Of a stretch of 64,000 nt of DNA, positions 1-64,000 are shown piece by piece. Made by a program: the position numbers and the translations under genes. The stretch spans positions 3,046 through 67,045 of the forward strand of contig CAWIFL010000013.1 in the NCBI GenBank assembly GCA_963835535.1, written 5' to 3'. Positions within the stretch are counted from its first letter, which is position 1, and each line of letters opens with the position of its first letter. This DNA is from an uncultured Gemmatimonadales bacterium. Lineage in GTDB: Bacteria; Gemmatimonadota; Gemmatimonadetes; Gemmatimonadales; JACORV01. Below the pieces are notes generated by a model that was not told the origin of the DNA, did not search any database, and saw nothing but the letters and a program-made list of their open reading frames with translations.

Positions 1-496
1 GCGCGCCGGTCACCACGATCCGGTCGCCCGGTTTGGCGCCCCGCCTCCGCACTTCGGCCGCGGCGCGCCCGATCACGCAACAGTCGATCACGATGCCCGG
101 TCCGCGCGAGAGATCCCCGCCGATGATCGTCGCCCCGCAGTCGGCCGCGGCGTCGGCGACCCCGTCGGCCAGCTGCGAGACGGTGTCGTCGCTCTCGCCC
201 GCCGGCACGGCCAGGCCGAGGAGCAGCGCCACCGGCTCGGCGGCGACCGCCGCCAGGTCGGAGAGCGCCGCGGCCGCGGCCCGGTAGCCGATCTCGGCGG
301 GCGCGAGCCACTCGCGCGTGAAGTGCACGCCTTCGACGGAGAGATCGAGGGATACGGCGAGCCGCTCGCCGCCGGCTTCGAGGAACGCGCAGTCGTCGCC
401 GAGGCCGCGGGCGCGCGCGCCCCACCGCGCGGCCATCGCGCGGATCCGGTCGAATTCCTTCCCCGGGCCGAGCGGGGTGTCGATCGGGCCGGTCAC
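1..496 (-). CDS. thiL: thiamine-monophosphate kinase ThiL, N-terminal ~165 codons (3' part lies beyond the window start)
   Basis: Not in the ORF track (no stop in window). Manual minus-strand translation from GTG at 496 gives VTGPIDTPLGPGKEFDRIRAMAARW..GDDCAFLEAGGERLAVSLDLSVEGVHFTREW..IGYRAAAAALSDLAAVAAEP..IIGGDLSRGP. This is the ThiL/AIR-synthase-like N-domain pattern. Confidence 0.8.
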   Translation of the reverse strand, partial: MTGPIDTPLGPGKEFDRIRAMAARWGARARGLGDDCAFLEAGGERLAVSLDLSVEGVHFTREWLAPAEIGYRAAAAALSDLAAVAAEPVALLLGLAVPAGESDDTVSQLADGVADAAADCGATIIGGDLSRGPGIVIDCCVIGRAAAEVRRRGAKPGDRIVVTGA

Positions 497-539
497 GGGG
501 ACACCCCGAGCCGCGCGAGACCTGCGGGCGATCCGCGCA

Positions 540-2093
540 CTAGTGGACGGCGGGCGGATCGAGGCGGGCGAGGAACGGCGGATCCACCTCGGCGGGCTTC
601 TCCTCCAGGTCGCGCCACAGCGGACTCAGGACGCCGAGGAGATCGTCGGGCCGCAGCGTGCGCACCGAGCGGTGCCGGGCGACGTCTTCGGCCGCACGGC
701 CGTGCACCCAGGCCGCCGCCGCGCCCGCGACCTGCGGCGGCGCGCCGCGCGCCAGCCAGCTTGCCGCCATCCCGGAGAGGACGTCGCCGGTGCCGCCGGT
801 CGCCAGGCCCGGATTGCCGGACGCGCTCACCAGCGCCCGCACGCCGGGGGCCGCGACCACCGTGGGCACGCCCTTGAGGAGCACGCCCGCCTGGATCGCA
901 TTGGCGGCCTCCGTCGCGGCGCCGAAGGGATCGCGGCGCGTCCGCTCCGCCAGCTCCGGGAAGAGCGCGGCGAACTCGCCGCGGTGCGGCGTCAGCAGCG
1001 CGCTGCGCCCGGCCAGCAGCCCCTTCAGCTCGGCGGCACAGCCGCGGAAGGCCATCAGGCCGTCCGCATCGAGCAGCACGGCGCCACGCGACGCGCCCAG
1101 CACGTTGCGGGCGAAGCGCTCGCGCGCGGCCCCGCGCCCGAGCCCCGGTCCCAGCACCACCGCGTCGGCCCACGCGAGCGCTTCGCGCAGCGCCGGCTCC
1201 AGCTCCTCGCCCAGCGCCGTGGTGACGGTCATCAGGTCGGGGTTGTTCGCCTGCGCCGCGCGCACCGAGGATTCGTGCGCCGCGATCTTGATGAGGCCGG
1301 CGCCGGAGCGCGCCGCCGACTTCGCCGCGAAGATCGCCGCGCCCGCCATCCCGTCGCCGCCGCCCACGACCAGCACGCGCCCGCGGTCCCCCTTGTGCAT
1401 CTCGGCCTGGAGCGGCGGAAGCACGTCGCGCAGCCACGCATCCGAGACGGCGGCGGGCCACGCCGGCTCGGGCGGCGGAAAGCCGATCTCCGCCACCAGC
1501 ACCACGCCGCAGAGGGTGCGCTGCATCAGGTGAGCGCGGCGGAAGCCGCCGAAGGTCACGGTGAGCGACGCGCGCACGCACGGCGAGAAGACCTCGCCGG
1601 TGGTGAGGTCCATGCCGGAGGGGCCGTCCACCGCGACGACCGGCGCCCCCAGGCGCATCAGCCGCTCGATGGGTCCCGCGGCCTCCGCGCGCGGCGCGCC
1701 CTTCGCGCCGGTGCCGAGCAGCGCGTCCACGACGACGCCGCAGCTGCCCCAGTCGTCGGCGGGGCCGACGACGCGCACGCCGGACGCCTCGGCGAGCAGG
1801 CGGGTCTCGCGGCAGTCGGCCGAGGGCTCGCCGGGTATGGCCACGGCGGTGACGCCGACGCCGAGCGCGGCGAGGGCGCGGGCCGCCACGAAGCCGTCGC
1901 CGCCGTTGTTCCCCGGGCCGCAGACCACCACCACTCCGGACGCGAGACGCGGCTTGTACTCGCGCGCGATGGCGGCGGCGACCGCGCGCCCCGCCGACTC
2001 CATCAGGACGCGGCTCGGGATCTTCGAGCGCTCGCGCGCCAGGCGGTCCCACTCCCCCGCCTCGGCCGCCGAGAGGACCGGGACCGTGATCAT
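540..2093 (-). CDS. nnr: bifunctional NAD(P)H-hydrate repair enzyme Nnr (epimerase + ADP-dependent dehydratase)
   Basis: C-terminal 517 aa of ORF 540..2570(-), from MITVPVLSAAEA. It has the YjeF_N motif (VVCGPGNNGGDG) and the carbohydrate-kinase-like C-domain (HKGDRGRVLVVGG, GNPGLATGGTGDVLSG). The ATG at 2093 overlaps the upstream stop (ATGA). Confidence 0.9.
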   Translation of the reverse strand: MITVPVLSAAEAGEWDRLARERSKIPSRVLMESAGRAVAAAIAREYKPRLASGVVVVCGPGNNGGDGFVAARALAALGVGVTAVAIPGEPSADCRETRLLAEASGVRVVGPADDWGSCGVVVDALLGTGAKGAPRAEAAGPIERLMRLGAPVVAVDGPSGMDLTTGEVFSPCVRASLTVTFGGFRRAHLMQRTLCGVVLVAEIGFPPPEPAWPAAVSDAWLRDVLPPLQAEMHKGDRGRVLVVGGGDGMAGAAIFAAKSAARSGAGLIKIAAHESSVRAAQANNPDLMTVTTALGEELEPALREALAWADAVVLGPGLGRGAARERFARNVLGASRGAVLLDADGLMAFRGCAAELKGLLAGRSALLTPHRGEFAALFPELAERTRRDPFGAATEAANAIQAGVLLKGVPTVVAAPGVRALVSASGNPGLATGGTGDVLSGMAASWLARGAPPQVAGAAAAWVHGRAAEDVARHRSVRTLRPDDLLGVLSPLWRDLEEKPAEVDPPFLARLDPPAVH

Positions 2094-2920
2094 CGCGCGA
2101 TCACGCCGGCGTAGCTCACCACGGCGTCGTCGTCCCCGGTCACCATCCCGGAGTGCGAGTAGTGCACCACCTCCGCCGCCGCGGCCCCGAGCAGGTGCGC
2201 CGCGTGCAGCACGGCGGCGGCGGGCACGCGCCCGCACATCGTGACCTCGTGCCGGCGCGTCACCTCGAGCAGCTTCTCGCCGTCGAGCCGTTCGACCTCG
2301 GCCAGAGCCAGGGCATCCTTCTTCGCGGCGACGGCCGCCGACTCGTAGTGGTTCATGTCGGAGCTGGCGAGGAGCAGCGTCGGCCCCTCGGAGGTGCGGA
2401 CGAGCTCGGCGAGCGCCTCGCCGAGCTTCCGCGTGCGGGGCCAGTCGGACCAGGCGATCACCAGCGGGACGATCCGGAGATCGGGGCGCCGGGCCAGCAG
2501 GAACGGCAGCTGGACCTCGACCGCGTGCTCCCGCGCGTGGGCGGCGGGATCGTCCTCCAGAAGGTCGCACCGCGCGAGCAGCGCCTCGGCCGCGGCCTCG
2601 TCCACGGGCACCTCGCCGGCGGGCGTCACGAAACTGCCGAGCGCGCAGACACTCCCGCCCTGCGCGGCTTCACACACCCCCGTGTGGTTCGGAGCGACGA
2701 CGACACAGCGCCGCGGCACGTCGAGGCGCGCGAACACCTCGGCGGCGGTGCGCCCGGAGTAGACGTAGCCGGCGTGGGGCGCGATCGCGGCGACGGCGGG
2801 TCCCGGTTCCGCGGCCGCGGCGTCGAGCAGGCTTCGGACCGCGCCGGTCAGCTGGGCGCGCTGGCCGGGATAGAAGAGGCCGGCGACGGCGCTCTGGCGC
2901 ACGCGCAGCGTCGAGTTCAC
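2090..2920 (-). CDS. amrB: AmmeMemoRadiSam system protein B (MEMO1 family)
   Basis: ORF 2090..2920(-), 276 aa. RQSAVAGLFYPG, APHAGYVYSG, HAVEVQLPFL and SSDMNHY are the Memo-like motifs. Confidence 0.85.
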   Translation of the reverse strand: MNSTLRVRQSAVAGLFYPGQRAQLTGAVRSLLDAAAAEPGPAVAAIAPHAGYVYSGRTAAEVFARLDVPRRCVVVAPNHTGVCEAAQGGSVCALGSFVTPAGEVPVDEAAAEALLARCDLLEDDPAAHAREHAVEVQLPFLLARRPDLRIVPLVIAWSDWPRTRKLGEALAELVRTSEGPTLLLASSDMNHYESAAVAAKKDALALAEVERLDGEKLLEVTRRHEVTMCGRVPAAAVLHAAHLLGAAAAEVVHYSHSGMVTGDDDAVVSYAGVIAR

Positions 2921-2954
2921 CCGGGCGAGCGACTCCGTCGCGCGCCCATGCTGC

Positions 2955-3308
2955 TCATGCCTCCGCCCTGCCCCAGGGATACTCCGCTTCGAAGACCGCG
3001 TCGAACGCGTACACGCCCTCGAAGTCCTCCAGCTTGTCGTCCGGCTGGCGGACGAGCAGGCCCGCGTCGATGAGCGCGTACACGATCTCGCCGAAATCGC
3101 CGGTGGAGCAGATGCCCCAGTGCGCGAGCACGGTGCGGGCGAGGAGGCCGTACTGCTCGAGCGCCAGCTCCCGGCAGGCGTGCGACAGCTCCTCGCCGGT
3201 GACGTGGCGGCGCTCGGGGAGGCGCTGCTGGATGTGCTCCAGCGCCGCGAGCACGAAGAGGAAGGCGCGCGGATGGAACCGGCCCGCCCTGGGCGCGATG
3301 CGCGCCAT
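2955..3308 (-). CDS. small conserved protein, TIGR04138 (Minf_1886)-like, function unknown
   Basis: Tail of ORF 2955..4838(-): MARIAPRAGRFHPRAFLFVLAALEHIQQRLPERRHVTGEELSHACRELALEQYGLLARTVLAHWGICSTGDFGEIVYALIDAGLL..DFEGVYAF. ATG at 3308. An alternative TTG at 3338 would overlap the lon stop (TTGA). Confidence 0.6.
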   Translation of the reverse strand: MARIAPRAGRFHPRAFLFVLAALEHIQQRLPERRHVTGEELSHACRELALEQYGLLARTVLAHWGICSTGDFGEIVYALIDAGLLVRQPDDKLEDFEGVYAFDAVFEAEYPWGRAEA

Positions 3309-3334
3309 CAGCTCGTCGGCGAACTCGAGCTGGC

Positions 3335-5806
3335 TCAACGGGCGCCCGTCTCCAGGGGCCGCGCGGCCACGCGCTCCGGCCGGCCGCGGCGCGGCTGGGC
3401 CGCGACCGCCTCGGTCACCGTCGCCGGGAGCAGCGCCGCCTCCAGCACCTCGTCCACGGTCTCCACCAGCCGGATCTCCAACGCTTTCCGAACCTCCTCC
3501 GGGAGCTCCGCTACGTCGGCCGCGTTCCGCGCCGGCACCAGGACCAGCCGGATGCCGGCGCGCTCGGCCGCTATCAACTTCTCTTTGATGCCCCCCACCG
3601 GCAAGACATGGCCGCGCAGGGTGAGCTCCCCGGTCAGCGCCAGGTCGTGCCGCACCGGCCGGCCGGAGAAGAGCGAGGCGAGGGCCGTGGCGATCGCCAC
3701 GCCCGCCGACGGGCCGTCCTTGGGCACCGCGCCGGCCGGCACGTGGAGGTGCACGTCCACCTCCTTGAAGGCCGACGGGGGCACCCCGAGACCGGGCGCC
3801 TTGGCGCGGATCAGGCTCCACGCCGCCTCGGCGGATTCCTTCATCACGCCGCCGAGCTGGCCGGTGATGGTGAGGGTGCCCGTGCCGGCCATCTTCAGCG
3901 CCTCGATGAACAGGATGTCCCCGCCCGTGGGCGTCCACGCGAGCCCGGTGGAGATCCCCACCTCCGGCTCGCGGCCCGCGACCTCCGGAAGCACCTTCGG
4001 CGCTCCGAGCCGCTTGTGGACCGTGCGCGGCGTGACGTGCGCCCGCGCGGTCTTCCCGCTCACCACGTCCACCACGATCTGGCGCAGCACGTGCTGGATC
4101 TCGCGCTCGAGCTGCCGCACCCCGGCCTCGCGCGTGTACTCCGCGATGATGGACTGCAGCGCCGCCGCGCCCACGACCACGTGCCGCCCCTCGAGCCCCG
4201 TCTCCTTCAGCTGGCGGGGCACCAGATAGCGGCGCGCGATCTCCAGCTTCTCGCGCGGCGTGTACCCCGGCAGCTCCAGCACCTCCATCCGGTCGATCAG
4301 CGGCGGCGGCACGGTCGCCAGCGTGTTGGCGGTCGCGATGAACATCACGTCCCTGAGGCTGAACGGCACCTCGACGTAGTGGTCCACGAAGGTGTGGTTC
4401 TGCGCGGGGTCCAGGACCTCGAGCAGGGCCGACGTCGGGTCGCCCCGGAAATCGGCCCCGAGCTTGTCCACCTCGTCGAGCATGAAGACCGGGTTCCGCG
4501 TCGCCGCCCGCTGCAGCAGCTGGATGATGCGGCCGGGCAGCGCGCCGACGTAGGTGCGGCGATGCCCGCGGATCTCGGCCTCGTCGCGCATCCCGCCCAG
4601 CGCCATCCGCACGAACGAGCGCCCGAGCGCCTCGGCGATGCTCTGCCCCACGCTCGTCTTGCCCGTGCCCGGCGGCCCCACGAAGCAGAGGATGCTCCCG
4701 TGCGCCTCGGGGTTCAGGAACCGCACCGCGAGGTACTCGATGATGCGGTCCTTCACCTTCTCGAGGTCGAAGTGGTCCCTGTCCAGGATCTCGCGCGCGT
4801 GCTGGATGTCGAGCCGGTCCTCCGTCAGCACGCTCCACGGCAGCCCCGCCAGCACCTCGACGTAGGTGTGCGCCACCTGGTACTCGGCCGACTGCGGCGA
4901 CATCCGCCCCAGCCGCTCCAGCTCGCGCCGCCCCGCCTTGAGCGCTTCCTCCGAGGGCTTCGCCGCCTCGAGCTTCTTGAGCAGCTCGCCGGCCTCCCCC
5001 TCGGGCCCGCCGTCGCCCAGCTCCTCCTGGATGATCTTCAGCTGCTCGCGCAGCACGTACTCCCGCTGGTGCTCGTCGAGGCGCGTCTTGACCTTCTCGG
5101 AGATCTGCGAGCCGACCTCCAGGACCCGCAGCTCCTGGCCGATCAGCGCGGAGAGGCGCTCGAGCCGCGCCGCGACATCCCCGGTGCCGAGCAGCTCGGC
5201 CTTCGCCTCCACCGCCAGGTCGATGTTCGCCGCGACGAAGTCCGCCAGCTTGCCCGGATCGGTGATCCCGTCGAGCACCTCCCGCAGCTCCCCGGACAGG
5301 TTCGGCGTCATTTCGATGACCTTCTCCATCTCCGCGGTCACCGAACGCCGCAGCGCCTCGGTGCGGAGCGGGTCCGCCACCGTGCTCGCGATGCCCTCGA
5401 AGCGCGCGCTCAGTCCGTCCTCGCCGCTCGCCTGCACGTCCAGCAGCCGCACCCGGTCCATCCCCTGCACCAGCATCCGGAGCGTGCCGTCCCCCAGCCG
5501 GAGCAGCCGCACCACGGTGCTCAGGGTGGCCGCGTCGTAGAGCGCGTCGGGGGCGGCGGTGTCGAGCACGCCCTGCGGCAGCTCCTCGCCCTGCGTCCGG
5601 ACCACGCCGAGCAGCAGGTGCTTGTGCGTCTCCACGATCCGGTTCACCGCCGCGACCAGCTGCGGCGTGGTGACGGAGACGGGCACGACGACGTGCGGGA
5701 AGACGACCAGCTGCGACAGCGCCAGCACGGGGAGGCGCTCGGGAAGGCCCGGGTCCGTCGCGGGGGCGCCGGGGGGTGCGGCGGCGCTCACGGGCGGCCC
5801 GCTCAC
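3335..5806 (-). CDS. lon: ATP-dependent endopeptidase Lon (LonA type)
   Basis: ORF 3335..6127(-). LON N-domain (LPVLALSQLVVFPH), Walker A (GPPGTGKTS) and protease domain with PKDGPSAG are present. The true start is probably GTG 5806 (GTGA overlap with the hsp20 stop) or GTG 5791. The 107 upstream codons of the track ORF overlap hsp20 and are Arg-rich junk. Confidence 0.95.
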   Translation of the reverse strand: MSGPPVSAAAPPGAPATDPGLPERLPVLALSQLVVFPHVVVPVSVTTPQLVAAVNRIVETHKHLLLGVVRTQGEELPQGVLDTAAPDALYDAATLSTVVRLLRLGDGTLRMLVQGMDRVRLLDVQASGEDGLSARFEGIASTVADPLRTEALRRSVTAEMEKVIEMTPNLSGELREVLDGITDPGKLADFVAANIDLAVEAKAELLGTGDVAARLERLSALIGQELRVLEVGSQISEKVKTRLDEHQREYVLREQLKIIQEELGDGGPEGEAGELLKKLEAAKPSEEALKAGRRELERLGRMSPQSAEYQVAHTYVEVLAGLPWSVLTEDRLDIQHAREILDRDHFDLEKVKDRIIEYLAVRFLNPEAHGSILCFVGPPGTGKTSVGQSIAEALGRSFVRMALGGMRDEAEIRGHRRTYVGALPGRIIQLLQRAATRNPVFMLDEVDKLGADFRGDPTSALLEVLDPAQNHTFVDHYVEVPFSLRDVMFIATANTLATVPPPLIDRMEVLELPGYTPREKLEIARRYLVPRQLKETGLEGRHVVVGAAALQSIIAEYTREAGVRQLEREIQHVLRQIVVDVVSGKTARAHVTPRTVHKRLGAPKVLPEVAGREPEVGISTGLAWTPTGGDILFIEALKMAGTGTLTITGQLGGVMKESAEAAWSLIRAKAPGLGVPPSAFKEVDVHLHVPAGAVPKDGPSAGVAIATALASLFSGRPVRHDLALTGELTLRGHVLPVGGIKEKLIAAERAGIRLVLVPARNAADVAELPEEVRKALEIRLVETVDEVLEAALLPATVTEAVAAQPRRGRPERVAARPLETGAR

Positions 5807-6261
5807 TTCCGCACCACGCCGACGGCGCGCGCCGGCGCCACCGGCAGCTTGGCGAGGCGGATCTCGAGGAACCCGAGGTCGTACGTGGCCTTGAGGGACG
5901 CCGCGTCCACCGGCTTGGGGAGCCGGAAGGTCCGCTCGAACGGGCCGACCTTCACTTCCATCGCGTGGTAGTCCCGGCGCCCGCTCGCCCGCTCCTTGCG
6001 CTCGCCGCTGACCGTGAGCATCCCGGCGTCGAGCGAGACGCTGAACTCGCCGGGCTCCACGCCCGCGATGTCCATCACGAAGACGAAGCTGTCGTCGGTC
6101 TCGTAGACGTCGGTCGCCGGACGCCACTTCGGGGTGGAGACGAAGCCGACCGGAGAGCCGCGGACGTAGTCGTTGAAATAGACTTCCAGCTCGTCCGCGA
6201 TGTGCGGCGTGGTCGGCCCCGAGGGCCGAGGAGCGTTGGGTCGGCGCGGCCCTTCAGCCAT
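5803..6261 (-). CDS. Hsp20/alpha-crystallin family small heat-shock protein
   Basis: ORF 5803..6261(-), 152 aa. It has an ACD-like core (WRPATDVYETDDSFVFVMDIAGV..LTVSGER..FERTFRLP..A.Y..G.L.I.L.K). It lies directly upstream of lon. Confidence 0.9.
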   Translation of the reverse strand: MAEGPRRPNAPRPSGPTTPHIADELEVYFNDYVRGSPVGFVSTPKWRPATDVYETDDSFVFVMDIAGVEPGEFSVSLDAGMLTVSGERKERASGRRDYHAMEVKVGPFERTFRLPKPVDAASLKATYDLGFLEIRLAKLPVAPARAVGVVRK

Positions 6262-6317
6262 ACGGCGAACCTACGCCCCGCCGCCTTGGCGGCGCAAGCG
6301 CAGAACGGGCGGTCGCT

Positions 6318-6845
6318 CTACGGGTGGCCGGTGACCCAGCCGCTCGCCGCCGATTCGACCGTGGCCTCCGGGCCGAGGTCCTTGCCGTCGGGCCGGCGCA
6401 GGGCTTGCACCAGGGCGAGCAGAACGACCGCGGGCTTCCGCGCCAGCGGGTAGTCGTGCGCCATCTGGCGCAGGGCGCCGCCGGCAATCGTGTAGACCGG
6501 ATTGCCGTCCCGGCTCAGCTCGACCGCGCCCGGGATGCCCCACGAGGCGTCACTGAGCCCCTTGGCCACCATCAGGAGGGCCCGGAACACGTCGGTGGTG
6601 TCGGCGACCTGCACCCGGCCGAGGTCGAGGGCCAGCGTGGTGGGATCCACGTAGTAGCGGAGGTGGCCGGTGAGGCCGATGCCGGCCGAGCGCCCGTCCG
6701 CCGCCAGCGCGGCCGCGATCGGGCGGCTGATCATGAAGTAGTTCAGCCCCCAGACCAGCGCCACCAGCACGACGACGATCACGATCCAGCGGCGCCGGCG
6801 CTTCTTCTGGTGCTGCACGCGCATCGCCATCACGCTCTGGCGCAC
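6318..6845 (-). CDS. hypothetical membrane-anchored protein
   Basis: ORF 6318..6845(-). A basic stretch (QKKRRRRW) is followed by one TM helix (IVIVVVLVALVWGLNYFMI) and a non-repetitive soluble domain. GC3 is coding-like. The start is uncertain (GTG 6845, or ATG 6830/6824). Confidence 0.6.
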   Translation of the reverse strand: MRQSVMAMRVQHQKKRRRRWIVIVVVLVALVWGLNYFMISRPIAAALAADGRSAGIGLTGHLRYYVDPTTLALDLGRVQVADTTDVFRALLMVAKGLSDASWGIPGAVELSRDGNPVYTIAGGALRQMAHDYPLARKPAVVLLALVQALRRPDGKDLGPEATVESAASGWVTGHP

Positions 6846-6915
6846 GACCTGCGCCGAGGAACGCGGAACCCGGGGATCGCTCGTGGGGACCTCCCTTGCC
6901 GCCCGGCTGCCCGGG

Positions 6916-8202
6916 CTAGGCCCTGTGGGCCGCCGCCTCGCGCAGCGGCTGTCCGTAAAGTGGGAACTGCGACGCCAGGTCCAGCACCTCGAGACGGATC
7001 CGCTCCAGCTTCTGGAGATCGTCGCGCTCGCCGACCGCCCGGTCGATCAGCTCGGCGATGGCGTGCATCTCCGCCTCCCCCATGCCGCGCGTGGTGAGCG
7101 CCGGCGTGCCGATCCGCACGCCGCTGGTGACGAACGGCGACGCCGTGTCGCCGGGCACCGTGTTCTTGTTGACCGTGATCCCGGCGTGCCCGAGCGTCTC
7201 CTCCACCAGCTTGCCGGTGAGCTGCCGGGCGCGCAGGTCCACGAGCAGCAGGTGCGTGTCGGTCCCGCCCGAGACCAGCGCGTAGCCGCGCTCCGCCAGC
7301 GCCTCTCCCAGCGCCTTGGCGTTCGCAATCACCTGCCGCGCGTAGACGCGGAACGAGGGCTGGAGCGCCTCGCCGAGCGCGACCGCCTTGGCCGCGATGA
7401 CGTGCATCAGCGGACCGCCCTGGTTGGCCGGGAACACCTGCTTGTCCACCGCCTTGGCGTACGCCTCCGAGGCGAGGATCATCCCGCCCCGCGGACCGCG
7501 GAGGGTCTTGTGCGTCGTCGTGGTGACGATGTCGGCCAGAGGCACCGGCGAAGGGTGCGCGCCGCCCGCCACCAGGCCCGCGAAATGCGCCATGTCCACG
7601 ATCAGGACCGCGCCCACCTCCTTCGCGATGGCCGCGAAGGCGGCGAAGTCGATGATCCGGGGATACGCGCTGCCCCCCGCCACGATGATCCTCGGCTTCT
7701 CCGCGCGCGCCAGGTCGCGCACCTGGTCGAAGTCGATCAGGCCGTCGGCCTCCCGCACGCCGTACTGCACGGCGTGGAACAGCCGCCCCGAGGCGCTCAC
7801 CGAGGCCCCGTGCGTGAGGTGGCCGCCGTGGCGCAGCGAGAGTCCCATCAGCGTGTCGCCGGGGTTGGCGACCGCGAGATAGGCCTCGAGGTTCGCCTGC
7901 GTGCCGCTGTGCGGCTGCACGTTGGCGTGCGCCGCGCCGAAGAGCTGCTTGGCCCGCGCGATCGCGAGCGCCTCCACCTCGTCCACCACCTCGCAGCCGC
8001 CGTAGTACCGCTTCCCGGGGTAGCCCTCGGCGTACTTGTTGGTGAGCGGCGAACCCATCGCCGCGAGCACGGCCAGCGAGGCGAAGTTCTCGGAGGCGAT
8101 GAGCTCGAGCCCCGACGCCTGCCGCGCCGTCTCGCGCATCAGGATGTCGGCCACCACCGGATCGGCGGCGGCGAGCTCGGGACAGACGTTCCACGTATCC
8201 AT
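6916..8202 (-). CDS. glyA: serine hydroxymethyltransferase
   Basis: ORF 6916..8370(-) from [15 protein letters not shown]. Motifs: [38 protein letters not shown] (PLP lysine). ATG at 8202, 2 nt after the upstream gene stop. Confidence 0.95.
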
Positions 8203-8204
8203 GG

Positions 8205-9260
8205 TCACACCCAGGTCCGCTTCAGTTTGGCGACGGTCTCGATGCGCCGCTCGGCCAAGCGGTCGGCCGCGCGGTACGTGGGCAGGCCCTCTTCCTTCGC
8301 CAGCGCGAAGAGCCGGAGCAGCGTGTCGTAGATCTCTCCCGCCTTCCGCTGGGCCCGCTCCGCCGTCCACCCTTCCAGCTCACTGTTCACGTTGATGAGG
8401 CCGCCGGCGTTGATCACGTAGTCCGGCGCGTACAGGATGCCCTTCTCCTCCAGCATGTCGCCGTGCCGCTCCTCGGCGAGCTGGTTGTTGGCGCCTCCCG
8501 CCACGATCCTGACCTTCAGCTGCTTGAGGGTCGTGTCGTTGATCACGGCGCCGAGCGCGCAGGGCGCGAACACCTCGGCCTGTACCCCGTAGATCTCGTC
8601 GAGGCCCACCGCGCGGGCGCGGAAGTCCTCCACCACGCGCTTCACCTTCTCCGTGTCGATGTCGGTGACCACCAGCCGCGCCCCCTCCTCGTACAGGAAG
8701 CGGCACAGGTTGTACCCCACGTGCCCGCACCCCTGCACCGCCACGACCTTCCCGGCCAGGGTGTCGCTGCCGAACGCCGTCTTGGCGGCCGCCTTCATGC
8801 CGCAGTAGACGCCGTACGACGTGACCGGCGACGGGTCGCCCGACCGTCCCTGGAGGCCGACGACGTGGTCGGTCTCGAGGTGAATGTAGTCCATGTCGGC
8901 GGGGCTGGTGCCCACGTCCTCGGCGGTGATATAGCGGCCCTTCAGCGATTCCACGAACCGTCCGTGGGCGCGGAAGACGGCCTCGCGGTCGTGCGTGCCG
9001 TGGTCGGCGAGCACCACCGACTTCCCGCCGCCCAGCGAGAGGCCGGCGACGGCGGCCTTGTACGTCATGCCGCGCGAGAGACGCAGCGCGTCGATGATCG
9101 CGTCCTGCTCGTTCTTGTAGTGCCAGTACCGCGTGCCGCCGAGCGCGGGGCCGAGGGTGGTGTTGTGGATGGCGATGAGCCCCAGGTACCCGGACGACGG
9201 CTCGTGGCAGAAGATCAGCTGCTCGTGGTCGTGGGCGGCCAGCAGTTCGAAAATCTCCAT
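8205..9260 (-). CDS. Glu/Leu/Phe/Val dehydrogenase family, leucine-dehydrogenase-like
   Basis: ORF 8205..9260(-), 351 aa. Motifs: [20 protein letters not shown] (catalytic Lys box), Rossmann [18 protein letters not shown]. Confidence 0.85.
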
Positions 9261-9282
9261 CGACGTGCCCCTCGAAGACGCG

Positions 9283-10437
9283 CTAGTGGGAGTTCAGCAG
9301 CTCGCGCCCGATCACCAGCCGCTGGATCTCGGACGTGCCCTCGTAGATCTCGGTCGCCTTGGCGTCGCGCATCAGCCGCTCGACGGGGTAGTCGCGCATG
9401 AAGCCGTAGCCCCCGAACACCTGCACCGCCTGCGAGGCGATCCACATCGCCGCCTCGGAGCAGCACAGCTTGGCCATCGCCGCCCAGCGCGTCGCCCGCT
9501 CGCCGGCGTCCTTGCGGCGCGCCGCCTCGTGCAGCAGGGCGCGGGCGGCGGAGAGCCGTGTGGCCATGTCGGCCAGCTTGAACTGGATCGCCTCGAAGTC
9601 CTTGATCTGCCGGCCGAACTGGCGGCGCTCCGCGGCGTAGCGGGTGGCGTGCTCCAGCGCGGCGCGGGCGATCCCGCACGCCTGGGCCGCGATCCCCATC
9701 CGCCCGTTGTCGAGCGCCTCGAGCGCGTAGATGAAGCCGCTCGACGCGTCGCCGAGGAGGTGGGCGTCGCCGAGCCGCAGCTCCTCGAAGAACAGCGCCG
9801 ACGTGTTCGACGCGCGGAGCCCCATCTTGTCCTCGGGCTTGCCCGCCGCCAGCCCCGGCGAGCCGGCCGGGATCACGAAGCACCCGATCCCGCGCGCCCC
9901 CCGCGGCGCGCCCTCGGGATCCGTGCGCACCATCGCGAGGATGACGTCCGCCGTCCCGCCGTTGCTGACCCACGCCTTGGCGCCGTTCAGCACCCAGCCG
10001 TCGCCGCTCCGCACCGCCCGCGCCCGCAGCCCCGCCGCGTCCGAGCCCGCGTCGGCCTCCGAGAGAGCGAAGGCCCCGAGCAGCTCGCCCCGCGCCATCG
10101 GCTTGAGCCAGCGCTCCTTCTGCGCCGCACTGCCGTGCCGGAGCAGCATCTGCGTGGGGAGCGAGTTGTGCACGGCCACGGACACGGCGATGGACGCGTC
10201 GGCCGCCGCGATCTCCTCGACCGCCAGCAGGTAGGTCTCCGTGTCGAGCCCCAGCCCGTCGTACTCCTCCGGCACGAGCATCCCGAGGAAGCCCAGCGCG
10301 CCGAGCCGGTCGATGGTCGCGCGGTCGAAGTGCTTCTCCGCGTCCCACCGCGCGGCGTGCGGCGCGATGTGCTCCCGCGCGAAGTCGCGCGCGAGCTGGA
10401 TGACCTGCTGCCGTTCCTCGCCGAGCACGGCCGTCAC
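9283..10437 (-). CDS. acyl-CoA dehydrogenase (short/branched-chain type)
   Basis: Tail of ORF 9283..10986(-) from [20 protein letters not shown]. Motifs: [35 protein letters not shown] 10437 overlaps the hbd stop (GTGA). Confidence 0.9.
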
Positions 10438-11297
10438 CGGCCCGCCGGAGCGGCGGCGTAGTCGTAGAAGCCGCGGCCCGTCTTCCGTCCGAGCGCTCCC
10501 GCGGCCACCATCCGCTTGAGGAGCGGGCAGGGCCGGTACTTGTCGTCCCCCAGCCCGCGCTGCAGCACCTCGAGGATGTTGAGGCAGACGTCGAGCCCGA
10601 TCAGGTCGGCCAGGGCGAGCGGGCCGAGCGGATGGTTCATGCCGAGCTTCATCACCGTGTCGATGGACTCGGCGGTCGCCACGCCCTCCATCAGGCAGAA
10701 CACCGCTTCGTTGATCATCGGCATCAGGACGCGGTTGGACACGAAGCCCGGGTAATCGTTGACCTCGACCGGCGTCTTGCCCAGCTCCCGCGCGATCGCC
10801 ATCACGCGGCCCGCCGTGTCCTGGCTTGTCTCCTGGCCGCGGATCACCTCGACCAGCGCCATCACCGGCACCGGGTTCATGAAGTGCATCCCGATCACGC
10901 GGTCCGGCCGGCGCGTCTGCGCGGCCAGCGCCGTGATCGAGATGGAGCTGGTGTTGCTCGCGAGGATCGCCGCGGGCGGGAGGCACCGGTCGAGCTCGGC
11001 GAACAGCGGGAACTTGACCGCCTCGCTCTCGAACGCGGCCTCGACCGCCAGCTCGGCGCCGCCGGCCGCAGCCAGATCCGTGGCGGGATGCAGGCGGGCC
11101 AGCGCCGCGTCGCGCTCCGGGGCGGTGAGGGTGCCCTTCTTCAGCTGGCGCTCGAGGTTGGCGCGGATCGCCGCGACGCCCTTCGCGAGCGCGGCCTCGG
11201 CCACGTCCACGAGCGCGACGTCCCAGCCGTGCTGCGCGAAGACGTGCGCGATCCCGTTCCCCATCGTGCCGGCGCCCACGACCGCGACCTTCGCCAT
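10434..11297 (-). CDS. hbd: 3-hydroxybutyryl-CoA dehydrogenase
   Basis: ORF 10434..11297(-), 287 aa. Motifs: [51 protein letters not shown]. Confidence 0.9.
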
Positions 11298-11330
11298 CCG
11301 CTCACGCCCTCCCGAAAACGCAGCGCGCGC

Positions 11331-11908
11331 TCAGCGGAGCGCGCGCGTCAGGGGCAAGGTGCGGTGCAGGACCAGCGCCGCCAGACCGACCTTCACGGCG
11401 TCCTCCAGCAGGAACGGAAGCGAACCCGCGGCGAACGCCACAGGCGCGCTGCCGGTCATGACCGCCAGCTGGGCCAGCCCCCCGGCGTGCACCGCGATCA
11501 TCCCGAGCAGCGGGCCTCCGACCAGCCCCGCCCACCCCGGCCGGCGCGCGACGACGAACCCGACGAGCGCGGCGGCGAACGGGTACGCGAGCAGGTACCC
11601 ACCGGTCGGGCCGAAGAGCCGCGCCACGCCCGGGGCGCCGTACGGCGTGAACACCGGCAGCCCCGCCGCGCCGAGCAGCAGATAGAAGACGAGGCTCGCG
11701 GCGCCGCGGCGCGCGCCGAGCAGGCCGCCCACCAGGAGCACCGCGAGCGCCTGCAGCGTGACGGGCACCGGCGTGCCGGGGAGCGGCACCGCGACCTGGG
11801 AGGCGAGCGCGACGGCGAGCGCCCCCGCGGCGACGAGCGCGAGGTCGAGGGTGCGGCTCCGGCCGGCTGCGACCGGGGGGGGGCGGCGGTGGACGTGGCC
11901 TGGGTCAT
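11331..11908 (-). CDS. bioY: biotin transporter BioY; body intact but out of frame with the only well-placed start codon (C9 tract)
   Basis: ORF 11331..11999(-) carries the BioY core ([31 protein letters not shown]..). ATG 11908 forms an ATGA overlap with the thiolase stop but is in another frame. One extra C in the 9-C run (11875-11883) would join the two frames. The body frame has no canonical start before the first TM helix unless ATG 11999 is used, which lies 95 nt inside the thiolase gene. Confidence 0.75.
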
Positions 11909-13104
11909 CCGAGACGCTCCACGGAGAGGGCCACGGCGTTGCCGCCGCCGAGGCACAGGGTGGCGAGGCCGGTCGCGGCGCCGCGCGCGGCCATCGCATG
12001 GAGCAGCGTGGTCAGCACCCGCGCCCCGCTGGCGCCGATCGGATGGCCGAGCGCGACCGCGCCGCCGTTCACGTTGACGCGGGACCAGTCCCAGCCGAGG
12101 GCGCGCCCGTCGGCGAGCGCCTGGACGGCGAACGCCTCGTTGGCCTCGATGAGGTCGTAGGCCCCGATGGTCTTCCCTTCCTTCTTCATCAGGTTCTGGA
12201 CCGCCACGATCGGCGCGAAGAACAGGTCCTTCGGCTCGCCGCCGCCCGTGGCGTACGCGGTGATCCGCGCCAGCGGCTCGAGGAAACGCTCCCGCGCGAA
12301 CGCCAGCGACGCCACCACGAGCGCGCTCGCGCCGTCGTTGAGGCCGGGGGCGTTGCCCGCGGTCACCGTGCCGTCCTTCTCGAACGCCGGCTTGAGCTTC
12401 GCGAGCGCCTCGAGCGTCGTGTCGGCGCGCGGAGACTCGTCCTTCTCGATCCGCACGGTGCCCTTCCGGTCGGCGATCTCGACCGGGACGATCTCCGCCC
12501 GGAAGAGGCCCCGCTCCTGCGCCGCCACGGCCTTCTGATGGCTCGCGAGCGCGAAGGCGTCCTGTTCCTCGCGGGAGACACCCGCCCGCTTCGCGGTGTA
12601 CTCCGCGTAGGAGCCCATGTGCACGTCGCCGAACGAGCACCAGAGGCCGTCGCGGATCACGCCGTCCACCATCGTCTGGTTGCCGAGCTTCACGCCGCTG
12701 CGCAGCCCGAAGAGGTAGAAGGGCGCGTTCGACATGGACTCCATCCCGCCCGCGACGACGCACTCGGCGTCGCCCGCCTTCACCGCCTGCGCCGCCAGCA
12801 TCACCGCCTTGAGACCCGAGCCGCACACCTTGTTGACGGTGAGCGCGGGCACGGTGCCGGGGAGGCCGGCGCCGATCGCCGCCTGCCGCGCGGGCGCCTG
12901 GCCCACGCCGCCCTGCACCACGTTCCCCATGATCACTTCGCCGACGTCCGCGTCCGCGACCGCGGCGCGGCGCACCGCCTCGCGGATGGCCAGCGCGCCC
13001 AGCCGCGGCGCGGTGAGCGGCGCGAGACCGCCCAGGAACCGGCCGATGGGCGTGCGCACCGCGCTGAGGATGACGGGGGTCAGCCGGGGATCGGGAGCCG
13101 CCAT
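11905..13104 (-). CDS. acetyl-CoA C-acetyltransferase (thiolase II)
   Basis: Tail of ORF 11905..14505(-) from [21 protein letters not shown]. Motifs: [12 protein letters not shown] (active Cys), [27 protein letters not shown] 13104 overlaps the thrS stop by 1 nt. Confidence 0.95.
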
Positions 13105-15047
13105 CACGGGCCTCGCATCCGGGTGCGCACCTCGTCCACGAGCCGGGCGAGGAACGCCTCCTGGGTCATGACGTCCTGCTTCTTCCCGGTGCCGCGGACC
13201 CGCACGGCCACCGCGCGCGCCTCCGCCTCCCGCGCGCCGATCACCGCCATGTACGGCACCTTGTGCAGCTCGGCGTCGCGGATGCGGTAGTTCAGCGTGT
13301 CGCTGCGATCGTCGAGCACGGCCCGGATGCCGGCGCCGCGCAGCGCCGCCTCCACCCCCCGCGCCGCCTCCACCTGCGCGTCGCTGATCGGCAGCACCCG
13401 CACCTGCTCGGGGGAGAGCCAGAGCGGGAACGCGCCGGCGAAGTGCTCGATGAGGAAGCCGAGGAAGCGCTCCAGCGTGCCGAAGATCGCGCGGTGGACC
13501 ATCACCGGGCGGTGCGGCTTGTTGTCCGCGCCGGTGTATTCCAGCGCGAACCGCTCCGGCAGCTGGAAGTCGAGCTGGATCGTCGCGCCCTGCCACTCCC
13601 GGCCGATCGCGTCGTTGAACTTGATGTCGATCTTCGGTCCGTAGAACGCGCCGCCGCCCGTGTCGAGGCGATAGGTGACGCCGCGCCGCTTGAGCGCCGC
13701 CTCCAGCGCCTGCTCGGCCTGCGTCCAGGCCTCGTCGCTCCCGAGCTTCTTCTCCGGCCGGGTGGCGAGATCGAAGCGGTACTCGAGGCCCAGCGTCTTC
13801 CCCATCACCAGCTCGACGATGTCGAGCAGCTCGAAGATCTCGTTCTCGATCTGGTCGGGCCTGAGGAAGATGTGCCCGTCGTCCATCGTCAGCCCGCGCA
13901 CCCGCAGCATCCCGTGCAGCACGCCCGACCGCTCGTTGCGGTAGACGTTGGCGATCTCCGTGAGCCGGAGCGGCAGGTCGCGGTAGCTGCGCTGCTGCGA
14001 GGCGTACACGAGGATGTGCATCGGGCAGTTCATCGGCTTCACCCGGTAGCGCACGTCCTCCGCCTCGCCCTCCCCCGCCGCCATCGCCGGGAACTGGTTC
14101 TCCGCGTACCACGGCAGGTGCCCCGAGCGCAGGAACAGCTGCTCGCGGGTGATGTGCGGCGTGTAGACCAGGAGGTTGCCGCGCTCGAGCAGGACGTCCT
14201 CGATGAAACGCCGCAGCTGGAACTGGAGCATCGCGCCCTTGGGGTGCCAGAAGATCAGCCCCGGCCCGACGTCCTCCTGGATGCTGAAGAGGTCGAGCTG
14301 CTTCCCCAGGATGCGGTGGTCGCGGCGGCGCGCCTCCTCGAGCCGGTGCAGGTAGGCGTCGAGGTCCTGCTTCGAGAACCAGGCGGTGCCGTAGATGCGC
14401 TGCAGCATCTGGCGCTTCTCGTCGCCGCGCCAGTAGGCGCCCGCCGCGTGCAGGAGCTTGAAGTGCTGCAGCCGCCCGGTGCTCGGCAGGTGCGGGCCGC
14501 GGCACAGGTCCTCGAACGGGCCGTCGCGGTAGACCGAGATGGTCTCGGCCGCGCCGATCTCGGAGAGCCGCTCGAGCTTGAGGGGGTCGGCGGCGAAGCG
14601 GCGCTGCGCCTCGTCCCGGGACACCTCCTCGCGGACGATCGGGTAGTCGGCGGCGGTCACGGCGCGCATCTCGCCCTCGATCTTCTCCAGATCGTCGGGC
14701 GTGAAGGGGCGCGGCACCTCGAAGTCGTAGTAGAAGCCGTCCTCGATGGCGGGGCCGAAGCCGATGCCCGCGTCGGGGAAGACCTTGCGCACCGCGGTGG
14801 CGAGGACGTGCGCGGCCGAATGGCGCAGCACGCCGAGCGCGTCGGGGTCCTTTTCGGTCAGCACCTGGAAGGGCCCCGAGCCGGGAAGCTCGCGGTCGAG
14901 CTCGACGATCTGCCCGTTCAACCGGGCGGCGACGGCGGCCTGCGCGAGGCGCGGGCCGATGGACGCCGCGACGGCGCGCGGCGTCGTGCCGGGCGCGACG
15001 CGTTTCTCCGATCCGTCGGGGAGCGTGAGGACCAGTTGATCAGCCAT
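13104..15047 (-). CDS. thrS: threonine--tRNA ligase
   Basis: Tail of ORF 13104..15737(-) from MADQLVLTLPDGSE (TGS domain). Motifs: HSAAHVLA, CRGPH, class II core FRNERSG-like (YRNERSGVLHGMLRVRG), anticodon-binding C-domain. ATG at 15047. Confidence 0.95.
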   Translation of the reverse strand: MADQLVLTLPDGSEKRVAPGTTPRAVAASIGPRLAQAAVAARLNGQIVELDRELPGSGPFQVLTEKDPDALGVLRHSAAHVLATAVRKVFPDAGIGFGPAIEDGFYYDFEVPRPFTPDDLEKIEGEMRAVTAADYPIVREEVSRDEAQRRFAADPLKLERLSEIGAAETISVYRDGPFEDLCRGPHLPSTGRLQHFKLLHAAGAYWRGDEKRQMLQRIYGTAWFSKQDLDAYLHRLEEARRRDHRILGKQLDLFSIQEDVGPGLIFWHPKGAMLQFQLRRFIEDVLLERGNLLVYTPHITREQLFLRSGHLPWYAENQFPAMAAGEGEAEDVRYRVKPMNCPMHILVYASQQRSYRDLPLRLTEIANVYRNERSGVLHGMLRVRGLTMDDGHIFLRPDQIENEIFELLDIVELVMGKTLGLEYRFDLATRPEKKLGSDEAWTQAEQALEAALKRRGVTYRLDTGGGAFYGPKIDIKFNDAIGREWQGATIQLDFQLPERFALEYTGADNKPHRPVMVHRAIFGTLERFLGFLIEHFAGAFPLWLSPEQVRVLPISDAQVEAARGVEAALRGAGIRAVLDDRSDTLNYRIRDAELHKVPYMAVIGAREAEARAVAVRVRGTGKKQDVMTQEAFLARLVDEVRTRMRGP

Positions 15048-15170
15048 GCCACTCCGTGCCAGGCACCGGTTGTCTAAGGGCTGGAGGGGGCGCAACTTGC
15101 GACAGGAGGCCCGCTTCGCCAGAGTTAAGCAATGTAGCGGGGGCCCACCGCGGTTTCCACCGGAGGCGGA

Positions 15171-15635
15171 GTGTCGCGCGACGGCAAAGGCTCGGACTGG
15201 ACGATCTCGGACCTGCTGGTCGTGGCCGTGGGAGCCGGCCTCGGCCTGGCGCTCGGGTATTTCGCGGCCGAGCGCGTGGGCCGGGTCAACAGCCAGCGGG
15301 TCCACTCCGCGATCGACCGCTGGAAGCGGCGGTACGGGCGGCCGGCGGAGGCGTGGACCGACGAGGACGGGGAGCGGCTGGAGGCGCGGGTCCTCGACGC
15401 GCTGCGCCGCGACGCCGTGCTCGGCCGGCGCGCCGTCCGCGTGCGCGTGTTCGAGGGCGGGATCGTGGAGCTGAGCGGCCGCGTCGCGCACCCGAGCGAG
15501 GTGCAGCTGGCCGGCCGGGTGGTGGGGGCGGTGCCGGAGGTCCGGACGGTCCTCAATCACCTGCTGGTGACGGGGGCGGATGGGCCGGTGCCCGCGGTAG
15601 CGGGGCCGAGTACGCCCCGGGCCGCGCGAGGATGA
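15171..15635 (+). CDS. BON domain-containing membrane-anchored protein
   Basis: ORF 15171..15635(+), GTG start. It has an N-terminal TM helix (LLVVAVGAGLGLALGYFAA). The C-terminal BON pattern is VRVRVFEGGIVELSGRVAHPSEVQLAGRVVGAVPEVRTVLNHLLV. Confidence 0.75.
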   Translation: MSRDGKGSDWTISDLLVVAVGAGLGLALGYFAAERVGRVNSQRVHSAIDRWKRRYGRPAEAWTDEDGERLEARVLDALRRDAVLGRRAVRVRVFEGGIVELSGRVAHPSEVQLAGRVVGAVPEVRTVLNHLLVTGADGPVPAVAGPSTPRAARG

Positions 15636-15660
15636 TGGTGGCGAAGCACTGCATTCCCGC

Positions 15661-15684
15661 GGCCCGCTCCACGCGGGCCTTTTT
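15661..15684 (+). terminator. rho-independent terminator-like hairpin after the BON gene
   Basis: GGCCCGC (15661-67), loop tccac, GCGGGCC (15673-79), followed by TTTTT (15680-84). It lies 26 nt after the BON stop and 12 nt before the valS ATG. Confidence 0.5.
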
Positions 15685-15696
15685 GTGGACGAGGGC

Positions 15697-18399
15697 ATGA
15701 CCGAAGCGACGACGCTGTCCCCGCAGTACAGTGCCACGGACGTCGAGGCGGCGCTCTACGCCGACTGGGAGGCCCGCGGATACTTCACGCCCTCCAGCGC
15801 TCCCGGGGCGCGGCCGTACGTCATCGTCATCCCGCCGCCCAACGTCACGGACGTGCTCCACATGGGGCACGGGCTGAACAACACCGTCCAGGACGTCCTG
15901 ATCCGCTTCGAGCGCATGCGCGGCCGCGCGGCGCTCTGGGTGCCGGGGACGGACCACGCCGGCATCGCCACGCAGAACGTGGTCGAGAAGCTGCTCGCCG
16001 CCGAGGGCAAGACGCGGTTCGACCTCGGGCGCGAGGCCTTCGTCGCGCGGGTGTGGGAACACGTGAACGCCAAGCGCGGCGTCATCCTCGATCAGCTGCG
16101 GGCCATCGGCTGCTCGTGCGACTGGACGCGCACGCGGTTCACCCTCGACCCCGAGATGAGCCACGCGGTGCGTGAGACCTTCGTGCAGCTCTGGGAGGAG
16201 GGGCTCATCTACCGCGGCTACCGGGTGATCCACTGGTGCCCGCGGTGCCACACGGCGCTCTCGGACGAGGAGGCGGAGCACGAGGACGTCGAGGGCGCGT
16301 TCTACCACATCCGCTACCCGCTCGCCGACACCGAGGGATACATCACGGTGGCCACGACGCGGCCCGAGACGCTGCTCGGCGACGTCGCCGTAGCGGTGAA
16401 CCCGAGCGACCCGGCGCGCGCGGCGTACGTCGGCCGGCACGTGGTCCTCCCGATCGCGGAGCTGGAGATCCCGATCATCGCCGACGAGCACGTGGAGGCC
16501 GGCTTCGGCACCGGGTTCGTGAAGATCACGCCCGCGCACGACGCGGACGACTTCGAGGTGGGCAAGCGGCACAACCTCGCCACGCCGATCGTGATGACGC
16601 CCGAGGCGCGGATGGCCGACGCGGCGCTGAACGGCAAGGCCGGCGGCCGCGTGCCCGCGCCCATCTTCGGGATGGACCGCTTCGAGGCGCGCAAGGCGAT
16701 CCTGGAGCTGCTGAAGGCGCGCGGCCTGCTGGAGAAGGTGGAGAGCCGCCTGCACGCCGTCCGCCACTGCTACCGCTGCGACACGGTGGTCGAGCCGCGG
16801 CTGAGCGACCAGTGGTTCGTGACGATGGAGCCGCTCGCGGCGCCGGCGCTCGAGGCGTACCGGAAGGGCGAGGTCCGCTTCATCCCGGAGCGGCGCGGCG
16901 TCGAGTTCGAGCAGTGGCTGACCGGGATCCGCGACTGGAACATCTCGCGCCAGCTCTGGTGGGGCCACCGCATCCCGGTCTGGTACTGCGACAAGTGCGG
17001 CCTGCAGAGCGCGTTCCGCGAGGACCCGCAGGCGTGCCCCGCCTGCGGCGCGGCCCTGCGCCAGGACGAGGACGTCCTCGACACCTGGTTCAGCTCCTGG
17101 CTCTGGCCGTTCTCGACCCTCGGCTGGCCCGAGCAGACCGCCGACCTCGCGCGCTTCTACCCCACCGACGTCCTGGTCACCGCCCCCGAGATCATCTTCT
17201 TCTGGGTGGCGCGGATGATCATGGCCGGGCTCCACTTCCTGGGGCGCGTGCCGTTCCATACGGTGTACCTGCACGGCACGGTACGCGACACGCACCACGT
17301 CAAGATGTCGAAGTCGCTCGGCAACGGGATCGACCCGCTCGAGGTGGTGCGGCGGTTCGGCGCCGACGCCCTGCGCTTCGCGGTCACGAGCGGGCTGGCC
17401 GTAGGGACGGACATCGTCCTCGATCCCGGCGACCTCGAGACGTCGTTCGCCTCGGGGCGGAACTTCGCCAACAAGCTCTGGAACGTCGGCCGCCTGCTGC
17501 TGTCGTCGCTGGGCGAGGACGCGGTGCGGCCGCTGGCCGACGTCCCGCCCGGCGAGCTCAACCTCGCGGACCGCTGGATCCTGTCGCGGCTGGCGCGCGC
17601 GGTGCGGGAGACGACGGAGCACCTCGAGAAGTTCCGGCTCAACGACGCCGTCGGGACGCCGTACCACTTCCTCTGGGACGACTTCGCCGACTGGTACCTG
17701 GAGGAGGTCAAGCCGCGGCTCCGGGGCGAGGCGGCGGGCGCCGAGGCGGCGCGGTCGGTGGCGGCGCACGGCTTCGAGACGGTGCTCCGCCTGCTGCATC
17801 CGGCGATGCCGTTCATCACCGAGACGCTCTACCGCCGTCTCCCCGGCCGCGCCGACGCGTCCATCGTCGTCGCGCCGTGGCCCGCGGCGGACGCGGGGCG
17901 CGACGACCCCGACGCCGAGCGCGACTTCGCGTTCGTGCAGGCGCTGGTGGATGCGGTCCGCGAGGTGCGGGCGGACTACGGCGTCAAGCCGGGTCAGGAG
18001 CTGCCCGCCTTCCACGCCAGGACCTCGTCGCGGCAGCGGAAGGCGCTGGCGACCGAAGACGACATGATCCGACGGCTGGCACGGCTCAAGCAGCTCGACT
18101 TCGTCGGGGACCCGTCGGTGCACGGCAAGGTCGGCGCGCACGTCGTTCTCCCGGATGGCGCCGAGCTCTTTGTCGGGCTCGGCGAGGCGATCGACGTGGC
18201 CAGGGAATGCGCCCGGCTCGGCTCCGAGCTGCAGCGGCTCGAGCGCCAGATCGCGGGCCTCAAGACCAAGCTCGCCAACCCCGGCTTCACGGGCCAGGCG
18301 CCTGCGGAGGTCGTGGAGCGCGAGCGCACCAAGGAGCGCGAGTGGACGGTCAAGCGGGAGGCGCTCGCCTCCAAGCTCGCCGCGCTCGGCTGCGCGTAG
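15697..18399 (+). CDS. valS: valine--tRNA ligase
   Basis: ORF 15685..18399(+). Motifs: PPPNVTDVLHMGH (HIGH), KMSKS (VKMSKSLGN), CP1 editing domain, C-terminal coiled coil. ATG 15697 is preferred; GTG 15685 is possible. Confidence 0.95.
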   Translation: MTEATTLSPQYSATDVEAALYADWEARGYFTPSSAPGARPYVIVIPPPNVTDVLHMGHGLNNTVQDVLIRFERMRGRAALWVPGTDHAGIATQNVVEKLLAAEGKTRFDLGREAFVARVWEHVNAKRGVILDQLRAIGCSCDWTRTRFTLDPEMSHAVRETFVQLWEEGLIYRGYRVIHWCPRCHTALSDEEAEHEDVEGAFYHIRYPLADTEGYITVATTRPETLLGDVAVAVNPSDPARAAYVGRHVVLPIAELEIPIIADEHVEAGFGTGFVKITPAHDADDFEVGKRHNLATPIVMTPEARMADAALNGKAGGRVPAPIFGMDRFEARKAILELLKARGLLEKVESRLHAVRHCYRCDTVVEPRLSDQWFVTMEPLAAPALEAYRKGEVRFIPERRGVEFEQWLTGIRDWNISRQLWWGHRIPVWYCDKCGLQSAFREDPQACPACGAALRQDEDVLDTWFSSWLWPFSTLGWPEQTADLARFYPTDVLVTAPEIIFFWVARMIMAGLHFLGRVPFHTVYLHGTVRDTHHVKMSKSLGNGIDPLEVVRRFGADALRFAVTSGLAVGTDIVLDPGDLETSFASGRNFANKLWNVGRLLLSSLGEDAVRPLADVPPGELNLADRWILSRLARAVRETTEHLEKFRLNDAVGTPYHFLWDDFADWYLEEVKPRLRGEAAGAEAARSVAAHGFETVLRLLHPAMPFITETLYRRLPGRADASIVVAPWPAADAGRDDPDAERDFAFVQALVDAVREVRADYGVKPGQELPAFHARTSSRQRKALATEDDMIRRLARLKQLDFVGDPSVHGKVGAHVVLPDGAELFVGLGEAIDVARECARLGSELQRLERQIAGLKTKLANPGFTGQAPAEVVERERTKEREWTVKREALASKLAALGCA

Positions 18400-19775
18400 G
18401 CTTCGCGCTCGCGGCGTTCGTCGCGTACTGCGGCTGCGCGTCCACCGGCGACCCGCCGGGCGGTCCTCCGCGCGCCACGCCGCCCGTCCTCCTCGCCAGC
18501 GTGCCCGAGTCCGGCGCCGTGCTCGCCGTGCCGCCGCGTCACGTCGAGCTGAGGTTCGACGAGGTCATCGGCGAGCGCATCGCCGCGCCGCAGCCCACCC
18601 TCGCGGGCGCGGTGCTCGTTTCGCCCGCCACGGGGCCCGTGAGCGTGGACTGGCACCGCAATCACATCACCATCTCGATCAAGGGCGGGTTCCGCCCGCA
18701 GCGCATCTACCGTGTGGAGCTGCTTCCCGTCGTCGTGGACCTCCACCAGAACAGGATGAAAAAGGCCCGGACCATCGTCTTCTCGACCGGCCCGGCGATC
18801 CCCTCGGCGACCCTCGCCGGCACCGTCGTGGACTGGACGGGTGGTCGCGCGGCGAACGGCGCGCTGGTCCAGGCCATGCTGCTGCCCGACTCCCTCCCCT
18901 ATCTCGCGCTGGCCGATTCGGTGGGGAATTTCTCCCTCCGCGCGATGCCGCCCGGCGACTACCTGGTGTACGGCGTCCTCGACCAGAACAACAACCGGCG
19001 CCGGGACCCGCGCGAGGCGTTCGACACCGCGCGCGTCGCGCTCACCGACTCGGCGCTGGTCGGGCTGTACGCGTTCACCCACGACACGATCGGGCCGCGG
19101 ATCAGGTCGGCGGATCCGGTGGACAGCATCACCGTGCGCATCACGTTCGACCGCCCCGTGAGTCCCGCCGTGGCCGTGGACACCTCGATGGTGCACGTGA
19201 GCCCGCTGGCCGATACGACGCAGACGGTCGCGCTGCTCACGGTGCTCACGACGGCCGCGTACGACAGCGCCGCCAAGATCGAAGCGGCCGCCAGGGCCGC
19301 CGCGCAGGCGGCGAGGGACAGCGCGACCCGGGCCGCGGCGGCGGCGCGCGACACCTCCCACCGCGCGGCCGCTCCACAGCCCGCGGCCGCGCGGCCGCCG
19401 GTCCGGCCACCGCCGCTGGGCGCGCTGCCGCGGCACGACTCGCTGCCCGCGGCGCGACACGACACCAGCCGCGCGACGAAGATGCTGGCCGAGCGCCCCG
19501 CCCCCAGCGACACGCGGGTCGTGCGCTTCGCCGCCCCGCTGGAGGCCGGCGTTCGATACGCGATCACGACCGCGAACGTGGTGGGGCTCACCGGAGTCAA
19601 GTCGACCCAGGGCCGCACCACCTTCACGGTGCCGCGGCCGCGGCCCACGCGGCCCGCCGCGGACTCCACGCGCCGTGCCCCGACCGACACCGCCGCCGCG
19701 GGCCGCGCGCAACCCGACACGGTCGCCGCGCGCCGCGACACCGTGCCGGCTCCCCTTCCGGTCAAACCACGGTGA
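18342..19775 (+). CDS. secreted/lipoprotein-like protein with Ig-like (SbsA/Big_5-like) N-domain and Ala/Pro-rich C-terminal half
   Basis: Tail of ORF 16236..19775(+). GTG 18342 is preceded by AAGGAG (18331-36, 5-nt spacer). The signal-like N-terminus is MDGQAGGARLQARRARLRVGFALAAFVAYCGC. The start overlaps the valS 3' end by 58 nt. Confidence 0.65.
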   Translation: MDGQAGGARLQARRARLRVGFALAAFVAYCGCASTGDPPGGPPRATPPVLLASVPESGAVLAVPPRHVELRFDEVIGERIAAPQPTLAGAVLVSPATGPVSVDWHRNHITISIKGGFRPQRIYRVELLPVVVDLHQNRMKKARTIVFSTGPAIPSATLAGTVVDWTGGRAANGALVQAMLLPDSLPYLALADSVGNFSLRAMPPGDYLVYGVLDQNNNRRRDPREAFDTARVALTDSALVGLYAFTHDTIGPRIRSADPVDSITVRITFDRPVSPAVAVDTSMVHVSPLADTTQTVALLTVLTTAAYDSAAKIEAAARAAAQAARDSATRAAAAARDTSHRAAAPQPAAARPPVRPPPLGALPRHDSLPAARHDTSRATKMLAERPAPSDTRVVRFAAPLEAGVRYAITTANVVGLTGVKSTQGRTTFTVPRPRPTRPAADSTRRAPTDTAAAGRAQPDTVAARRDTVPAPLPVKPR

Positions 19776-21187
19776 CCGACCCGCGCCGCCGGCTGCCGTC
19801 GGTGGACCGCCTGCTCAAGGAGAGCGCCGTCGCCCCCCTCGCCGCGGGCGTCCCGCGGAGCGCGCTCGTCCGCGCGGTGCGGAGCGCCTTGGGCGACGCG
19901 CGCGCGGCGCCGGAGAAAGCGCCCGCCGACGGCGCGGCCTGGGCCGCCGCCGTCCTCCGCGCGTTGGAGTCGGCGACGCGCCCGACGCTGCGCCGCGCGG
20001 TCAACGCCACGGGCGTGGTGTTGCACACCAACCTCGGTCGCGCCCCGTTGAGCGAGGCGGCGCTCGCCGCCGTCCGCGAGGCGGCGCGCGGCTACAGCAC
20101 GCTCGAGTACGACGCCGAACGCGGCCGGCGCGGCGACCGCCACGTGCACTGCGCCGGCCTGCTCACCGAGCTCACCGGCGCGCCGGCCGCGCTGATGGTG
20201 AACAACGCCGCCTCGGCGCTCCTCCTGGCCCTGGCGACCGCGGCGGCCGGCGGCGACGTGATCGTCTCGCGCGGCGAGCTGATCGAGATCGGCGGCGGGT
20301 TCCGGATCCCGGAGATCCTCGAGAAGAGCGGGGCGCGGCTCCTCGAGGTCGGCACGACCAACCGCACGAAGCTGGCCGACTACGAGAAAGCGCTCAAAGA
20401 CAGAGGCACAGAGGCACAGGGGCACAGGGGCACAGGCAAGCCAGCCGCGCGTCTGCCGGTCGCCATCCTCAAGGTCCATCGCTCGAACTTCCGGCAGGAG
20501 GGGTTCGTCGCCGAGGCGTCGCTGGAGGAGCTGGTGGCGCTCGGGCGGAAGCGCCGGGTGCCGGTGATCTACGACCTGGGCGGCGGACTGATGGTGGATC
20601 TCTCCGCCGACGGCCTCGACGGGGAGCCGCTGCTGCCGCGGGCCGCGAAGAGCGGCGCCACGGCCGTCGTCGCGTCGGGCGACAAGCTGCTGGGCGGCCC
20701 GCAGGCCGGCATCCTCCTCGGCACCGCGGCGTTCGTCGAGCGCTGCCGCACCAATCCGCTGGCGCGGGCGATCCGCGCCGACAAGCTCACGATCGCCGCC
20801 CTCTCGGCGACGCTGGCGCTCTACCGCGACACGGCCATGGCGCGGCGCGAGGTCCCGGTCCTGCGGATGCTGACGGAGCCGCGCTCGGTCCTGGTCGCGC
20901 GCGCCGAGCGCCTGGCCGCGACGCTGCCACCCGCGGCGCACGCCGTGGTGACGGCGACGCGCGCCGCGGTCGGCGGCGGGGCCTTCCCCGGCCTCGAGCT
21001 GGCCAGCGCCGGCGTCGCCCTCGCCCCGGAGGGGCTCTCCGCCGCGGGGCTGGCCGAGCGCCTCCGACTCGCCGCGACGCCGGTCGTCGCGCTGGTCACG
21101 GGCGGCCGCGTCGTCCTCGACGTGCGCACGATCGCGCCCGAGGACGAGCGGACGGTCGCAGACGCCGTCGCCGCGGCGCTTATCTAG
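19772..21187 (+). CDS. selA: L-seryl-tRNA(Sec) selenium transferase
   Basis: Tail of ORF 18155..21187(+) from VTDPRRRLPSVDRLL. Motifs: NATGVVLHTNLGRAPL, NNAASALLL, TTNRT, KVHRSNF, SGDKLLGGPQAG (PLP Lys). GTG 19772 overlaps the upstream stop (GTGA). Confidence 0.9.
   Translation: MTDPRRRLPSVDRLLKESAVAPLAAGVPRSALVRAVRSALGDARAAPEKAPADGAAWAAAVLRALESATRPTLRRAVNATGVVLHTNLGRAPLSEAALAAVREAARGYSTLEYDAERGRRGDRHVHCAGLLTELTGAPAALMVNNAASALLLALATAAAGGDVIVSRGELIEIGGGFRIPEILEKSGARLLEVGTTNRTKLADYEKALKDRGTEAQGHRGTGKPAARLPVAILKVHRSNFRQEGFVAEASLEELVALGRKRRVPVIYDLGGGLMVDLSADGLDGEPLLPRAAKSGATAVVASGDKLLGGPQAGILLGTAAFVERCRTNPLARAIRADKLTIAALSATLALYRDTAMARREVPVLRMLTEPRSVLVARAERLAATLPPAAHAVVTATRAAVGGGAFPGLELASAGVALAPEGLSAAGLAERLRLAATPVVALVTGGRVVLDVRTIAPEDERTVADAVAAALI
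20401..20438 (+). repeat. octanucleotide tandem array CAGAGGCA CAGAGGCA CAGGGGCA CAGGGGCA CAGGCA inside selA
   Basis: Read directly: 4.75 copies of an 8-nt unit, in frame, encoding ..DRGTEAQGHRGTGK... It is visibly more A-rich than the flanks. Confidence 0.9.
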
Positions 21188-21191
21188 CGCG

Positions 21192-21734
21192 ATGCGCGGC
21201 GCCGTCTTCCTCGATCGCGACGGCACGCTGGTCCGGGACCCGGGCTACCTGCACGATCCGGCGCTCGTCGAGCTGCTGCCGGGAGTGGTCGAGGGGCTGC
21301 GTACGCTGGCCCGGGCCGGCTGGCCGCTGGTCGTCGTGAGCAACCAGTCGGGGATCGCCCGCGGGCTGTTCGGGCCGGGGGCCTTCCACGCGGTGACGGC
21401 CCGCATCGAGGAGCTGCTGGCGCCGCACGGCGTCCGCTTCGCGGGCGTCTACTACTGCCCCCACCATCCCGACTTCACGGGCCCGTGCTCATGCCGCAAG
21501 CCGGGCGTCGAGCTGTTCGAGCGCGCGGCGCGCGAGCTGGGACTCGACCTCCGGCGCTCGTGGTTCGTGGGCGACATGCTGAAGGACGCCGAGCCTGCGG
21601 CCCGGCTCGGTGGCCGCGGGATCCTCCTGGGCATCCCCGAACCCGCGGACGCCCAGCGCACGCGCGATCTCGGCCTCGCCGTGGCCCTGGATCTCGAGGC
21701 GGCGGCCGCCCTCATCGGACCGCCGGCGGAGTGA
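21192..21734 (+). CDS. gmhB: D-glycero-beta-D-manno-heptose-1,7-bisphosphate 7-phosphatase (HAD-IIIA, histidinol-phosphatase family)
   Basis: ORF 21192..21734(+), 180 aa. Motifs: FLDRDGTL, VVSNQSGIARG, Zn-binding CPHHP..C.CRKP, GDMLKD. Confidence 0.8.
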   Translation: MRGAVFLDRDGTLVRDPGYLHDPALVELLPGVVEGLRTLARAGWPLVVVSNQSGIARGLFGPGAFHAVTARIEELLAPHGVRFAGVYYCPHHPDFTGPCSCRKPGVELFERAARELGLDLRRSWFVGDMLKDAEPAARLGGRGILLGIPEPADAQRTRDLGLAVALDLEAAAALIGPPAE

Positions 21735-21771
21735 CTCGCGTCACCACTCGAGCAGCCGATCTTGGCGAATA

Positions 21772-21799
21772 TTGCGCATTGGGAATGCGGCCGTATACT
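21772..21799 (+). promoter_or_regulatory. candidate sigma70-type promoter for the PPC-repeat gene
   Basis: TTGCGC (21772-77), 16-nt spacer, TATACT (21794-99), about 64 nt upstream of ATG 21863. It sits in a locally AT-richer spacer. Motif match only. Confidence 0.35.
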
Positions 21800-21862
21800 C
21801 ACCCTTCCAGCGGCCCCATTGCGGGGCCCGGCCGCTCATCCACACGTCACGAGGAGCGCAGC

Positions 21863-23104
21863 ATGTCGCATCGCGGAGCCACCATCGCACGGGTCGTGGG
21901 GCTGGGGCTCGGACTCCTGGCCGTCACGGCGCTCCCGACCAGGGCGCAGCAGCAGATCCCGATCGGGTCCTCCGTCACCGGCACGCTCAGCATGTCGGAC
22001 CCGACGTTGGGTGACGGGTCCCACTACAAGCTCTTCACCTTCATGGGGTCGGCCGGGCAGACGGTGCAGATCGACCTGATATCGTCCGACTTCGACTCGT
22101 ACCTGTATCTCAAGGACCAGAACGGCACGGAGATCACGCACGACGACGACAGCGGCGGCGGGCTCAACGCGCGCATCGTCCGCACGCTCGGGTACACCGG
22201 CATGTACCAGATCTTCGTGAACACGCTGCGCTCGGGCCAGTACGGCGCGTTCACGCTGCGGCTCCAGGCCGGCGCGGCGGTGTCGCAGCCGGTGGTGACG
22301 CCGATCGTCTCCGGCGCGACCATCGCGCCGATCGGCACGATCGGCCTGAATCAGCAGGTCCAGAACAACCTGGTGCCGGGCGGGACGACCTACGACGGGA
22401 AGCCGATCCACACGTACAACTTCCAGTGCACCGCCGGGCAGGCGTTCCAGATGGACGTCCTGTCGGAGTGGGACAACTACGCGATCGTCTTCGATCCGAT
22501 GGGCAACAACGTCGCGCACGACGATGACAGCGGCGAGGGCCTCAACGCCCGGCTCACGTTCACCTGCCCGCAGACGGCGACGTACAGGCTGGGCGTGACG
22601 ACCTACTCCGCAAGCACCACGACCGGGCTCTACACGCTGCGGGTGCAGGCGCTCGGCACGCCCACGCCGCTCGGCACGCCCACGCCGATCGGGCAGCCGC
22701 AATCCATCGTGCAGCCCATCCCGCAGCCGGTCGCGGTCGAGCCGACCAACATGATCGCGGCTCCGGGCCAGATGGCGCAGATCGCGATCGGGCAGACGAT
22801 GCGCGGACGGCTGGAGACGGGCGATCAGACGATGCAGGACAGCACCTACGCCGATCTCTGGCAGTTCCAGGGCAACGCCGGGCAGACGGTGCAGATCGAC
22901 GTGCGGTCGGACGAGTTCGACACGTACATGCAGCTGCTCGACGCGAACGGCAACAAGCTGGGCGAGGACGATGATTCGGGCGGGAACCTGAACTCGCGCC
23001 TCATTTTCACGCTGCCGACGACCGGGATGTACCAGATCGTGGTCAACAACGCCGGACACTCGCGGCGCGCGGGGATCTACACGGTCACGATCACGCCGAG
23101 ATAG
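21863..23104 (+). CDS. secreted protein with three pre-peptidase C-terminal (PPC)-like repeats
   Basis: Tail of ORF 21485..23104(+). GAGGAG (21851-56) precedes ATG 21863. Signal peptide: MSHRGATIARVVGLGLGLLAVTALPTRAQQ. Three ~110-aa repeats each contain F.G.AGQTVQID..S.(D/E)FD(S/T)Y..L.D.NG...DDDSGGGLNARI..TL..TGMYQI. Confidence 0.8.
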   Translation: MSHRGATIARVVGLGLGLLAVTALPTRAQQQIPIGSSVTGTLSMSDPTLGDGSHYKLFTFMGSAGQTVQIDLISSDFDSYLYLKDQNGTEITHDDDSGGGLNARIVRTLGYTGMYQIFVNTLRSGQYGAFTLRLQAGAAVSQPVVTPIVSGATIAPIGTIGLNQQVQNNLVPGGTTYDGKPIHTYNFQCTAGQAFQMDVLSEWDNYAIVFDPMGNNVAHDDDSGEGLNARLTFTCPQTATYRLGVTTYSASTTTGLYTLRVQALGTPTPLGTPTPIGQPQSIVQPIPQPVAVEPTNMIAAPGQMAQIAIGQTMRGRLETGDQTMQDSTYADLWQFQGNAGQTVQIDVRSDEFDTYMQLLDANGNKLGEDDDSGGNLNSRLIFTLPTTGMYQIVVNNAGHSRRAGIYTVTITPR

Positions 23105-23114
23105 GAGCGCGGCG

Positions 23115-23294
23115 ATGCAAGCCGCATTCGCAGCCGCGCTCGCGCGGGACGACGACTCGGGCGGCGGCACCAACGCGCGCATCGTCTTCACGGTGCCGGC
23201 CGCCGGCGCCTATCGCATCATCGCCAATACGTATCGGCAGGGGTCGTACGGAGCGTATACCCTGTCGGTGCGGGGGCTCCGAGGAGGGAGATAG
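23115..23294 (+). pseudogene. orphan C-terminal half of a fourth PPC-like repeat (59-codon ORF in a different frame)
   Basis: Below the ORF-track size cut-off. Manual translation: MQAAFAAALARDDDSGGGTNARIVFTVPAAGAYRIIANTYRQGSYGAYTLSVRGLRGGR. It matches the DDDSGGG.NARI...P..G.Y.I..N....G.YGA.TL half of the upstream repeats. It starts 10 nt after the upstream stop, shifted one frame. Confidence 0.5.
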
Positions 23295-23314
23295 CAGCAG
23301 GCAGAACCGTTCTG

Positions 23315-23348
23315 GCAACTTGCCGTCCGGCAGCTTGCGTCTTTGTTT
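23315..23348 (+). terminator. possible terminator hairpin downstream of the PPC locus
   Basis: GCAACTTGCCG (23315-25) pairs with CGGCAGCTTGC (23328-38), with a 2x2 internal mismatch. It is followed by GTCTTTGTTT. The hairpin is imperfect. Confidence 0.3.
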
Positions 23349-23349
23349 A

Positions 23350-24018
23350 ATGGGCATGCCTCCCCTGCAGGTCGCCGTGCTTGCTTCGGGCCACGGATCC
23401 AATCTCCAGGCCCTCCTCGACGCCTTTCAGGAGCCGGCCGCCCCCGCGCGCATCGCCCTCGTCGTCTCCAACAAGCCCGCCGCCGGGGCCCTCGAGCGCG
23501 CGCGGCACGCGGGGGTCGCCACCGCCACCATCCCCGAAGACGGCCGGGATGCGGACGCTCTCCTCGCCCTGCTCGCGCGCCACGACATCGCGCTCGTCGT
23601 CCTGGCGGGCTACCTGAAGCGGGTCCCCGACCGCGTCGTGGCGGCATATCGCGGGCGGATGCTGAACGTGCACCCGGCGCTCCTGCCCTGTTTCGGCGGC
23701 GCGGGGATGTACGGCCGGCGCGTCCACGAGGCGGTCCTGGCGAGCGGCGCCCGGATCACCGGCGTCACCGTGCACCTGGTGGACGAGCAGTACGACCACG
23801 GCCGGATCCTCGCCCAGTGGCCCGTCCCCGTCCACGCCGGCGACACCGCCGAAACGCTCGCCGCGCGCGTCCTCGAGGCCGAGCACCGGCTCCTCCCCGC
23901 CGTCGTGGGCGCGTTCGCGCGCTGCGGCGGCGAGCCCCGCTGCTTCCTGGCGGCCGACGCGCTCGGCCCCGCACCCTCACCGCAACCGGACTTCGCCGAT
24001 GCGCTCACGACCCTGTAG
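23350..24018 (+). CDS. purN: phosphoribosylglycinamide formyltransferase
   Basis: ORF 23320..24018(+). Motifs: VAVLASGHGSNLQAL, VVLAGYLKRV, MLNVHPALLP, HLVDEQYDHGRILAQ. ATG 23350 (MGMPPLQVAVL) is preferred over the track start. Confidence 0.9.
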   Translation: MGMPPLQVAVLASGHGSNLQALLDAFQEPAAPARIALVVSNKPAAGALERARHAGVATATIPEDGRDADALLALLARHDIALVVLAGYLKRVPDRVVAAYRGRMLNVHPALLPCFGGAGMYGRRVHEAVLASGARITGVTVHLVDEQYDHGRILAQWPVPVHAGDTAETLAARVLEAEHRLLPAVVGAFARCGGEPRCFLAADALGPAPSPQPDFADALTTL

Positions 24019-24997
24019 CGCGCTCGTGGCGCTGGCGTGCGCGCTGATCGCGACGCCGGCCGCCGCTCAGTCGCCCTCCGCCGGCCCGCCGCTCGATTCC
24101 CTGGTCGTCCGGCTCGCGAACATGAGTGCCGTCACCGGCCTCGAGGACGCGATGGCCGAGGAGCTCGCCGCGGCGCTGCCCGGCGCGGTGACGGACGCCG
24201 CCGGGAACGTGCTCGCGATCCGCGGCAGCGGCGACCCGACCCGGGTCGCGCTCTGCCCGATGGACGAGATCGGCTACGTGGTCGGCGCCGTCACGCCGGA
24301 GGGCTATCTGACCCTGCGCCGCGTGGGCGCGACCTTCATGGGCCCGCTGTACGACCAGTTCCTCGAGGGCCAGCGCGTCACCGTGTTCGGCAGCCGCGGC
24401 CCGCTCCCCGGCGTCGTGGGCGTGCGCTCGATCCACCTGACGCGCGGGCGCCCGTCCGCGGCCGACGAGCCGTTCAATCTCGACAACGCGTACGTGGACG
24501 TGGGCGCGACCTCGGCGGCGGGCGTCGAGGCCCTCGGCGTGGGCCTGCTCGCGCCGGTCACGCGCGCCAAGCGGGCACACCGCTACGGCACCGACCTCGT
24601 CGCCGCGCTCGACGTTTCGGCCCGCGCCTCCTGCGCCGCCCTGCTCGACGCGGTCCTGCGCCTCCCCGCGGGCGGCGGCCGCGGCACCGCCGTGGCCGCG
24701 TTCACGCGCCGGCGGAACCTCCGGTGGGACGGCGGCTCGTTCGTGGTGATCTCCCGCGCGCAGGGAGCGGCAGCCTCCGACGTCGTCCTGCTCGGCGAGA
24801 CCGCCGCGGCCGACTCCCTCGGTGCGGGCGCGGTCGTGACCGGGGGCGACTCGCTCCCCGCCGCGCAGGGCTTCCAGGCCGCGACCGCCTGGAGCCTGCC
24901 CACCCGCTACGCCCGCACGCCGGTCGAGACCGTGTCACTCAAGGACGTCGCGGTCCTCGCGGACAGGCTCGTGGCGTTCCTGGGAGGGCGGCCATGA
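23999..24997 (+). CDS. secreted M42-peptidase-like paralog, apparently catalytically degenerate
   Basis: ORF 23999..24997(+). Signal peptide: MRSRPCSALVALACALIATPAAAQ. The fold-level pattern resembles the next gene, but the metal-ligand boxes are altered (ALCPMDEIG instead of AH.DEIG; no EE box). Confidence 0.65.
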   Translation: MRSRPCSALVALACALIATPAAAQSPSAGPPLDSLVVRLANMSAVTGLEDAMAEELAAALPGAVTDAAGNVLAIRGSGDPTRVALCPMDEIGYVVGAVTPEGYLTLRRVGATFMGPLYDQFLEGQRVTVFGSRGPLPGVVGVRSIHLTRGRPSAADEPFNLDNAYVDVGATSAAGVEALGVGLLAPVTRAKRAHRYGTDLVAALDVSARASCAALLDAVLRLPAGGGRGTAVAAFTRRRNLRWDGGSFVVISRAQGAAASDVVLLGETAAADSLGAGAVVTGGDSLPAAQGFQAATAWSLPTRYARTPVETVSLKDVAVLADRLVAFLGGRP

Positions 24998-26121
24998 CGC
25001 ACGGACGCGCGGACGCACGGACGCACGGCGCGTGGGTGGCCGCCGCCGTCCTCGTGGCGTGCCTGACGCCCGGCGCGGCGCCCGCCCAGCAGCCGATCGG
25101 CCTCGGCGAGGCGCGCGACATCGTGTCGCGCCTGGTCGAGACCTACGGCGTCTCCGGCCACGAAGGCCCGGTGCGCGAGGCCGTCATCAAGCTCCTGCCG
25201 GCGTGGGCGAATCCGACCATCGATTCCGCGGGGAACATCCTGGTCCGTGCCGGCGCGGGCGACCCGCTCACCGTCTACGTCGCGCACCTCGACGAGATCG
25301 GCTTCGCCGTCACGGCGATCCGGGAGAACGGGCAGCTGGAGCTGAGGCAGCTGGGCGGGTTCTTCCCCTCCCTGTTCGAGGCGGAGCCGGCGCTCGTGCA
25401 CACGGCGAACGGGATCGTGCCGGCCGTCTTCATGCCGCGCGACAGCGTCGGCCGCTCACCCGCGCGGAACCCCGGCGCCCTGCGCGCCGATCCCGGCACG
25501 GGGAGCCGCGCCGCCACCGAAGCGCTGGGCATCAGGGTCGGCGACGCGGTGACGATGCCGAAGTCCTTCGCCGGCCTCGCGGGGACGCGCGCCACCGGGC
25601 GCTCGTTCGACGACCGGGTCGGCTCGACCGCGCTGCTCCTCGCCGTGCGGCACCTCGACCCGCGGCGGCTCCGGCACGCGGTGCTGTTCGTCTGGTCCAC
25701 CCGGGAGGAAGTGGGGCTCGACGGCGCCCGGTTCGTCGCGGAGCACGTGGGGACGTCCGAGCATCCGGCGCGCGTGTACGCCATCGACACCTTCGTCTCC
25801 TCCGACGCGCCGCTGGAGATCAAGACCTTCGCCGACGCGCCGCTGGGCGGCGGCGCCGTGGTCCGGGCGGTGGACAACAGCTCGGTGACGCCGCCCGCGC
25901 TGGTGGACTCGCTGCTGGCGCTGGCGCGCGCGCGGCACATCCCGCTGGTCGCGGGCACGACCAACGGCGGGAACGACGGCTCGACCTTCACGCGCTTCGG
26001 CGTGCCCGACGTGGGGCTCGGGTGGCCGCTGCGCTACGCCCATTCGCCGGCGGAAGTGATCGATCTCCGGGACCTGGTCTCGCTCGCCGACGTCATCCAA
26101 CTCACTGCGGAGCGATGGTAA
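24994..26121 (+). CDS. M42 family metallopeptidase (glutamyl aminopeptidase/endoglucanase-like) with signal peptide
   Basis: Tail of ORF 24037..26121(+) from MTHGRADARTHGAWVAAAVLVACL. Motifs: VAHLDEIGF, SFDDRVG, STREEVGLDGA, YAHSP. ATG 24994 overlaps the upstream stop (ATGA). Confidence 0.85.
   Translation: MTHGRADARTHGAWVAAAVLVACLTPGAAPAQQPIGLGEARDIVSRLVETYGVSGHEGPVREAVIKLLPAWANPTIDSAGNILVRAGAGDPLTVYVAHLDEIGFAVTAIRENGQLELRQLGGFFPSLFEAEPALVHTANGIVPAVFMPRDSVGRSPARNPGALRADPGTGSRAATEALGIRVGDAVTMPKSFAGLAGTRATGRSFDDRVGSTALLLAVRHLDPRRLRHAVLFVWSTREEVGLDGARFVAEHVGTSEHPARVYAIDTFVSSDAPLEIKTFADAPLGGGAVVRAVDNSSVTPPALVDSLLALARARHIPLVAGTTNGGNDGSTFTRFGVPDVGLGWPLRYAHSPAEVIDLRDLVSLADVIQLTAERW
24997..25028 (+). 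repeat. octanucleotide tandem array ACGCACGG ACGCGCGG ACGCACGG ACGCACGG at codons 2-12 of the M42 gene
   Basis: Read directly from the sequence. It encodes THGRADARTHG. The same unit occurs at 45857-45888 on the other strand. Confidence 0.9.
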
Positions 26122-27653
26122 TGCCGCGCGCCCTCATCTCGGTGTCGGACAAGCGCGGCCTCGTGGAGTTCGCGCGGGGCCTCTCGTCGCTAGGCTGGGA
26201 GATCGTCTCGACCGGCGGCACCGCCAAGGTGCTGAGCGACGAGAAGATCCCGGTCATCCCGATCGAGAAGGTGACGGGGTTCCCGGAGATGATGGACGGC
26301 CGGGTGAAGACGCTGCACCCGGCGGTGCACGGCGGGCTGCTGGCCCGGCGCGGCGTGAGCGGCGACCTGGCCGCGCTCGAGCGGCACAAGATCGCGCCGA
26401 TCGACCTGGTCGCGGTGAACCTCTACCCGTTCCGCGAGACCGTGGCGCGCCGCGGCGTCACGGAGGCGGACGCGATCGAGCAGATCGACATCGGCGGCCC
26501 CTCGATGCTCCGGTCGGCCGCGAAGAACTTCGCCTCGGTCACGGTGGTCGTGGACCCGGCGGATTACGCGCGGGTGCTCGAGGCGCTCAAGGCCGGGGGC
26601 GTGGGCGCGGAGCTCAAGCGCGAGCTGGCGATCAAGGTGTTCCGCGAGACCGCGAGCTACGACGCGGCGATCGCGCAGTGGCTGCAGGGGCGCTCCGCAA
26701 CGGGCCTGCCCCCCTTCATCTTTCTCGCGCTGGCGCAGAAGCAGCACCTGCGCTACGGCGAGAACCCCGACCAGCAGGCGGCGTTCTACGTCACCGGCGA
26801 GCCCGGCGGCCTGGCGAACCTCAACCAGTTCGGCGGCAAGGAGCTGTCGTTCAACAACTTCCTGGACCTCGACGCCGCCTGTCTCGCCCTCGAGCCCTGG
26901 CAGCACGAGGTGGCGTGCGTGATCATCAAGCACACCACGCCCTGCGGCCTCGCCCTCGGCAAGACCACGGCCGAAGCGTACCGCCGCGCGCTGGCGACGG
27001 ACCCGGTCTCGGCGTACGGCTCGGTGGTCGGCTTCAACACGATCGTGGACGCCGAGACGGCGACGGCGATGTCGGAGCTGTTCGTCGAGGCGGTGGTGGC
27101 GCCCCGCTTCCAGCCCGACGCGCTGGAGGTGTTGCGCAAGAAGAAGAACCTGCGGATCATCGAGGTGCCGAAGGCGGAGGCGGATGGCACGCTCGATTTC
27201 AAGCGCGTGCGCAGCGGCTTCCTGGCGGAGACCCGCATGCGGTTCGACGGCGACGAGAGCGGCTGGAAGGTCGCGACCAAGCGCGCGCCAACGGCCGGGG
27301 AGATGGAGGACCTGCGGTTCGCGTGGGCGGCGGTGATGAGCGTCAAGTCCAACGCCATCCTGCTGGCCCGCGGGGGGCAGACGCTGGGCATCGGCGCGGG
27401 CCAGATGAGCCGCGTGGACAGCTCGATGCTCGCCGTGCACAAGGCGAAGAGCGCAGGCCACGAGACCGCCGGCGCGGTGCTGGCCTCGGACGCCTTCTTC
27501 CCCTTCCGGGACGGCGTGGACGAAGCCGCCAAGGCCGGGATCCGGGCCGTGATCCAGCCGGGCGGCTCCGTCCGCGACGCCGAGGTGATCGCGGCGGCCG
27601 ACGAGCACGGCATCGCCATGGTCCTGACCGGCAAGCGGCAGTTCAGGCACTGA
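26121..27653 (+). CDS. purH: bifunctional AICAR transformylase / IMP cyclohydrolase
   Basis: Tail of ORF 25032..27653(+) from MPRALISVSDKRGLVEFA. Motifs: MDGRVKTLHP, GGPSMLRSAAKN, KHTTPCG, GAGQMSRVDS, QPGGSVRD. ATG 26121 overlaps the upstream TAA by 1 nt. Confidence 0.95.
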   Translation: MPRALISVSDKRGLVEFARGLSSLGWEIVSTGGTAKVLSDEKIPVIPIEKVTGFPEMMDGRVKTLHPAVHGGLLARRGVSGDLAALERHKIAPIDLVAVNLYPFRETVARRGVTEADAIEQIDIGGPSMLRSAAKNFASVTVVVDPADYARVLEALKAGGVGAELKRELAIKVFRETASYDAAIAQWLQGRSATGLPPFIFLALAQKQHLRYGENPDQQAAFYVTGEPGGLANLNQFGGKELSFNNFLDLDAACLALEPWQHEVACVIIKHTTPCGLALGKTTAEAYRRALATDPVSAYGSVVGFNTIVDAETATAMSELFVEAVVAPRFQPDALEVLRKKKNLRIIEVPKAEADGTLDFKRVRSGFLAETRMRFDGDESGWKVATKRAPTAGEMEDLRFAWAAVMSVKSNAILLARGGQTLGIGAGQMSRVDSSMLAVHKAKSAGHETAGAVLASDAFFPFRDGVDEAAKAGIRAVIQPGGSVRDAEVIAAADEHGIAMVLTGKRQFRH

Positions 27654-29116
27654 TGCGCCGCGCCCTCGTCTGCGCCTGCGCCGCCGCCCTGGCCTCCTGC
27701 ACCTCCACGCTGCCGCCGGGCACGACCTCGTTCACCTTGGGCCGCACCACGGTCCGAACGGACTCCACGCTCGACATCACGGGCCTCATCCTGCGACTCG
27801 CCGACTCGACCGACTTCCCCACGGTCGGTCCGCTGCCGCGCTGGAAGCTCGCGCTCGGCACCGAGCTGGGCGATTCCGCGTTCACTCTGGCCGAGGCGCT
27901 CGGCCCGACCCCCGTGGGGCCGGTGCTCGCGACCTGGGCCGCTCCCACGGCCCCCGACACCGTCTGCGGCTGGCTCGCCGCAGGCGTGCGGCGCTGCTTC
28001 GGCGGCGACGCCCGGCAGAAGCGCGCGCTCGACGCCTTCCTCGGCGCTGCGGCGGCCTTCGTGCCGCGTGCCGCGCCGCTGGCGCTCGAGGGGCTGAGCG
28101 CCTCTTCCCGGCGCCGGGACCTCTCCGACGTCTATACCGCCCTGGCCGACGGGCGCCCGCTCGACAGCATCATCGCCGCATACACCGGCTTCCACGACCA
28201 GAGCTACGACGTGATGCTGGCACGCACGTTCTGGCCCCGGTACGAGCCGCCGGTGGACGTCGCGCGGTGGTCGCCGGCGCAGGGGAACCACGTCTTCCTC
28301 GCGCCCGATCCGACCTTCCCCGACCGCGCGTACCGCTCGCCGGGCTACGTCTGGCTGACGCTCGGCCACCAGATGGCCCACTTCGCGGTGCACCGGCTGT
28401 TCGCCGAGCACCCGGAGCTGCTCGAGCGCACGCTGAAGCTCCGCGCCACGGTCGAAGGGGACATGGCCCGGACCGGCTACGCGCCGGTGTTCTGGGACGA
28501 GGAGCTGGGGGAGCAGCTGGCGCGAGCCATCACCGTGCGGGCGCTGCAGAACGCGCGGCCGACGCTCACCTGGGCCGCCCGCACCGAGGCGCTGAGCCTC
28601 AACATGGCGCTGGTGCCGTGGCTCGAGGACGCGCTGGAGCGCTACGAGAAGGACCGCGCCCGCTACCCGACGCTGTCCGCCTTCGCCGGCGAGCTGGCCG
28701 CCGCGCTCGACGCCGTGCCGATGGATTCGTGCCGCGCCGCGCCGAGCCCCGGCGTCGCGCTGGTCGGCGTCGCCCGGGACCGCGCCGTCGTGGGGTGGGT
28801 CGCGGACGATTCGCCCTTCCGCGCGCGCGGTCTGGTCGCCGGGGACACGGTCCTCACCATCGACGGCGACAGCGTCTCGGCGGGCGACCTCCTCACGCCC
28901 ACGCGGCAGCTCTACCTCACCTTCGCGCAGCACCTCCCGGCCGAGCTGGCGGCGCTGAACGTCAAGCGCGGCTCGGCCGTGTACAGCGTGGAGGTCCCGA
29001 TCGGCTGGGTGAGCCGGGCCACGGCGCGCGTCGCCTCCCAGGCTCGGACGGTGAACCAGCGCGTGGGCGGCGAGTGGCCGATCTGCACCTGGGTGCGCCG
29101 GGCGGTGCGACCGTAG
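27653..29116 (+). CDS. lipoprotein of unknown function with C-terminal PDZ-like domain
   Basis: Tail of ORF 26678..29116(+) from MRRALVCACAAALASCTS (lipobox LASC). The C-terminus (GLVAGDTVLTIDGDSV) is PDZ-like. A possible metallopeptidase-like HQMAH is present. ATG 27653 overlaps the purH TGA by 1 nt. Confidence 0.7.
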   Translation: MRRALVCACAAALASCTSTLPPGTTSFTLGRTTVRTDSTLDITGLILRLADSTDFPTVGPLPRWKLALGTELGDSAFTLAEALGPTPVGPVLATWAAPTAPDTVCGWLAAGVRRCFGGDARQKRALDAFLGAAAAFVPRAAPLALEGLSASSRRRDLSDVYTALADGRPLDSIIAAYTGFHDQSYDVMLARTFWPRYEPPVDVARWSPAQGNHVFLAPDPTFPDRAYRSPGYVWLTLGHQMAHFAVHRLFAEHPELLERTLKLRATVEGDMARTGYAPVFWDEELGEQLARAITVRALQNARPTLTWAARTEALSLNMALVPWLEDALERYEKDRARYPTLSAFAGELAAALDAVPMDSCRAAPSPGVALVGVARDRAVVGWVADDSPFRARGLVAGDTVLTIDGDSVSAGDLLTPTRQLYLTFAQHLPAELAALNVKRGSAVYSVEVPIGWVSRATARVASQARTVNQRVGGEWPICTWVRRAVRP

Positions 29117-29180
29117 CGGTCTGGCGCTCCGGGTATTGGCGACTTATTCTGTCGGCCTCCCCCACAACCCGGAGCGACCC

Positions 29181-29453
29181 ATGAATCGCAGAGACGCGAG
29201 CCGGTGGCTTGGTACCCTGCCCCTCCTGATGGCGACCGGAGGGCTCGGCGCGGCGAAGCTCGTGGCGCAGCCGCCTCAGCAATTCCCGAGGATTCAGGCG
29301 GCGATCACGTCGCTTAACGACGCGATCGATTTTCTGGACAAGGCGCCGAACGACTTCGGCGGTCACAAGGCTGCGGCCATCGCGGCCTGCCGGGCAGCGG
29401 TGCGGCAGCTTCAGCTGGCGATGAACTACCGGCGGAGCGGCGGCGGGGCCTGA
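29181..29453 (+). CDS. small secreted protein, unknown function
   Basis: ORF 29136..29453(+). GGAG (29171-74) precedes ATG 29181. MNRRDASRWLGTLPLLMATGGLGAAKLVAQ looks like a signal peptide (possibly Tat-like RR). The mature part is ~60 aa and helical-looking. Confidence 0.55.
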   Translation: MNRRDASRWLGTLPLLMATGGLGAAKLVAQPPQQFPRIQAAITSLNDAIDFLDKAPNDFGGHKAAAIAACRAAVRQLQLAMNYRRSGGGA

Positions 29454-29479
29454 GTCTTACGCAGCGAGACAAATGAAAA

Positions 29480-29512
29480 GGCGCCCGCTCGTCCATCCGA
29501 CGAGCGGGCGCC
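29480..29512 (+). terminator. strong hairpin terminator (potentially bidirectional)
   Basis: Perfect 14-bp stem GGCGCCCGCTCGTC (29480-93) / GACGAGCGGGCGCC (29499-512) with loop catcc. It is followed by GTGTTGT on the plus strand and preceded by AAATGAAAA (a T-run on the minus strand). Confidence 0.6.
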
Positions 29513-29554
29513 GTGTTGTCCGGGGACCTGTGGAGCGCGTACTTTAGCGTGTTC

Positions 29555-29638
29555 GGAGGGGTAGACCTAACTGGTAAGGCAGCGGTCTTGAAAACCGCCG
29601 GGCGCAAGCCCTTGGGGGTTCGAATCCCCCTCCCTCCG
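29555..29638 (+). tRNA. tRNA-Ser (anticodon UGA)
   Basis: Hand-folded. Acceptor GGAGGGG/TCCCTCC plus discriminator G. Anticodon stem GCGGT/ACCGC with loop CTTGAAA (U33, UGA). Long variable arm (CGGGCGCAAGCCCTTG). T-arm GGGGG-TTCGAAT-CCCCC. No encoded CCA. The D-stem has one mismatch. Confidence 0.85.
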
Positions 29639-29696
29639 CTTCCGCTGTATCGCAACAAGTCAGGCTTGCTCGCATCCTGTCGGCCGGGCTACCTCC

Positions 29697-30152
29697 TCAC
29701 TGGATCGACACGGCGTAGTCGAGCGTGTCGTCGGCTTGCGAAACCTCGTTCCAGCCGATGATCCGAATCGTACCTGACCCGGCTTGCGCGAAGACCACCG
29801 CAGCCGAATGCGCGAACTGGTAGGACTTGCCCCCGCAAGTGTGATGTGCCGGCAATTTGACGATCACCGAATCAAAAGGCTCGACAACCGCCAGCGCCCC
29901 GGAGACCGTCGAATTGGTGTAGGCAGGCGTCACGCAGCCGTCGCCGAACGTATAGACCGTGACGCCTGCCGGCTGACCCGCGACCACCACGGACGGCACG
30001 CCCACTATCGGTCCGGCCGCGCTCGTCACGATCGTGCCAGGTTCCACGGCCCAACCGAATTCCTCCGGATTGTGGCACGCCAGCAGCCACAGGGCCGCCG
30101 CCGGCAACAGGGACAGCAGCGCACCTCGACGCGCGCGGGCACTGAATCGCAT
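29697..30152 (-). CDS. hypothetical lipoprotein
   Basis: Tail of ORF 29697..30344(-). GGAGG lies ~10 nt upstream of ATG 30152. N-terminus: MRFSARARRGALLSLLPAAALWLLAC (lipobox LLAC). The mature domain is beta-rich. Confidence 0.7.
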   Translation of the reverse strand: MRFSARARRGALLSLLPAAALWLLACHNPEEFGWAVEPGTIVTSAAGPIVGVPSVVVAGQPAGVTVYTFGDGCVTPAYTNSTVSGALAVVEPFDSVIVKLPAHHTCGGKSYQFAHSAAVVFAQAGSGTIRIIGWNEVSQADDTLDYAVSIQ

Positions 30153-30282
30153 AGCCACCTCCCAAAGCCTAGCGCGGCGGTCACCCGCCCGCCGCCCATC
30201 TGCAAGCCGTTGAAGCAGCGGTCCCGATCCTTCCGGCGCGCTTTTCGCAGCGAAAGGAAGGCGACCCTCACGGGAGCCCGTC

Positions 30283-30972
30283 GTGCCACCACTCCGTTCA
30301 GCCGCGTTGCGCCCCCTCCTCGCGGCCGCCGTTCTCGTCCTCACGGGAACCGCCGCCCGCGCCCAGGGGCCTACCGGAACAATCCGCCTCCCCGAGCCGC
30401 ACCGTCAAGGCGCAATGTCGCTGGAGGCGGCGCTCGCCGCACGCCACTCGACCCGGGCGCTCACGCGGGACTCCGTGGACCTGGCCGACGTGGCGCAGCT
30501 GCTCTGGGCCGCGCAGGGCATCAACCGTCCCGACGGGCACCGGACCGCGCCCGCGGCCGGCGGGATCTACGCGCTCGAGCTCTACGTCGTGGCCGCGCGC
30601 GTCCGCGGCCTCCCGGCGGGCGTCTATCACTACCGCCAGGCCGGGCATCTCCTCGAGACGGTCTCCGCCGGCGACCGGCTGCAGGCGATCACCGACTCCG
30701 CGACGCACCAGGCGTGGCAGGCCGACGCCGCGGTCGCGGTGATCTTCGCGGGCGACTACCAGCGGCTCGGCGCGCGCTTCCGCGACCGGGCGGAGCGCTA
30801 CGTGCCGATGGAAATCGGCTTCGCCGCGCAGAACCTCTACCTCGAGGTCGCCGCGCTCGGCCTCGGCACGACGTTCGCCGGCTCGTTCCAGGACAGCACG
30901 ATGGCGCGCCTCGTCGGCCTGCCGGCGGGCCAGACACCGCTCGGCATCATGCCGGTCGGGCATCCGCGCTGA
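30283..30972 (+). CDS. SagB/ThcOx-type nitroreductase-family protein with N-terminal signal peptide
   Basis: ORF 30283..30972(+), GTG start. Signal-like N-terminus: MPPLRSAALRPLLAAAVLVLTGTAARAQG. Nitroreductase-like blocks: RHSTRAL, LLWAAQG, GGIYALELY, PMEIGFAAQNLYL. Confidence 0.75.
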   Translation: MPPLRSAALRPLLAAAVLVLTGTAARAQGPTGTIRLPEPHRQGAMSLEAALAARHSTRALTRDSVDLADVAQLLWAAQGINRPDGHRTAPAAGGIYALELYVVAARVRGLPAGVYHYRQAGHLLETVSAGDRLQAITDSATHQAWQADAAVAVIFAGDYQRLGARFRDRAERYVPMEIGFAAQNLYLEVAALGLGTTFAGSFQDSTMARLVGLPAGQTPLGIMPVGHPR

Positions 30973-31102
30973 CGGCGGTGCGGATCTTGCGACGCCCCCA
31001 GGTGTCTCGCGCGGCGACGTCATGGCTCCTGGGCTGCAGGCGCTGAACGGCCGATTCCCTCCGAATGCCCCCATCCCCGGGCGGGGGCTGCCGCAACCTG
31101 AG

Positions 31103-31645
31103 ATGCTGCAAATCCCGACACGGCAGGTCCGCCTTGTGCGGGCCTGTGGCGCCTTCGCGACGTCGCTGCTCGCGGCCGGTATGCTGGCCCTGGGCCCCGC
31201 CGCCGTGATCGGACGGTTCGGCGCCGGCGGCCCGGTGGTCATCGCGCCGGAAGCCGCCACGACTCGCTTCCTCCGGGTCGCCGCCTCCGCGCGCGAGCCG
31301 TTCGTGCGTTGGCTGTTGGACCGCCCGTCCAAAGACGTCCGCGCCCGGAGCACGGTGGTGGTCGCGGGTGCCACCGGCTCTCCCCGCGGCAGGGATGACG
31401 CGGTGGTGATGCCGTGCCGCGCACCCGGACTCGGGAGCGGCGCCGCAGCCTGCTTCCCGAGTCGGGAGCTGCGGATGCGCTCGGGAGCCAGTGAGATCCT
31501 CGCGCTCTCGCGGCGGCCCCGGCCTCCGCCCGCTCCGGGCATCCGGACCGCACACCCATTCGCAGCGTTGATCGCGTTCAATCCGGCTTCGTCGCCGCCT
31601 CATCGGTGGCGCGGGCCGGTTTTTTCGTTGTCCCCTCGAGTCTGA
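31103..31645 (+). CDS. possible hypothetical membrane-anchored protein (weak call)
   Basis: Part of ORF 31022..31645(+) from MLQIPTRQVRLVRACGAFATSLLAAGMLALGPAAVIG. GC3 looks coding-like for roughly the first 130 codons and then decays. I recognise no homology. The 3' end overlaps a terminator-like hairpin. Confidence 0.3.
   Translation: MLQIPTRQVRLVRACGAFATSLLAAGMLALGPAAVIGRFGAGGPVVIAPEAATTRFLRVAASAREPFVRWLLDRPSKDVRARSTVVVAGATGSPRGRDDAVVMPCRAPGLGSGAAACFPSRELRMRSGASEILALSRRPRPPPAPGIRTAHPFAALIAFNPASSPPHRWRGPVFSLSPRV
31583..31625 (+). terminator. terminator/attenuator-like hairpin immediately upstream of amt
   Basis: Nested stem CCGGC (31583-87)..CGCCGCC (31593-99), loop tcatc, GGTGGCG (31605-11)..GCCGG (31615-19), followed by TTTTTT (31620-25). 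The amt SD AAGGAG is at 31646-51. Confidence 0.5.
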
Positions 31646-31660
31646 AAGGAGATGCGCGGG

Positions 31661-32902
31661 ATGCTCCATCTCGACACGGGCAACACGGGGTTCATGCTCC
31701 TCTGCTCCAGCCTCGTGATGCTGATGACGCCGGGCCTGGCGTTCTTCTATGGCGGCCTGGTGGGCCGGAAGAACGTGCTGGCCATCATGATCCAGAGCTT
31801 CGTCTCGATGGGCTGGACGACGGTGATCTGGTGGGTGTGCGGATTCTCGCTGTGCTTCTCGGGGAACCTCAAGACCGGCACCGACTTCTTCGGCATCCTC
31901 GGGAACCTGGACTGGGCCTTCCTGCGCAACATCACCCTCAGCACGCCCTCGCCCAACGACACGATCCCGATGATCGTGTTCTGCGCGTACCAGATGATGT
32001 TCGCCATCATCACCCCGGCGCTCATCACGGGGGCGTTCGCCAACCGCGTAACCTTCAAAGCGTACATGCTGTTCCTCACCGGCTGGCTGCTGTTCGTCTA
32101 CTGTCCCTTCGTCCACATGATCTGGGGCGGCGGGATCCTGCAGCAGTGGGGCGTGCTCGACTTCGCCGGCGGGATCGTGGTGCACAACATCGCCGGCATG
32201 GCCGCGCTCGCCTCCGTGATCTACATCGGCAAGCGGAAGGTGGCGGACCGCGGTCCCCACTCCATTCCGCTGGTCGCGCTCGGCACCGGCCTCCTCTGGT
32301 TCGGGTGGTACGGCTTCAACGCGGGGAGCGAGTTCCGCGTGGACTCGACCACGGCGGTGGCGTTCCTCAACACCGACGTGGCCGCCTCGTTCGGCGCGGT
32401 CGCGTGGCTGTTCGTGGACTGGCTGTTCGGCAAGAAGCCGCACTTCGTCGGCCTCCTGACCGGGGCCGTGGCGGCGCTCGCCACCATCACGCCCGCCGCG
32501 GGCTACGTCTCCCCCTCGACCGCCGTGCTGATCGGCTGCGTCGCGGGCGTGGTGTGCTACTTCGCGGTGTCGTTGAAGAACCGCATCGGCTGGGACGACG
32601 CGCTCGACGTCTGGGGCGTGCACGGGGTCGGAGGGCTGCTCGGCATAGTCATGCTGGGCCTGCTCGCCACCACCGCCTTCAACCCCAACGGCACCAACGG
32701 CCTGTTCGCGGGCAACGCAGTCTTCTTCGGCAAAGAGATCGCGGCCGTCGCGCTGTCGTCCGTCTGGGCCTTCGCCTTCACCTACGCGATGCTGGCCATC
32801 ATCAACCGGATCACGCCGGTACACGTGTCGAGTTCCGACGAGGAGATCGGGCTCGACGCGTCGCTGCACGGCGAGACGGCGTACCTCGACGCGACGGGGT
32901 GA
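31661..32902 (+). CDS. amt: ammonium transporter (Amt family)
   Basis: ORF 31652..32902(+). Motifs: LVMLMTPGLAFFYGG, DFAGG.VVH, GWYGFNAGS, GVHGVGG. ATG 31661 has better spacing (9 nt) to AAGGAG than ATG 31652 (0 nt). Confidence 0.95.
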   Translation: MLHLDTGNTGFMLLCSSLVMLMTPGLAFFYGGLVGRKNVLAIMIQSFVSMGWTTVIWWVCGFSLCFSGNLKTGTDFFGILGNLDWAFLRNITLSTPSPNDTIPMIVFCAYQMMFAIITPALITGAFANRVTFKAYMLFLTGWLLFVYCPFVHMIWGGGILQQWGVLDFAGGIVVHNIAGMAALASVIYIGKRKVADRGPHSIPLVALGTGLLWFGWYGFNAGSEFRVDSTTAVAFLNTDVAASFGAVAWLFVDWLFGKKPHFVGLLTGAVAALATITPAAGYVSPSTAVLIGCVAGVVCYFAVSLKNRIGWDDALDVWGVHGVGGLLGIVMLGLLATTAFNPNGTNGLFAGNAVFFGKEIAAVALSSVWAFAFTYAMLAIINRITPVHVSSSDEEIGLDASLHGETAYLDATG

Positions 32903-32914
32903 AGGAGTATCGCG

Positions 32915-34032
32915 ATGCGAGTCGTCGCGCATCCTGGCGGCCGGGGTGGCGGCGCTGCTGTCGCCCCGGCTGCTCGCCGCCCAGGCTCCGCCTTCCAATC
33001 CGGAGCCGGGGCACCAGGCCATCGAGTTCCACGGCCTGGTCTCGACCAGCTTCTCCTACAACTTCAACGTGCCCCCGTCGCGCACCAACCAGTTCCGGGT
33101 GTTCGACTACGACGACGACGCTTTCCGCATCGACCTCGTCGAGCTGGTCGTCCAGCGCCCCGTCGCGGCGCCGGGCGACTTCGGCTTCCGGGTGGACTTC
33201 ACCGCCGGCGCGGTATCGCAGAGTCGTGGCCTCGCGCGGCCTGTTCCGCGACTCCACAGGCGAGGGCCAGGACATCGACTTCCATCAGGCGTTCGTCAGC
33301 TTCGTCGCCCCCGTGGGCAGCGGGCTGCGCCTGGACGCCGGCAAGTTCATCACCGGACTGGGCTACGAGGTGATCGAGGGATACGACGGCTGGAACGACA
33401 ACGCCTCGCACTCCTTCCTCTTCGGCTACGCCATCCCGTACACCCACACCGGCGTCCGGGCGAGCTACGCCTTCTCGCCGGTGGTCTCGACCATGCTGAT
33501 GGTGGCGAACGGATGGGACGACGTCGAGGACAACAACCGGGGCAAGACCGTCCACCTCCAGCTCGCTCTCACGCCGTCGAGCCGCCTGGCAATCACCCTC
33601 AACGGCATCGCCGGGCCCGAGCAGACCAACGACGACGTGCACTACCGCGACGTGCTCGACGCCGAGGCGACGTGGAAGCCGACCGAGCATCTCTCGCTGG
33701 GCGTGAACGGCGACTGGGGCCGCGAGACCGCGGCTGCGCCCGGCGGCCTCATGGCGGTGTGGACGGGCGCCGCGGGTTACCTGCGGCTGTCTCACAAGGA
33801 GGTGTCGCTCAGTCTCCGGGCGGAGCGGTTCGCCGACCGGGATGGTGCGCGCACCGGCACGCCGCAGACGCTTTCGGAGATCACCGTGACGCCGGAGCTT
33901 CGGCTCGGCGCGAGCTGCCTGCTGCGGGGTGATCTGCGGCTGGACACATCGGATCACGCGGTCTTCGAACGGATCAGCGGCACCGCGAAGACCCAGCCGA
34001 CCGTGTCCGTGAACGTGCTCTACCACTTCTGA
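32915..34032 (+). pseudogene. OmpL-like beta-barrel porin (bbp2 type) downstream of amt, reading frame broken twice
   Basis: SD GAAGGAG (32901-07) plus ATG 32915 open frame C. The signal peptide and first strands (..SSRILAAGVAALLSPRLLAAQAPP..IEFHGLVSTSFSYNFN..DFGFRVDFTAGAV) are in the frame of ORF 32946..33932. The rest (..GLFRDSTGEGQDIDFHQAFVSF..GKFITGLGYEVIEG..NVLYHF) is in the frame of ORF 31606..34032. Shifts are near 32921 and 33205-33226. Confidence 0.65.
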
Positions 34033-34055
34033 CCGGCCCACCGGCCGGTGGCGGC

Positions 34056-34618
34056 TTACTCCTCTCGCGAGGATCGCGCCGCGACGACTTCGGCGACGGT
34101 CGGGCCCTTCTCGCTCGACGCGTCGAACTCGATCGCGTCGCCGGCCGCGACGTGGCCTTCCAGCACGACCGACAGGTAGAACCCGGTGCGCCCGGTCTGC
34201 AGGAAGCGCCGCTCGATGTCGGGCCGGTCGATCCGCATCAGGAGCTTATAGCACGGCAGCCGCGGCCGCGTGACCTGGAACGCCGCCGTGCCGATCCGCA
34301 GGCGGTCCCCGATCCGCACGATCTCCTCGCTCAGTCCGAGGGTCGTGAGGTTCTCGCCGAAGCCGCCCCAGCCGAGGTCCGGCATGTCCAGCTCGGCGCG
34401 CCACAGCTCGTAGTGCTCCGAGGGATAGGCGTACACCGCCTTCGCCGCGCCGCCGTGGACCTCGCGCCGTCGGCTTGGCCGTCCCCCTCGAGATTGAGCC
34501 TCCCCACACGCACGGGCCCGGCCACCGGTGCCTTCCAGATGCCGGTACGCACGCGTGTGCCCCGCCACTCCACTTCGCGCGGGAGCCCGACGTTCACCGA
34601 AACGAGGGATGCGCTCAC
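34056..34618 (-). pseudogene. MOSC domain protein (YiiM-like), frameshifted
   Basis: The N-terminus MSASLVSVNVGLPREVEWRGTRVRTGIWKAPVAGPVRVGRLNLEGDGQAD is in ORF 34331..34618(-). The continuation ..VHGGAAKAVYAYPSEHYELW..FGENLTTLGL..IGDRLRIG..FQVTRPRLPCYKL.. is in ORF 34056..34568(-). The junction is near 34462-34472 and is consistent with a 1-nt deletion. Confidence 0.7.
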
Positions 34619-34625
34619 GGATGCC

Positions 34626-35363
34626 TCAGGGCCGCACGGTCTCGAGCCACGTCCGCGCGATCACGCCGTGGCCGGCCACCGTCGGATGCACGCCGTCCGC
34701 CGCCCAGTACGCCGGCGGCGCCTCGCGCGAGAGCCGCTCGAAGAGGCCGTGGAGCGGCACGAAGGTCGCGCCCGCGCGTTCCGCCACGCGTGCGGCGACC
34801 GCGCGGCGCAGATCGAACTCCGGGAACCAGGCCTCCGTCACCGCACCGGTCCGGAGCACGAACGGCTCCAGCACCACGAGCCGCACACCCGGCAGCGCCT
34901 GCCTGGTGCGGTCGAGGAGCGCGCCGTAGCCCGACTCGTACTGCTCCACCGTTCCCGTGTAGCTCCCGTTCAGCTTGTGCCAGATGTCGTTCACGCCGAT
35001 GAGGATGCTGAGGATGTCCGGCCTGAGGTCGAGCGCATCGGTCTGCCAGCGCGCGTCGAGGTCCGGCACGGTGTTGCCGCTCACGCCCCGATTGAAGATC
35101 TGGAGATTCGCTGCCGGGTCGCGCAGCAGCTCGGACGCAATCAGCAGCGGATAGCCGGTGCCGAGGGCGGCGGCCCGGTTCGGCTCGGCTACCGTGCGGT
35201 CGCGCCCGCAGTCGGTGATCGAGTCACCCTGGAACAGGATCACCGAGCCCGCGGCCGGGCCGTGCGCCAGCGGCGCAAGCTGCGGCCAGAATGCCAGGCC
35301 CATCGCGCCCCCCGTGGTCACCACGAATTCGCGCCGCGACACGTCGCCCGCGTGGTGCGCCAT
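34626..35363 (-). CDS. SGNH/GDSL hydrolase family protein with Tat-like signal
   Basis: ORF 34626..35399(-). GGGAGGAG lies 5 nt upstream of ATG 35363. N-terminus: MAHHAGDVSRREFVVTTGGAMGLAFWP. Catalytic blocks: FQGDSITD, NRGVSGN, LIGVND, DGVHP. Confidence 0.8.
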   Translation of the reverse strand: MAHHAGDVSRREFVVTTGGAMGLAFWPQLAPLAHGPAAGSVILFQGDSITDCGRDRTVAEPNRAAALGTGYPLLIASELLRDPAANLQIFNRGVSGNTVPDLDARWQTDALDLRPDILSILIGVNDIWHKLNGSYTGTVEQYESGYGALLDRTRQALPGVRLVVLEPFVLRTGAVTEAWFPEFDLRRAVAARVAERAGATFVPLHGLFERLSREAPPAYWAADGVHPTVAGHGVIARTWLETVRP

Positions 35364-35571
35364 CGCTACTCCTCCCGGTACCGGTCCGTACAAGACCACA
35401 TCATGACGTGCCGGCCCGCAAGGGGGCGTCCCGGAGAATCCCGAGTCCGGCGCTTGGCGCCGCGCGGTGGTCGCCGGAACCGGCGGGGATCGTGCGAACG
35501 GCGCGAAGAATGGCCGCGGCGACCGGGCAGCTTCCTCCGGCGCCCCCGCGCAGCGATATTCCCTGCCGCCC

Positions 35572-35662
35572 GGAGAGGTGGCCGAGAGGCTGAAGGCGGC
35601 GGTTTGCTAAACCGTTTAACGGGCTAATACCTGTTACGAGGGTTCGAATCCCTCCCTCTCCG
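35572..35662 (+). tRNA. tRNA-Ser (anticodon GCU)
   Basis: Hand-folded. Acceptor GGAGAGG/CCTCTCC plus G. D-arm GTGGCCGAGAGGCTGAAGGC. Anticodon stem GCGGT/ACCGT with loop TTGCTAA. Long variable arm. T-arm GAGGG-TTCGAAT-CCCTC. Confidence 0.9.
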
Positions 35663-35665
35663 CTT

Positions 35666-35735
35666 GTGATCCGCGTCCGCTTCGCTCCATCCCCTACCGG
35701 CACCCTGAAGGCCGGCGGGGCCCCGAGGAAGGCCA

Positions 35736-35743
<8 letters not shown>
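35666..35743 (+). pseudogene. 25-codon relic of a gltX 5' end (or gltX-derived uORF) between tRNA-Ser and glnS
   Basis: GTG 35666 begins 4 nt after the tRNA. It encodes [25 protein letters not shown]. The first 12 residues are identical to the intact gltX start at 37448 ([20 protein letters not shown]). About 46/57 nt are identical, and most differences are synonymous. Its TGA (35741-43) overlaps the glnS ATG (35736). Confidence 0.5.
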
Positions 35744-37447
<1,704 letters not shown>

Positions 37448-37451
<4 letters not shown>

Positions 37452-38743
37452 TCCGCGTCCGTTTCGCCCCGTCCCCCACCGGCAGCCTGCACGTCGGGGG
37501 CGCGCGCACCGCGCTCTTCAACTGGCTGTTCGTCCAGCACGCCCGGATGCACGGCCCCCCCTCCGACCGCGACGCTGTGTTCGTCCTCCGCGTCGAGGAC
37601 ACCGACAAGCAGCGCTCCACGGACGAGTTCACGAAGGTCATCCTCGACGGGATGACGTGGCTCGGCCTGACGTGGGACGAGGGCCCGCTCTTCCAGGGCG
37701 CCGCTCTCGCACGCCACCAGGCCGACGCGCATCGGCTGCTCGACGAAGGGAAGGCGTACCTCGACGACGGGGCGATCCGCTTTCGGGTGAGCCACGAGGA
37801 AGTGGCGTGGGAGGACGCGGTCCACGGGCCGATCACCTTCCACGGGAAGGACCTCGAGGACTTCGTCATCCTCCGCGCCGACGGGACGCCCGTGTACAAC
37901 TTCGCGGTGGTCTCCGACGACATCGCGATGCGGATCACACACGTCTTCCGCGGCGACGACCACATCTCGAACACGCCGAAGCAGATCCTGCTCTACCGCG
38001 CCTTCGCTTTGCCGGTGCCCGTCTTCGGCCACGTGCCGATGATCCTCGGCACCGACGGCAAGAAGCTCAGCAAGCGCCACGGCGCCACCGCCGTGGCCGA
38101 CTATCAGCACCTGGGGATCCTGCCGCATGCGATGGCGAACTTCCTCGCGCTCCTCGGCTGGAGTCCCGGCGGCGACCGCGAGCTCTATTTCGACGTCGCG
38201 GAGCTGATCGAAGCGTTCACGTTCGAGGGGGTGCTGAAGAAGGCGGCGGTCTTCGATCCGAAGAAGCTGGAGTGGATGAACGGCGAGCACTTGAGGCACC
38301 TCGGTCCCGCGCGGCTGGTGCCCCAGGTATTCGAGCCCTCCGACGCGGTGGACCAGCAGCGGGCGGAGGCGATCGTGGCTGCCGTCCTGCCGCGGAGCTG
38401 GACCGTGCTCGACGTCCGTCGTCAGGCCCGGCTGCGCGCGGGGCTCGACCCGGTGGTCTTCGACGAGAAGGCCACGGAAGCAGTCGCCAAGGACCCGGCG
38501 GCCTACCGGGCGGCGCTGACCGACGCGGTCCAGGCGCTGGAGGGCGTGTCGGACTGGACACCGGCCCTGCTCGAGGCCGCGCTGCGCCAGCTGGCCGTGG
38601 CGAAGGGCCTCAAGCTCGGCGCGGTGATGCAGCCGGTGCGCATCGCGCTCACCGGGGGGCTTGTTTCGGAGCCGGTCAACGAGCTGGTGGCCGTGATCGG
38701 GAAGGACGACGTGCTGAAGCGGCTGCGCGCCGCGGCCGGCTAG
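37448..38743 (+). CDS. gltX: glutamate--tRNA ligase
   Basis: Tail of ORF 35924..38743(+) from [28 protein letters not shown]. Motifs: [28 protein letters not shown] 37448 overlaps the glnS stop (GTGA). 431 aa. Confidence 0.9.
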
Positions 38744-39198
38744 GCGAGGTCGGTCCTCGTCGGAACGCGCGGCAGCGTCTTCCAGGCCGCGCGGAGGAAG
38801 GCCTCGCAGTGTCCCTCCTTGAGGAACACCTCGACGGCTTGCGCAGTGGTGTACCGGTCCATCCCCCAGAGACTCGCCCGCTTCTCCTCGCCGTCCCACC
38901 TGCCCTGGACGAATACGCGGTCGTCGCGCCGGACGAGCATCGGCAGCTCCTCGACCAGGCTGGCGGCGAGGGCGTTGACGCCGGGACCGCCCACGGCGAC
39001 GGCCGAGCAGAGGTGGAAGATCCGGTTTTGCGCGAACCAGGCGTCGGAGACGACGACGGCGCCGCGGAAGGTCTTCCCTTCCCCGCGCCGGTCGATCTCG
39101 GCCTTGAGCCGGTAGGCGAGCGGCCGGTCGTTCATCTCGGCCGGGATCTCGGTCCCGGTGACGATCAGGATCGTGTCGTCCGTGTCGATCAGCTTCAC
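38740..39198 (-). CDS. hypothetical protein (152 aa), unknown family
   Basis: Tail of ORF 38740..39633(-) from VKLIDTDDTILIVTGTEIPAEMNDRPLAYRL. The composition is non-repetitive and GC3 is coding-like. GTG 39198 overlaps the upstream stop (GTGA). Confidence 0.6.
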   Translation of the reverse strand: MKLIDTDDTILIVTGTEIPAEMNDRPLAYRLKAEIDRRGEGKTFRGAVVVSDAWFAQNRIFHLCSAVAVGGPGVNALAASLVEELPMLVRRDDRVFVQGRWDGEEKRASLWGMDRYTTAQAVEVFLKEGHCEAFLRAAWKTLPRVPTRTDLA

Positions 39199-40061
39199 GG
39201 CTGGGCCGGCTGCTGCGGCTGCGGCTGCTGCTCCTGCCGCTCCTTGTCCTTCCGGGCCCTGAGGTCGCGGACCGCCTGGCGGAACGCGTCTTCCGACTCG
39301 GAGCGCGCCGCGGCGCGGAGGATGTCGGCGCGCATCCCCATCAGGGCGTTGTTGGCCCGCGCCTGATCGATGTTCCCCTGCGGCATGGAGAGGAACGCCA
39401 GAAGCGGGGTCGGGATGGTGAAGCTTCCGAGGTGCAGCCCCTGGGCGTCGAGTCCGTACGTCTTGCCGCCGGATTTGAAGGTCCACGGGCGCGAGGTGTA
39501 GGGATCGGCGTAGGGGTCCCGCACCGGGTGCTTCTCCACTGAATCGGCCATCACCCGCATCCGCATCGCCACCGCCGAATCGAGGCGGATCGGACGATTC
39601 GAGAAGGTCAGGTCGATCAGCGGCCGCACCCACGCGGCCCCGTTGCCGAGCGCGGGCTGGAGCGCGGCCACGCCGCGGCCGGCGTAGTCACGCCCCGAGC
39701 GCGCGCCGCGGGCCGCGGTGCTCGTCGTGTCGCTGCCGCCGCCTCCGGCGTGGAACGTCAGCAGCGTGGTGTCCAGCGGCTCCACGGTGACGGGACCCGG
39801 GCCGACCGGCACGCCGGCCGCGCGCGCGCGCCGTCGCGGCGCCGCCGAGGGCCCGGGGAGACTGAAGACCACCTTCTGGTTCCCCGCCGGCGGCGCCGGC
39901 GCAAGCAGGAAGATGGTCGCCTGATCGCCGGCGAAGCGATGCTCCAGGCTCGACTCCACCACGGCCGTCAGCACCACGAAGTGGACCGCCACCGAAGGGA
40001 CGAGCCACCACCGCGGGGAGGCGCGGCCGCTCGGGAGGACGAAGCTCCTACGCTCTGGCAA
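39195..40061 (-). CDS. hypothetical membrane-anchored protein with Gln/Pro-rich tail
   Basis: ORF 39195..40061(-), TTG start overlapping the aminotransferase 3' end by 14 nt. One TM helix (WWLVPSVAVHFVVLTAVV). The conserved-looking C-domain ends in ..KDKERQEQQPQPQQPAQP. Confidence 0.6.
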   Translation of the reverse strand: MPERRSFVLPSGRASPRWWLVPSVAVHFVVLTAVVESSLEHRFAGDQATIFLLAPAPPAGNQKVVFSLPGPSAAPRRRARAAGVPVGPGPVTVEPLDTTLLTFHAGGGGSDTTSTAARGARSGRDYAGRGVAALQPALGNGAAWVRPLIDLTFSNRPIRLDSAVAMRMRVMADSVEKHPVRDPYADPYTSRPWTFKSGGKTYGLDAQGLHLGSFTIPTPLLAFLSMPQGNIDQARANNALMGMRADILRAAARSESEDAFRQAVRDLRARKDKERQEQQPQPQQPAQP

Positions 40062-41217
40062 GCACGCGCCCCAGGCGCTCCGCGCCTTCCGCGAGCCGCT
40101 CCACGCCGACCGTCAGCGCGATGCGGAAGAACCCCTCCCCCGACGGGCCGAACGCGCTCCCCGGCAGGGTGATCACGCCTTCCTCATCCATGGCCTGCTT
40201 CGTGAACTCCGCCGATTTCATCCCGTCGGGGAGCGGCACCCAGAGGTAGAGCGTCGCCTTGGGCGGCGCGACTTCGAAGCCCGCCGCGGCGAGGGCCTTC
40301 AGGGTGACGTCGCGGCGCGACTCGTACAGGCGCACCGTGTCCTTCGCCATCTCCTCGGCGCGGTCCAAGACGGCGGCGCCGGCCGCCTGGATCGCGAGGA
40401 ACGGCCCGGTGTCGTGGTACGACTTGACGGTGGTCAGCGCCTTGATCAGCTCGCGGTTGCCCACGACCCATCCGAGCCGCCACCCGGTCATCGAGAAGGT
40501 CTTCGAGCAGGAGTGGAACTCCAGCGCGACGTCCCGCGCGCCCTCGATCTCGAAGATGCTCGGCGCCTTGTAGCCGTCGAAGGTGACCTCGACGTAGGGG
40601 TTGTCGTACGCGAGCGCGATCGCGTACTCGCGGCACACCGCCACGGTGCGCTCGAGATAGTCGCGCGGCGCGACGGCGGCCGTGGGGTTGTTCGGGTAGT
40701 TGAGGTAGACCAGGCGCGTCCGGCGCAGCACGTCGCGCGGCAGCTCGCCCAGCTCGACCAGGAAGTTCTTCTCCGCGAGGAGCGGCGCGATGCGCGGCTC
40801 GGCGCCCGAGGCGATCGCGCCCCCGATGTAGCACTGGTACCCCGGCTCCGGCACGAGGCAGACGTCGCCCGGCTCGCAGGTCGCGAGCGCCAGGTGCGCC
40901 AGCCCCTCCTTGGACCCCAGCAGCGGGAGCACCTCCGCCATCGGATCGAGGACCGTGCCGAACCGCCGCTTGTGGTAGCGCACGACGGCCTCGCGGAACG
41001 CGGGCAGGCCGAGCTGGAAGCCGTACCGGCTCATCGCCGGGTCCTTGAGCGCCTCCGTCAGGGCCCGCACCGCGACCGCGGGCGGCGGCACGTCCGCGTC
41101 CCCCGCCCCGAGGTCGATGACGTCCACGCCCGCCGCCAGCAGCTCCCGCTTGCGACGCGGGATCTCGGCGAGGGGGTAGCCGGGGAACTTGCCTATGCGC
41201 TGGGACAGTCGGGCCAC
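40048..41217 (-). CDS. class I/II PLP-dependent aminotransferase, LL-diaminopimelate aminotransferase-like
   Basis: Tail of ORF 40048..41316(-) from VARLSQRIGKFPGYPLAEI. Motifs: LGAGDADVPPP, NYPNNPT, SCSKTFSMTGWRLGW (PLP Lys). GTG at 41217. Confidence 0.8.
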   Translation of the reverse strand: MARLSQRIGKFPGYPLAEIPRRKRELLAAGVDVIDLGAGDADVPPPAVAVRALTEALKDPAMSRYGFQLGLPAFREAVVRYHKRRFGTVLDPMAEVLPLLGSKEGLAHLALATCEPGDVCLVPEPGYQCYIGGAIASGAEPRIAPLLAEKNFLVELGELPRDVLRRTRLVYLNYPNNPTAAVAPRDYLERTVAVCREYAIALAYDNPYVEVTFDGYKAPSIFEIEGARDVALEFHSCSKTFSMTGWRLGWVVGNRELIKALTTVKSYHDTGPFLAIQAAGAAVLDRAEEMAKDTVRLYESRRDVTLKALAAAGFEVAPPKATLYLWVPLPDGMKSAEFTKQAMDEEGVITLPGSAFGPSGEGFFRIALTVGVERLAEGAERLGRVLARA

Positions 41218-41354
41218 CGGTCGGCTCCGGAGAGGCGGGTGCACGAGACCGCGGGATCCACCAGGATTACGTCCGGCGGCGCGCTCGTGCTGCACGCCGC
41301 ACTCATACCCCACCACGGATGAAAAGTACGTCCGGCGCGGCGATCAAGCACCAC

Positions 41355-41975
41355 CTAGCGCGCCCGGACGGGATTTCTGAGCACGCCGACGCCCGGGACC
41401 TCGACTTCGACCACGTCGCCGTCCACGAGGGGCCCGATCCCGGCGGGCGTGCCGGTCGCCACCAGATCCCCCGGCTCCAGCGTCATGACCCGCGAGATGA
41501 ACGCGAGCAGCGCCGGGATGCCGAACACCATGTCCGCGGCGCGTCCCCGCTGGCGCTCCACCCCATTCACCCGGCAGACGACTTCAAGGGCCGAGAAGTT
41601 AAAGGACGCGTCCACCGGCTGGAGCCTCGGCCCCATCGGGCAGAACGTGTCGAACCCCTTGGCCCGGGTCCACTGCCCGTCGGACTTCTGGAGATCGCGC
41701 GCCGTCACGTCGTTGACGCAGGTGAGCCCCAAGACCGCGGCACGCGCCGCCGCCTCGTCGCCCCGGCAGAGCCGCGTCCCGATGATCACGCCGATCTCGC
41801 CCTCGTGCTCGACCCGCCGCGACATGTCGGGCAGGAGGATCGGCTCGCCGTCGAAGACGACGGACGAGGGAGGCTTGAGGAACAGGAGGGGCTCCTTCGG
41901 CACCTCGTTCCCCAGCTCCTTCGCGTGCTCGACGTAGTTGCGACCGACACAGACGATCTTGCCGGGTCTCCGCAT
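41355..41975 (-). CDS. fumarylacetoacetate hydrolase (FAH) family protein
   Basis: Tail of ORF 41355..42083(-). GAGGAG precedes ATG 41975. N-terminus: MRRPGKIVCVGRNYVEHAKE. Motifs: HEGEIGVIIG, NDVTARDLQ, KGFDTFCPMGP, ATGTPAGIG. Confidence 0.85.
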   Translation of the reverse strand: MRRPGKIVCVGRNYVEHAKELGNEVPKEPLLFLKPPSSVVFDGEPILLPDMSRRVEHEGEIGVIIGTRLCRGDEAAARAAVLGLTCVNDVTARDLQKSDGQWTRAKGFDTFCPMGPRLQPVDASFNFSALEVVCRVNGVERQRGRAADMVFGIPALLAFISRVMTLEPGDLVATGTPAGIGPLVDGDVVEVEVPGVGVLRNPVRAR

Positions 41976-41995
41976 CGGACGGCTCCTCAGGTGGA

Positions 41996-42153
41996 GGCGT
42001 GAGAGGTGAGACGTGAGAGGAACAAGTGAGAGGGTAAGATGCGTGAGAGGTGAGAAGGAGAGGCGTGAGAGGTCCCCTCTCACGCCCTTGCCCTCTCACG
42101 TCTCACGCCGTTCGCCCTCTCACTTCTCACCTGTCCCCCTCACTTCTCACGCC
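41996..42153. repeat. 158-nt imperfect palindrome built from GTGAGAGG (left arm) and CCTCTCAC (right arm) units
   Basis: GTGAGAGG is at 41999, 42013, 42026, 42043 and 42065. CCTCTCAC is at 42076, 42092 and 42116, plus shorter (T)TCTCAC/CCCTCAC copies out to 42150. The perfect central stem is GGCGTGAGAGG (42062-72), loop tcc, CCTCTCACGCC (42076-86). The outermost 10-11 nt are also complementary. Confidence 0.85.
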
Positions 42154-44653
42154 GTGAAGTTCGAAGAACTCCCTGATCTGCCTGATCAGTTCGTGCCACG
42201 GCCCCATGAACCTGCGTCGCGTCCGGCAGTCCCTCCAGGAGCGCGCCGCCGTACCGCTTCCGCAGCACCCGCGGGTCCAGCAGCACCACCACGCCGACGT
42301 CCGTCCGCGAGCGGATGAGCCGGCCGAAGCCCTGCTTGAGCTTCAGCGCGGCGAGCGGCACCAGGTACTCGTTGAACGGGTCGCCGCCGGACGCCTCGAT
42401 GGCCTCGCAGCGCGCGGCGGTGAGCGGCTCGGTCGGCACGCGGAACGGCAGCTTGGCGATCACCAGGGCGCGGAGCGCGAGCCCGGGCACGTCCACGCCT
42501 TCCCAGAACGAGTCCGTGCCCAGGAGGATGGCCGAGCCGGCGTCGCGGAAGCGGCGCAGCAGCTGGTCGCGCGGCGCGTCCCCCTGCACCAGCAGCGGCC
42601 AGCGGCCGGCGACGTCGGCGCGCGCGCCGAGCGCGGCGGCCGCCTGCCGCAGGGCGCGGTGGCTCGTGAAGAGGACGAACAGCCCGCCGTCGGAGGCGTG
42701 CGCGACGTCGGCCGCGATCTCGGCGACCCGCGCGCCGTGTCCCTCCGCGTCGTCCCGCGGCTCGGGCAGGTCGTCGGGCACGACGAACAGGCACTGGTCG
42801 CGGTAGTTGAAGGGCGACGGCAGCACCTCGCGCACCCCTTCGCGCGAGGGCGGCAGGTCGAGGCCGAGGCGCCGCGCGAGGAACTCGAAGGAGCCCCCGG
42901 TCGCCAGCGTCGCGCTGGTCAGGGTGATCGTCTCGACCCGGTCGAAGAGCATCTCCTTGAGGAGCGGCGCCAGCTCCAGCGGCACGGCGGCGAGCGCGAC
43001 GTGCGCGCCGCCGCGCCGCTCGATCCACCGCACCGTCGGGGGCAGGCCGGCCGGGGGCCGGAGCGTCGTGCGCACCGCGTCGCGCGCCGCCTCCAGACGG
43101 TTGGAGAGCCCGCGCAGCTCGCCCGCCAGCGACTGGATCCGGTCCGCCCCTTCCTCCGACCCCAGCCGCTCCACGAGGGCCACCACGGCCTCCCGGACCA
43201 GGCCGAGCGCGTAGCCGAAGTTGTCGAGCGCGTCGCCGAGCCCGCCGCCGGCGGCCGACCAGATGGGGTCGGCGGCGAACGCGTCGCCCAGGCGGACGAC
43301 GTTGTCGGCCTTGCCGGCCAGGTAGGCGTCGAGGATCCGGAAGAGCAGCTCGGCGCTGCGCCGCGCGTCCGCCAGCGCCGGGCGGAGGCGCGATTCGATC
43401 TGCTGCATGGCCGTCTCGCGCAGGGGCTCGTCCGCCTCGGCCGCGAGCGCGCCCCGCAGCGCCGGCAGGACGCCGCGGTTGCCACGCTCCAGCCGCGACA
43501 GCATCCGCTCCACGCCGCGCGACGTGGCCTGCATGCCGAGGTGCGTGGCGGCCGTGTCCTCCAGGTGGTGCGCCTCGTCGAGCACGAGGCGGCGATACGG
43601 CGGGAGCACCGCCGCCTCCTCGAAGTTCCCCTGGGCGCGCCGCACGGCGAGATCGCTCGCCAGGAGGTGGTGGTTCACCACCACCACGTCCGCGTCGGCG
43701 GCGCGGCGCCGCGCCTCGAAGACGAAGCACCCGTCGAAGTGCGGACAGCGCAGCCGGGTGCACAGGTCCGACTCGGCCGCGACCTCGTCCCACACCTCGG
43801 AGCTGGGCGTGAACGACAGGTCCGAGAGGCTGCCGTCCGACGTGTGCGCCGCCCACGACGCAATGGCTTCCAGCTCGTCGCGGCGGTCCGGCTCGAGGAG
43901 CGTGCCGACGCCCCGCCGCGCCTGCTCCAGTCGCGTCAGGCAGACGTAGTTGCGCCACCCCTTGAGCAGCGCGTAGCGCACCGGACGGTCCTCGGTGCCG
44001 AGGGCGCGGGCCAGCAGCGGGAGGTCCTTCCCGACCAGCTGCTCCTGCAGGTTGATGGTGTTCGTGGAGACGATGGTGCGCTCGCCGTTCACCACGGCCC
44101 ACCGGATCGCCGGCACGAGGTACGCGAAGCTCTTCCCGATCCCGGTCCCGGCCTCGAGCACCGCGATCGAGCCGTCGTTGTACGCGTCGGCGATGTAGGC
44201 CGCCATGTCGCGCTGGGCCTGGCGGTCCTCGTGCGCGCCCAGCTCGCGCGCCACGGGGCCCGCGGGCGCGAGGAGCCGCGCAACGGCGACGGCATCGAGC
44301 GGCTCGGTGCCGCGCGGCTTCGGCACCTCGACGACGACGTACAGCTCGTCGGCCCGGTTGTCCACGATCCCGAAGCCGATGCCGCCGTCGTGCAGGCGCA
44401 CCGCGACGTCGAGATCGGCGTTCGAGGGCTCGAGCAGCCCGCTCGGGTGGTTGTGGAGCACCATCTGCCCGCGGGACGCGACGCCCGGCAGGGCGAGCAC
44501 CGCGTCCACGGTACCGCGCGCGACGGGCTCCGCTCCCCGCACCGTGCCATCGGCGGCGACGTCGGCGACGAACGAAACCTCGCGGCCGCCGGCCTCCGCG
44601 ATCGCCGCGGCGATGGCGGAGCGGGCCGCGGCGCCGAGCCGCGCGGTGCTCAC
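42140..44653 (-). CDS. fusion protein: RadC-like JAB/MPN domain + DinG/Rad3-family ATP-dependent DNA helicase
   Basis: Tail of ORF 42140..44950(-) from VSTARLGAAARSAI. JAB motif: MVLHNHPSGLLEPSNADLDV. Helicase motifs: LEAGTGIGKS (Walker A), VLDEAHHL (DEAH), LTSATL, GTDSFWEGVD, QGFGRLIRS. GTG 44653 overlaps the upstream stop (GTGA). The last ~22 codons look frameshifted; the alternative end is 42127. Confidence 0.85.
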   Translation of the reverse strand: MSTARLGAAARSAIAAAIAEAGGREVSFVADVAADGTVRGAEPVARGTVDAVLALPGVASRGQMVLHNHPSGLLEPSNADLDVAVRLHDGGIGFGIVDNRADELYVVVEVPKPRGTEPLDAVAVARLLAPAGPVARELGAHEDRQAQRDMAAYIADAYNDGSIAVLEAGTGIGKSFAYLVPAIRWAVVNGERTIVSTNTINLQEQLVGKDLPLLARALGTEDRPVRYALLKGWRNYVCLTRLEQARRGVGTLLEPDRRDELEAIASWAAHTSDGSLSDLSFTPSSEVWDEVAAESDLCTRLRCPHFDGCFVFEARRRAADADVVVVNHHLLASDLAVRRAQGNFEEAAVLPPYRRLVLDEAHHLEDTAATHLGMQATSRGVERMLSRLERGNRGVLPALRGALAAEADEPLRETAMQQIESRLRPALADARRSAELLFRILDAYLAGKADNVVRLGDAFAADPIWSAAGGGLGDALDNFGYALGLVREAVVALVERLGSEEGADRIQSLAGELRGLSNRLEAARDAVRTTLRPPAGLPPTVRWIERRGGAHVALAAVPLELAPLLKEMLFDRVETITLTSATLATGGSFEFLARRLGLDLPPSREGVREVLPSPFNYRDQCLFVVPDDLPEPRDDAEGHGARVAEIAADVAHASDGGLFVLFTSHRALRQAAAALGARADVAGRWPLLVQGDAPRDQLLRRFRDAGSAILLGTDSFWEGVDVPGLALRALVIAKLPFRVPTEPLTAARCEAIEASGGDPFNEYLVPLAALKLKQGFGRLIRSRTDVGVVVLLDPRVLRKRYGGALLEGLPDATQVHGAVARTDQADQGVLRTSRREK

Positions 44654-45942
44654 GTCTTGAGTTCGCGCTTGCGCGCCGCGGGGAAGAGCACGTTGTTGAG
44701 AATGAGCCGGTAGCCCGGCGATGTCGGATGCAGCGACAGGTCGGTCGGCGGACTCCCGACCTGGTGCTGCGGGTCCTCGGGGTCGTGGCCGCCCAGGTAG
44801 GTCCAGGTCCCGCGGCCCAGGTCGCCGTGGATGTACTTCACCCACGGCGCGCCCGCCTCGTCGGCCAGGACGATGTCGGCGGCCTTGAGGGTGCGGCGCG
44901 TGAAGCTCGTGGTGATGCCGTAGAAGTCCGGGATCACCTGCCGGTGACACTGCACCAGCATCGTCGGCACGGGATCAATCTTGGCGCTGAAGTTGAACAG
45001 CGCGAACGCGCCGAGCGGCTGGCGCAGCCCCGGGTTGTTGACCTGGTGCCCGTCGATGTCCGAGAAGGCCGGGATCGCCGGGTTCTTCTCGAGGTGCGCG
45101 TCCTTGCACGCCAGCGCCTGGGTCCAGTCGAGCTTGGCGTCGGCGTCGGGATCCATCGGCGTGCCGTCGGCGAACTCCGCGGCGATGTCCACGTCGTGCG
45201 CGGCCAGGGCCAGCTCCAGGGTCTCGGTCGCCGTGCACATCGCGAACAGGAAGCCGCCGCCGTCCACGAAGGCGCGGATGCGGCGGGCCACCGCCTTCTT
45301 CAGGGCGGGCACGTCGTCGAACGAGAGGGTGCGCGCCACCGCCTGGTTCTCCTGCACCATGTCGGCGAGCCAGGCCGCGCCGGCGTAGGAGAGGTAGAAC
45401 TTGGAGTACTGGCCGGTGAAGTCCTCGTGGTGCAGATGCAGCCAGTCGAAGTCGGCCAGCCGCCCGCCCAGGACTTCGGTGTCCCAGACGCGCGTGAAGG
45501 GGATGTCGGCGTAGCGGAGCGCGAGCGTCACCGCGTCGTCCCAGGGCGGAGCGAAGGGCGGCGAGTAGATGGCGACGCGCGGCGCCTTCTCGAGCGGCAC
45601 GGCGTCCATGTTGCCCTGCTCGATGGTGCCCCGGATGTCGAGCACGTCGGCGTCCGACACGCTCAGGGCGGCGACGCCCGCCAGCGTGGCGGCGCGCCGC
45701 GCGATCCCGTCGTCCGGGATGAGGAACGACCCCCCGCGATAGTTGAGCAGCCACTCGGTGTGGCCGCCGCGCTTGACGGCGTCGTACGCGAGGCCGTAGG
45801 CCTTGAGGTGGTTGGTCTGCTCCTCGTCCATCGGCACGAGCAGGGACGCCGCACCTCCGTGCGTCCGTGCGTCCGTGCGTCGGTGCGTCCAGGCGAGGGC
45901 GCCCGCGCCGGCCATCGCGCCGAGGAAGTCCCGCCGCTTCAC
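44650..45942 (-). CDS. Tat-signal secreted protein of unknown function (GATase1-like fold suspected)
   Basis: Tail of ORF 44650..46989(-) from VKRRDFLGAMAGAGALAW (RRxFL twin-arginine motif). The conserved-looking body includes EEQTNHLKAYGLAYD..WLLNYRGGSF..GGFLFAMC. GTG 45942 overlaps the TPR gene stop (GTGA). The fold assignment is a recollection, not a search result. Confidence 0.65.
   Translation of the reverse strand: MKRRDFLGAMAGAGALAWTHRRTDARTHGGAASLLVPMDEEQTNHLKAYGLAYDAVKRGGHTEWLLNYRGGSFLIPDDGIARRAATLAGVAALSVSDADVLDIRGTIEQGNMDAVPLEKAPRVAIYSPPFAPPWDDAVTLALRYADIPFTRVWDTEVLGGRLADFDWLHLHHEDFTGQYSKFYLSYAGAAWLADMVQENQAVARTLSFDDVPALKKAVARRIRAFVDGGGFLFAMCTATETLELALAAHDVDIAAEFADGTPMDPDADAKLDWTQALACKDAHLEKNPAIPAFSDIDGHQVNNPGLRQPLGAFALFNFSAKIDPVPTMLVQCHRQVIPDFYGITTSFTRRTLKAADIVLADEAGAPWVKYIHGDLGRGTWTYLGGHDPEDPQHQVGSPPTDLSLHPTSPGYRLILNNVLFPAARKRELKT
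45857..45888 (-). repeat. octanucleotide tandem array; minus strand reads ACGCACCG ACGCACGG ACGCACGG ACGCACGG just after the Tat signal
   Basis: The plus strand reads CCGTGCGT CCGTGCGT CCGTGCGT CGGTGCGT. It encodes ..THRRTDARTHGG.. in the same phase as the array at 24997-25028. Confidence 0.9.
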
Positions 45943-47696
45943 GTGCCGGGCACCAGGCCGCGCACCCGATCGAGCTCGCGGCGCGCCTCGGGCACCAGCG
46001 CGCTCTCGGGGTGCGCCAGGATCATCGCTTCGAGGCGCCGGGCCGCCCCCTTCACGTCGCCGCGGCCGGCGAGGGCGCGGGCGAGCGCGAGCTCCGCCGC
46101 CGGCGCCGCGTTGGACGCGCCGAACCGGTCGGCCACCTCCAGCCACAGCGCCTCCGCGCCCGCCGAGTCGCGACCCGCGGCGGCGCACCGCGCCGCCCAG
46201 GCGAGCAGCGCGGGCTCCGCCTCCGACCCCGCAGCGGAATCGGCGAGGCCGCGCGCCACCGCGACCAGGGCGCGCGACGCCCCGAGCGAGTCGCCGCGCG
46301 CGGCGCGGAGCAGCGCGGCGCCCAGCTCGGGAAGCGTGTCCCGTCCCACCGCGTCGATCAGCGCCACCGTCTCGGCTCGCAACGGCGCCAGCGCGCGATC
46401 GCCCACCGACGCGCCGGCGAGGCGCAGCAGCCGCCGCGCCTCCGCCAGGCGCCCGCGATACAGGGCCACCCAGCCGCGCACCTCGTCCCCGGCGAGCGAC
46501 GAATCGCCGTCCACCGCGCGCTCCGCCCGCTCGAGGGCGCCACGCCGCAGCCACCCGCGCGCGATGACGCGGGCGAGCCGCTCCCGCTCCGTGCCGCTCA
46601 GACGCTCGAGCGCGGCGGCGAGCGTCCGAGAGGCCTCCTCCGGATTCCCTTCCCGCACCTGCAGCTCGACCGTCGCGGCCGCCGCCGCCGAGCGGGTCTC
46701 GCCGTCGGCAGACGTGTCCGCCGCCAGCGTCCGGAGCACCCGCCGCGCGGCAGCGGTGTCGCCGGCCGCGGCGAACGCCTGGGCGCTCTCGATCCTGGTC
46801 CGCCCCGCGTCCTCCGGCGGGAGCGCCGCCGCCAGCAGGTCGTAGGCCGCGCCCGCCGCGCGCTGCGCATCGGGCCCGCCGAGGGCTTGCGAGCGCTCGG
46901 CGAAGGTCCGCAGCGCGACGATCCGGAGCGAATCGGATGCGGGCAGCGCGTCCTTGAGCAGCGCCCAGGCCCGGCCCGGCTCGCTCCACCCGAGCAGCAG
47001 ATCCGCCGCCAGCTGCCGGCCGGTCGCCGCTTCCGGGCCCGACGCGGTCAGGGCGGCGATCACGGCGTCACGCGCCGCGGTCGGCGCGGGCCGGAGACTG
47101 AAGGACGCCGCATCCGCGTAGACGGCCTGCGCCCCCACCGCGGCCCTCCACTCCCGGGCGGCGCCCGCCCAGTCCCCCTGCTGCACGTCCACCTGCGCCA
47201 GCTCGGGCGCGAGGGCCGAAGGGTCGCCCAGCCGCTGCCGCGCGAGCAGGACCGCGTCCCGCGCGTCCTGCACGCGGCCGGCCCTGAAGGAGAGGCGCGC
47301 CCACTCCCGGTAGGGCGCCGGGCTGGCGGAGTCCACCGCCACCCACCGGGACAACGCCCTGGCCGCGAGCGAGTCCCGTCCCATCGCGCGCAGCGTGCGC
47401 AGCTCGACCGCGTAGGCGGTCGCCGCCGCAGGGTTCGCCGCGATCGCGCGCTCCGCGCAGGCCAGCACCGTGTCCCGCTGCGCCGGCTGGACGAATACGC
47501 GCTCCAGGCCGAGCAGCGCCGCGGCGTTGGTGGGCTCCTCCGCGAGCACCTGGCGGTACAGCGTTCCCGCTTCGTTCCACGCTCCCACCCCCTCGAGGTC
47601 CATCGCGCGGAGCAGGATCTCCTGCCCCGCCGCGTGCGCCGGCGCCACGGCCGCCAGCGCCAGCAGCACCAGGAGCGGACTAGCGACCCTGCGCAT
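45939..47696 (-). CDS. secreted TPR-like repeat protein
   Basis: ORF 45939..47696(-), 585 aa. Signal peptide: MRRVASPLLVLLALAAVAPAHA. The protein is Ala/Leu/Arg-rich with helical-repeat character throughout. The start overlaps the upstream gene end by 17 nt. Confidence 0.7.
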   Translation of the reverse strand: MRRVASPLLVLLALAAVAPAHAAGQEILLRAMDLEGVGAWNEAGTLYRQVLAEEPTNAAALLGLERVFVQPAQRDTVLACAERAIAANPAAATAYAVELRTLRAMGRDSLAARALSRWVAVDSASPAPYREWARLSFRAGRVQDARDAVLLARQRLGDPSALAPELAQVDVQQGDWAGAAREWRAAVGAQAVYADAASFSLRPAPTAARDAVIAALTASGPEAATGRQLAADLLLGWSEPGRAWALLKDALPASDSLRIVALRTFAERSQALGGPDAQRAAGAAYDLLAAALPPEDAGRTRIESAQAFAAAGDTAAARRVLRTLAADTSADGETRSAAAAATVELQVREGNPEEASRTLAAALERLSGTERERLARVIARGWLRRGALERAERAVDGDSSLAGDEVRGWVALYRGRLAEARRLLRLAGASVGDRALAPLRAETVALIDAVGRDTLPELGAALLRAARGDSLGASRALVAVARGLADSAAGSEAEPALLAWAARCAAAGRDSAGAEALWLEVADRFGASNAAPAAELALARALAGRGDVKGAARRLEAMILAHPESALVPEARRELDRVRGLVPGT

Positions 47697-50600
47697 TGAT
47701 CCGCCGGAAGTAATCGAGCACCATCGCCCGCTCGGCCGGGGAGAGCGACTTGAGCTGGTCCCATTTCGGGATCGGGTACTTGAGACCCGGCTCGCGCGGC
47801 ACCGTCCCCACCGGGACGCTCGCGGCGTGCTCGCGCGCCGTCTCGCTCTTCCGCTCGGCGTCCTCCTCGTCGCTCTGCAGCGATCGGCCCGCGTCGAGCA
47901 TGTGCCGGAACAGCTGCTGCTGGCGTTCCAACGTCCGCCGGTCCAGCTGTCCCTGCTCGAGCCGGTCCGCCAGCCGCCGCGCCTCCTCAGCCAGATCCTC
48001 CGGCCGGCCCTGGAGCCCCATGCCGCGCAGCCGCTCCATCTCGTTGGCGAGCGCGCGCTGCCGGGCGGCGATCTCGCGCAGCTGCTGCATCACCGCCTCG
48101 CTGAACGATCCGGGGCCCAGCATCGGCAGGAGGCCGGTGAGCTGCCCGTTGAGCGCGCCCTGCCGGGTCGCCAGCTCCGCCATCCGCTTGAGCGCCTCCG
48201 CGAACCCGGAGCCCGACTGCGCGCCCGCGACGTCGTCCCCCGACCGCATGATCTGAAAGGCCGCGGAGGACAGCGCCTGCGCGGCGTCCTGTGCCCGGGA
48301 CGCGGCGGCGGCGGGATCGGTCCGCGGCGCCTCCAGCGCCCGGCGCGACTGCTCGATCTGCTGCCGCGCGAGCCCCAGCGCCGCGCCGAGCTGCGGCGAG
48401 ACCAGGGCGTTCCTCCCCGACGCCTCTCCGAGGCGCCGCGCGACCTGGTCCACGCCCTGCTCGAGCGCCGACTGCTGGCCGCTCGCGTCGGCGGAGCCTT
48501 CGCCGCGGCGGAGGCGTTCGGCCATACCCTGCTCCTCCACGGCGAGCGCGATGGTCTCCGCCTCGGCGGAGCGCAGCAGTTTCAGGACCTCGGCCCGCCA
48601 TGCCGCCGCCATCCGCGCCTCCCGGCCGCGCAGCGAATCGCCGACCCCGCGCAGCGCGTCCGCCGCCTCCGCGCCGCGCGGCCCGGCGTCCTGCCGGCGC
48701 CCGGCCGACATCGCGGCGCCCGCGTCCTCCATCTTCGCGCCGGCCTGCGCGACCTGTCGCTCGGCCCACGCGACCGTGCCCGCGCCGGCGCTGTCCCCGC
48801 GCTGCGTCAGCCGCGGGCCCAGAGCCTCGAGGCCGGAATGCAGCGTGTCGGCCTCGCGGCGAAGCGTGCGCTGCTCCTCGGCCGCCGCCGTCGTGTCCTG
48901 CGCGGCCGCAGCGCGATCCGCCCACTGCAGCTCCGCCTGGCGGAGCGCCTCCGCGTTCTGGGCGTACGTCTGGAGCGAGCCCTCGAGCGCCGCTCGCTCG
49001 AACAGCTCAGCGCTCCGCTCGAGCTGCCGCCGCATCTCCTGCTGCGACTCCGCCAGCTGGCGCAGCGCCTGCTCGACCGCCCGCGGATCCAGGTGCTCCA
49101 GCGCCGACCGGAGCTGTTCCAGGCGCGCGCGCAGCTCCGGCGTCACCGCCTGCTGCAGCAGCTGGTCCAGCTCGCGCAGCCGCTGCTGCCACGCGGAATC
49201 GGTGAGCCCCGCGCGCTGCGCCGCCGCCGCCACGCCGGCCAGCGCCTGCCGCAGGCTGTCGGTGCGCTCGAGCAGCCGCTGCTGCTCGTCGCGCACGCGA
49301 CCCGCTTCCTGCGCCTGCTCGAACGGCAGCGGTGCGCCGGAGCGCTGGGTCTGGTCGCCGGCCGGAGCGCCCGTGGAGTCGGCGCCACCGGCGCCGCGGT
49401 TGCGCTGCGCCGCCAGGTCCCCGGTGCGCCGGCTCAGCGCCGCCGCATCCCCCGCCAGGTCGGACGCGCGGCGGGCCAGGGTGTCGCCCGCGGCGCGCAC
49501 GGCGTCGCGCAGCTCCGCCATCGACCGCAGACGCACCGCGTACTCGCGGCTCGACGCGCGGTGCGGCTGCGGCGCCCGGTCGGTCGCGCGCGCGAACAGC
49601 CGCAGGGTGTCGCCGGGCAGGAGCCCGCGGCCGTTGAGGTCGAGGAGGACGCTCTCGACCACGTGGTCGGCCCCCGCGACTCCCGCCACCGTGTCCACGG
49701 CGCGCGCTCCCACGGTGCCGAGCCGGCTCACCCGCCAGCTAACGATCTCGACCGAGGCCAGCGCGTGGTCGTCGCGCGCGTCCACGACCAGCGGGAGCCG
49801 CAGGTCCAGCGGAGCGGTGGTGTCCGCTCCGGGCACCGGCAACGCGACCACCGGCGCGCTGTCGGGCACCGCGCGGAGATCGAACACGGGGAGCGGACCC
49901 GGGAAGGGCTCGCCCGACGCGTCCGCCAGCACGAGCCGCCACGTCGCCGCGCGGCGGACGACGAGGTCGCCGGCGAAGCTGCGTCCCGACGCGGAGAGCG
50001 CGCGACGCTCCGGACCCACGAGCGCCGCCGCCGAGACCGTCGCGCTCGCGACGCCGCGGAGCGCGAGCACCGTTCCCTCGGGAAGCGCCACGGGGCCTTC
50101 TTCCGGGGGCAGCGCCTCGTCCTGACGTTCGAGGTACGCCGGGAAGCGCGCCGTCACCGCCAGCTCCGTGACGAACGGGGGCTCGATGACGCCGACCCGC
50201 AGCGTGTCCGACGCCCGGCCCCCGCTGCGCGCGTACACGAAGACCGGCGCCGTCAGTCCCGCGAGGCGCGCGGTCGCGCGATCCGGCCCCGCCGCGGCGA
50301 GCGGGACCGCGCGCCAGGTCTCGCCGGTCTCGCGCACGAACAGCCGCGCGTCCGCGATGGCGGGAGAGCGGACGCTCACCACCGCCGCGCCGCCGCGGCG
50401 CACCGCCGGCGGCGACACCGCGACCTGGACCCGCGCGCCCAGCGACGCCGCCAGCGCCCGGAGCGGCGAGACCAGCTCCGCCGCGGCGTCGCCGGCCCAG
50501 GCGAAGGCGAGCGCCGCGAGGACCGCCGCCGCCGCGCAGGCGGCAGCGCCCGCGCGCAGGCGGCGCGAGAGGCCCCGCGCCGCCTCGGGCGCCCAGGACG

Positions 50601-51081
50601 CCTCCGACGGCAGCGCGCGCGCCACCCGCTCGGCCGCCCGCGCCACGAGCGCGGGCGAGGCGCCGGCGGGCGTGAGTGCCGCCGCGTCCACGATCCCCAC
50701 GAGCGAGCCGCGCCGCAGCGCCTGCTCCCGCTCCACCAGCGCCGCCGTGTCGCGCAGCGCCGCCCCACGCCGCACGCGTACGCGCCACGCCGGGCGCGCC
50801 GCCGCCAGCGCCGCGGCCAGGGCGGCGACCCAGGCGGCGAGCGGCGCCCACGCCGCGGACGCGAGCAGCCCGAAGCGCGCCGCGAGCGCCGCGACGGCGA
50901 GCACGAGGGCCGCCGCCGCGGCGGCGGCGAGCAGCGCGGCTAGGGCGCGCCGTCGCGCCAGCAGGGTCTCGAGGCGCGCGAGGGAGCGGACGATCTCGGT
51001 GGCACTCGCCGCGAGGCCGGATCGAGCGGGCGGCGCAGCGGAGGTGTCGCGCGCAGCGCGGTCACCGTCCGGCGCGTTCAC
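47680..51081 (-). CDS. large membrane protein with long coiled-coil region, DUF4175-like
   Basis: Tail of ORF 47680..51462(-) from VNAPDGDRAARD. Two or three N-terminal TM helices are followed by beta-rich segments and a long Q/E/R/A-rich coiled coil. Conserved C-terminus: ..YPIPKWDQLKSLSPAERAMVLDYFRRINAQGR. GTG 51081 overlaps the DUF4159 stop (GTGA). Confidence 0.7.
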   Translation of the reverse strand: MNAPDGDRAARDTSAAPPARSGLAASATEIVRSLARLETLLARRRALAALLAAAAAAALVLAVAALAARFGLLASAAWAPLAAWVAALAAALAAARPAWRVRVRRGAALRDTAALVEREQALRRGSLVGIVDAAALTPAGASPALVARAAERVARALPSEASWAPEAARGLSRRLRAGAAACAAAAVLAALAFAWAGDAAAELVSPLRALAASLGARVQVAVSPPAVRRGGAAVVSVRSPAIADARLFVRETGETWRAVPLAAAGPDRATARLAGLTAPVFVYARSGGRASDTLRVGVIEPPFVTELAVTARFPAYLERQDEALPPEEGPVALPEGTVLALRGVASATVSAAALVGPERRALSASGRSFAGDLVVRRAATWRLVLADASGEPFPGPLPVFDLRAVPDSAPVVALPVPGADTTAPLDLRLPLVVDARDDHALASVEIVSWRVSRLGTVGARAVDTVAGVAGADHVVESVLLDLNGRGLLPGDTLRLFARATDRAPQPHRASSREYAVRLRSMAELRDAVRAAGDTLARRASDLAGDAAALSRRTGDLAAQRNRGAGGADSTGAPAGDQTQRSGAPLPFEQAQEAGRVRDEQQRLLERTDSLRQALAGVAAAAQRAGLTDSAWQQRLRELDQLLQQAVTPELRARLEQLRSALEHLDPRAVEQALRQLAESQQEMRRQLERSAELFERAALEGSLQTYAQNAEALRQAELQWADRAAAAQDTTAAAEEQRTLRREADTLHSGLEALGPRLTQRGDSAGAGTVAWAERQVAQAGAKMEDAGAAMSAGRRQDAGPRGAEAADALRGVGDSLRGREARMAAAWRAEVLKLLRSAEAETIALAVEEQGMAERLRRGEGSADASGQQSALEQGVDQVARRLGEASGRNALVSPQLGAALGLARQQIEQSRRALEAPRTDPAAAASRAQDAAQALSSAAFQIMRSGDDVAGAQSGSGFAEALKRMAELATRQGALNGQLTGLLPMLGPGSFSEAVMQQLREIAARQRALANEMERLRGMGLQGRPEDLAEEARRLADRLEQGQLDRRTLERQQQLFRHMLDAGRSLQSDEEDAERKSETAREHAASVPVGTVPREPGLKYPIPKWDQLKSLSPAERAMVLDYFRRINAQGR

Positions 51082-51686
51082 GCGCTGCCGCTCACCGCGT
51101 ACGCGAAGAGGTTGACGCCCATCCGCAGCGCCTGCTCGCGAATCGGCTCCGGATCGTGGTGCACTTCCGGGTCCTCCCACCCGTCGCCGAGATCGGACTG
51201 ATAAGAATAGTAGAGCACCAGCCGTGTCCCCAGAAAGACGCCGAACCCCTGCGCGGGCAACCCGTCGTGCTCGTGGATCTTCGGCAGGCCCTTCGGGAAC
51301 TCGTAGACCAGATGATAGATCGGATGATCGAGCGGCACCTCGACCATCGGCCGCTCGGGGAACGCCTTCGCGATCTCGCGCCGGATGGACTTGTCCATCC
51401 CGTAGCAGTCGTCCGCGTGCAGGAAGCCGCCCGCCTCGACGTGCGCGCGCAGCAGGCGGCACTCCTCCGGCGACCAGAGGACGTTGCCGTGCCCCGTCAT
51501 ATAGAGGTAAGGGACGTCGGGGAGGAACGGATCGGTCAGCCGCACCACGCGCTCGCGCTCCGTCGTCACGAGGCTGGTGCGCTCGCGAATCGCCCGCAGC
51601 AGGTTGGGCAGGCTGGAGGGGTTCGCGTACCAGTCGCCGCCGCCGTCGTAGTGCAGGCGGCCGATGGTGAGCGGAGCCGCCCTCAC
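51078..51686 (-). CDS. DUF4159 domain-containing protein
   Basis: ORF 51078..51686(-), 202 aa. Pattern: GRLHYDGGGDWYANPSSLPNLL..PYLYMTGHG..GGFLHADDCYG..PIYH. GTG 51686 overlaps the rsmI stop (GTGA). Confidence 0.8.
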   Translation of the reverse strand: MRAAPLTIGRLHYDGGGDWYANPSSLPNLLRAIRERTSLVTTERERVVRLTDPFLPDVPYLYMTGHGNVLWSPEECRLLRAHVEAGGFLHADDCYGMDKSIRREIAKAFPERPMVEVPLDHPIYHLVYEFPKGLPKIHEHDGLPAQGFGVFLGTRLVLYYSYQSDLGDGWEDPEVHHDPEPIREQALRMGVNLFAYAVSGSA

Positions 51687-52525
51687 CGGGTCAGCAGGCG
51701 ATAGGCGTCGTGGCGGGACAGTCCGAGGCGTCGGGACAGCTCCTTCGCGATGGCCGACGGCGCGGCGCCGGCGGCCCGCAGCGTCGAGATCAGCTCACCC
51801 GCGTCGGGCGGCACCGCGGGGGCGGGGGCGGGCGCGGGAGAACCTCCGCTCACGCCGCTCACGACCACCGTGACTTCGCCCCGCGGGGGGTGTGCCTCGT
51901 AATACTGGATCAGCTCCCCGACCGTTCCCCTCCGGACCTCCTCGTGCAGCTTGGTCAGCTCGCGCGCCACGGCCGCCGGCCGGCCGGCGCCGCAGCGCGC
52001 CTCCAGGTCCTGCAGCAGGGCGACGGTGCGGCCCGGCGCCTCGTAGCAGATCGTGGTCCAGGGCTCGGTCGCGATCCGCTCCAGCAGCGCCGCGCGCGTC
52101 GTCCCCTTCTTCGGCAGGAAACCGAGGAAGAGGAAACGGTCGGCGGGGAACCCCGCCGCGGCGAGCGCCGCCAGCACCGCCGCCGGCCCCGGGATCGGCA
52201 CGACCGCCAGGCCGCGCGCGTGCGCCCGCTCGGCGACGAACGCTCCCGGGTCCGACACCCCCGGCGTGCCCGCGTCGGTGACGTACGCGACGTCCTCGCC
52301 CGCCTCGACGCGGTCCAGCAGCCGCTCGACCACTTCCGGCCGGCTGTGCGCGTGGAGGCTGACGAGCGGGGGCGAGACCTCGTAGTGCCCCAGGAGCCGC
52401 CGCGTCCGCCGCGTGTCTTCCGCCGCGACGACCGCGACCTGCCGCAGCACCTCCAGGCCCCGAAAAGAAAAATCCCCCAGATGGCCGATGGGGGTGCTCA
52501 GCATGTACAGCGTCCCGCGTCTCAC
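51683..52525 (-). CDS. rsmI: 16S rRNA (cytidine1402-2'-O)-methyltransferase
   Basis: Tail of ORF 51683..53173(-) from VRRGTLYMLSTPIGHLGDFS. Motifs: VAAEDTRRTRRLL, TDAGTPGVSDPG, PGPAAVLAAL, FLGFLPKK, ARELTKLHEE. GTG 52525 overlaps the upstream stop (GTGA). Confidence 0.9.
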   Translation of the reverse strand: MRRGTLYMLSTPIGHLGDFSFRGLEVLRQVAVVAAEDTRRTRRLLGHYEVSPPLVSLHAHSRPEVVERLLDRVEAGEDVAYVTDAGTPGVSDPGAFVAERAHARGLAVVPIPGPAAVLAALAAAGFPADRFLFLGFLPKKGTTRAALLERIATEPWTTICYEAPGRTVALLQDLEARCGAGRPAAVARELTKLHEEVRRGTVGELIQYYEAHPPRGEVTVVVSGVSGGSPAPAPAPAVPPDAGELISTLRAAGAAPSAIAKELSRRLGLSRHDAYRLLTR

Positions 52526-53538
52526 CACTGGATGCGCCAGGGCAGCTTCTCGAAGAACCCCACCGCGTTCAGCGCGAAGCGGTGCTCGCGTGCGGCGTCC
52601 CGGAGGATGCGCAGCGCGCTCTGGGGCTGGAGCACCTCCACCTCGGTGAGCAGCTCCTTGGTCCAGGTGGCCACGCCGTCGGCCAGGATCACCGGCTCGA
52701 CGACCGGGTCCTGCTGCGCGGCGTCGCGCGTCCCGCCCACCCACTGGAGCACCTGGTACTGCGGCAACAGGCGTTGCCGCACGCGCTCGGCCCGCTTGGC
52801 CCCCTGCCCCGGCGCCTCGAGCTCGATCAGGTCGGCGAGGTCCCAGGTGTAGTGCCGGAACATCTTGATCATCGCCGGCGGCGCCTGTCGCGGGAGCGGC
52901 GGCGGCCCGTCGTACACCTGCGCGACCACCTTCGGCAGCGGTTCGGGCGGCGTCGAGGTGAACAGCCGCGCCACCGTGGCGAGCGGCGGGTCGTTCGGCA
53001 ACCGCTCGGCGAAGTGCCCGGAGGCGAAGCGTCCGTCCTTCACCTGGAGGTAGTTCACGCGGCCGTTCGAGATCAGCTCCAGCAGGCCCGACCACTTCCG
53101 CTCGAACAACGTCCGGAAGATGGTCTCGGGGCTCTTCGGGTCGAGGACCATCGGCAGCGGCGCCCCGCTGCATGCGGTGTACATCGCGGCCAGGAGGTCC
53201 TGCGGCGCCTCGTGGAAGGCGATTTCCGCGCGCTCGGAGCCCTCGTGGATGCGCCGCAGCGCCTCGGCGATCGCGACGGCGGACCGCCCCGCCGGGTTCA
53301 CGAGCGCGGCGTTGACCAGCTCGCCGCCCAGGAAGAAGAGGAGGACCAGCTCGTCGGGAAGGTAGGCGGCGAGGTACGCGTCCACCTTCCCGTCGCGGTC
53401 GTGCTTGCTGAAAGCGATCAGGTTGTCGAGGGCGATGTACGGCGCGCGGGTGCGGGCCACCAGCGCCTGGCCGCAGGGGAACGCCAGGTCCCAGAGACGG
53501 ATCGAGGTAGCCGTCAGGACGGCCGTCGATGCGCGCAT
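52522..53538 (-). CDS. hypothetical protein (338 aa), unknown family
   Basis: Tail of ORF 52522..53775(-) from MRASTAVLTATSIRLWDLAF. The sequence is non-repetitive and GC3 is coding-like. ATG 53538 is 2 nt after the trxA stop. I do not recognise the family. Confidence 0.6.
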   Translation of the reverse strand: MRASTAVLTATSIRLWDLAFPCGQALVARTRAPYIALDNLIAFSKHDRDGKVDAYLAAYLPDELVLLFFLGGELVNAALVNPAGRSAVAIAEALRRIHEGSERAEIAFHEAPQDLLAAMYTACSGAPLPMVLDPKSPETIFRTLFERKWSGLLELISNGRVNYLQVKDGRFASGHFAERLPNDPPLATVARLFTSTPPEPLPKVVAQVYDGPPPLPRQAPPAMIKMFRHYTWDLADLIELEAPGQGAKRAERVRQRLLPQYQVLQWVGGTRDAAQQDPVVEPVILADGVATWTKELLTEVEVLQPQSALRILRDAAREHRFALNAVGFFEKLPWRIQW

Positions 53539-53540
53539 GT

Positions 53541-53870
53541 CTAGAGGTGCTGCGTGATCTTCCCCACGAGGTGCGCCTTGGGCACGGCGCCGACCACCGT
53601 GTCCACGTGCTTGCCGCCCTTGAAGAAGAGCAGCGAGGGGATGGACCGGACGTTGAAGCGCATCGGCGTCTGCTGGTTCGCGTCCACGTCGAGCTTGGTG
53701 ATCCTCAGCTTGCCGGCGTACTCGCCGGCGATCTGCTCGAGGATCGGGGCGATGACGCGGCACGGACCACACCACTCGGCCCAGAAGTCCACGAGGACGA
53801 GACCGGGCTGCTGCTCCACCTCCGACTGAAACGTCGCGTCGGTCACCGTCATCGCGTGCGACCCTGCCAT
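53541..53870 (-). CDS. trxA: thioredoxin
   Basis: ORF 53541..53870(-). Motifs: LVDFWAEWCGPCR active site, PSLLFFKGG. An alternative ATG at 53852 (MTVTDATF) is possible. Confidence 0.9.
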   Translation of the reverse strand: MAGSHAMTVTDATFQSEVEQQPGLVLVDFWAEWCGPCRVIAPILEQIAGEYAGKLRITKLDVDANQQTPMRFNVRSIPSLLFFKGGKHVDTVVGAVPKAHLVGKITQHL

Positions 53871-53899
53871 GTCGTGTCGCTCCGAGTTAGAATGTCCGC

Positions 53900-54310
53900 G
53901 TGCTCCCGCCCGAAGTCCAGCGCGACGCCGCTCTGGCTCACGTCGGGGTGGCCGTCCAGGATCTCGCCGGGGCCGCCGCCTTCTACCGTGACGTGCTCGG
54001 CCTCGCGCCCGGCGCGCCCGCGACCGGGGACGGCGCGACGATCGTCTGCCTGGAGGCCGGGTCCACCGCCGTCGAGCTGCTCACCTCCACGGATCCCGCC
54101 AGCCCGATCGGCAAGTTCCTCGCCCGTCACGGCCCCGGCATCCACCATCTCTGCTTCCGCGTGCCCGACCTCGACCGCGCGCTGGAGCGCTGCAGGGCGG
54201 CGGGCTACCGGCTGATCGACGACGTCCCGCGTCCGGGAGCCGGCGGCCACCGCGTCGCGTTCCTCCACCCCAAGGCGACCGGCGGCATCCTGCTCGAGCT
54301 GTCGGACTAG
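53900..54310 (+). CDS. mce: methylmalonyl-CoA epimerase (VOC/glyoxalase family)
   Basis: ORF 53900..54310(+), GTG start. Motifs: LAHVGVAVQDL..FY..LG, GPGIHHLCFRV.DLD, AFLHPK...GILLEL. Confidence 0.8.
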   Translation: MLPPEVQRDAALAHVGVAVQDLAGAAAFYRDVLGLAPGAPATGDGATIVCLEAGSTAVELLTSTDPASPIGKFLARHGPGIHHLCFRVPDLDRALERCRAAGYRLIDDVPRPGAGGHRVAFLHPKATGGILLELSD

Positions 54311-54756
54311 GGGCTGCGGCGGCCGCCCGGCGTCGGCATCAGGGGCAACAGGCCGATCGCGTACACCAGCCAGCCCCCGACCGTCTGCCGCGCCACGATG
54401 AACGGCACGCTGACCCGGCGGCCCGTGCCGAACAGCTCGACGTGCACGAGGCGGCGGGTGGGCACGCCCGCCGAATCGGGATCGTCCCCGAGCACGTGGG
54501 ACGAGTCGGCCTGGAGCAGGCGCTGCATGATGGCGAGGCGCTCCTGCCGCGCGACGGCGCTCCCCCACGCGGCCCGGCCGTGCTCGTCGCCGAACAACGC
54601 GGCCATGCGCTCCAGGTCGTTGGCGTTGACGGCGGCGAGGAACTGCCCTACCGTCGCCTCGGGGGTTGGGGCCGGCGTGACGCCGGCGGGCCGCCCCGCG
54701 CAACCGACGAGCGCGACGAGGCAGGCGATGATGGGCAAGCGGTGTGTGGGGGCCAC
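54307..54756 (-). CDS. hypothetical lipoprotein, NTF2/SnoaL-like
   Basis: Tail of ORF 54307..56373(-). GTG at 54756. N-terminus: VAPTHRLPIIACLVALVGCAG (lipobox LVGC). Then QFLAAVNANDLERMAALFGDEHG. The stop shares the CTAG tetranucleotide with the convergent mce stop. Confidence 0.6.
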   Translation of the reverse strand: MAPTHRLPIIACLVALVGCAGRPAGVTPAPTPEATVGQFLAAVNANDLERMAALFGDEHGRAAWGSAVARQERLAIMQRLLQADSSHVLGDDPDSAGVPTRRLVHVELFGTGRRVSVPFIVARQTVGGWLVYAIGLLPLMPTPGGRRSP

Positions 54757-54795
54757 GAAAAGCGAAGCTAACGGACGCCCCGGGGGCGAGCAAGC

Positions 54796-55518
54796 GTGAG
54801 ACTTTACATCAACATCGACCATGCCGCGACGGTGCGGCAGGCGCGCCAGACGGACGAGCCGGACCCGGTGCGGCTCGCCGTGCTGGTCGAGCAGGCGGGC
54901 GCCGACGGCATCACCGTGCACCTGCGCGAGGATCGCCGGCACATCCAGGACCGGGACGTCGAGCTGCTGGTCGCGACGGTGCGCACGGTGGTGAATCTCG
55001 AGCTGGCGGCGACCGGCGAGATCCTCGCGATCGCCGAGCGGCTGAAGCCGCACCAGGCGACGCTGGTGCCGGAGCGCCGCGAGGAGATCACCACCGAGGG
55101 CGGGCTCGACTGCGTGAAGGGAGCGGGACGGATCCGGGACGCGGTGGCGCGGCTCAAGGCCGCCGGAATCCGCACCAGCCTGTTCATCAGTCCAGATCCC
55201 GGGACGATCGCGGCGGCCGCCGCGCTCGGGCCCGACGCCGTCGAGCTGCACACCGGCCGCTACGCCGGGACGTGGCGGACAGGCGCGGCCGCGGCGCGCG
55301 AGCTGGAGGCGGCGGCGCGGGAAGCCCGCCGGCTCGGGCTGGCGGTGCACGCCGGGCACGGGCTGACGTACGAGAACGTGGGGCCCGTGGCGGCGCTCCG
55401 GGAGATCGAGGAGCTGAACATCGGGCACAGCATCATCAGCCGAGCCGTCTTCGTGGGCGCCGAGCGCGCGGTGCGCGAGATGCGCGAGCGAATTGACCGC
55501 GCGCGGCGCGCGCCGTAG
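54796..55518 (+). CDS. pdxJ: pyridoxine 5'-phosphate synthase
   Basis: ORF 54796..55518(+), GTG start. Motifs: [56 protein letters not shown]. Confidence 0.95.
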
Positions 55519-55527
55519 GTTCGCGAA

Positions 55528-57285
55528 ATGGGCCAGTCCATGGGGATGCTCGACTTCTTCGTGCTCGAGGCCGGTGAATACCTCGAGCGCCTCGACGCGC
55601 TGGCCCAGGCGCCCGCCGGTCCCTTCCCCAATGCCGACGAATTCGTCCGCATCGCCCGCGCCTGGCGCGGCGGGGCGCTCATGGCGTCCCAGCAGCCGAT
55701 GGCGCGCGCCGCCCAGGGGCTGGAGGCGGCCGGCCGCGCGCTCAAGGACGGCCGGGTGGCGTGGGACGAGGGGGTGCGCGGCGAGATCATCCGCGCGGTG
55801 GACGACTGCAAGAAGCACCTGCACCGCATCCGCACGCCGGCGCCGGAGGACGCCCCACGGGCCGAGGAGATCGGCGCCGCGCTGGAGCGCCTCGCGGGGC
55901 GCACCTCCACGGGCGCGCGAGCGGCCGCCGGCGGTCTGGACGCGGGGGGCCGCGCCTTCGTAGCCCGCGAAGCCGCCGCGATCGCCAGCGCGCTCGATCG
56001 CGCGGCGCAGGCGCTGACGGCGGACCGCGCGGCGCGCGACGCGCTGGGCGGCGTCCCTCCCGCCATGTCGGCGCTGCGCGGCGTGGCGGTGCTGAACGAC
56101 CTCCCGCCGCTCGGCGACCTCCTGACCGCCGTGGACGGCGCACTCAAGGAAGTCTTCGCGACGTCGGGGGCGGTCGCGCCGGCGGTGCCGGCGGTCTTCG
56201 ACGCGGCGGCGAAGGCGCTGGCGCGGGCGGCGCGCGAGGTCGTGGACGTGGGCCGCCCGGCTCTGGACAGCGCCCAGGCCGGCGCGTTCGCGACGGCGCT
56301 GCTCGGCGCCTTCGCCGGCACGGGCCAGATCCTGCCGATCGAGGCGCTGTTCTACGACGACGCGGGTCCGCACGTGGTCCGTCCGGGAGAAGCGCCCTCC
56401 CCGCTCTCACGCCTCGAGCTGGTCGGCCATGGCGAGTTCCTGGAGCGCGCCGCCGACGAGCTGGCGCGCGCGGCCTCGCCGGTGGTCCGCGACCTCCGGC
56501 TGTTCACAATGGCGGCGTCGCTGCGGCCGCTGGGGGGCGCCGGAGGCCCGCCCGTCGCGCTCTCGCTGGGGCGCTTCGCCGACGCGGGGCGCACCGCGAT
56601 CGAACGGGGCGCGGCCGGCGCCGACGTGGAGGCCTTCGCCGCTGCCGTGGCCGACGCCGCTCGCGCGCTTCGCACCGTCCAGACGGGCGACGAGGCGCCG
56701 GTCGTCGCGCGGCTGGAGACCGCCATCGGACGGCTCGGCGCCAGCGCCGGCACGGTCGCCGCGCCGGCGCCGCCCGCGCACAAGCGGACCACGCGCGTCG
56801 TGCCGGAGCTGGCCGAGATGCCGGCGCATGGCGTGCCGGCCGCCGCCCCTGCCGCGGACGACGAGCGCGATCTCGCCTGGGCTTTCGCGTCGATGGAGCG
56901 GCTCGTCACCGAGCGTGGCGTCCCGCTCGGTTCGCTCGAGGAGCTACTCGGCGCGCCGACCGTGGCCTCGACCGCCCCTGCTGACGAGCGGGACGTGGTG
57001 GACATCGAGTCCCTGGCGCCGGACCAGGACGAGGCGGTGGTGCCGATCGAATCTCTGGCTCCAGACGAGGACGAGGGGGTGGTCCCGATCGAGTCCTTGG
57101 CGCCGGAGGAGAACGTCGTCCCGATCGAAACCCTCCTCTACAACGGCCAGGCCGCGCTGCGTCGCGCCCTCGAGCTCAAGGCCGAGGTGGCCGCGCTTGC
57201 GGCCTCACCCGGCCAGGCGTCGGCCCGGCTGTACGAGCTTCAGCGCGAGGTGTTCGATCTCGTCGAGCTTGGACTCAGCGCCTAG
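55528..57285 (+). CDS. hypothetical protein with acidic 14-aa tandem repeats near the C-terminus
   Basis: ORF 55528..57285(+), 585 aa. The N-terminal ~100 aa are helical (possibly a degenerate Hpt-like domain; a guess only). An Ala-rich middle follows. Then VVDIESLAPDQDEA / VVPIESLAPDEDEG / VVPIESLAPEEN / VVPIETLLY. Confidence 0.65.
   Translation: MGQSMGMLDFFVLEAGEYLERLDALAQAPAGPFPNADEFVRIARAWRGGALMASQQPMARAAQGLEAAGRALKDGRVAWDEGVRGEIIRAVDDCKKHLHRIRTPAPEDAPRAEEIGAALERLAGRTSTGARAAAGGLDAGGRAFVAREAAAIASALDRAAQALTADRAARDALGGVPPAMSALRGVAVLNDLPPLGDLLTAVDGALKEVFATSGAVAPAVPAVFDAAAKALARAAREVVDVGRPALDSAQAGAFATALLGAFAGTGQILPIEALFYDDAGPHVVRPGEAPSPLSRLELVGHGEFLERAADELARAASPVVRDLRLFTMAASLRPLGGAGGPPVALSLGRFADAGRTAIERGAAGADVEAFAAAVADAARALRTVQTGDEAPVVARLETAIGRLGASAGTVAAPAPPAHKRTTRVVPELAEMPAHGVPAAAPAADDERDLAWAFASMERLVTERGVPLGSLEELLGAPTVASTAPADERDVVDIESLAPDQDEAVVPIESLAPDEDEGVVPIESLAPEENVVPIETLLYNGQAALRRALELKAEVAALAASPGQASARLYELQREVFDLVELGLSA
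56995..57138 (+). repeat. in-frame 42-nt tandem repeat, about 3.5 copies
   Basis: Units at 56995-57036, 57037-57078, 57079-57114 (36 nt) and 57115-57138 (partial). The copies differ mainly at third codon positions. Confidence 0.85.
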
Positions 57286-58339
57286 CAGCCCCGGCCCGCC
57301 GAAGGCGCCGCACCGGACGCGCGGCCGCGGCCGGCTGTGGCAGGGCCTGGCCGGCGTCGCCATTTCGATCGTCTTCCTCTACTGGGCGCTCCGGGGCGTC
57401 TCGCCCGCCGCCTTCTTCCGCGAGTTGCGCCGCGCCAACCTCTGGCTCTTCCTGGCCTCCGCCGCGGTGGCGACGCTCACCTTCCCCGCGCGCGCCTCGC
57501 GGTGGCGCATCATCCTGGCCGCGCGGAGCGCCGGCGTGCGCTGGAAGCCCGTCTGGCACGCCACGGCCATCGGCTTCATGGCCAACAACGTCCTCCCGGC
57601 CCGCGCGGGCGAGCTGGCCCGCGCCTACGCCGGCTCGCGCCTCGTGGGGCTCCCCTTCGCCGCGTCGCTCGGCTCCGTCGCGGTCGAGCGCGTCTTCGAC
57701 GGCCTGATCGTCGTCCTGTTGATGACCGTGGCCATCGCCTTGGCCGACTTCCCGACGGCCGTCACGCTCGGCTCCACCAGCGTCTCCACGATCGCCGGGT
57801 GGATGGGCGCCGCGTTCATCCTGGTCCTGGCGTTCCTGTTCGTGCTGGTACACGCCCCTCGCGAAGGCCTGGCCTGGGTCGCCGCCGCGCTGCGCCGCGC
57901 CCTGCCCGCGCCCGCCGCCGAGTGGATCGTGCGGGTCACGCGCGGCTTCATCGAGGGCCTGTCCATCCTGCGGGCGCCGCGCGACTTCGCGCGGGTGGTC
58001 ATCTGGTCGCTCGCGGTCTGGCTCATCAACGGGGCGGCGTTCTACCTCGGCTTCCTCGCCTTCCACATCAACGGCCTGCCGCTCACGTCGCCGCTGCTCC
58101 TGCAGGGGATCGTCGCGATCGGCGTCGCCATCCCGTCGTCGCCGGGGTTCTTCGGCCTGTTCGAGGCGGGGTCCCGCGTCTCGCTCGGGCTCTACGGCGT
58201 GCCGGGCGTCGCCGCGGCGAGCTTCGCCCTCGGCACGCATCTCGGGTGGTTCGTGCCGATCACCGCCATCGGCCTCTTCCACCTGGCGCGCTCCGGTCTC
58301 TCGCTCCACGACATCACCGGGCCGGAGCCGGCGCGGTGA
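57269..58339 (+). CDS. flippase-like membrane protein (UPF0104 / lysylphosphatidylglycerol-synthase TM-region family)
   Basis: Tail of ORF 56429..58339(+). There are about 8 TM helices. Pattern: W..LR...F....L.G...N...PAR.GE..R. The start is tentatively TTG 57269, the first canonical start in frame; it overlaps the upstream gene by 17 nt. Confidence 0.7.
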   Translation: MDSAPSSPGPPKAPHRTRGRGRLWQGLAGVAISIVFLYWALRGVSPAAFFRELRRANLWLFLASAAVATLTFPARASRWRIILAARSAGVRWKPVWHATAIGFMANNVLPARAGELARAYAGSRLVGLPFAASLGSVAVERVFDGLIVVLLMTVAIALADFPTAVTLGSTSVSTIAGWMGAAFILVLAFLFVLVHAPREGLAWVAAALRRALPAPAAEWIVRVTRGFIEGLSILRAPRDFARVVIWSLAVWLINGAAFYLGFLAFHINGLPLTSPLLLQGIVAIGVAIPSSPGFFGLFEAGSRVSLGLYGVPGVAAASFALGTHLGWFVPITAIGLFHLARSGLSLHDITGPEPAR

Positions 58340-59229
58340 CGCCGCCCGTGCGGGTGTGCGCGCGCGCCTGCGCGAAGGTCAACCTCTGGCTGCGGGTCTT
58401 CGGGCGGGACGCCAAGGGCTATCACGCCATCGAGTCGCTCTTCCAGCTCGTCAGCCTCGCCGACGACCTGGTCGTCGAGCGCGCGGCGGACGCTGTGACG
58501 CTGGTCGGGGCCCCGCCCGAGCTGGGCAGCAGCGCCGAGAACCTGATCGTGCGCGCCGCGACGCGGTTCCTGGCGGCGGCGCGGACGCCGGGGGGCGTGC
58601 GGATCGCGCTGACCAAGCGGATCCCGTGGAACGCCGGGCTGGGCGGGGCGTCGAGCGACGCCGCGGCGACGCTCGCCTCGCTGAACCGCCTGTTCGGCGG
58701 GCCGCTCTCGGCGGGCGACCTGCTCGAGCTGGCGGCGAGCCTGGGGAGCGACGTGCCGTTCTTCCTGTCGGGCAGCGCCCTCGCGCTGGGATGGGGCCGC
58801 GGCGAGCGGCTGCTCGCCCTGCCCCCGCTGCCGCCCCGGCCGATGCTGGTGGTGCCGCCGCCGGCGCCGGTGCGCACGGCGGACGCGTACGCGTGGATCG
58901 ACCGGGACCGCGGCGCCGAGCACACCGGGGAATTCGCCGCCGTCTTCCGCCCCGAGGCCTTCAGCACGTGGGCCGCGGTGTCGAGCCATTCGCACAACGA
59001 CTTCGAGTCGGTGGTGGCGGGCCATCTCCCCGAGATCGGGCACTGGCTCGACCGGCTGCGCGCGACGGAGGCGCTGCTGGTGCGCCTGGCAGGGAGCGGC
59101 GGCGCGCTCGTCGCGCTGTACGAGACCGCGCAGGCGCGGGACGCCGCGTGGTCGAGGCTCGGATCGGATCCCGCGATGGCGCGCGCCGAGACACTCACGG
59201 CGCCGCCGCCCCTGGTGGACGAGGCCTAG
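58336..59229 (+). CDS. ispE: 4-(cytidine 5'-diphospho)-2-C-methyl-D-erythritol kinase
   Basis: Tail of ORF 57337..59229(+) from VTPPVRVCARACAKVNLWLRV. Motifs: KRIPWNAGLGGASSDAAATL (GHMP motif), GSDVPFFL. GTG 58336 overlaps the upstream stop (GTGA). Confidence 0.9.
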   Translation: MTPPVRVCARACAKVNLWLRVFGRDAKGYHAIESLFQLVSLADDLVVERAADAVTLVGAPPELGSSAENLIVRAATRFLAAARTPGGVRIALTKRIPWNAGLGGASSDAAATLASLNRLFGGPLSAGDLLELAASLGSDVPFFLSGSALALGWGRGERLLALPPLPPRPMLVVPPPAPVRTADAYAWIDRDRGAEHTGEFAAVFRPEAFSTWAAVSSHSHNDFESVVAGHLPEIGHWLDRLRATEALLVRLAGSGGALVALYETAQARDAAWSRLGSDPAMARAETLTAPPPLVDEA

Positions 59230-59232
59230 ACG

Positions 59233-60744
<1,512 letters not shown>

Positions 60745-60774
60745 CCGGCCGCCTCGGCCGGAGGACGTCGTCTC

Positions 60775-63612
60775 ATGACGGCGCTGCTGGACCGACTGCG
60801 TGACGCGCTCGCCCCCGACTACGAGGTCGAGCGCGAGCTGGCGAGCGGGGGCATGGGCGTGGTCTTCCTCGGCCGCGACGTCGCCCTGGATCGCCGGGTC
60901 GCGATCAAGATCATCAAGCCCGAGCTGGCCACCGCGACGGCGGCGGAGCGGTTCATCCGCGAGGCGAGGATCCTCGCGAGCCTCAACCATCCCAACGTCA
61001 TCCCGGTCCACCGGGCCGGCGAATCGCGCGGCCTTTTCTACTACGTGATGGAGTACCTCGAGGCGGAGACGATGGCCGACCGTCTCGCCCGCGGCGCGCT
61101 CCCCGCCGCCGAGGCCGTCGCCGTCGCCCGCGACGTGCTCTCCGCCCTCGAGGCGGCGCACGGGCGCGGCGTCGTGCATCGCGACGTCAAGCCGGCCAAC
61201 ATCTTCGTCCTCAAGGGCCGCGCGGTCCTCGCCGACTTCGGCATCGCGAAGGACACCGCCGCGACCGGCCCCGGCCTGACCGGCGACGGACGGGTCGTCG
61301 GGAGCCCGGGCTACATGTCCCCGGAGCAGATGGCCGGCGGCGACATCGGCATCGCGACGGACCTCTATGCCGTGGGCCTCGTCCTCTACGAGGCGCTCAC
61401 GGGCGAGAACTGGCCGCTGCTCATCGAGCTCTCGAGCGCCAACTGGTCGCGCGTGCCGCCCGGGCTCGTCCCGGTGCTGCGGCGTGCGCTGGCCTGGCGC
61501 GCCGCGGACCGCTGGCACAGTGCGGCCGCGTTCCGTCGCGCCCTGTCACCGGCGCGCGCGCGCCGCTGGTCCCGCGCGAGCTGGGCCGCAGCGGCGCTGG
61601 TGGTCGTGGCCGCCGCGCTGACCGTGGACCATCTGGTGCGGCCCCCGCCCTCCGGCGTCTCCACGCTGCGCATTCGCGTGCGCCCGTTCGCGCTCCGGGG
61701 GCCGCAGGCGCCGGCCCAGCCGGGGGATTCGCTCGCCGCCGTGCTGGTGCGGAGCCTCGGCGGCAGCCCCGACTTCACGGCCGTCGTGGACCGCGGAGCC
61801 GCGCAGCCGCCGGGAGCCGCGCTCACGCTCACCGGCGCGGGAGAGACGGCTCCCGACGGGATGCTCCTCCTGACGCTCGCGTCCGACACGATCGAGGGGA
61901 TCGGAGGGTCGCTGCACGCCGAGGCGCGCGGCCCCGCCGGCGAGTGGCGCACGCTCGTGGGCGATTCGCTGGCGTACCAGCTGCTGGTGCAGCTCTGGAG
62001 CCTCCGCGGCGGGAAGCTCGCCGCCAGCCTGCCGATCCACGCGCTCCCGCGCACCTCGCGCGGGCTGGCCGCCTGGATCGCCGCCGACCGCCTCTTCGCG
62101 CACGCGCAGTGGAACGCCGCCTACGACGCCTACACGGAGGCGATCGCGGAGGATTCCACCTGCCTCCTCTGCCGGGTCCGCCTCACCGACGTCGGGCGGT
62201 GGCTCGGCAAGGACCAGGGCAGCGCGCAGACCGCGCGCTATCGAGCCGCCCTCGACTCCTTCCCCCCGCACTACCGGCGCATCATCGAGGCGAGCTTCGC
62301 GCCGCACGAGCGGCGGGTGCCGCTGCTGGACGACGCGGCAACGCAGTTCAGCGACTTCGGGCTCGCGTGGTTCGTCAAGGGCGACGAGACGTTCCACCGC
62401 GGGCCGCTGGATGGCTACCGGCGGCACGACGCGCTCGCGGCGATGCAGCGGGCGACGGCGCTGTGGCCCGACTTCGCCCCCGCCTGGGAGCATCTCGCCT
62501 GGATCGCGATCGGTGAAGGGGATTCGACGCTGGCGCATCAGGCGCTGGATAGCCTGAGCCGCGTCAGCGGGCAGGACCCGTTCGAAGCCGAGATCCGCAC
62601 GCTGCTCGACGTCTGCTACCGCTGGCGATTCGCGCCGCCGGACCAGGCCGCGCGGTACTCCCGGGGCCTGCTGGCCGACCCGCGCATCCTGCAGATCCCC
62701 GATCTCGGCGCCGGCGCGCGGTACATGATGACGTGCGACGCACCACGGGGTTCGGTCTGGCTCGGCGAGGCGTTTCAGCATCTGGGGCGCGCGGATCTGG
62801 AGAGCGACGGCCTGTTCGCCGAGCTGTACGGCTATCTCGCACTCGGGCGGCCGGACTCCGCGCGCGCCGTGGCCGCGCGGCTCCGCTCGCGCGCCACGGG
62901 ACCGGAGGCGGCGCTGCCGCTGGCCGAGCTGCCGGGCGTGCTGCTGCTGGCCGATTCCGCCGACGCCGCCGCTCTCGCGCGAGCGTGGCCCGACGTGCGC
63001 CGCGGCCTCGAGCAGTTCACGGCGGCGGAGGCGGGCGGCGCTGCGCTCGCGCGGCGAGCCGCGTGGCTGCTGGCCCTGCTGGCCAGACGGGCCGGCGATA
63101 CCGCGGCGGCGCGGCGGTTCGCGAGGCGCCTGGACGACGAGCCGCCGCCGCGCCCGTTCGCGACGCTGGTGGACCTCGATGCGGCCGCGGCCGCCGGCCG
63201 GCTGGGCACCGCGCTGCGCGGCAGCGTTCCGCTGCTCGCGCTCGATTCCGCCGGGCAGGCCGGCGACCCATTCTACCGGGCGCTGCTCCACCTGATGCGC
63301 GCCCAGTGGCACGCCGCCCTCGGGGACACCTCGGCGGCCGTGCGGGACCTCAGGTGGCACGAGAACAACGACCTCAGGACGGTGACGTACCCGGCGCCCG
63401 GGGCGGAGTCGGCGGAGATCGACTGGGCGCTCGGCACGCTCGCCCGCTGGCGGCGCGCGCGGCTGCTGGATGCCGCGACCGGTGACGCCGAGGCGTGCTC
63501 GTGCTACGCCGCGGTGGCGCGCCTGTGGAGCGGCGGCGAGGCGGCGTTCTCCGCGCGGGCCGACACGGCGCGGCGGCGATTCGCGGCGCTCGGCTGCGGG
63601 AGGAGCCGGTGA
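60775..63612 (+). CDS. Ser/Thr protein kinase with one TM segment and a large TPR-like C-terminal domain
   Basis: ORF 60775..63612(+), 945 aa. Motifs: GGMGVVF, VAIK, HRDVKPANI, DFG, SPGYMSPE. TM segment: WAAAALVVVAAALTV. The C-terminal ~650 aa are helical-repeat-like. Confidence 0.9.
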   Translation: MTALLDRLRDALAPDYEVERELASGGMGVVFLGRDVALDRRVAIKIIKPELATATAAERFIREARILASLNHPNVIPVHRAGESRGLFYYVMEYLEAETMADRLARGALPAAEAVAVARDVLSALEAAHGRGVVHRDVKPANIFVLKGRAVLADFGIAKDTAATGPGLTGDGRVVGSPGYMSPEQMAGGDIGIATDLYAVGLVLYEALTGENWPLLIELSSANWSRVPPGLVPVLRRALAWRAADRWHSAAAFRRALSPARARRWSRASWAAAALVVVAAALTVDHLVRPPPSGVSTLRIRVRPFALRGPQAPAQPGDSLAAVLVRSLGGSPDFTAVVDRGAAQPPGAALTLTGAGETAPDGMLLLTLASDTIEGIGGSLHAEARGPAGEWRTLVGDSLAYQLLVQLWSLRGGKLAASLPIHALPRTSRGLAAWIAADRLFAHAQWNAAYDAYTEAIAEDSTCLLCRVRLTDVGRWLGKDQGSAQTARYRAALDSFPPHYRRIIEASFAPHERRVPLLDDAATQFSDFGLAWFVKGDETFHRGPLDGYRRHDALAAMQRATALWPDFAPAWEHLAWIAIGEGDSTLAHQALDSLSRVSGQDPFEAEIRTLLDVCYRWRFAPPDQAARYSRGLLADPRILQIPDLGAGARYMMTCDAPRGSVWLGEAFQHLGRADLESDGLFAELYGYLALGRPDSARAVAARLRSRATGPEAALPLAELPGVLLLADSADAAALARAWPDVRRGLEQFTAAEAGGAALARRAAWLLALLARRAGDTAAARRFARRLDDEPPPRPFATLVDLDAAAAAGRLGTALRGSVPLLALDSAGQAGDPFYRALLHLMRAQWHAALGDTSAAVRDLRWHENNDLRTVTYPAPGAESAEIDWALGTLARWRRARLLDAATGDAEACSCYAAVARLWSGGEAAFSARADTARRRFAALGCGRSR

Positions 63613-64000
63613 TCCACTGCCGCACCCTCGGGCCCGTGGCGGTGACGGTGGACGGTGCCGAGCCGCCGCCCGAGCTCCTCTGGCGCAAGCACCTCGGGTT
63701 GCTGGTCTACCTCGCGCGCTCGCCGCACCGCACCCGGACGCGGGAGCACCTGATCGGCGTCCTGTGGGGCGACCGCCCGGAGAGCGCCGCGCGGCATTCC
63801 CTGCGCGAGGCCGTGCACGTCCTGCGCGGCGCGGTGGGCGAGGCGGGCATGGACGCCGAGGGTGAGCAGGTCCGCCTGGCCGACGGTGCGGTGGAGCTCG
63901 ACGTGGACCGGCTCGAGGCGCTCGCGGGCCGCGGCGACTGGGCGGGCGCGTCGGCGCTGGCGGGCGGCGAGTTCCTGGAAGGCTTCAGCATCCCCGACGC
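63609..64000 (+). CDS. SARP/AfsR-type (winged-helix + BTAD) transcriptional regulator, N-terminal part; runs off the window end
   Basis: Not in the ORF track (no stop). Manual translation from GTG 63609 (GTGA overlap with the kinase stop): VIHCRTLGPVAVTVDGAEPPPELLWRKHLGLLVYLARSPHRTRTREHLIGVLWGDRPESAARHSLREAVHVLRGAVG..VELDVDRLEAL. This is the typical SARP N-terminal pattern. Confidence 0.7.
   Translation, partial: MIHCRTLGPVAVTVDGAEPPPELLWRKHLGLLVYLARSPHRTRTREHLIGVLWGDRPESAARHSLREAVHVLRGAVGEAGMDAEGEQVRLADGAVELDVDRLEALAGRGDWAGASALAGGEFLEGFSIPD

Follow-up and report, generated by a model that had tools for sequence, protein, structure and literature searches.

A run of four tandem octanucleotides directly behind the start codon of an M42-family aminopeptidase gene (array 1; 24997–25028, forward strand) raises the question of what a repeat with a non-triplet unit does inside a reading frame: whether it is a slipped-strand switch, as the initial annotation of the 64-kb stretch of Gemmatimonadales DNA analysed here (the window) proposed, or the trace of a small insertional repeat able to tolerate its phase, which was that annotation's fallback. 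We consider it probable that array 1 is a microsatellite of octanucleotide units, inherited and in frame, and that it belongs to a population of period-8 arrays of about four units that is characteristic of Gemmatimonadales genomes. The fallback was essentially right, the arrays apparently forming a dispersed family in which the copy in SelA is demonstrably an insertion relative to outgroups.

The four-copy array is present as claimed and reads ACGCACGG ACGCGCGG ACGCACGG ACGCACGG, the second unit being ACGCGCGG and the other three ACGCACGG; it spans codons 2–12 and encodes THGRADARTHG, so that the product begins, in agreement with the first translation, with MTHGRADARTHG, followed by AWVAAAVLVACLTPGAAPA and then QQ. 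Counting in either the G of the start codon or the next C, the array makes up 33 nt, exactly 11 codons, and the reading frame continues from it into the M42 domain. The array is real and non-random, and shuffled sequence contains no comparable arrays: a probe of two units, allowing 2 mismatches at most, matched the window 8 times, whereas 100 dinucleotide shuffles averaged 0.46 matches and none of them (0/100) gave as many as 8, and Tandem Repeats Finder called both array 1 and its minus-strand counterpart, array 2, with period 8, 4.1 and 4.4 copies, respectively, and 92% matches. As 8 and 3 share no common factor, the three sense frames all encode one cyclic octapeptide, THGRTDAR, and the array is free of stops in all six frames. 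The reading phase shared by arrays 1 and 2, to which the initial annotation had pointed, carries little weight, since every sense frame yields this peptide.

The M42 gene (24994–26121, forward strand) encodes 375 aa and matches Pfam PF05343 (E=1.9e-55), its scores against the NCBIfam aminopeptidase models falling under their cut-offs; named homologues of the product come from Gemmatimonadales MAGs. It is preceded by a tandem M42 paralogue of 332 aa with its own signal peptide (23999–24997, forward strand; PF05343, E=8e-23, profile positions 1–216 of 292), the synteny of which is conserved. The ATG start (24994–24996) overlaps the TGA stop (24995–24997) of this upstream gene as ATGA. A start at GTG 25036, which would leave the array intergenic, was considered and rejected, as the ATG and the ATGA overlap are kept in L073, L119, L122 and L124, related loci with an array of the same type, and as array-less orthologues begin at the same place with MK or MR. 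The predicted Sec signal peptide of 31 residues (24994–25086, forward strand), assigned by eye from the translation, would consist of the array as n-region, the h-region AWVAAAVLVA and a c-region ending in APA before QQ; the proposed role of array 1 as n-region is upheld on this reading, with the array predicted to provide both of the n-region's arginines. An alternative reading of 'LVAC' as a lipoprotein signal is rejected because the Cys is not conserved among the M42 orthologues, whereas A-x-A followed by QQ is.

Array 2 (45857–45888, reverse strand) lies in a gene for a 430-aa protein (gene 2; 44650–45942, reverse strand) with a twin-arginine signal (VKRRDFLG...), whose GTG start overlaps the upstream stop as GTGA. 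Its product matched none of the Pfam and NCBIfam profiles, and nearly all of the full-length homologues listed have the RR-x-F-L motif. The minus-strand copy is near-identical to array 1 and has four units, as had been noted, but its first unit is ACGCACCG, ahead of three ACGCACGG, so that it encodes THRRTDARTHG. It occupies codons 19–29 or 19–30, in the order VKRRDFLGAMAGAGALAW, THRRTDARTHGG, AASLLVPMD, and therefore follows the twin-arginine motif and the hydrophobic core; the 5'-proximal layout ascribed to both genes does not extend to gene 2, where the array is outside the n-region and not 5'-proximal in the sense of array 1. Gene-2 orthologues have related array peptides at the same hypervariable junction, and the mature part downstream of the array is conserved.

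A third array, which was absent from the initial annotation, is located at 20400–20436 (forward strand; ACAGAGGC twice, ACAGGGGC twice, then ACAGG), in frame within selA (19775–21187, forward strand), the gene for L-seryl-tRNA(Sec) selenium transferase (NCBIfam TIGR00474, 494 bits with the cut-off at 268). The TIGR00474 alignment spans SelA residues 5–465, across the array. Compared with 14 distinct outgroup loop sequences, array 3 encodes part of a 17-residue loop insertion, which more distant Gemmatimonadota SelA proteins do not contain; the SelA array is thus a clear insertion relative to the outgroups. SelA being a cytoplasmic enzyme, the arrays are not confined to exported proteins.

The initial annotation had looked to further arrays elsewhere, to nucleotide periodicity in orthologues and to copy-number heterogeneity in related genomes; the first exist and the second is kept, and no heterogeneity was found across alleles and sister species. 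All 11 distinct full-length M42 alleles of the same species (at least 90% identity) are 375 aa long and begin with MTHGRADARTHG, and all six full-length gene-2 alleles are 430 aa long with an identical array peptide, these and all other sequences being assembled consensus, in which minority length variants in the reads would be invisible. Since the second unit is ACGCGCGG in every M42 allele, array 1 contains just two adjacent perfect units. The DNA of L119 and L207 has four units each at the M42 site, and the sole array difference in one strain is a synonymous G>A; 29 collection blocks list the identical P0002 protein, and 24 contigs were read. Four units each are also found in three sister species, represented by L073/L122 (perfect units), L124 and L120. 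No frameshifted M42 allele was found among the DNA loci read, about 15 loci read independently, on which this result rests because protein-identity look-ups cannot return frameshifted alleles. Homologues of 393 and 361 aa that seemed short were discarded as OFF alleles after their DNA had been read, and for the short-annotated P0243, P0124 and P0138 the upstream DNA is in frame, their lengths being artefacts of start choice or of contig edges.

Array 1 is therefore orthologous, and its copy number is kept across alleles and sister species; its units are not frozen. In L120 all four units have changed together, to the AGGCACGG type instead of ACGCACGG, within a flanking signal peptide that aligns without gaps, and this concerted change shows that slippage or conversion occurs at the M42 site. 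Relatives at 90% identity or above may carry a completely rebuilt signal peptide (L208 versus L124), from which the site must be regarded as evolutionarily unstable, a point underplayed if the array is viewed as neutral filler; in other relatives the entire signal peptide is rebuilt from the array and an inverted copy of it. Many M42 orthologues have a short MK or MR n-region and no array, and the ancestral M42 N-terminus was presumably array-less.

A census of about 500 kb of Gemmatimonadota DNA yielded 33 period-8 arrays with 3.5 units or more, against none in shuffles, together with 5 arrays of period 7, 6 of period 9 and none of periods 10–15. As 25 of the 33 sit in the signal-peptide regions of the two M42 paralogues, the description of the arrays as lineage-wide rests mainly on 18 genome-scan loci and the window; away from this hot spot, arrays number only about one per 100 kb. 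The window contains three octamer arrays, and one MAG at least three matches (L002, L110 and L112). The 18 Gemmatimonadota loci include intergenic and genic positions, and ACGCACGG arrays are in frame in CinA, LipB, a DnaG linker, a UvrB tail, DnaE and a Ser/Thr kinase. Of the 18 ACGCACGG arrays in Gemmatimonadota, at least 10 are inside ORFs (as counted by an automatic classifier, which misses arrays at gene starts such as L073, and by inspection by eye), whereas almost all of those in other phyla lie outside ORFs (87 of 91). Solo coding ACGCACGG arrays all read THGRTDAR, never PCVRASVR. There is a tendency for in-frame arrays to have 1+3k units, which fits many of them (4.1–4.6 and 7.25 units) but not L123 (5) or L110 (about 6). 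A viral origin was considered and dropped, the probe occurring in only 8 viral contigs, none of them informative, and a narrow literature search found no earlier description of Gemmatimonadales octamer arrays.

In the scheme that we favor for an inherited microsatellite, arrays would arise and change by slippage, probably also by copying between arrays, and would then diverge through point mutation and occasional re-homogenisation. Within genes they would survive only where the total length keeps the frame and the encoded peptide is harmless, selection presumably acting on both. Read from the A-containing strand, the product would be the hydrophilic, Arg-rich cyclic peptide THGRTDAR, which may be tolerated in signal-peptide n-regions, signal/mature junctions, surface loops, linkers and C-terminal tails. 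The array of the M42 gene would have been co-opted as an n-region and as the source of its two arginines, and those of the Tat-signal gene and SelA would be filler. Switching at a biologically relevant rate probably does not take place.

A bolder reading, to which we give limited credence and which we hold to be unlikely, is that Gemmatimonadales harbour self-homogenising octamer arrays and array hairpins that repeatedly build and rebuild export signals, possibly with active copying between arrays. An array read on the A-strand would give a positively charged n-region (e.g., RGHGGTAARKRPR), and its inverted copy in the same frame would give a hydrophobic stretch (e.g., AVPLCLCAAVPA); with the n-region from the one and the hydrophobic stretch from the other, a signal peptide could thus be encoded in its entirety by a single hairpin inserted behind a start codon. 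On this view, parallels in unit type between unlinked loci would hint at active copying between arrays.

Such parallels also bear on the proposal, in our judgment decidedly unlikely, that new sites receive their arrays or array hairpins as copies of other arrays, made by a dedicated or semi-specific mechanism (template switching, ectopic conversion or an enzyme, for example), rather than through local birth by slippage. Within the window, two unrelated loci separated by 21 kb share the ACGCACGG unit, and other Gemmatimonadota have it in many unrelated genes. In the window species, ACGCACGG is the unit of the M42 array and the gene-2 array alike; in peat-bog relatives (L120 and L200/L206, possibly different species) both arrays are of the AGGCACGG type, and the SelA and M42 arrays of L124 are both of the GACGCAYG type; this co-variation between loci, however, comes from only two or three species. 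The SelA and DnaE insertions are block-like, and the closest analogue, the four-heptanucleotide elements of Geobacter metallireducens, is found at 49 inter- and intragenic sites (PMC2700814). Against copying from array to array, distinct unit types coexist in one genome, both in the window (ACGCACGG and ACAGRGGC) and in the MAG SPRUCE 616 (ACGCACGG in CinA, AGGCACGG in gene 2), which also weakens the idea of a species-specific unit 'rewriting' all arrays. Neither a target-site duplication nor a terminal signature nor an associated gene was seen, and the finding of the ACGCACGG octamer in Streptomyces and Nocardia as well favors a preference of composition or mutation over one mobile family.

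That the array acts as nucleic acid, as a protein-binding site or hairpin arm controlling translation initiation, mRNA targeting or termination at the M42 gene junction, appears quite improbable. Relatives do pair the array with an inverted copy 10–60 nt downstream, folding significantly better than shuffles (L123, z=-3.04; L176, z=-2.98), further pairs are present in L208, L200 and L202, L085 has inverted arrays (intergenic or within DnaE), and the window itself has an intergenic inverted heptamer array (41989–42152). However, no inverted partner was found for any of the three window arrays, whose RNA folds no better than shuffles (z-scores of 0.12, -0.11 and 1.33), and the array sequence matched no Rfam family. 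Units at the same site vary freely between species (ACGCACGG, AGGCACGG, GGCGGACG, GTCGGACG and GGTTGGAA), a variability that a single sequence-specific binding protein would hardly allow.

Finally, the contingency-locus claim holds that slipped-strand mispairing, by adding or removing an 8-nt unit, turns the secreted M42 peptidase and the Tat-signal protein reversibly off and on; we regard this as highly improbable. In its favor, the repeat lies within an ORF, its unit is not a multiple of 3, array 1 is 5'-proximal in an exported-protein gene, the concerted evolution in L120 shows that the tract can slip or convert, and copies of a 61-nt higher-order repeat in a viral contig differ by exactly one ACGCACGG unit. 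Against it, the unit number is constant in all alleles and sister species examined, no OFF allele is known among the loci read, the tract is short and interrupted, and the arrays are not restricted to surface, host-interaction or restriction-modification genes (SelA, CinA, LipB, DnaG, UvrB and DnaE); in SelA, LipB, DnaG and DnaE, switching would be deleterious. The contingency loci of Haemophilus influenzae resemble array 1 in having non-triplet tandem units in or near the 5' end of exported-protein genes, but their hepta- and octanucleotide tracts (hmw and other loci) consist of 8–38 uninterrupted units and show strain differences and frameshifted alleles (PMC2651432), whereas array 1 has four units with one interruption and no length polymorphism, and its counterparts are also found in housekeeping genes.

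For annotation, octamer arrays should accordingly not be counted as phase-variable genes or frameshift risks, and they account for the unusual, hypervariable N-terminal ends that many Gemmatimonadales proteins are predicted to have. Taken as an inherited microsatellite, array 1 exemplifies a lineage that routinely carries a non-triplet repeat in frame, even in DnaE, DnaG and SelA, and in which export signals can be supplied or replaced by repeat DNA. The arrays offer a concrete system in which to study how functional peptide emerges from low-complexity DNA, and they raise the question of what sets the period-8 preference in high-GC bacteria.

The role of these arrays is worth comparing with those of other repeats that invade genes. 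Rickettsia palindromic elements (RPEs), dispersed unique-sequence palindromes of 100–150 bp, insert in frame into ORFs, even essential ones, and are accommodated as surface loops. The hairpin form of relatives (in DnaE, M42 and gene 2, an array together with an inverted one) resembles them, but RPEs are not tandem octamers, and the window arrays are solo, without an inverted arm. The STRR heptanucleotide repeats of cyanobacteria, reportedly described by Mazel and colleagues in 1990, and the long simple sequence repeats with 5–11 nt motifs in free-living bacteria, reportedly surveyed by Mrazek and colleagues in 2007, are said to show a similar lineage-specific excess of short tandem arrays of 7–8 nt units with no tie to phase variation; they are said to be mainly intergenic, whereas the Gemmatimonadota arrays are frequently translated in frame. 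Closest in form are the Gmet_H4## elements of G. metallireducens, four tandem heptanucleotides found between and inside genes and proposed, with no test, as regulatory RNA elements (Aklujkar et al. 2009, PMC2700814). They differ in phylum and in their 7-nt unit (GGGACCG/GGACCGG), with no signal-peptide link or reading-frame analysis reported, and the 8-nt units (ACGCACGG and ACAGGGGC) show no homology to the GGGACCG heptamer, so that the relation is one of analogy only: in both lineages, about four GC-rich tandem copies of a 7–8 nt unit are located between as well as within genes.

The best-supported reading of array 1, the octamers directly following the start codon of the M42 aminopeptidase gene (24994-26121; PF05343, E=1.9e-55), is that of an octanucleotide microsatellite, inherited and in frame, one of a family of short arrays typical of the lineage. 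The segment 24994-25029 (+) reads ATG ACGCACGG ACGCGCGG ACGCACGG ACGCACGG C, the ATG overlapping the TGA of the gene upstream, and array 2 reads ACGCACCG ACGCACGG ACGCACGG ACGCACGG on the minus strand (45888-45857). Both arrays, noticed in the initial annotation (24997-25028; opposite strand, 45857-45888), are borne out by the sequence, by shuffling and by Tandem Repeats Finder, which also reports array 3 (20400-20436; ACAGAGGC twice, ACAGGGGC twice, then ACAGG), in frame in selA (19775-21187; TIGR00474, 494 bits). In the window (73% G+C), a two-unit probe with up to two mismatches gave 8 matches against 0.46 expected from dinucleotide shuffles, a number attained in 0 of 100 shuffles; with 3.5 units as the minimum, our own scan of the window gave three arrays at period 8 and zero at periods 7 and 9-12. 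The probe excess, Tandem Repeats Finder and the period scan together show that the octamer feature is real and not due to chance.

The M42 protein begins MTHGRADARTHG-AWVAAAVLVA-CLTPGAAPA/QQ, and its homologues come from Gemmatimonadales MAGs. M42/TET peptidases are usually cytoplasmic; the two tandem M42-family genes here (23999-26121, overlapping by ATGA), the upstream one being a shorter paralogue (23999-24997), both have predicted signal peptides. Gene 2 (44650-45942, minus strand), which is without a family assignment and overlaps its upstream neighbor by GTGA, encodes a protein starting with a twin-arginine signal, VKRRDFLGAMAGAGALAW-THRRTDARTHGG-AASLLVPMD, in which array 2 is placed after the hydrophobic core and not in the n-region. 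Because 8 and 3 are coprime, (ACGCACGG)n yields the cyclic peptide THGRTDAR in every sense frame, and it is stop-free in all frames of both strands; the shared reading phase of arrays 1 and 2, to which attention had been drawn, is therefore weak evidence.

Array 1 keeps its unit number within the species and in sister species. In the M42 90% cluster, 11 of 11 distinct full-length alleles are 375 aa long and start MTHGRADARTHG, so that the interrupted second unit is common to all; the array of locus L119 is identical, and the DNA of one strain (L207) has four units with one additional synonymous change. All six full-length alleles of the gene-2 cluster are 430 aa long with an identical array peptide. 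Three homologous proteins considered as OFF alleles (P0243, 361 aa; P0124 and P0138, 393 aa) were rejected, as their DNA stays in frame back to the shared start; their short annotations are due to a contig edge and start-codon choice. In other species, four units are also found in the M42 orthologues of L073/L122 (91% protein identity, all units perfect), L120 (91%) and L124 (85%). The array sequence does turn over. In L120 the four units read AGGCACGG, AGGCACGG, GGGCACAG, AGGCACGG in place of ACGCACGG, and the alignment with the window is gap-free over the 21 residues 3′ of the array; these four parallel changes imply homogenization by cycles of slippage or by conversion. Octamer arrays are not restricted to exported proteins. 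Array 3 lies within a clade-specific, 17-residue loop insertion of SelA common to the window, L120 and L124, constant in length and very different in octamer content among the three species; outgroup SelA proteins lack it, their 14 distinct loop sequences having YExAxTxRTRLLLKVH at this place.

In a census of ~500 kb of Gemmatimonadota DNA collected by M42 or gene-2 homology, arrays of at least 3.5 units numbered 33 at period 8 (0 in shuffles), 5 at period 7, 6 at period 9 and 0 at periods 10-15; 25 of the 33, including array 1 and many inherited within clades, lie in signal-peptide regions of tandem M42 paralogues, which every locus was chosen to contain. Outside this hot spot the density is ~1 array per 100 kb, and the 64-kb window has two more. 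A CGGACGCACGGACGCACGG scan of one genome per species gave at least 114 loci. Among the matches listed, 18 are from Gemmatimonadota, the others mostly from high-GC bacteria such as Streptomyces, Nocardia, Kitasatospora and Frankia, in which arrays reach ~45 units. Among the same matches, at least 10 of the 18 Gemmatimonadota arrays are in frame inside genes, namely in a signal-peptide n-region (L002), an M42 orthologue (L073), CinA, the UvrB tail, a DnaG linker, LipB, the juxtamembrane segment of a Ser/Thr kinase and, in hairpin form, DnaE; 87 of 91 arrays in other phyla are outside any ORF. Solo coding ACGCACGG arrays listed read THGRTDAR in 100% of cases and never PCVRASVR.

Long intergenic arrays of 8-45 units, e.g., (CCACACGG)n grading into (ACGCACGG)n, often directly 3′ of stop codons, were seen in Nocardia (L009, L020, L051, L055, L061, L099) and Streptomyces/Kitasatospora (L011, L033, L038); the same unit recurs across Actinomycetota. 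The viral contig IMGVR_UViG_638275692_000001 (L214, 1-460; L218, 6050-6426) carries a 61-nt higher-order tandem repeat with three to four ACGCACGG units per copy; one copy is 53 nt, shorter by exactly one unit, which we read as a direct trace of single-unit slippage. Kilobase-scale ACGA/ACGG tetramer satellites grading into ACGCACGG octamers in a MAG labelled Metamycoplasmataceae (CBDHHR01; L019, L107, L113, L114) are probably host or eukaryotic contamination of this low-GC bin.

As a microsatellite, array 1 would have originated by slippage and/or copying between arrays; such arrays may be retained where the frame is kept and where their translation, hydrophilic and rich in Arg, does no harm or is of use, and at the M42 gene the array may now act as the n-region. 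An actively propagated insertional element is an unlikely alternative: unlinked loci with parallel unit types are suggestive of it, but these are found in two or three species only.

A regulatory element at the nucleic-acid level, somewhat less probable still, fits the hairpin forms of relatives. These forms are also part of the turnover of the arrays. In L123 (2573-2680), a five-unit array pairs as a hairpin with an inverted array behind it (z=-3.04). In L208 (1180-1330), which shares a 90% cluster and identical upstream DNA with L124, the signal-peptide region is wholly replaced: units of the GGGCACGG type lead through a loop into inverted units of the CTGTGCCG type, encoding MRRGHATAPCRRARGHGGTAARKRPRAGWALAVPLCLCAAVPASLRA/QQ, with the charged n-region from the sense array and the hydrophobic core from the inverted one. 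Distant M42 orthologues (60-65% identity) have octamers GGCGGACG, GTCGGACG and GGTTGGAA directly after the start codon, often with a complementary array (GTCCGCC) ~60 nt downstream encoding the c-region LSAxPSVRLSA/Q (z=-2.98 for the fold); some orthologues have an ordinary MK/MR n-region without an array. The window arrays do not fit such an element: arrays 1, 2 and 3 have no inverted partner in the window, they fold no better than shuffles (z=0.12, -0.11 and 1.33), and an Rfam scan of the window matched two tRNA genes only (29555-29638; 35572-35662).

Several further inverted pairs were observed. In L200 and L202, an octamer array and its inverted copy 5′ of the annotated start give a charged n-region and then a hydrophobic core. 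L085 (1276-1380 and 3571-3644) contains an array hairpin (ACGCACGG units, loop, inverted units) in frame in a DnaE-like 1016-codon ORF and, 2.3 kb away, a second pair, (GACGCAAG)n/(CTTGCGTC)n. Within the window, an intergenic pair of (GTGAGAG)n, ~10 units, and (CTCTCAC)n at 41989-42152, with 40-nt arms 78-85% complementary, looks like a heptamer version of these hairpins.

The initial proposal of a contingency locus, in which one 8-nt unit more or less would turn the gene off, is very improbable and should be dropped, as unit number is constant in the alleles and sister species compared and no frameshifted allele occurs among the assembled loci read. Hepta- and octanucleotide contingency tracts of Haemophilus influenzae have 8-38 units, whose number varies between strains, frameshifted alleles included (PMC2651432). 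None of these traits is seen for array 1 in assembled sequences. A narrow text search of the literature found neither octamer arrays in Gemmatimonadota nor repeat-built signal peptides described. Cyanobacterial STRRs resemble the octamer arrays more loosely, as do Rickettsia RPEs. The closest described analogue found comes from Geobacter metallireducens, with 49 elements, both intragenic and intergenic, each made of four tandem heptanucleotides (PMC2700814).

Follow-up and report, generated by a model that had tools for sequence, protein, structure and literature searches.

A decaying gltX fragment beside tRNA-Ser(GCU) as the probable footprint of a glnS insertion in Gemmatimonadales

Results

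Layout of the tRNA-Ser(GCU)-glnS-gltX locus

The sequence under study, here called the window, is a 64-kb stretch of DNA with 73% GC from a Gemmatimonadales bacterium. Four features follow one another on its forward strand: a tRNA-Ser(GCU) gene (35572-35663), a 25-codon open reading frame beginning with GTG (35666-35743), glnS (35736-37451) and gltX (37448-38743). The tRNA gene, which does not encode its CCA end, was called by ARAGORN and matched Rfam family RF00005 with 58.4 bits at 35572-35662. It is nearly identical across all related loci in our alignment. Upstream of it lies a promoter-like motif (35532-35560), reading TTCCTC-N17-GATATT in the window and occupying the position of TTGGCG-N17-(G/C)ATATT in relatives. 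When the DNA 5' of the tRNA gene was aligned for 13 loci, this motif alone was conserved in otherwise unalignable sequence, and it is a putative promoter of the tRNA. A consensus promoter and terminator scan of 35300-39000 called nothing, the motif at 35532-35560 included.

The glnS gene encodes a glutaminyl-tRNA synthetase of 571 aa. Its product matched Pfam PF00749 (E = 5e-107), PF03950 (1e-28) and PF20974 (8e-21), and thus has the catalytic domain together with both anticodon-binding domains of the GlnRS type. A Shine-Dalgarno-like sequence, GAGGAAGG, can be read directly at 35725-35732 and ends 3 nt before the glnS ATG; its homologues GGGAG/GAGGAG are present in L002, in L014 and in L166, a locus without the short open frame. 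The gltX product is a glutamyl-tRNA synthetase of 431 aa and of the 'short' type (PF00749, PF19269), without a Cys-rich segment of roughly 45 aa. The genes are tightly packed, with the TGA of the short frame overlapping the glnS start (ATGCCTGA) and the GTG of gltX overlapping the glnS TGA (GTGA).

The 25-codon frame begins with a copy of the gltX 5' end

Over its first 57 nt (35666-35722, hereafter the relic) the short frame forms a direct repeat with the 5' end of the intact gltX (37448-37504). The two copies match ungapped at 46 of 57 nt and at 37 of 42 over the first 42 nt. Their first 12 residues are identical, and seven of the 11 nucleotide differences fall at third codon positions. Homology is clear for nt 1-42, weaker for nt 43-57 and gone by codon 17-19. 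By contrast with the repeat itself, the 30 nt on the 5' side of the two copies are unrelated (10/30). With 25 codons against the 431 of gltX, the frame is truncated and cannot encode the enzyme.

These results agree with a previous reading of the window from its sequence only, which held that the short frame starts as gltX starts, that similarity begins at the start codon between unrelated flanks, and that the relic stop overlaps the glnS start. One detail needs correction. The GTG was placed 4 nt after the tRNA gene and actually lies 2-3 nt after its end.

We also slid the relic 57-mer over both strands of the window. Background matches averaged 17.4 nt (sd 3.5), which puts the match to gltX about 8 sd above background. 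The best other match reached 33/57, a score found, for one, at the HIGH region of glnS at 35820. The similarity to gltX therefore far exceeds that to the other class I HIGH region of the window.

tRNA-Ser(GCU)-gltX is the ancestral junction

A scan with GluRS protein, using one genome per species, gave 80 Gemmatimonadales loci. In 72 of these, gltX is preceded on its own strand by tRNA-Ser(GCU), with 62 cases in which the distance is no more than 120 nt. The closest relatives of the window that have no glnS at this site are L004, L006, L008, L009 and L012, and in all five gltX begins 1-5 nt after the tRNA gene. It starts there with the same GTGATCCGCGTCCG, except that L008 has ATG instead. The relic thus occupies the exact position of the gltX start in relatives without the insert. 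Since gltX abuts the tRNA gene in the closest relatives lacking glnS, the tRNA-Ser(GCU)-gltX junction is ancestral across Gemmatimonadales. The sequence-only reading had proposed recombination into such a junction, and the question it posed for related genomes, namely whether the tRNA is directly followed by gltX where glnS is absent, is answered strongly in its favour by these loci.

The genes on the 3' side of gltX, two small open reading frames (D1 and D2) and then an aminotransferase gene, are the same in three arrangements: tRNA-gltX, glnS-tRNA-gltX and tRNA-relic-glnS-gltX. As these neighbours are unchanged, the right-hand side of gltX was never disturbed. An ancestor with glnS on the 3' side of gltX (tRNA-gltX-glnS) was considered and is rejected, because gltX still has its ancestral junction with the genes that follow it.

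Resemblance between relic and gltX might be thought an effect of chance, or of composition and motif in GC-rich DNA encoding a HIGH motif. The 73% GC genome has strong codon bias, and the motif RFAPSPTG is common to all GluRS. Such effects would have to account for a score far beyond that of the glnS HIGH region, for the presence of the relic exactly where gltX starts in relatives, and for its inheritance by descent in ten assemblies. Homology score, position in relatives and tRNA-gltX synteny together refute a chance similarity, which we regard as having next to no probability.

The relic has a single origin and is decaying

We found the order tRNA-relic-glnS-gltX in ten independent assemblies: that of the window, L001, L002, L003, L007, L014, L015, L170, L171 and L172, the last three being recovered through GlnRS homologues. 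L005 also belongs to this type, although its sequence is cut off within glnS. Common to the relics are derived states that occur in no intact gltX, namely GCT at codon 7, CCA at codon 8 and ACC or ACG at codon 13; the relic signature in this region reads GCTCCATCCCCGACCGGCACC. The shared derived states and the same location in ten assemblies indicate one insertion, in a common ancestor. The relic arrangement thus has a single origin in the common ancestor of a soil and peat subclade.

At least 47 substitution events were counted in the ten relics, of which 16 are synonymous, 30 are nonsynonymous and one creates a stop. Random single substitutions on the consensus, taken as the neutral expectation, would be 29% synonymous, 69% nonsynonymous and 1.5% stop. 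Mean pairwise identity among the relics is 0.76, to be compared with 0.82 for the four-fold sites of glnS and 0.73 for those of gltX in the same genomes. Both measures are close to neutral, so there is no constraint on the relic peptide, and no purifying selection was found on peptide or nucleotides across the ten relics. The encoded peptides diverge accordingly (e.g. VLRVRF, VVRFRC, VTRFRFAPSFKG and VIRMRF). Deletions of 12 nt in L002, 21 nt in L014 and 2 nt in L171 have also accumulated, the GTG has become GCG in L171, and L003 has an in-frame TAA. The relic is thus evolving at about the neutral rate, eroding through substitutions and deletions.

The L002 relic also deviates in another way. 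In place of the CTGAAGGCCGG of every other relic it has CTGCACGTCGG, which is the sequence of gltX nt 40-50. Given the nested position of L002 in the clade, its own gltX looks to have donated a short patch by gene conversion.

Complete absence of the relic is seen in L166, whose GlnRS is 87% identical to that of the window. There the tRNA gene is followed by 13 nt, TTGAGGAGTGCCC, which contain the Shine-Dalgarno sequence, and then by the glnS ATG. The existence of this locus indicates that the relic is dispensable.

No RNA family was found in the relic, the tRNA being the sole Rfam match in 35300-37700 at E ≤ 1. Nor did the relics show a conserved structure; the RNAalifold consensus reached -7.6 kcal/mol with an unfavourable covariation term. 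A leader RNA of the kind associated with aminoacyl-tRNA synthetase genes (T-box or another Rfam cis-regulator) was therefore discarded as a candidate, with neither a covariance-model match nor a conserved structure to its credit.

glnS occupies several contexts in related genomes

In relatives glnS occurs in at least three contexts besides the relic arrangement, which is associated with GlnRS proteins 92-96% identical to that of the window. In L161/L162 (GlnRS 88% identical), glnS stands alone after groES-groEL with a promoter-like TTGCCC-N17-CATACT of its own. In L010, L163 and L167 (84-86%), it lies 50-160 nt upstream of the tRNA gene and has its own TTGCCG-N17-GATACT; the L167 gene is situated between tRNA-Ser(UGA) and the expected site of tRNA-Ser(GCU), the contig ending just before that site. 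In the already mentioned L166, the tRNA is immediately followed by glnS, with no gltX after it. L164 and L168 (82% and 77%) are outgroups with the order gltX-glnS and a different GluRS. The next-nearest GlnRS matches, at about 74% identity, come from sources named as Aminicenantes or Acidobacteria.

A neighbour-joining tree of GlnRS united twelve sequences as one group with 100% support. L166 is the first branch among the Gemmatimonadales-type genes, and support for the branching order of the arrangement types is weak. Scanning metagenome contigs with GlnRS returned matches of at most 69% identity from other lineages. Adjacency of gltX and glnS was common in those contigs, mostly in the order gltX-glnS.

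These varied contexts suggest that glnS is mobile in this group. Because close relatives carry orthologous glnS genes elsewhere, 5' of the tRNA or beside groESL, the relic most likely records a move or renewed insertion of glnS within a lineage already possessing the gene, rather than its first acquisition. The sequence-only reading had linked the relic to the horizontal acquisition of GlnRS. Bacterial GlnRS genes do have a history of horizontal transfer (PMC3927822, PMC5388404), and the orthologues in close relatives indicate that the event at this locus was probably not the first entry.

We looked for further traces of movement. The groESL-linked glnS site was sought as an 'empty site' in the window and related loci and was not present. 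A second relic 5' of glnS was sought in L161, L163, L164, L166 and L167, with no reliable match; the L167 sequence matched gltX nt 6-21 at 15 of 16 positions (16/19 by eye, nt 4-22), at a P of about 0.03 before correction for the five tests.

The downstream gltX is of the native family

In a GluRS tree, the gltX that follows glnS nests within the native 'short' GluRS family, as sister to the tRNA-adjacent gltX of L004/L006/L012. Window-type gltX is far from the GluRS of 490-500 aa found together with the nearest outgroup GlnRS genes. The downstream gltX is thus of the native family type.

We then assigned the differences between the window's two repeat copies to branches. At positions 15 and 54 the intact gltX has later synonymous changes or is polymorphic, and positions 30 and 51 are relic changes specific to the window. 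Between the inferred ancestral relic and the inferred ancestral gltX, nt 1-42 differ at four third positions and one second position, and nt 43-57 contain several nonsynonymous differences. The third-position pattern is mildly suggestive, at most marginally so, of divergence under coding constraint (P about 0.03-0.08).

Expression of the locus

The GTGA overlap of glnS and gltX is present in all nine relic loci with an intact glnS; in L015, glnS is frameshifted. The last eight or so codons of glnS vary despite the conserved GTGA. Metatranscriptome contigs of related strains span both the relic-glnS and the glnS-gltX junctions, although these are assembled contigs and may include DNA. In further RNA contigs gltX comes straight after the tRNA, which is what relatives that keep the ancestral order should give. 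In DNA metagenomes from peat, contigs break at the relic, so that no excision polymorphism was visible, and one low-depth tRNA-gltX contig comes from a relative.

The glnS promoter of L161, L163 and L167 is absent from the window. We infer that tRNA-Ser, relic (where present), glnS and gltX would form one transcription unit, co-transcribed from the tRNA promoter. Within it glnS would be translated from its own Shine-Dalgarno sequence and gltX by stop/start coupling. In the ancestral arrangement gltX, located 1-6 nt after tRNA-Ser(GCU), presumably used the tRNA promoter as well, because there is no room for a promoter of its own. The synthetase start codon abutting the tRNA 3' end is a conserved and unusual arrangement in the group.

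Discussion

The 25-codon frame is very probably a non-functional pseudogene fragment of the gltX 5' end, left behind when a promoterless glnS was inserted at the tRNA-gltX junction in the ancestor of one subclade from soil and peat. What entered the junction in that ancestor would have been a segment of about 1.75 kb, carrying glnS and its Shine-Dalgarno region without a promoter of its own. In the process the first 50-57 nt of gltX would have ended up flanking the insert on both sides. The upstream copy would have stayed beside the tRNA gene as the relic, with the downstream copy heading the intact native gltX. Two kinds of route could produce this outcome. One is copying-in by two template switches, or illegitimate insertion with duplication of the target; the other is a single crossover that integrated a circular piece of DNA with glnS and a gltX 5' end.

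Two other histories of the locus have to be weighed. The relic could be the remains of a resident gltX allele and the intact gltX a gene that arrived together with glnS, in a cassette from a diverged relative, the incoming copy replacing the rest of the resident gene. This corresponds to two proposals of the sequence-only reading, which took the excess of synonymous differences as a sign of a diverged allele or paralog and suggested that a glnS-gltX cassette had recombined into the locus. It is true that four of the five differences between ancestral relic and ancestral gltX over nt 1-42 are synonymous. It is also true that L003 is grouped partly differently by glnS and by gltX and that four-fold-site identity differs between the two genes (0.82 vs 0.73), both of which suggest recombination among clade members. 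The synonymous excess is, however, not significant once changes are assigned to branches, and the 16, 30 and one events in the ten relics are neutral, so that a diverged allele is not statistically required. The cassette itself fares no better. The native type of gltX in the tree, beside L004/L006/L012, argues against a foreign glnS-gltX unit, the junction with the downstream genes is ancestral, we found no lineage carrying a free glnS-gltX cassette, and the nearest outgroup GlnRS genes stand in gltX-glnS order with a very different GluRS of 490-500 aa. We therefore consider this history unlikely. Alternatively, glnS may first have been located 5' of the tRNA (glnS-tRNA-gltX, as in L010, L163 and L167), and a tandem duplication followed by losses moved it across the tRNA gene; after duplication of glnS-tRNA-gltX', the first glnS and the second tRNA would have been lost. 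The attraction of this scheme is that glnS lies 50-160 nt from the same tRNA gene in those three loci, and that a duplication ending 57 nt into gltX gives exactly the observed junction of gltX' with the glnS leader. It needs three events, however, and no remnant of a first glnS exists 5' of the tRNA, where the relic clade has a GDSL lipase gene. The window also lacks the upstream glnS promoter noted above, and branch support among the arrangements in the GlnRS tree is weak. Such a series of events is improbable, and insertion of glnS at the tRNA-gltX junction remains our preferred history.

The relic might be kept as a translated uORF that couples glnS, and via the GTGA also gltX, to the tRNA transcript, as the sequence-only reading had offered as an alternative. 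The steps would be 3' processing of tRNA-Ser, initiation at a near-leaderless GUG, translation of 25 codons and termination at a UGA overlapping the glnS AUG. In all ten relic loci a start codon lies 0-3 nt from the tRNA end and an open frame runs to the glnS start region. GTG and frame are kept in nine of ten, L171 retaining a frame solely through a shifted start, a TTG 2 nt upstream that offsets its 2-nt deletion; the other two of the three indels keep the frame, and the L003 frame ends 4 nt before the glnS start. The ATGnnTGA geometry also links gltX to glnS in the outgroup operon of L164. Moreover, gltX starts in relatives 1-6 nt after the tRNA without a Shine-Dalgarno sequence, so initiation at this position must work in the group. 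Against these points, the relic peptide shows no conservation, and synonymous and nonsynonymous changes occur in neutral proportion. Start-destroying events number one against about 1.6 expected, and stop-creating events one against about 0.7. An open frame in all ten relics is within chance expectation for DNA of 73% GC, where stops are rare, and a length divisible by three in two of the three indels is not significant. In addition, glnS has its own Shine-Dalgarno sequence, and L166 does without the relic entirely. The uORF proposal thus gains no support beyond chance; a selected uORF function is not supported by these sequence comparisons, and we hold it to be quite unlikely. A more speculative scheme would combine expression and mobility. 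Here gltX would be expressed throughout the order by 'tRNA punctuation', from the tRNA promoter and as a near-leaderless mRNA set free by tRNA 3' processing; the relic would keep the initiation site, ribosomes would load at the processed 5' end and pass on to glnS and then gltX, and homologous recombination between the 57-nt repeats would release glnS as a circle able to re-insert at another site. If true, repeat-mediated excision would explain the presence of glnS in at least four places among close relatives with tRNA-gltX restored intact, but we think this scheme doubtful. On present evidence the relic appears to be a genuine yet ordinary decaying gene fragment, for which function is not supported.

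Viewed as the trace of an insertion, the relic is a dated and position-exact footprint of a second Glx-family synthetase gene being wired into a tRNA/synthetase unit. It points to a single event, in a defined subclade of Gemmatimonadales, that put glnS under what would be the tRNA-Ser promoter and coupled it to the native gltX. The start codon abutting the tRNA 3' end is in turn a candidate for leaderless translation generated by processing. A literature search found no paper describing this locus.

Insertion relics are a known kind of feature and carry useful historical information. Like other gene remnants beside insertions, this one is a short, truncated copy of a 5' end (of gltX) and half of a direct repeat flanking the insert, is neutral, and has been lost in some lineages. 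It differs in that the duplicated target of about 57 nt is far longer than the target duplications of the transposase type, and in that the insert has no mobile-element gene. Integrase-mediated genomic islets at tRNA genes offer a second comparison. Insertions cluster at tRNA genes here too, with cargo varying between tRNA-Ser(UGA) and tRNA-Ser(GCU) and glnS located beside tRNA-Ser(GCU) in three arrangements, but the repeat is in gltX and not at the tRNA 3' end. Neither an integrase nor a partial tRNA copy was found in 35300-38800, where the insert consists of glnS alone. Duplication of an att site by an integrase island is thus ruled out, there being no integrase and the repeat lying outside the tRNA.

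Coupled uORFs and overlapping stop-start junctions (ATGnnTGA, GTGA) are matched at both ends of glnS, whose start overlaps the relic stop and whose stop overlaps the start of gltX. The two junctions differ in that conservation of the relic frame is no more than neutral whilst the GTGA of glnS/gltX is conserved in 9/9 loci. In mitochondrial tRNA punctuation, excision of tRNAs releases leaderless mRNAs (PMC3790967). With gltX starting 1-6 nt from the tRNA 3' end in relatives, tRNA 3' processing would likewise produce a near-leaderless mRNA; the relic retains this start. The present case is a single locus on a bacterial chromosome, however, at which both processing and leaderless translation are putative. 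Finally, the locus resembles other cases of horizontally acquired bacterial GlnRS in its patchy genomic placement and in that its closest relatives beyond the family, which are 74-82% identical, belong to other lineages. It differs from them in that the relic would record a relocation or insertion within a lineage, and not demonstrably the first acquisition of the gene.

Results

The serine tRNA genes tRNA-Ser(UGA) (window 29555-29639) and tRNA-Ser(GCU) (window 35572-35663) are separated in the window (region 29555-35571, tRNA-Ser(UGA) included) by about 6 kb of cargo, which encodes a nitroreductase, an ammonium transporter, an OmpL-like porin, a MOSC protein and a GDSL lipase. In L009 and L017, related loci from other assemblies, the distance between the two genes is 62-86 nt. 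Other relatives hold 2-4 kb of differing content. Because the cargo differs among relatives, the interval is, on the sequences compared, an insertion hotspot.

Orthologues of glnS, at 84-88% identity, were found in three further contexts among close relatives: after groESL (L161:3146-5063), upstream of tRNA-Ser(GCU) (L163:7866-9841 and L167:5384-7841) and straight after the tRNA with gltX missing (L166:2879-4699). In L163 a -10-like GATACT lies only 6 nt ahead of the glnS ATG, and this short distance suggests that its glnS mRNA is leaderless.

In the locus L002, the relic, a 57-nt leftover of the gltX 5' end (L002:8232-8288), carries CTGCACGTCGG, an exact match to gltX nt 40-50, where every other relic has CTGAAGGCCGG. 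The patch is probably a short gene conversion, with the intact gltX 1.7 kb away as donor. In the glnS-tRNA-gltX locus L167, the glnS leader (L167:5940-6000) contains CCGCGACCGCTTCGCC, matching gltX nt 6-21 at 15/16 positions (16/19 by eye over gltX nt 4-22; P ~0.03 against shuffles, uncorrected for five tests). The match may be due to chance, or it may mark a second relic that is older.

Four-fold-site identity between the window (35736-38743) and L001, L002, L003, L007 and L014 was consistently higher for glnS (mean 0.82) than for the adjacent gltX (mean 0.73) in the same genome pairs, and L003 is placed differently in the GlnRS and GluRS protein trees. Both the gap and the tree discordance hint at recombination within the glnS-gltX operon or at differing codon constraints.

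The final ~8 glnS codons (GAPGAPQQ and similar; window 37425-37447, with the homologous stretches of L001-L172) are variable and GC-rich, and replace the native ...IEKAT-stop ending of the 564-aa form. In L001 the glnS end contains the self-complementary DNA repeat GGCGCGCC-G-GGCGCGCC, of which the window has a near-variant. The glnS frame always terminates on the TGA within gltX GTGATC.

GluRS of the window's subgroup is 427-431 aa long. It lacks a ~45-aa segment at about residues 95-100 (window gltX 37448-38743) that is found in Gemmatimonadaceae and outgroup GluRS (CFCT...YDRRC...), a Cys-rich and putatively zinc-binding insertion in the catalytic domain. In the window GluRS, this domain is matched by Pfam as two stretches.

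Discussion

Across the Gemmatimonadales loci compared, gltX starts 1-6 nt after the tRNA-Ser(GCU) 3' end (L004:4127-4222, L006:1640-1735, L012:9908-10003, L009:229-325, L008:3147-3246 and L163:9745-9843); the tRNA-relic junction (window 35572-35668) is the counterpart in the relic arrangement. No SD is present between the tRNA and the abutting gltX, the gap is too short for a promoter, and CCA is not encoded in the tRNA gene at these junctions. This layout implies a tRNA-mRNA co-transcript, from which tRNA 3' processing would yield a near-leaderless gltX mRNA. The tRNA is joined to gltX within assembled metatranscriptome contigs of related strains, where DNA carry-over is possible. The tRNA-Ser(GCU)-gltX arrangement would be a bacterial analogue of tRNA punctuation.

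Follow-up and report, generated by a model that had tools for sequence, protein, structure and literature searches.

Between the genes for a DinG-type helicase and an FAH-family hydrolase of an uncultured Gemmatimonadales bacterium we observed a 158-base imperfect palindrome, located at positions 41996 to 42153 of a 64-kb stretch of genomic DNA (64,000 nucleotides, here called the window) and built from a degenerate 7-nt unit that reads GTGAGAG on one strand and CTCTCAC on the other. This heptamer palindrome is a real feature of the DNA. We favor, with a probability of roughly 55%, the explanation that it is a DNA-level, hairpin-prone foldback heptamer repeat that is essentially neutral or selfish.

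Anatomy, folding and gene context of the palindrome

The exact octamers GTGAGAGG and CCTCTCAC occur eight times in the 64-kb window, and all eight copies lie inside the element. Five copies of GTGAGAGG are on the plus strand (at 41999, 42013, 42026, 42043, and 42065) and three on the minus strand (at 42076, 42092, and 42116), whereas shuffled 64-kb windows contained on average 2.6 copies of the two octamers, which were scattered instead of clustered. The hexamers GTGAGA/TCTCAC were counted 13 times within the 158 nt versus 8 times across the other 63.8 kb. The units follow each other head to tail with point variants, and runs of G in the arms are limited to GG. Tandem Repeats Finder detected a period of 7, with a copy number of 10.3 at 41999-42073 and of 5.1 at 42116-42150. 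The arm reading GTGAGAG on the plus strand (41996-42072) carries the five exact octamers together with the variants GTGAGAC, GTGAGAA, and GTAAGAT and corresponds to the 3′ C-rich arm of a minus-strand mRNA. The arm reading CTCTCAC on the plus strand (42076-42153) corresponds to the 5′ G-rich arm of that mRNA and directly continues the helicase coding sequence. At the centre, the two opposite-strand arrays of one unit are separated by only 3 nt (42073-42075), which form the loop of a perfect 11-bp stem (42062-42072 paired with 42076-42086), and at the outer ends 41996-42010 and 42139-42153 show 93% complementarity. The whole element forms 61 Watson-Crick and 4 G-U pairs with its own reverse complement. 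It is the longest inverted repeat of the window, and no other comparable one was returned by an inverted-repeat search of the 64 kb. The G+C content, about 72% in the window, falls to about 60% at the element. An earlier note on this DNA had described five units with variants in the left arm, complementary units in the right arm, an 11-bp stem with a 3-nt loop, and paired outer ends, and our exact counts and coordinates agree with it in all of these points.

Both strands were predicted to fold into a single long imperfect hairpin, with free energies of -115.5 and -116.8 kcal/mol, in agreement with the long imperfect hairpin proposed in the earlier note. Dinucleotide shuffles folded at -74 ± 4.9 kcal/mol, corresponding to z scores of -8.5 and -8.9 for the two strands, and none of 200 shuffles reached the stability of the native sequence. 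The absence of a T-tract mentioned in the same note was also borne out. The transcribed strand 3′ of the stem reads GCCTCCACCTGAGGAG and has no U-tract, and a terminator scan of positions 41300-42800 gave no terminator-like site; as the stem lacks a U-tract, an intrinsic (Rho-independent) terminator was ruled out. A promoter scan found no sigma-70-like promoter at the element. An Rfam search, which the earlier note had suggested, was run on both strands with permissive E-values and returned only sub-threshold matches to miRNA-precursor hairpins; with the best match at 49.6 bits and a gathering threshold of 137, no family reached its threshold on either strand, and membership in an Rfam RNA family was ruled out. 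The same holds true for an integron attC site, as a GTTRRRY core is missing and the synteny of the housekeeping genes is conserved, and for a CRISPR array, as the units abut each other in an inverted arrangement. A riboswitch or leader for the FAH gene and small-ORF coding within the element were considered and rejected. Two soil metatranscriptomes contain related sequence as sparse contigs, which lie outside the element and showed no informative ends.

The helicase (936 amino acids, 42140-44950, minus strand) matched Helicase_C_2 (1e-42) and DEAD, and the FAH-family hydrolase (206 amino acids, 41355-41975, minus strand) matched FAA_hydrolase (1.5e-67); an exact-protein lookup of the latter returned no identical record. 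The FAH gene is followed by a gene for a class I/II aminotransferase. The element occupies the gap between the helicase and FAH genes, so that the co-oriented neighbours and the filled spacer of the earlier note were found as described, and so was an overlap of the right arm with the helicase gene: read from the window's own sequence, the helicase ORF ends with a TGA stop at 42140-42142, which lies inside a repeat unit of that arm. The TGA in frame with the conserved helicase C-terminus (GPWHELIRQIREFFELHGVRSEGDR*) is located at 42127-42129, also inside a repeat unit, and in the G-rich arm TGA is available in all three frames. A C4 run at 42213-42216 (G4 on the coding strand), outside the repeat, has one base more than in related strains, with the extra base at 42215, and in consequence the last 26 helicase codons leave the conserved frame. 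This extra base, about 60 nt from the element, is a probable homopolymer error. On the transcribed strand the G-rich arm follows the helicase coding sequence without a break, and 9 nt separate the end of the C-rich arm from the FAH ribosome-binding site GGAG (41983-41986, minus strand), which itself precedes the ATG start codon at 41975-41973 by 7 nt.

Copies of the repeat at other loci

We scanned 185,579 genomes, one per bacterial or archaeal species, for three GTGAGAGG octamers within 30 nt and obtained at least 120 loci. About 28 of these, among the matches listed, were in Gemmatimonadales MAGs, and many of them consisted of forward arrays followed by reverse arrays with a total length of 140-190 nt. 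The other listed loci were mostly from Bacteroidota (Saprospiraceae, Chitinophagaceae, Prevotella), with some from Planctomycetota, Verrucomicrobiota, Chloroflexota, and others. Up to 4 copies per MAG were present among the matches listed, compared to one copy in the 64-kb window. A search for inverted clusters elsewhere had been proposed in the earlier note as a check on whether the element is unique to this locus, and inverted copies were in fact found at other places. In the literature we found no description of a GTGAGAG foldback family in Gemmatimonadota, and a search with the unit string returned primers only. The family belongs to a wider, already described class of intergenic heptamer repeats, which adjoin stop codons and are often arranged as convergent inverted pairs.

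Ten elements, including that of the window, could be aligned end to end. In seven of them, which come from non-orthologous loci of at least five MAG species and have unrelated flanks, one architecture of 139-143 nt was recognized. It runs from a block of four units through a block of two units to a single unit, with spacers of about 6 nt and about 9 nt, respectively, in between, and after a loop of 8-16 nt the order is mirrored. An extra block makes the window's copy, L121, and L099 longer than these seven. The unit core GTGAG is invariant across the aligned copies. The spacers vary in sequence among the copies, yet they are complementary within each copy. In the alignment of the seven copies, the arms paired in 92.6% of the cells of the RNAalifold structure, compared to only 39-66% in controls with slid partners. 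Cells in which both partners had changed numbered 10, versus 4.7 ± 1.7 in shuffles, of which 3 of 500 reached 10, and the covariation score was matched by 2 of 500 shuffles. As judged from this alignment, these results show covariation between the arms of each copy. The seven 139-143-nt copies were used to build a covariance model (model R1), which matched the window at 42006-42150 with 76 bits (E ~1e-13), its sole match in the 64 kb, and also recovered L121, L099, and other foldbacks.

Near-identical copies were not present among the aligned elements, the best pairwise identity being 0.84. Pairs of copies from the same genome were 0.71-0.80 identical and not more similar than pairs from different genomes. 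The ends of the 10 aligned copies revealed neither a target-site duplication nor a conserved flanking motif, and no transposase or RAYT gene adjoined the copies examined. In the case of L093, which contains two copies, the neighbouring genes encode Ppx/GppA, DeoC, EutN, and a rhomboid protein, and the region between the two elements contains ordinary metabolic genes and no mobility gene was found there. These observations divide the earlier note's idea of a dispersed element resembling REP/BIME or MITE sequences. Relatives at many unrelated loci support the dispersal, whereas the strict sense of these terms is contradicted by the missing target duplications, transposase or RAYT genes, and near-identical copies, and by a unit that is a 7-nt tandem repeat rather than a REP of 20-40 nt. 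A special link between the helicase gene and the repeat was rejected, as the other copies have unrelated neighbours.

For most Gemmatimonadales copies, the stop codon of the upstream gene lies within the sense G-rich arm, and such elements were also found between convergent genes and beside unrelated genes. Genes at the Gemmatimonadales loci were called with a rule based on codon-position G+C (GC3 plus GC1>GC2), and the orientation and stop-offset statistics across all phyla, which rest on crude ORF calls in high-GC DNA, were used only qualitatively. In metagenomes of peat, several contigs with unrelated flanks matched the arms at a coverage similar to that of the orthologous contig, and the summed depth on the right arm was about 260 compared to about 40 on the flanks, indicating that the family is present in multiple copies in the peat population.

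History and turnover of the helicase-FAH junction

To follow the junction in relatives, we collected 80 metagenome loci encoding the FAH protein; in 32 of them the helicase gene was located upstream. In most of the 32 syntenic loci the gap between the helicase stop and the FAH start ranged from -7 to 27 nt, a tight spacing as expected of translationally coupled genes. A palindromic array was present at the junction only in the closest relatives, namely in L121 (GTGAGAG units, 157 nt, 84% nucleotide identity), L127 (GTGATGG units, 168 nt), and L135 (GGTGATG units, 111 nt) and, in addition, in L109, a Gemmatimonadales MAG with an orthologous helicase-FAH locus of about 79% nucleotide identity and GTGAGAG units, which places the window's organism in this order. 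L151, which is about equally distant, has no array and falls inside the array-bearing clade in a poorly resolved neighbour-joining tree; both one gain followed by one loss and several gains would fit this tree. The array stands where the conserved helicase C-terminus (...FF.xHGIG..*) would have its final few codons, and in all four array-bearing relatives the stop codon is the TGA of the first to fourth unit. As far as can be judged from sequence comparison, these results show that a small clade acquired the element at a junction at which the genes ancestrally overlapped or were 8-27 nt apart, and that the final few codons of the helicase gave way to the element, which now provides the helicase stop. 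That it affects the stop codon and the structure of the mRNA is probably incidental. The earlier note had recommended comparing orthologous intergenic regions for presence or absence of the element with target-site duplications. Both filled and empty sites do exist, and no duplications and no conserved flanking motif were seen at them.

The right flank CTCCACCTG(A/G)AGGA, which carries the FAH ribosome-binding site, is common to the window and L127, and the arrays of these two therefore appear to have descended from one insertion. As the present units of the two deviate from each other at two of the seven positions, and do so in both arms, a concerted change within the element is needed. A similar picture of rapid change was obtained from the peat metagenomes, which contain the source population of the DNA: 20 DNA runs hold 56-72% of the 31-mers of the window. 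The orthologous copies of the window, L121, and L109 are only 0.68-0.73 identical, whereas unrelated copies reach up to 0.84. In peat strains with flanks that are 93-100% identical, the region 41977-42213 does not align at 90-92% identity, and one strain contig shows no difference at 235 positions from 42214 onward, yet is more than 8% different across 41977-42213. Another peat allele lacks the inner 94 nt (42019-42112). These comparisons of sequences show that the sequence of the element and even its unit turn over much faster than the flanking genes.

Foldback arrays that are independent of the window's were found in three further loci, with GACAGGA units between the helicase and FAH genes in L158, GGCGACN units between the FAH and aminotransferase genes in L191, and GTGAGAA units after the FAH gene in L150. 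In L191 the end of the FAH gene, GGTCGCTTGA, is identical to one unit of the adjoining array, which suggests that the array was seeded from local sequence. Moreover, 134 additional arrays with a period of 7 or 8, comprising many different units and several inverted pairs, were detected in the 120 loci listed, indicating that genomes carrying GTGAGAG arrays are generally rich in such repeats. The locus therefore represents a natural experiment, in which the same three-gene operon occurs with and without the array, sister lineages carry different units in one insertion, and independent arrays occupy other junctions of the same operon. It shows that heptamer arrays can enter between translationally coupled genes and donate the stop codon, and that they stay palindromic while turning over far faster than their surroundings.

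Relation to known repeats and possible origin

The closest described relatives of the window's element are the convergent GGGAATC heptamer pairs of Xanthomonas. In these bacteria 186 GGGAATC arrays were reported, 70 as convergent pairs. Their average distance from the upstream ORF is 28 nt, four units per array are preferred, and most of the arrays are transcribed; at conserved loci they differ from species to species, and no role is known for them (Rehm et al. 2015, PMC4692102). The preference for four units was read as a G-quadruplex requirement, and a comparable heptamer, GGGGAYT, is present in Nostoc (PMC4692102). According to Mrazek et al. (2007), as quoted in PMC4679880 and PMC4692102, heptamers are the most frequent type of long simple-sequence repeat in many bacteria. 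On the basis of its sequence features, the window's element is best grouped with the Xanthomonas-type pairs and matches all their descriptive features except for the G-quadruplex potential. Like these pairs, it consists of intergenic tandem 7-nt units with point variants, has two opposite-strand arrays that could form a stem-loop, contains blocks of four units, carries the purine- and G-rich strand in sense near the upstream stop codon (within about 50 nt), and varies in length and sequence among close relatives at a conserved locus (the 94-nt deletion, L121, L127, L135). In contrast to the Xanthomonas pairs, its unit has no G3 tract and is a poor quadruplex former, the Gemmatimonadales form has a fixed 4-2-1, loop, 1-2-4 architecture with a tight length, the upstream ORF ends within the repeat, and the phylum is a different one. 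Inverted heptamer pairs near stop codons have been reported before and never been explained.

Other repeat classes share single features with the element. The STRR heptamers of cyanobacteria and the TAACTGA repeats of Beggiatoaceae are intergenic, have many copies per genome, show a patchy phylogenetic spread, and contain stop codons in their units (MacGregor 2015, PMC4679880). However, their arrays are almost always direct, with one inverted case in the Beggiatoa genome, and are mostly located just upstream of start codons, whereas the window's element is defined by an inverted pair that forms a single hairpin directly behind a stop codon. REP, BIME, and REPIN sequences resemble it as dispersed extragenic imperfect palindromes at gene 3′ ends and inside operons, and a REPIN, being a doublet in inverted arrangement, likewise forms a long hairpin (PMC3116915). 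However, a REP is one palindrome of 20-40 nt, has a conserved end of the GTAG type, and is linked to a RAYT transposase, whereas the arms in the window are tandem 7-nt units with no GTAG or GTGG end and no RAYT gene was found beside the copies examined. A strict REP/REPIN identity was therefore rejected on the type of unit (7 nt, no GTAG-type end). ERIC/IRU elements of enterobacteria and Correia/NEMIS elements of Neisseria are co-transcribed, MITE-like palindromic repeats of 100-160 bp which form RNA hairpins and show filled and empty sites between relatives. ERIC and Correia elements are bounded by defined terminal inverted repeats, are flanked by target duplications (TA for Correia), and exist in many nearly identical copies; in the window's family, in contrast, neither target duplications nor near-identical copies were found in the aligned set. 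Of the features of a MITE, the window's element shows terminal inverted repeats, which comprise the whole element, and filled as well as empty orthologous sites. A strict MITE identity was rejected, as a target-site duplication, an autonomous parent element, and young near-identical copies are missing.

According to the explanation that we prefer, a neutral or selfish foldback repeat, the element would grow and change by replication slippage in 7-nt steps, and one arm would be copied onto the other by template switching in the hairpin, by which the palindrome would be kept while its details drift. The change of unit, the locus-specific units, and the missing duplications, transposases, and young copies argue for such an evolution in place, and the presence of different units at a single insertion site speaks against simple copy-and-paste. 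On the other hand, the architecture common to copies of the 141-nt form and their narrow range of length would be hard to obtain by independent growth in place and imply copying between loci, so that at least this form of the GTGAGAG element would also have been copied from locus to locus, by whatever route. Against such copying stands the observation that with these copies no enzyme, target duplication, or near-identical recent copies were found. In the transcript of the helicase and FAH genes the repeat would be present as a duplex of about 65 bp without a U-tract, which from the predicted fold is likely to be an RNase III substrate or a hairpin protecting the 3′ end rather than a terminator. 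As the insert folds on itself, the helicase stop at the 5′ foot would remain spatially close to the FAH ribosome-binding site, located 9 nt beyond the 3′ foot, and this may be the reason why coupled genes tolerate an insert between them.

A true non-autonomous transposable element, that is, a MITE- or REPIN-like foldback inserted at or beside TGA stops by an enzyme acting in trans, would account for the discrete length of 139-143 nt and the conserved block architecture at unrelated loci of several species, for the filled and empty orthologous sites, and for the multiple copies in the peat community. The upstream stop lies in the TGA of the first more often than of the second and of the third unit (35:22:12, with crude ORF calls), and the gene-flanking and cargo-less arrays of Bacteroidota described below resemble autonomous and non-autonomous partners. 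We nevertheless consider a transposon unlikely, since neither target-site duplications nor a conserved flanking motif were found at the 10 aligned copies and the filled and empty sites, the neighbours of the copies examined are housekeeping genes without a transposase, the pairs within genomes are only 0.71-0.80 identical with no near-identical copies, the units at the site of one insertion event now vary among lineages, and many foldback arrays in the same genomes have units that are specific to their locus. Distinctly unlikely in our view is a selected cis-acting RNA structure, which by RNase III cleavage or a block of 3′ exonucleases would give the two cistrons a different stability or expression. 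The transcribed strand forms a very stable hairpin, the arms co-vary, and the FAH ribosome-binding site is free just past the stem. ERIC, Correia, and REP palindromes, which are comparable repeats, are known to affect mRNA processing and stability. Most heptamer repeats of Xanthomonas are transcribed, too (PMC4692102). However, most orthologous operons without the element keep the genes coupled, both strands fold equally well, the same type of element is located between convergent genes and beside unrelated genes, and its sequence is hypervariable among strains. Among the mismatches, G-U exceeded A-C in the sense strand by only 40 to 34, i.e., there was no bias, which gives no sign of selection on the RNA, though it would be compatible with it.

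An array of protein-binding sites in single-stranded or duplex form, or a non-B motif of the two-tetrad G-quadruplex type, which would regulate the neighbouring genes, appears very improbable. Its units are regular 7-nt repeats with an invariant GTGAG core, and the GAGGTGA contained in unit pairs would be complementary to what we take to be the usual 3′ end of 16S rRNA. The blocks of four units recall the four-unit preference in Xanthomonas (PMC4692102). Yet with GG runs only, a quadruplex would be weak and would compete with a hairpin of about -115 kcal/mol, the spacing of 7 bp is too tight for phased duplex-binding sites, and the units vary between lineages at one site. Furthermore, we know of no candidate protein for binding to such a repeat array. 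Chimeric reads can yield palindromes, and a probable homopolymer error is located 60 nt away; an assembly or sequencing artefact such as a fold-back chimera is nevertheless extremely improbable, as arrays at the same junction are present in independent assemblies from different technologies and samples (L121, L109, L127, L135) and on contigs of the peat runs X1, X3, X4, X7, X11, and X15.

In three Bacteroidota MAGs, inverted GTGAGAG arrays flank a gene of the 23S_rRNA_IVP / TIGR02436 type (PF05635), which encodes a four-helix-bundle protein and no known transposase, and one of these three genomes also contains cargo-less arrays with the same inner repeat. A TIGR02436-type gene was not found in the Gemmatimonadales loci. 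Intervening sequences of 23S rRNA, for example in Coxiella, carry an S23p/four-helix-bundle ORF (PMC4990558). The Bacteroidota arrangement resembles them in that the inverted arrays would form the stem of a stem-loop with an ORF, whereas the window's element has no cargo and is located outside of rRNA. The heptamer foldbacks of Gemmatimonadota, Bacteroidota, and neighbouring phyla could, in a reading that we regard as highly doubtful, represent an unrecognised self-propagating hairpin element. Its stem could be a tandem array growing by hairpin-templated copying, it could land on or be seeded by TGA stops and so rewrite the 3′ ends of genes, and its gene-bearing form could carry the four-helix-bundle protein of the 23S-IVS type. 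If this were true, it would unite rRNA intervening sequences, the "four helix bundle" genes, and the excess of heptamers in bacteria. If the 141-nt architecture reflected real mobility, or if the RNA duplex were processed, the element would represent a new repeat family in a poorly studied phylum and provide a handle on how heptamer arrays arise.

The arrays also have consequences for annotation and assembly. They are hot spots for assembly breaks and strain variation, and gene ends beside them are unreliable. In the orientation statistics across all phyla, ORFs ran through the arrays, as the C-rich strand has no stop codons, and some true tails were miscalled, as in the case of L014.

Inverted GTGAGAG arrays in Bacteroidota and in locus L051

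Among the matches listed, three Bacteroidota metagenome-assembled genomes (MAGs) carried a four-helix-bundle gene (23S_rRNA_IVP / TIGR02436) exactly between inverted GTGAGAG arrays, at positions 2569-3112 of L014, 5993-6582 of L026 and about 100-700 of L112 (8-kb loci from the scan of species genomes for clustered GTGAGAG units). The MAG containing L112 additionally harbored three cargo-less copies at positions 633-807, 2832-2971 and 5918-6085 of locus L041, whose inner inverted repeat, CGTAGAGTAC.CCGCTTCGC, matches that of L112. The gene-bearing and cargo-less copies look like autonomous elements and their non-autonomous partners. The layout of these gene-between-arrays loci is that of the rRNA intervening sequences, but the Bacteroidota loci are located outside rRNA.

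In L051, another locus of the scan, the G-rich arm of a foldback at 4665-4842 was located immediately upstream of the start codon of the downstream ORF, and the C-rich arm (4814-4842) lay within the signal-peptide-coding start of this ORF (..LIALTSHFSPLTAQG..). A coding sequence can therefore take in an arm of a foldback of this kind.

Short tandem arrays with other units

Besides the GTGAGAG arrays, the 120 8-kb loci listed (L001-L120) contained 134 further tandem arrays with a period of 7 or 8, which were composed of many different units and occurred at a density of about 1 per 7 kb. Several of them formed inverted pairs, for example at 2095/2178 in L017, 576/655 in L065, 4203/4267 in L080 and 3387/3476 in L119. 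In other lineages, too, other junctions of the helicase-FAH-aminotransferase operon bore independent arrays, built of different heptamer or octamer units. In four metagenome loci they followed directly after a stop codon: L158 (105-195, unit GACAGGA), L191 (3091-3257, unit GGCGACN, with one repeat unit identical to the gene end GGTCGCTTGA), L150 (2446-2550, unit GTGAGAA) and L127 (5555-5629, unit AGGGGTC).

The window itself contains two GACGCACG / TCCGTGCG octamer arrays of about 4 copies on opposite strands (24996-25028 and 45856-45890), which are 20.8 kb apart; both lie at ORF 5' ends. The former starts 2 nt past an ATGA stop/start overlap; the latter lies about 25 nt upstream of an ATG at 45831 (minus strand) and is kept at the orthologous place in the Gemmatimonadales locus L109 (2480-2525). 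As a unit of 8 nt would cause a frameshift, these arrays could serve as on/off switches. Another octamer array, ACAGAGGC/ACAGGGGC (20400-20436, 4.6 copies), is situated within a long ORF (18155-21187, plus strand).

Reading frame and other features of the helicase gene

The C-terminus of the helicase is frameshifted in the window (42127-42216). The C4 run at 42213-42216 contains one C more than in the related strains of the peat metagenome runs, and the conserved tail GPWHELIRQIREFFELHGVRSEGDR is encoded in the other frame, with the stop codon at 42127-42129 rather than 42140-42142. The shift at the C4 run is either genuine or the result of an error in the assembly. Within the tail region, SNPs between strains were clustered at 42175-42211.

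Elsewhere in the gene, a 50-nt stretch (42298-42349) showed 10-60 times the surrounding depth in all peat runs. The excess came from numerous short contigs whose sequences beyond the stretch are unrelated. Rather than a repeat, the stretch probably represents a helicase motif that is highly conserved among numerous members of the community. Near the N-terminus of the DinG-type helicase, a weak match to a RadC-like JAB domain (residues 161-193, window 44372-44470) was barely over the cut-off (E value 1.2e-4, 22.4 bits).

Follow-up and report, generated by a model that had tools for sequence, protein, structure and literature searches.

The octamer array discussed here lies on the minus strand of a 64-kb stretch of DNA from an uncultured Gemmatimonadales bacterium (hereafter, the window), inside the signal-peptide region of a gene that we call gene A. 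The relevant features are as follows.

44650-45942, minus strand: gene A, 430 aa, predicted exported protein of an uncharacterised family; GTG start at 45942, stop at 44650
45832-45942, minus strand: Tat-type signal peptide of gene A (codons 1-37), with the GTG start, RRDFL at 45922-45936 and, after the h-region, the array
45857-45888, minus strand: octamer array, ACGCACCG followed by three copies of ACGCACGG, in the c-region of the signal peptide
45844-45856, minus strand: vestige of an inverted arm, AGGTGCGGCGTCC, 13 nt, reverse-complementary to parts of the array
45939-47696, minus strand: TPR-like gene, 585 aa, upstream of gene A; its TGA overlaps the GTG of gene A (GTGA)
42140-44653, minus strand: helicase gene (RadC-like N-terminus, DinG/YoaA-type), downstream of gene A; its GTG overlaps the TGA of gene A (GTGA)
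41999-42155, no strand assigned: intergenic 7-nt element just past the helicase stop, about ten GTGAGAG units and then inverted copies (CTCTCAC)
24994-26121, plus strand: gene B, M42 peptidase
24997-25028, plus strand: companion array, ACGCACGG ACGCGCGG ACGCACGG ACGCACGG, directly 3′ of the gene B ATG (24994), encoding the basic n-region of gene B
20400-20436, plus strand: third octamer array of the same family, GGCACAGA/GGCACAGG, 4.6 copies, in a loop of SelA

Positions 45888 to 45881 of the minus strand read ACGCACCG and positions 45880 to 45857 are the three ACGCACGG units; TRF calls the array at 45856-45890 (period 8, 4.4 copies, 92% matches). The sequence and coordinates reported in the first-pass annotation are therefore correct, as is its coupling of gene A to the helicase gene, whose GTG start overlaps the gene A stop. 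The 8-nt unit is in frame and covers codons 19-29, where it translates as THRRTDARTHG(G) between the twin-arginine motif RRDFL and SLLVPMD, where the conserved part begins, and a unit change would alter the reading frame. At the N-terminus (VKRRDFLGAMAGAGALAW-THRRTDARTHGG-AASLLVPMDEEQTNHLKAYG), VKRRDFLGAMAGAGALAW fits an (S/T)-R-R-x-F-L-K-type motif, and after it come an h-region of weak hydrophobicity (GAMAGAGALAW), the array and, from about SLLVPMD, the conserved mature part. R3 and R4 of the motif are invariant and F6 nearly so among 25 orthologues, and distant orthologues with Sec-type signals carry AxAQ immediately before (K/R)LLVPMD. From these sequences we infer export of the protein by TatABC and cleavage by a signal peptidase. 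Pfam, NCBIfam and PDB sequences gave no match to it.

The window copy is composed of a four-unit forward arm and a 13-nt remnant of a reverse arm, in which GGTGCG and GCGTCC complement CGCACC and GGACGC of the array (10 nt, 90% complementary). The local hairpin is weak (folding z = -0.27) and the companion array in gene B gives z = +1.23, values that led us to reject a stable hairpin for the window copy. Having only GG runs, ACGCACGG is not predicted to form a G-quadruplex, taken as at least four G-tracts of at least three G. In Rfam, the window had no hit that reached the gathering threshold, and six array loci had no relevant hit with E ≤ 0.1.

The gene A and gene B arrays do have one common unit, ACGCACGG, and their host proteins have no other similarity, as had been noted: BLASTP recovers 9/11 identities in the repeat-encoded peptide and nothing else. 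The match in reading phase that the first-pass annotation pointed out is observed as well; it is, however, no independent coincidence, since 8 and 3 are coprime and any sense-strand frame of the array yields the cyclic peptide T-H-G-R-T-D-A-R. The flanks of the two arrays are unrelated, with none of the shared flanking sequence of a mobile palindromic element. The gene B signal peptide ends in a lipobox-like LVAC, and the M42 paralogue upstream of it ends in an ATGA overlap. In SelA, a cytoplasmic enzyme, the array lies within a 14-residue in-frame insertion (query segment GTEAQGHRGTGKPAARLP, alignment to SelA 3W1H), and its unit is a different variant from that of genes A and B. The window holds three period-8 arrays versus about 0.13 expected per 64 kb, two of the three with one unit; a loose 16-mer scan of the window (at most 3 mismatches) was uninformative, with 9 matches versus 5 expected. 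An association with exported-protein genes in particular, as first suggested, is not upheld: arrays are also found in the SelA loop, in frame in a helicase loop (L128 and L130) and at many intergenic sites.

We surveyed 844 kb of related DNA for non-redundant TRF arrays of score at least 40, using order-3 Markov nulls. Arrays of period 7 (27 observed versus 0.6 expected) and period 8 (35 versus 1.7) were 20-45x above the null, and periods 10, 11, 13, 14, 16 and 17 were at null level. In the 323 kb surveyed from the clade of the window there are 62 arrays of period 7 or 8, a density of 19 per 100 kb, versus 1.6 per 100 kb in distant homologue loci. An inverted partner array, with the reverse-complement unit within 200 nt, accompanies 40 of 78 arrays, and such a pair would give a hairpin. 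The arrays cluster at gene junctions and just 3′ of stops, and they also occupy protein loops and signal-peptide regions. Gene positions came from a crude GC3-based gene finder that fails on loci below about 66% GC, and location statistics therefore use 50 loci only: of 30 period-7 arrays, 15 begin no more than 100 nt past a stop (2.5% background), 22 are intergenic and none is CDS-internal. Most period-8 arrays, including that of gene A, are not intergenic near the end of an upstream ORF, in a sample biased toward gene A. Array density in the signal region of gene A is several times that of intergenic DNA, a hint that arrays there persist or are under selection. A GTDB pattern scan, whose taxon frequencies are not quantitative, found at least 119 loci. 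The gene A array is not private to two genes; it is one of many 7-8-letter repeats crowding gene borders in this lineage.

Among 33 RR-type (Tat-type) orthologues of gene A, 15 have a period-8 array in the signal region, with units that differ. Close relatives show decay and turnover of the unit at this site: a decayed ACGCACGG array in L208 and L125, GGGCACGG in L206 and L126, forward plus full inverted arms in L205/L227 and L218, and no array in L207. Orthologues of gene B show the same decay and unit turnover directly after Met, and L232 holds a decayed orthologue of the SelA array. In many lineages, then, octamer arrays are found again at the 5′ end of each host gene, in agreement with the earlier description. 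Between the RR motif and SLLVPMD, orthologues are hypervariable in length as well as sequence, which bears out the view of the repeat as a feature of the DNA and not a conserved peptide. Recent independent acquisition, on the other hand, is contradicted, given that all three window sites have orthologous arrays in a lineage that is ~92% identical. We also considered local hypermutation for L001 and L002, which match the window at 99.5% identity outside a patch of ~300 nt that surrounds the array. This patch is 100% identical to the L205 lineage; we therefore rejected hypermutation and read the patch as a product of recombination, an assembly chimera being less likely.

In eight loci (L127, L133, L139, L140, L143, L148, L205 and L218), forward and inverted arms bracket the h-region codons, and their complementarity is retained although the units differ between lineages. 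Similar hairpins occur after stop codons elsewhere. Folding is significant (z < -2) in 9/33 gene A orthologues, with z down to -5.5, and strong hairpins in a quarter of the orthologues could be functional. A hairpin arm kept as a functional nucleic-acid structure where the TPR gene meets gene A, with the window copy as a degenerate case, could adjust translational coupling, make ribosomes pause on the signal sequence, or stabilize or end the transcript. We regard this as unlikely: most orthologues, the window copy among them, do not fold significantly, L207 has no array at all, neither the window nor the six array loci matched Rfam, and template switching can create complementary arms without selection. 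Selection at the protein level is very improbable. It would keep an Arg-rich peptide as a positive n-region in gene B or as a basic, Sec-avoiding c-region in gene A, with the repeats no more than a fast route to such a peptide. The encoded peptides are indeed basic and hydrophilic and lie in n- or c-regions of signal peptides. However, many orthologues lack such a peptide or carry unrelated ones (PSFHHSVIPS, RRYGGMAV), reverse-complement arm pairs make no sense at the protein level, and the same arrays occur in cytoplasmic proteins and intergenic DNA.

It is probable that the gene A array is a long-unit simple sequence repeat (LSSR, here with an 8-nt unit), near-neutral and not a switch, from a class with very many members in this Gemmatimonadales lineage. 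Its head-to-tail units fall within the 5-11-nt range and exceed chance, and the clade is rich in such arrays. Slippage during replication, or template switching, in steps of a 7-8-nt register would create and homogenize them, which is the polymerase-footprint idea credited to Mrazek et al. 2007 in later accounts. Arrays in coding DNA would survive only if they are free of stops in every frame (ACGCACGG is stop-free on both strands), and within genes only net changes of 3 units (24 nt) would survive. Persistence would be expected only where the protein tolerates arbitrary hydrophilic residues, i.e., in n- and c-regions of signal peptides and in surface loops. The product in gene A would be a basic dodecapeptide in a part of the Tat signal that is probably cleaved off, so that the array would be near-neutral for the protein and no switch. 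It would be tolerated there because it is stop-free in every frame and sits within a removable signal peptide.

Phase-variable SSR contingency loci, such as the tetranucleotide tracts of Haemophilus influenzae, are another kind of repeat to compare it with (PMC2651432, PMC11868660). As portrayed in these sources, they share with the gene A array a unit that is not a multiple of three and a position close to the 5′ end of a gene whose product is exported (here, predicted to be). Slippage by one unit would frameshift gene A, turn its export off and perhaps affect the GTGA-coupled helicase, and a downstream in-frame ATG (M38) could yield a signal-less product. We nevertheless consider such a switch very improbable. 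Each of the 12 window-type contigs, which come from different metagenome samples, carries four units exactly, point changes being the only differences, and every full-length member of the 90% protein cluster is 430 aa long, as read from assemblies that are consensus sequences, in which minority length variants would be invisible. The array has only four copies, the arrays of relatives decay by substitution, and arrays of this class are also present in SelA and a helicase. In contrast to contingency loci as described in those sources, then, these consensus assemblies show no copy-number polymorphism, and housekeeping genes carry arrays too. Array length is fixed in all sampled close relatives, with change by point mutation, and we saw no sign of an on/off role; the frameshift switching implied by the first-pass annotation is not borne out. 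Of the two findings that it had named as counting against its reading, an invariant array length was found, and conservation of the peptide through different nucleotides was not.

Units are shared between sites of one genome. A common unit was found in 11/39 site pairs within a genome versus 41/757 pairs (0/2000 permutations), and the presence of one repeat type in unrelated genes, first remarked for genes A and B, is a general property of the class. On contig k141_8963, from a relative, both genes carry AGGCACGG, and in the window both carry ACGCACGG, a parallel C-to-G difference at unit position 2 between two lineages. Purely local slippage explains neither the sharing of units between sites nor this parallel ACGCACGG/AGGCACGG state. 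One could propose, albeit with low expectation, that units spread, by copying between sites, by ectopic conversion or through a lineage-specific factor or template, and that arrays of unrelated genes evolve together. Consistent with this, L132 has one composite element in two copies of opposite orientation, and one genome has near-identical hairpins in L015 and L026, loop and flanks included, together with a further AGGCACRG array in L086. Known heptamer families are likewise genome-specific (PMC4692102, PMC4679880). Against it, the window arrays of genes A and B have no common flanking sequence, the SelA array is a different unit variant, and the covariation comes from two lineages and about three unit variants, with a chance of roughly 1 in 9. 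Similarly doubtful is the conjecture of a unit-specific mechanism, in Gemmatimonadales and perhaps also in Acidobacteriota and other groups, for building, copying or reading 7-8-nt tandem-repeat hairpins at gene junctions; it could be templated, conversion-like or a binding factor. If this were true, arrays of unrelated genes in one genome would co-evolve, orthologous signal-peptide sites would keep their structure while the sequence turns over, and 45857-45888 would be the forward arm of an element, in frame in a Tat signal peptide.

Returning to the LSSR reading, repeats of this type, with 5-11-nt units and slippage as the proposed origin, are related to be abundant only in some free-living organisms with large genomes (Mrazek, Guo & Shah 2007, via PMC4679880 and PMC4692102). 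Like them, our arrays are head-to-tail, here with 7-8-nt units, and far beyond chance length; the survey, as related there, consists mainly of heptamers, mostly non-coding, whereas here octamers are equally common and many are in-frame coding. Rehm et al. 2015 described GGGAATC repeats in Xanthomonas (89-93% intergenic) and GGGGA(C/T)T repeats in Nostoc (28% in ORFs), ~28 nt from the upstream ORF, with four units preferred and 70-75 inverted pairs per genome (PMC4692102). Our arrays resemble these in their genome-specific unit, about four copies, location within ~50 nt of stops, frequent convergent inverted pairs, and variation in sequence and length between close relatives at conserved sites. 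Their units have G-tracts and can form G-quadruplexes, whereas ACGCACGG has only GG; they are under-represented in ORFs, whereas here one orthologous signal-peptide site carries arrays in many lineages. Marine Beggiatoaceae have TAACTGA repeats (MacGregor 2015, PMC4679880). These are built on one unit with stops in all frames and lie mostly upstream of starts, whereas many units occur per lineage here and the coding ones are stop-free. The TAACTGA repeats and the cyanobacterial STRR heptamers, as in Calothrix (cited in PMC4692102), are akin to our arrays as dispersed tandem repeats near gene starts and ends, with a stop content that limits entry into ORFs and intragenic copies at the protein periphery. 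Rickettsia palindromic elements are likewise tolerated in frame inside genes, and REP/BIME form hairpins of species-specific sequence after stop codons; our arrays differ from both in having no conserved 100-150-nt consensus, no shared flanks (window copies) and arms made of 7-8-nt tandem units. Taken with these comparisons, the gene A array is probably best read as a further case of the repeat kind known from Xanthomonas, Nostoc and Beggiatoaceae. Our literature searches found no description of such repeats in Gemmatimonadetes or Acidobacteria, and to our knowledge Gemmatimonadota are absent from the LSSR survey.

The lineage offers a dense and tractable set for the question of LSSR origin and function in free-living bacteria, with orthologous sites that show unit turnover, arm pairs around the hydrophobic core of signal peptides, and an apparent parallel unit change at distant loci. 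The last of these, if true in more genomes, would discriminate between slippage at each locus and copying, conversion or the action of a trans factor. Such arrays should not be taken as phase-variation switches without population data.

For annotation, the arrays create hypervariable Arg/Gly/His-rich N-termini and variable start calls (430 versus 393 aa). Relatives of 393 aa (P0004, P0248 and P0249) were considered as frameshifted array variants and rejected, their DNA having an intact in-frame region; the difference is one of start choice, gene callers having taken the ATG (M38) over the GTG. Some MAG records name the gene A protein "asparagine synthetase B".

The octamer array at 45857-45888 that the first-pass annotation reported is real: the minus strand, from 45888 to 45857, reads ACGCACCG ACGCACGG ACGCACGG ACGCACGG, and TRF calls it at 45856-45890 (period 8, 4.4 copies, 92% matches). 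Its host, gene A, codes for an exported protein beginning VKRRDFLGAMAGAGALAW THRRTDARTHGG AASLLVPMDEEQTNHLKAYG. The context had been read correctly as RR signal, array and conserved body followed by a GTGA-coupled helicase. The gene starts within the end of an upstream 585-aa TPR-like gene (GTGA), and its stop overlaps the start of a RadC-DinG/YoaA-type helicase (GTGA). The window has a G+C of ~73% and its nearest relatives are Gemmatimonadales MAGs from peat. A 13-nt vestige of a reverse arm lies beside the four forward units, at 45844-45856. With some reserve, we favour the reading that it is a long-unit simple sequence repeat, tolerated in a signal peptide that can be removed, and the forward arm of a repeat hairpin that is decaying.

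Gene A and repeat elements of the window
44650-45942, minus strand: gene A, GTG at 45942 to stop at 44650, 430 aa
45857-45888, minus strand: array under study
24997-25028: companion array, ACGCACGG ACGCGCGG ACGCACGG ACGCACGG, after the ATG of an M42 peptidase gene (gene B)
20400-20436: SelA octamer array, GGCACAGR (GGCACAGA/GGCACAGG), 4.6 copies
41999-42155: intergenic heptamer element just past the helicase stop, (GTGAGAG)~10, then inverted CTCTCAC copies

The gene B start codon shares bases with the stop of an M42 paralogue. The gene A and gene B proteins have only the repeat-encoded peptide in common, in agreement with the claim that they are otherwise unrelated. The two arrays do match in reading phase, but this follows of itself, 8 and 3 being coprime: any frame of a sense-strand octamer array gives the same cyclic peptide. 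The SelA array lies within a 14-residue in-frame insertion in a loop (query segment GTEAQGHRGTGKPAARLP; compared with Aquifex SelA 3W1H).

The gene A family is very widespread and exported (at least 8000 matches in the search); no match was found in Pfam, NCBIfam or PDB sequences, and in part of the MAG records it is named "asparagine synthetase B". A conserved gene row (DUF4159 gene, 1107-aa gene, TPR gene, gene A, helicase) is seen in L205 (L numbers denote metagenome or GTDB loci, P numbers homologous proteins). The helicase (42140-44653) joins a RadC/JAB-like N-terminal segment (MVLHNHPSG) to a DinG/YoaA-type helicase, and its N-terminus is of variable length, since ~60-100 nt after the gene A stop are lost in alignments to L206, L207 and L125.

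Orthologues of gene A, a comparison already proposed in the first-pass annotation, keep the N-terminus M-(K/R)-R-R-x-F-L and the body LLVPMD..Q.NHLKAYG, and the stretch from the RR motif to LLVPMD is hypervariable in length and sequence. Sec-type signals of distant orthologues end AxAQ directly before (K/R)LLVPMD; hence the window array probably codes for the c-region of a Tat signal peptide that is cleaved off. A period-8 array occupies the signal region of 15 of the 33 RR-type orthologues, with units that are not alike (e.g., TAAGGCGG/CTTCCCGC; CCGTCCGA; TCATTCCG; TGGACGGC; CCATCGTT; CACGACGC/GTCGTGAC). When two arms are present they flank the hydrophobic-core codons (e.g., L127, and the DUF4159 gene of L128).

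The gene A site in relatives
L208 and L125: decayed ACGCACGG array
L206 and L126: GGGCACGG x3
L205/L227: AGGCACGG x3, spacer, (CCGTGCCT)x4; z = -3.5
L218: 4 forward and 3 inverted units, abutting
L207: no array

Many gene B orthologues likewise begin with octamer-coded peptides (e.g., MTHGRTDARTHG, MRHGGTGAQRHG, MKTDAQTRRRTDAQ, MKTELQSCRVAGWQG); an inverted arm is present in some (P0131) and absent from others. In the DUF4159 gene of the gene A operon, forward and inverted arms surround an N-terminal hydrophobic segment, with a different unit per genome (L128 743-853; L134 4304-4395; L135 4473-4561; L143 2561-2681; L163 4387-4418). An internal loop of the helicase holds (CCGTCCGG)x4, encoding RPSGRPAVGPSV, in L128 (9340-9370) and L130 (3916-3952), where the window has RPPAGLPPTV.

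According to the first-pass annotation, a change in unit number would frameshift gene A. Phase variation is not supported: exactly four units, a short tract, occur in 12/12 window-type contigs from different samples (L003-L005, L209-L217), consensus assemblies in which rare length variants may escape detection, and no full-length member of the 90% protein cluster departs from 430 aa. The contigs differ only by point changes, i.e., ACGCACTG (L213), GCGCACGG (L214) and a T/C just past the array, and P0253 carries a single substitution within the repeat peptide. Relatives of 393 aa were rejected as length variants, as they differ by start-codon calls.

Between lineages, the signal region is far less similar (22-45/60 identical) than the rest of the gene (~56/60). 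In L001 and L002 the backbone matches the window at 99.5% identity, but ~300 nt around the signal region (L001 ~330-640 and the corresponding L002 region, against window 45720-46000) instead match the L205 (SPRUCE_616-type) lineage at 100%, a lineage ~92% identical to the window elsewhere. We interpret this patch as recombination, a chimera in two assemblies being less likely, and not as hypermutation.

Such arrays form an abundant class. In 844 kb (the window and 80 metagenome loci with gene A homologues), there were 27 period-7 and 35 period-8 non-redundant arrays with TRF score ≥40, against 0.6 and 1.7 in order-3 Markov nulls; the remaining non-multiple-of-three periods were at null level. 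Density depends on lineage (19 per 100 kb in the window's clade vs. 1.6 in distant loci). The gene finder was crude and the sampling biased in favour of gene A; by these figures, period-7 arrays were mainly intergenic, 15/30 lying ≤100 nt past a stop codon (2.5% background) and 0/30 internal to CDS, and period-8 arrays often fell in the opening 150 nt of a gene or in a loop. Of 35 heptamer units, 21 have a stop codon in one or both orientations; none of the six frames of ACGCACGG has one, so that this unit can persist within an ORF.

A reverse-complement-unit array lies ≤200 nt away from 40 of the 78 arrays, the pair making a hairpin with arms of tandem repeats (L163 3374-3485; L147 6443-6545; L126 9528-9621; also L015 and L026), and 9/33 gene A regions fold far better than shuffles (z -2.5 to -5.5). 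At the window's gene A array, folding against shuffles gave no significant fold, and we consider it unlikely that this array is a functional hairpin.

Rfam has no family matching the arrays; at gathering level it matches two tRNA genes of the window (29555-29638 and 35572-35662) and nothing else there. The arrays fit the long simple sequence repeats (LSSRs) with 5-11-nt units, of which, as relayed in PMC4679880, Mrazek et al. 2007 found heptamers the commonest class and proposed polymerase slippage as the origin. Xanthomonas GGGAATC repeats are 89-93% intergenic and Nostoc GGGGAYT repeats 28% in ORFs; these heptamers are found ~28 nt from the ORF upstream, with a preference for four units and with 70-75 inverted pairs; they are transcribed, and differ in length and sequence at conserved sites of close species (PMC4692102). 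Intragenic copies of Beggiatoaceae TAACTGA repeats are confined to protein termini by stop codons (PMC4679880). The Gemmatimonadales arrays differ in that they use 8-nt besides 7-nt units, without G-tracts, and several units per lineage, often in frame in signal peptides. We found no literature description of such arrays in Gemmatimonadota. A GTDB scan for GCACRG-NN x3 (L006-L124) returned at least 13 Gemmatimonadales loci and loci of many other phyla, among the matches listed Streptomyces, Acidobacteriota, Planctomycetota, Verrucomicrobiota, Lentisphaerota and Sorangium. Among the same matches, GGCAC(A/G)GA tandem arrays occur in very distant phyla (G+C 0.33-0.73; Pirellulales, Victivallis, Sorangium, Burkholderiaceae, Cytophagales), and Streptomyces and Nocardia have GCACRG-NN arrays with as many as 17 units.

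Units vary from element to element, yet are common to sites of one genome: units differ by at most one mismatch in 11/39 site pairs of the same locus and in 41/757 pairs from different loci, a sharing reached in 0/2000 permutations. Contig k141_8963 (L205-type lineage) has AGGCACGG units at gene A and a gene B starting ATG AGGCACGG AGGCACGG GGGCACAG AGGCACGG; the window has ACGCACGG at both genes, hence a parallel change at unit position 2 of two loci tens of kb apart. Together, unit sharing and parallel change argue against purely independent local slippage, but the change is known from two lineages and chance is not negligible. A unit-specific spreading or homogenising process is the most interesting lead among the readings, though we hold it to be improbable. 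In L132, one composite element (GCTAACC array and CTCACCT array) is present twice in opposite orientation (11283-11394 and 19047-19116), which suggests copying between sites. The GTGAGAG unit of the window's intergenic element is also found in L125 (5116-5290) and at three L132 sites. The SelA array is orthologous in the window and the L205-type lineage but with other variants, and is more decayed in L232 (~4920-4990).
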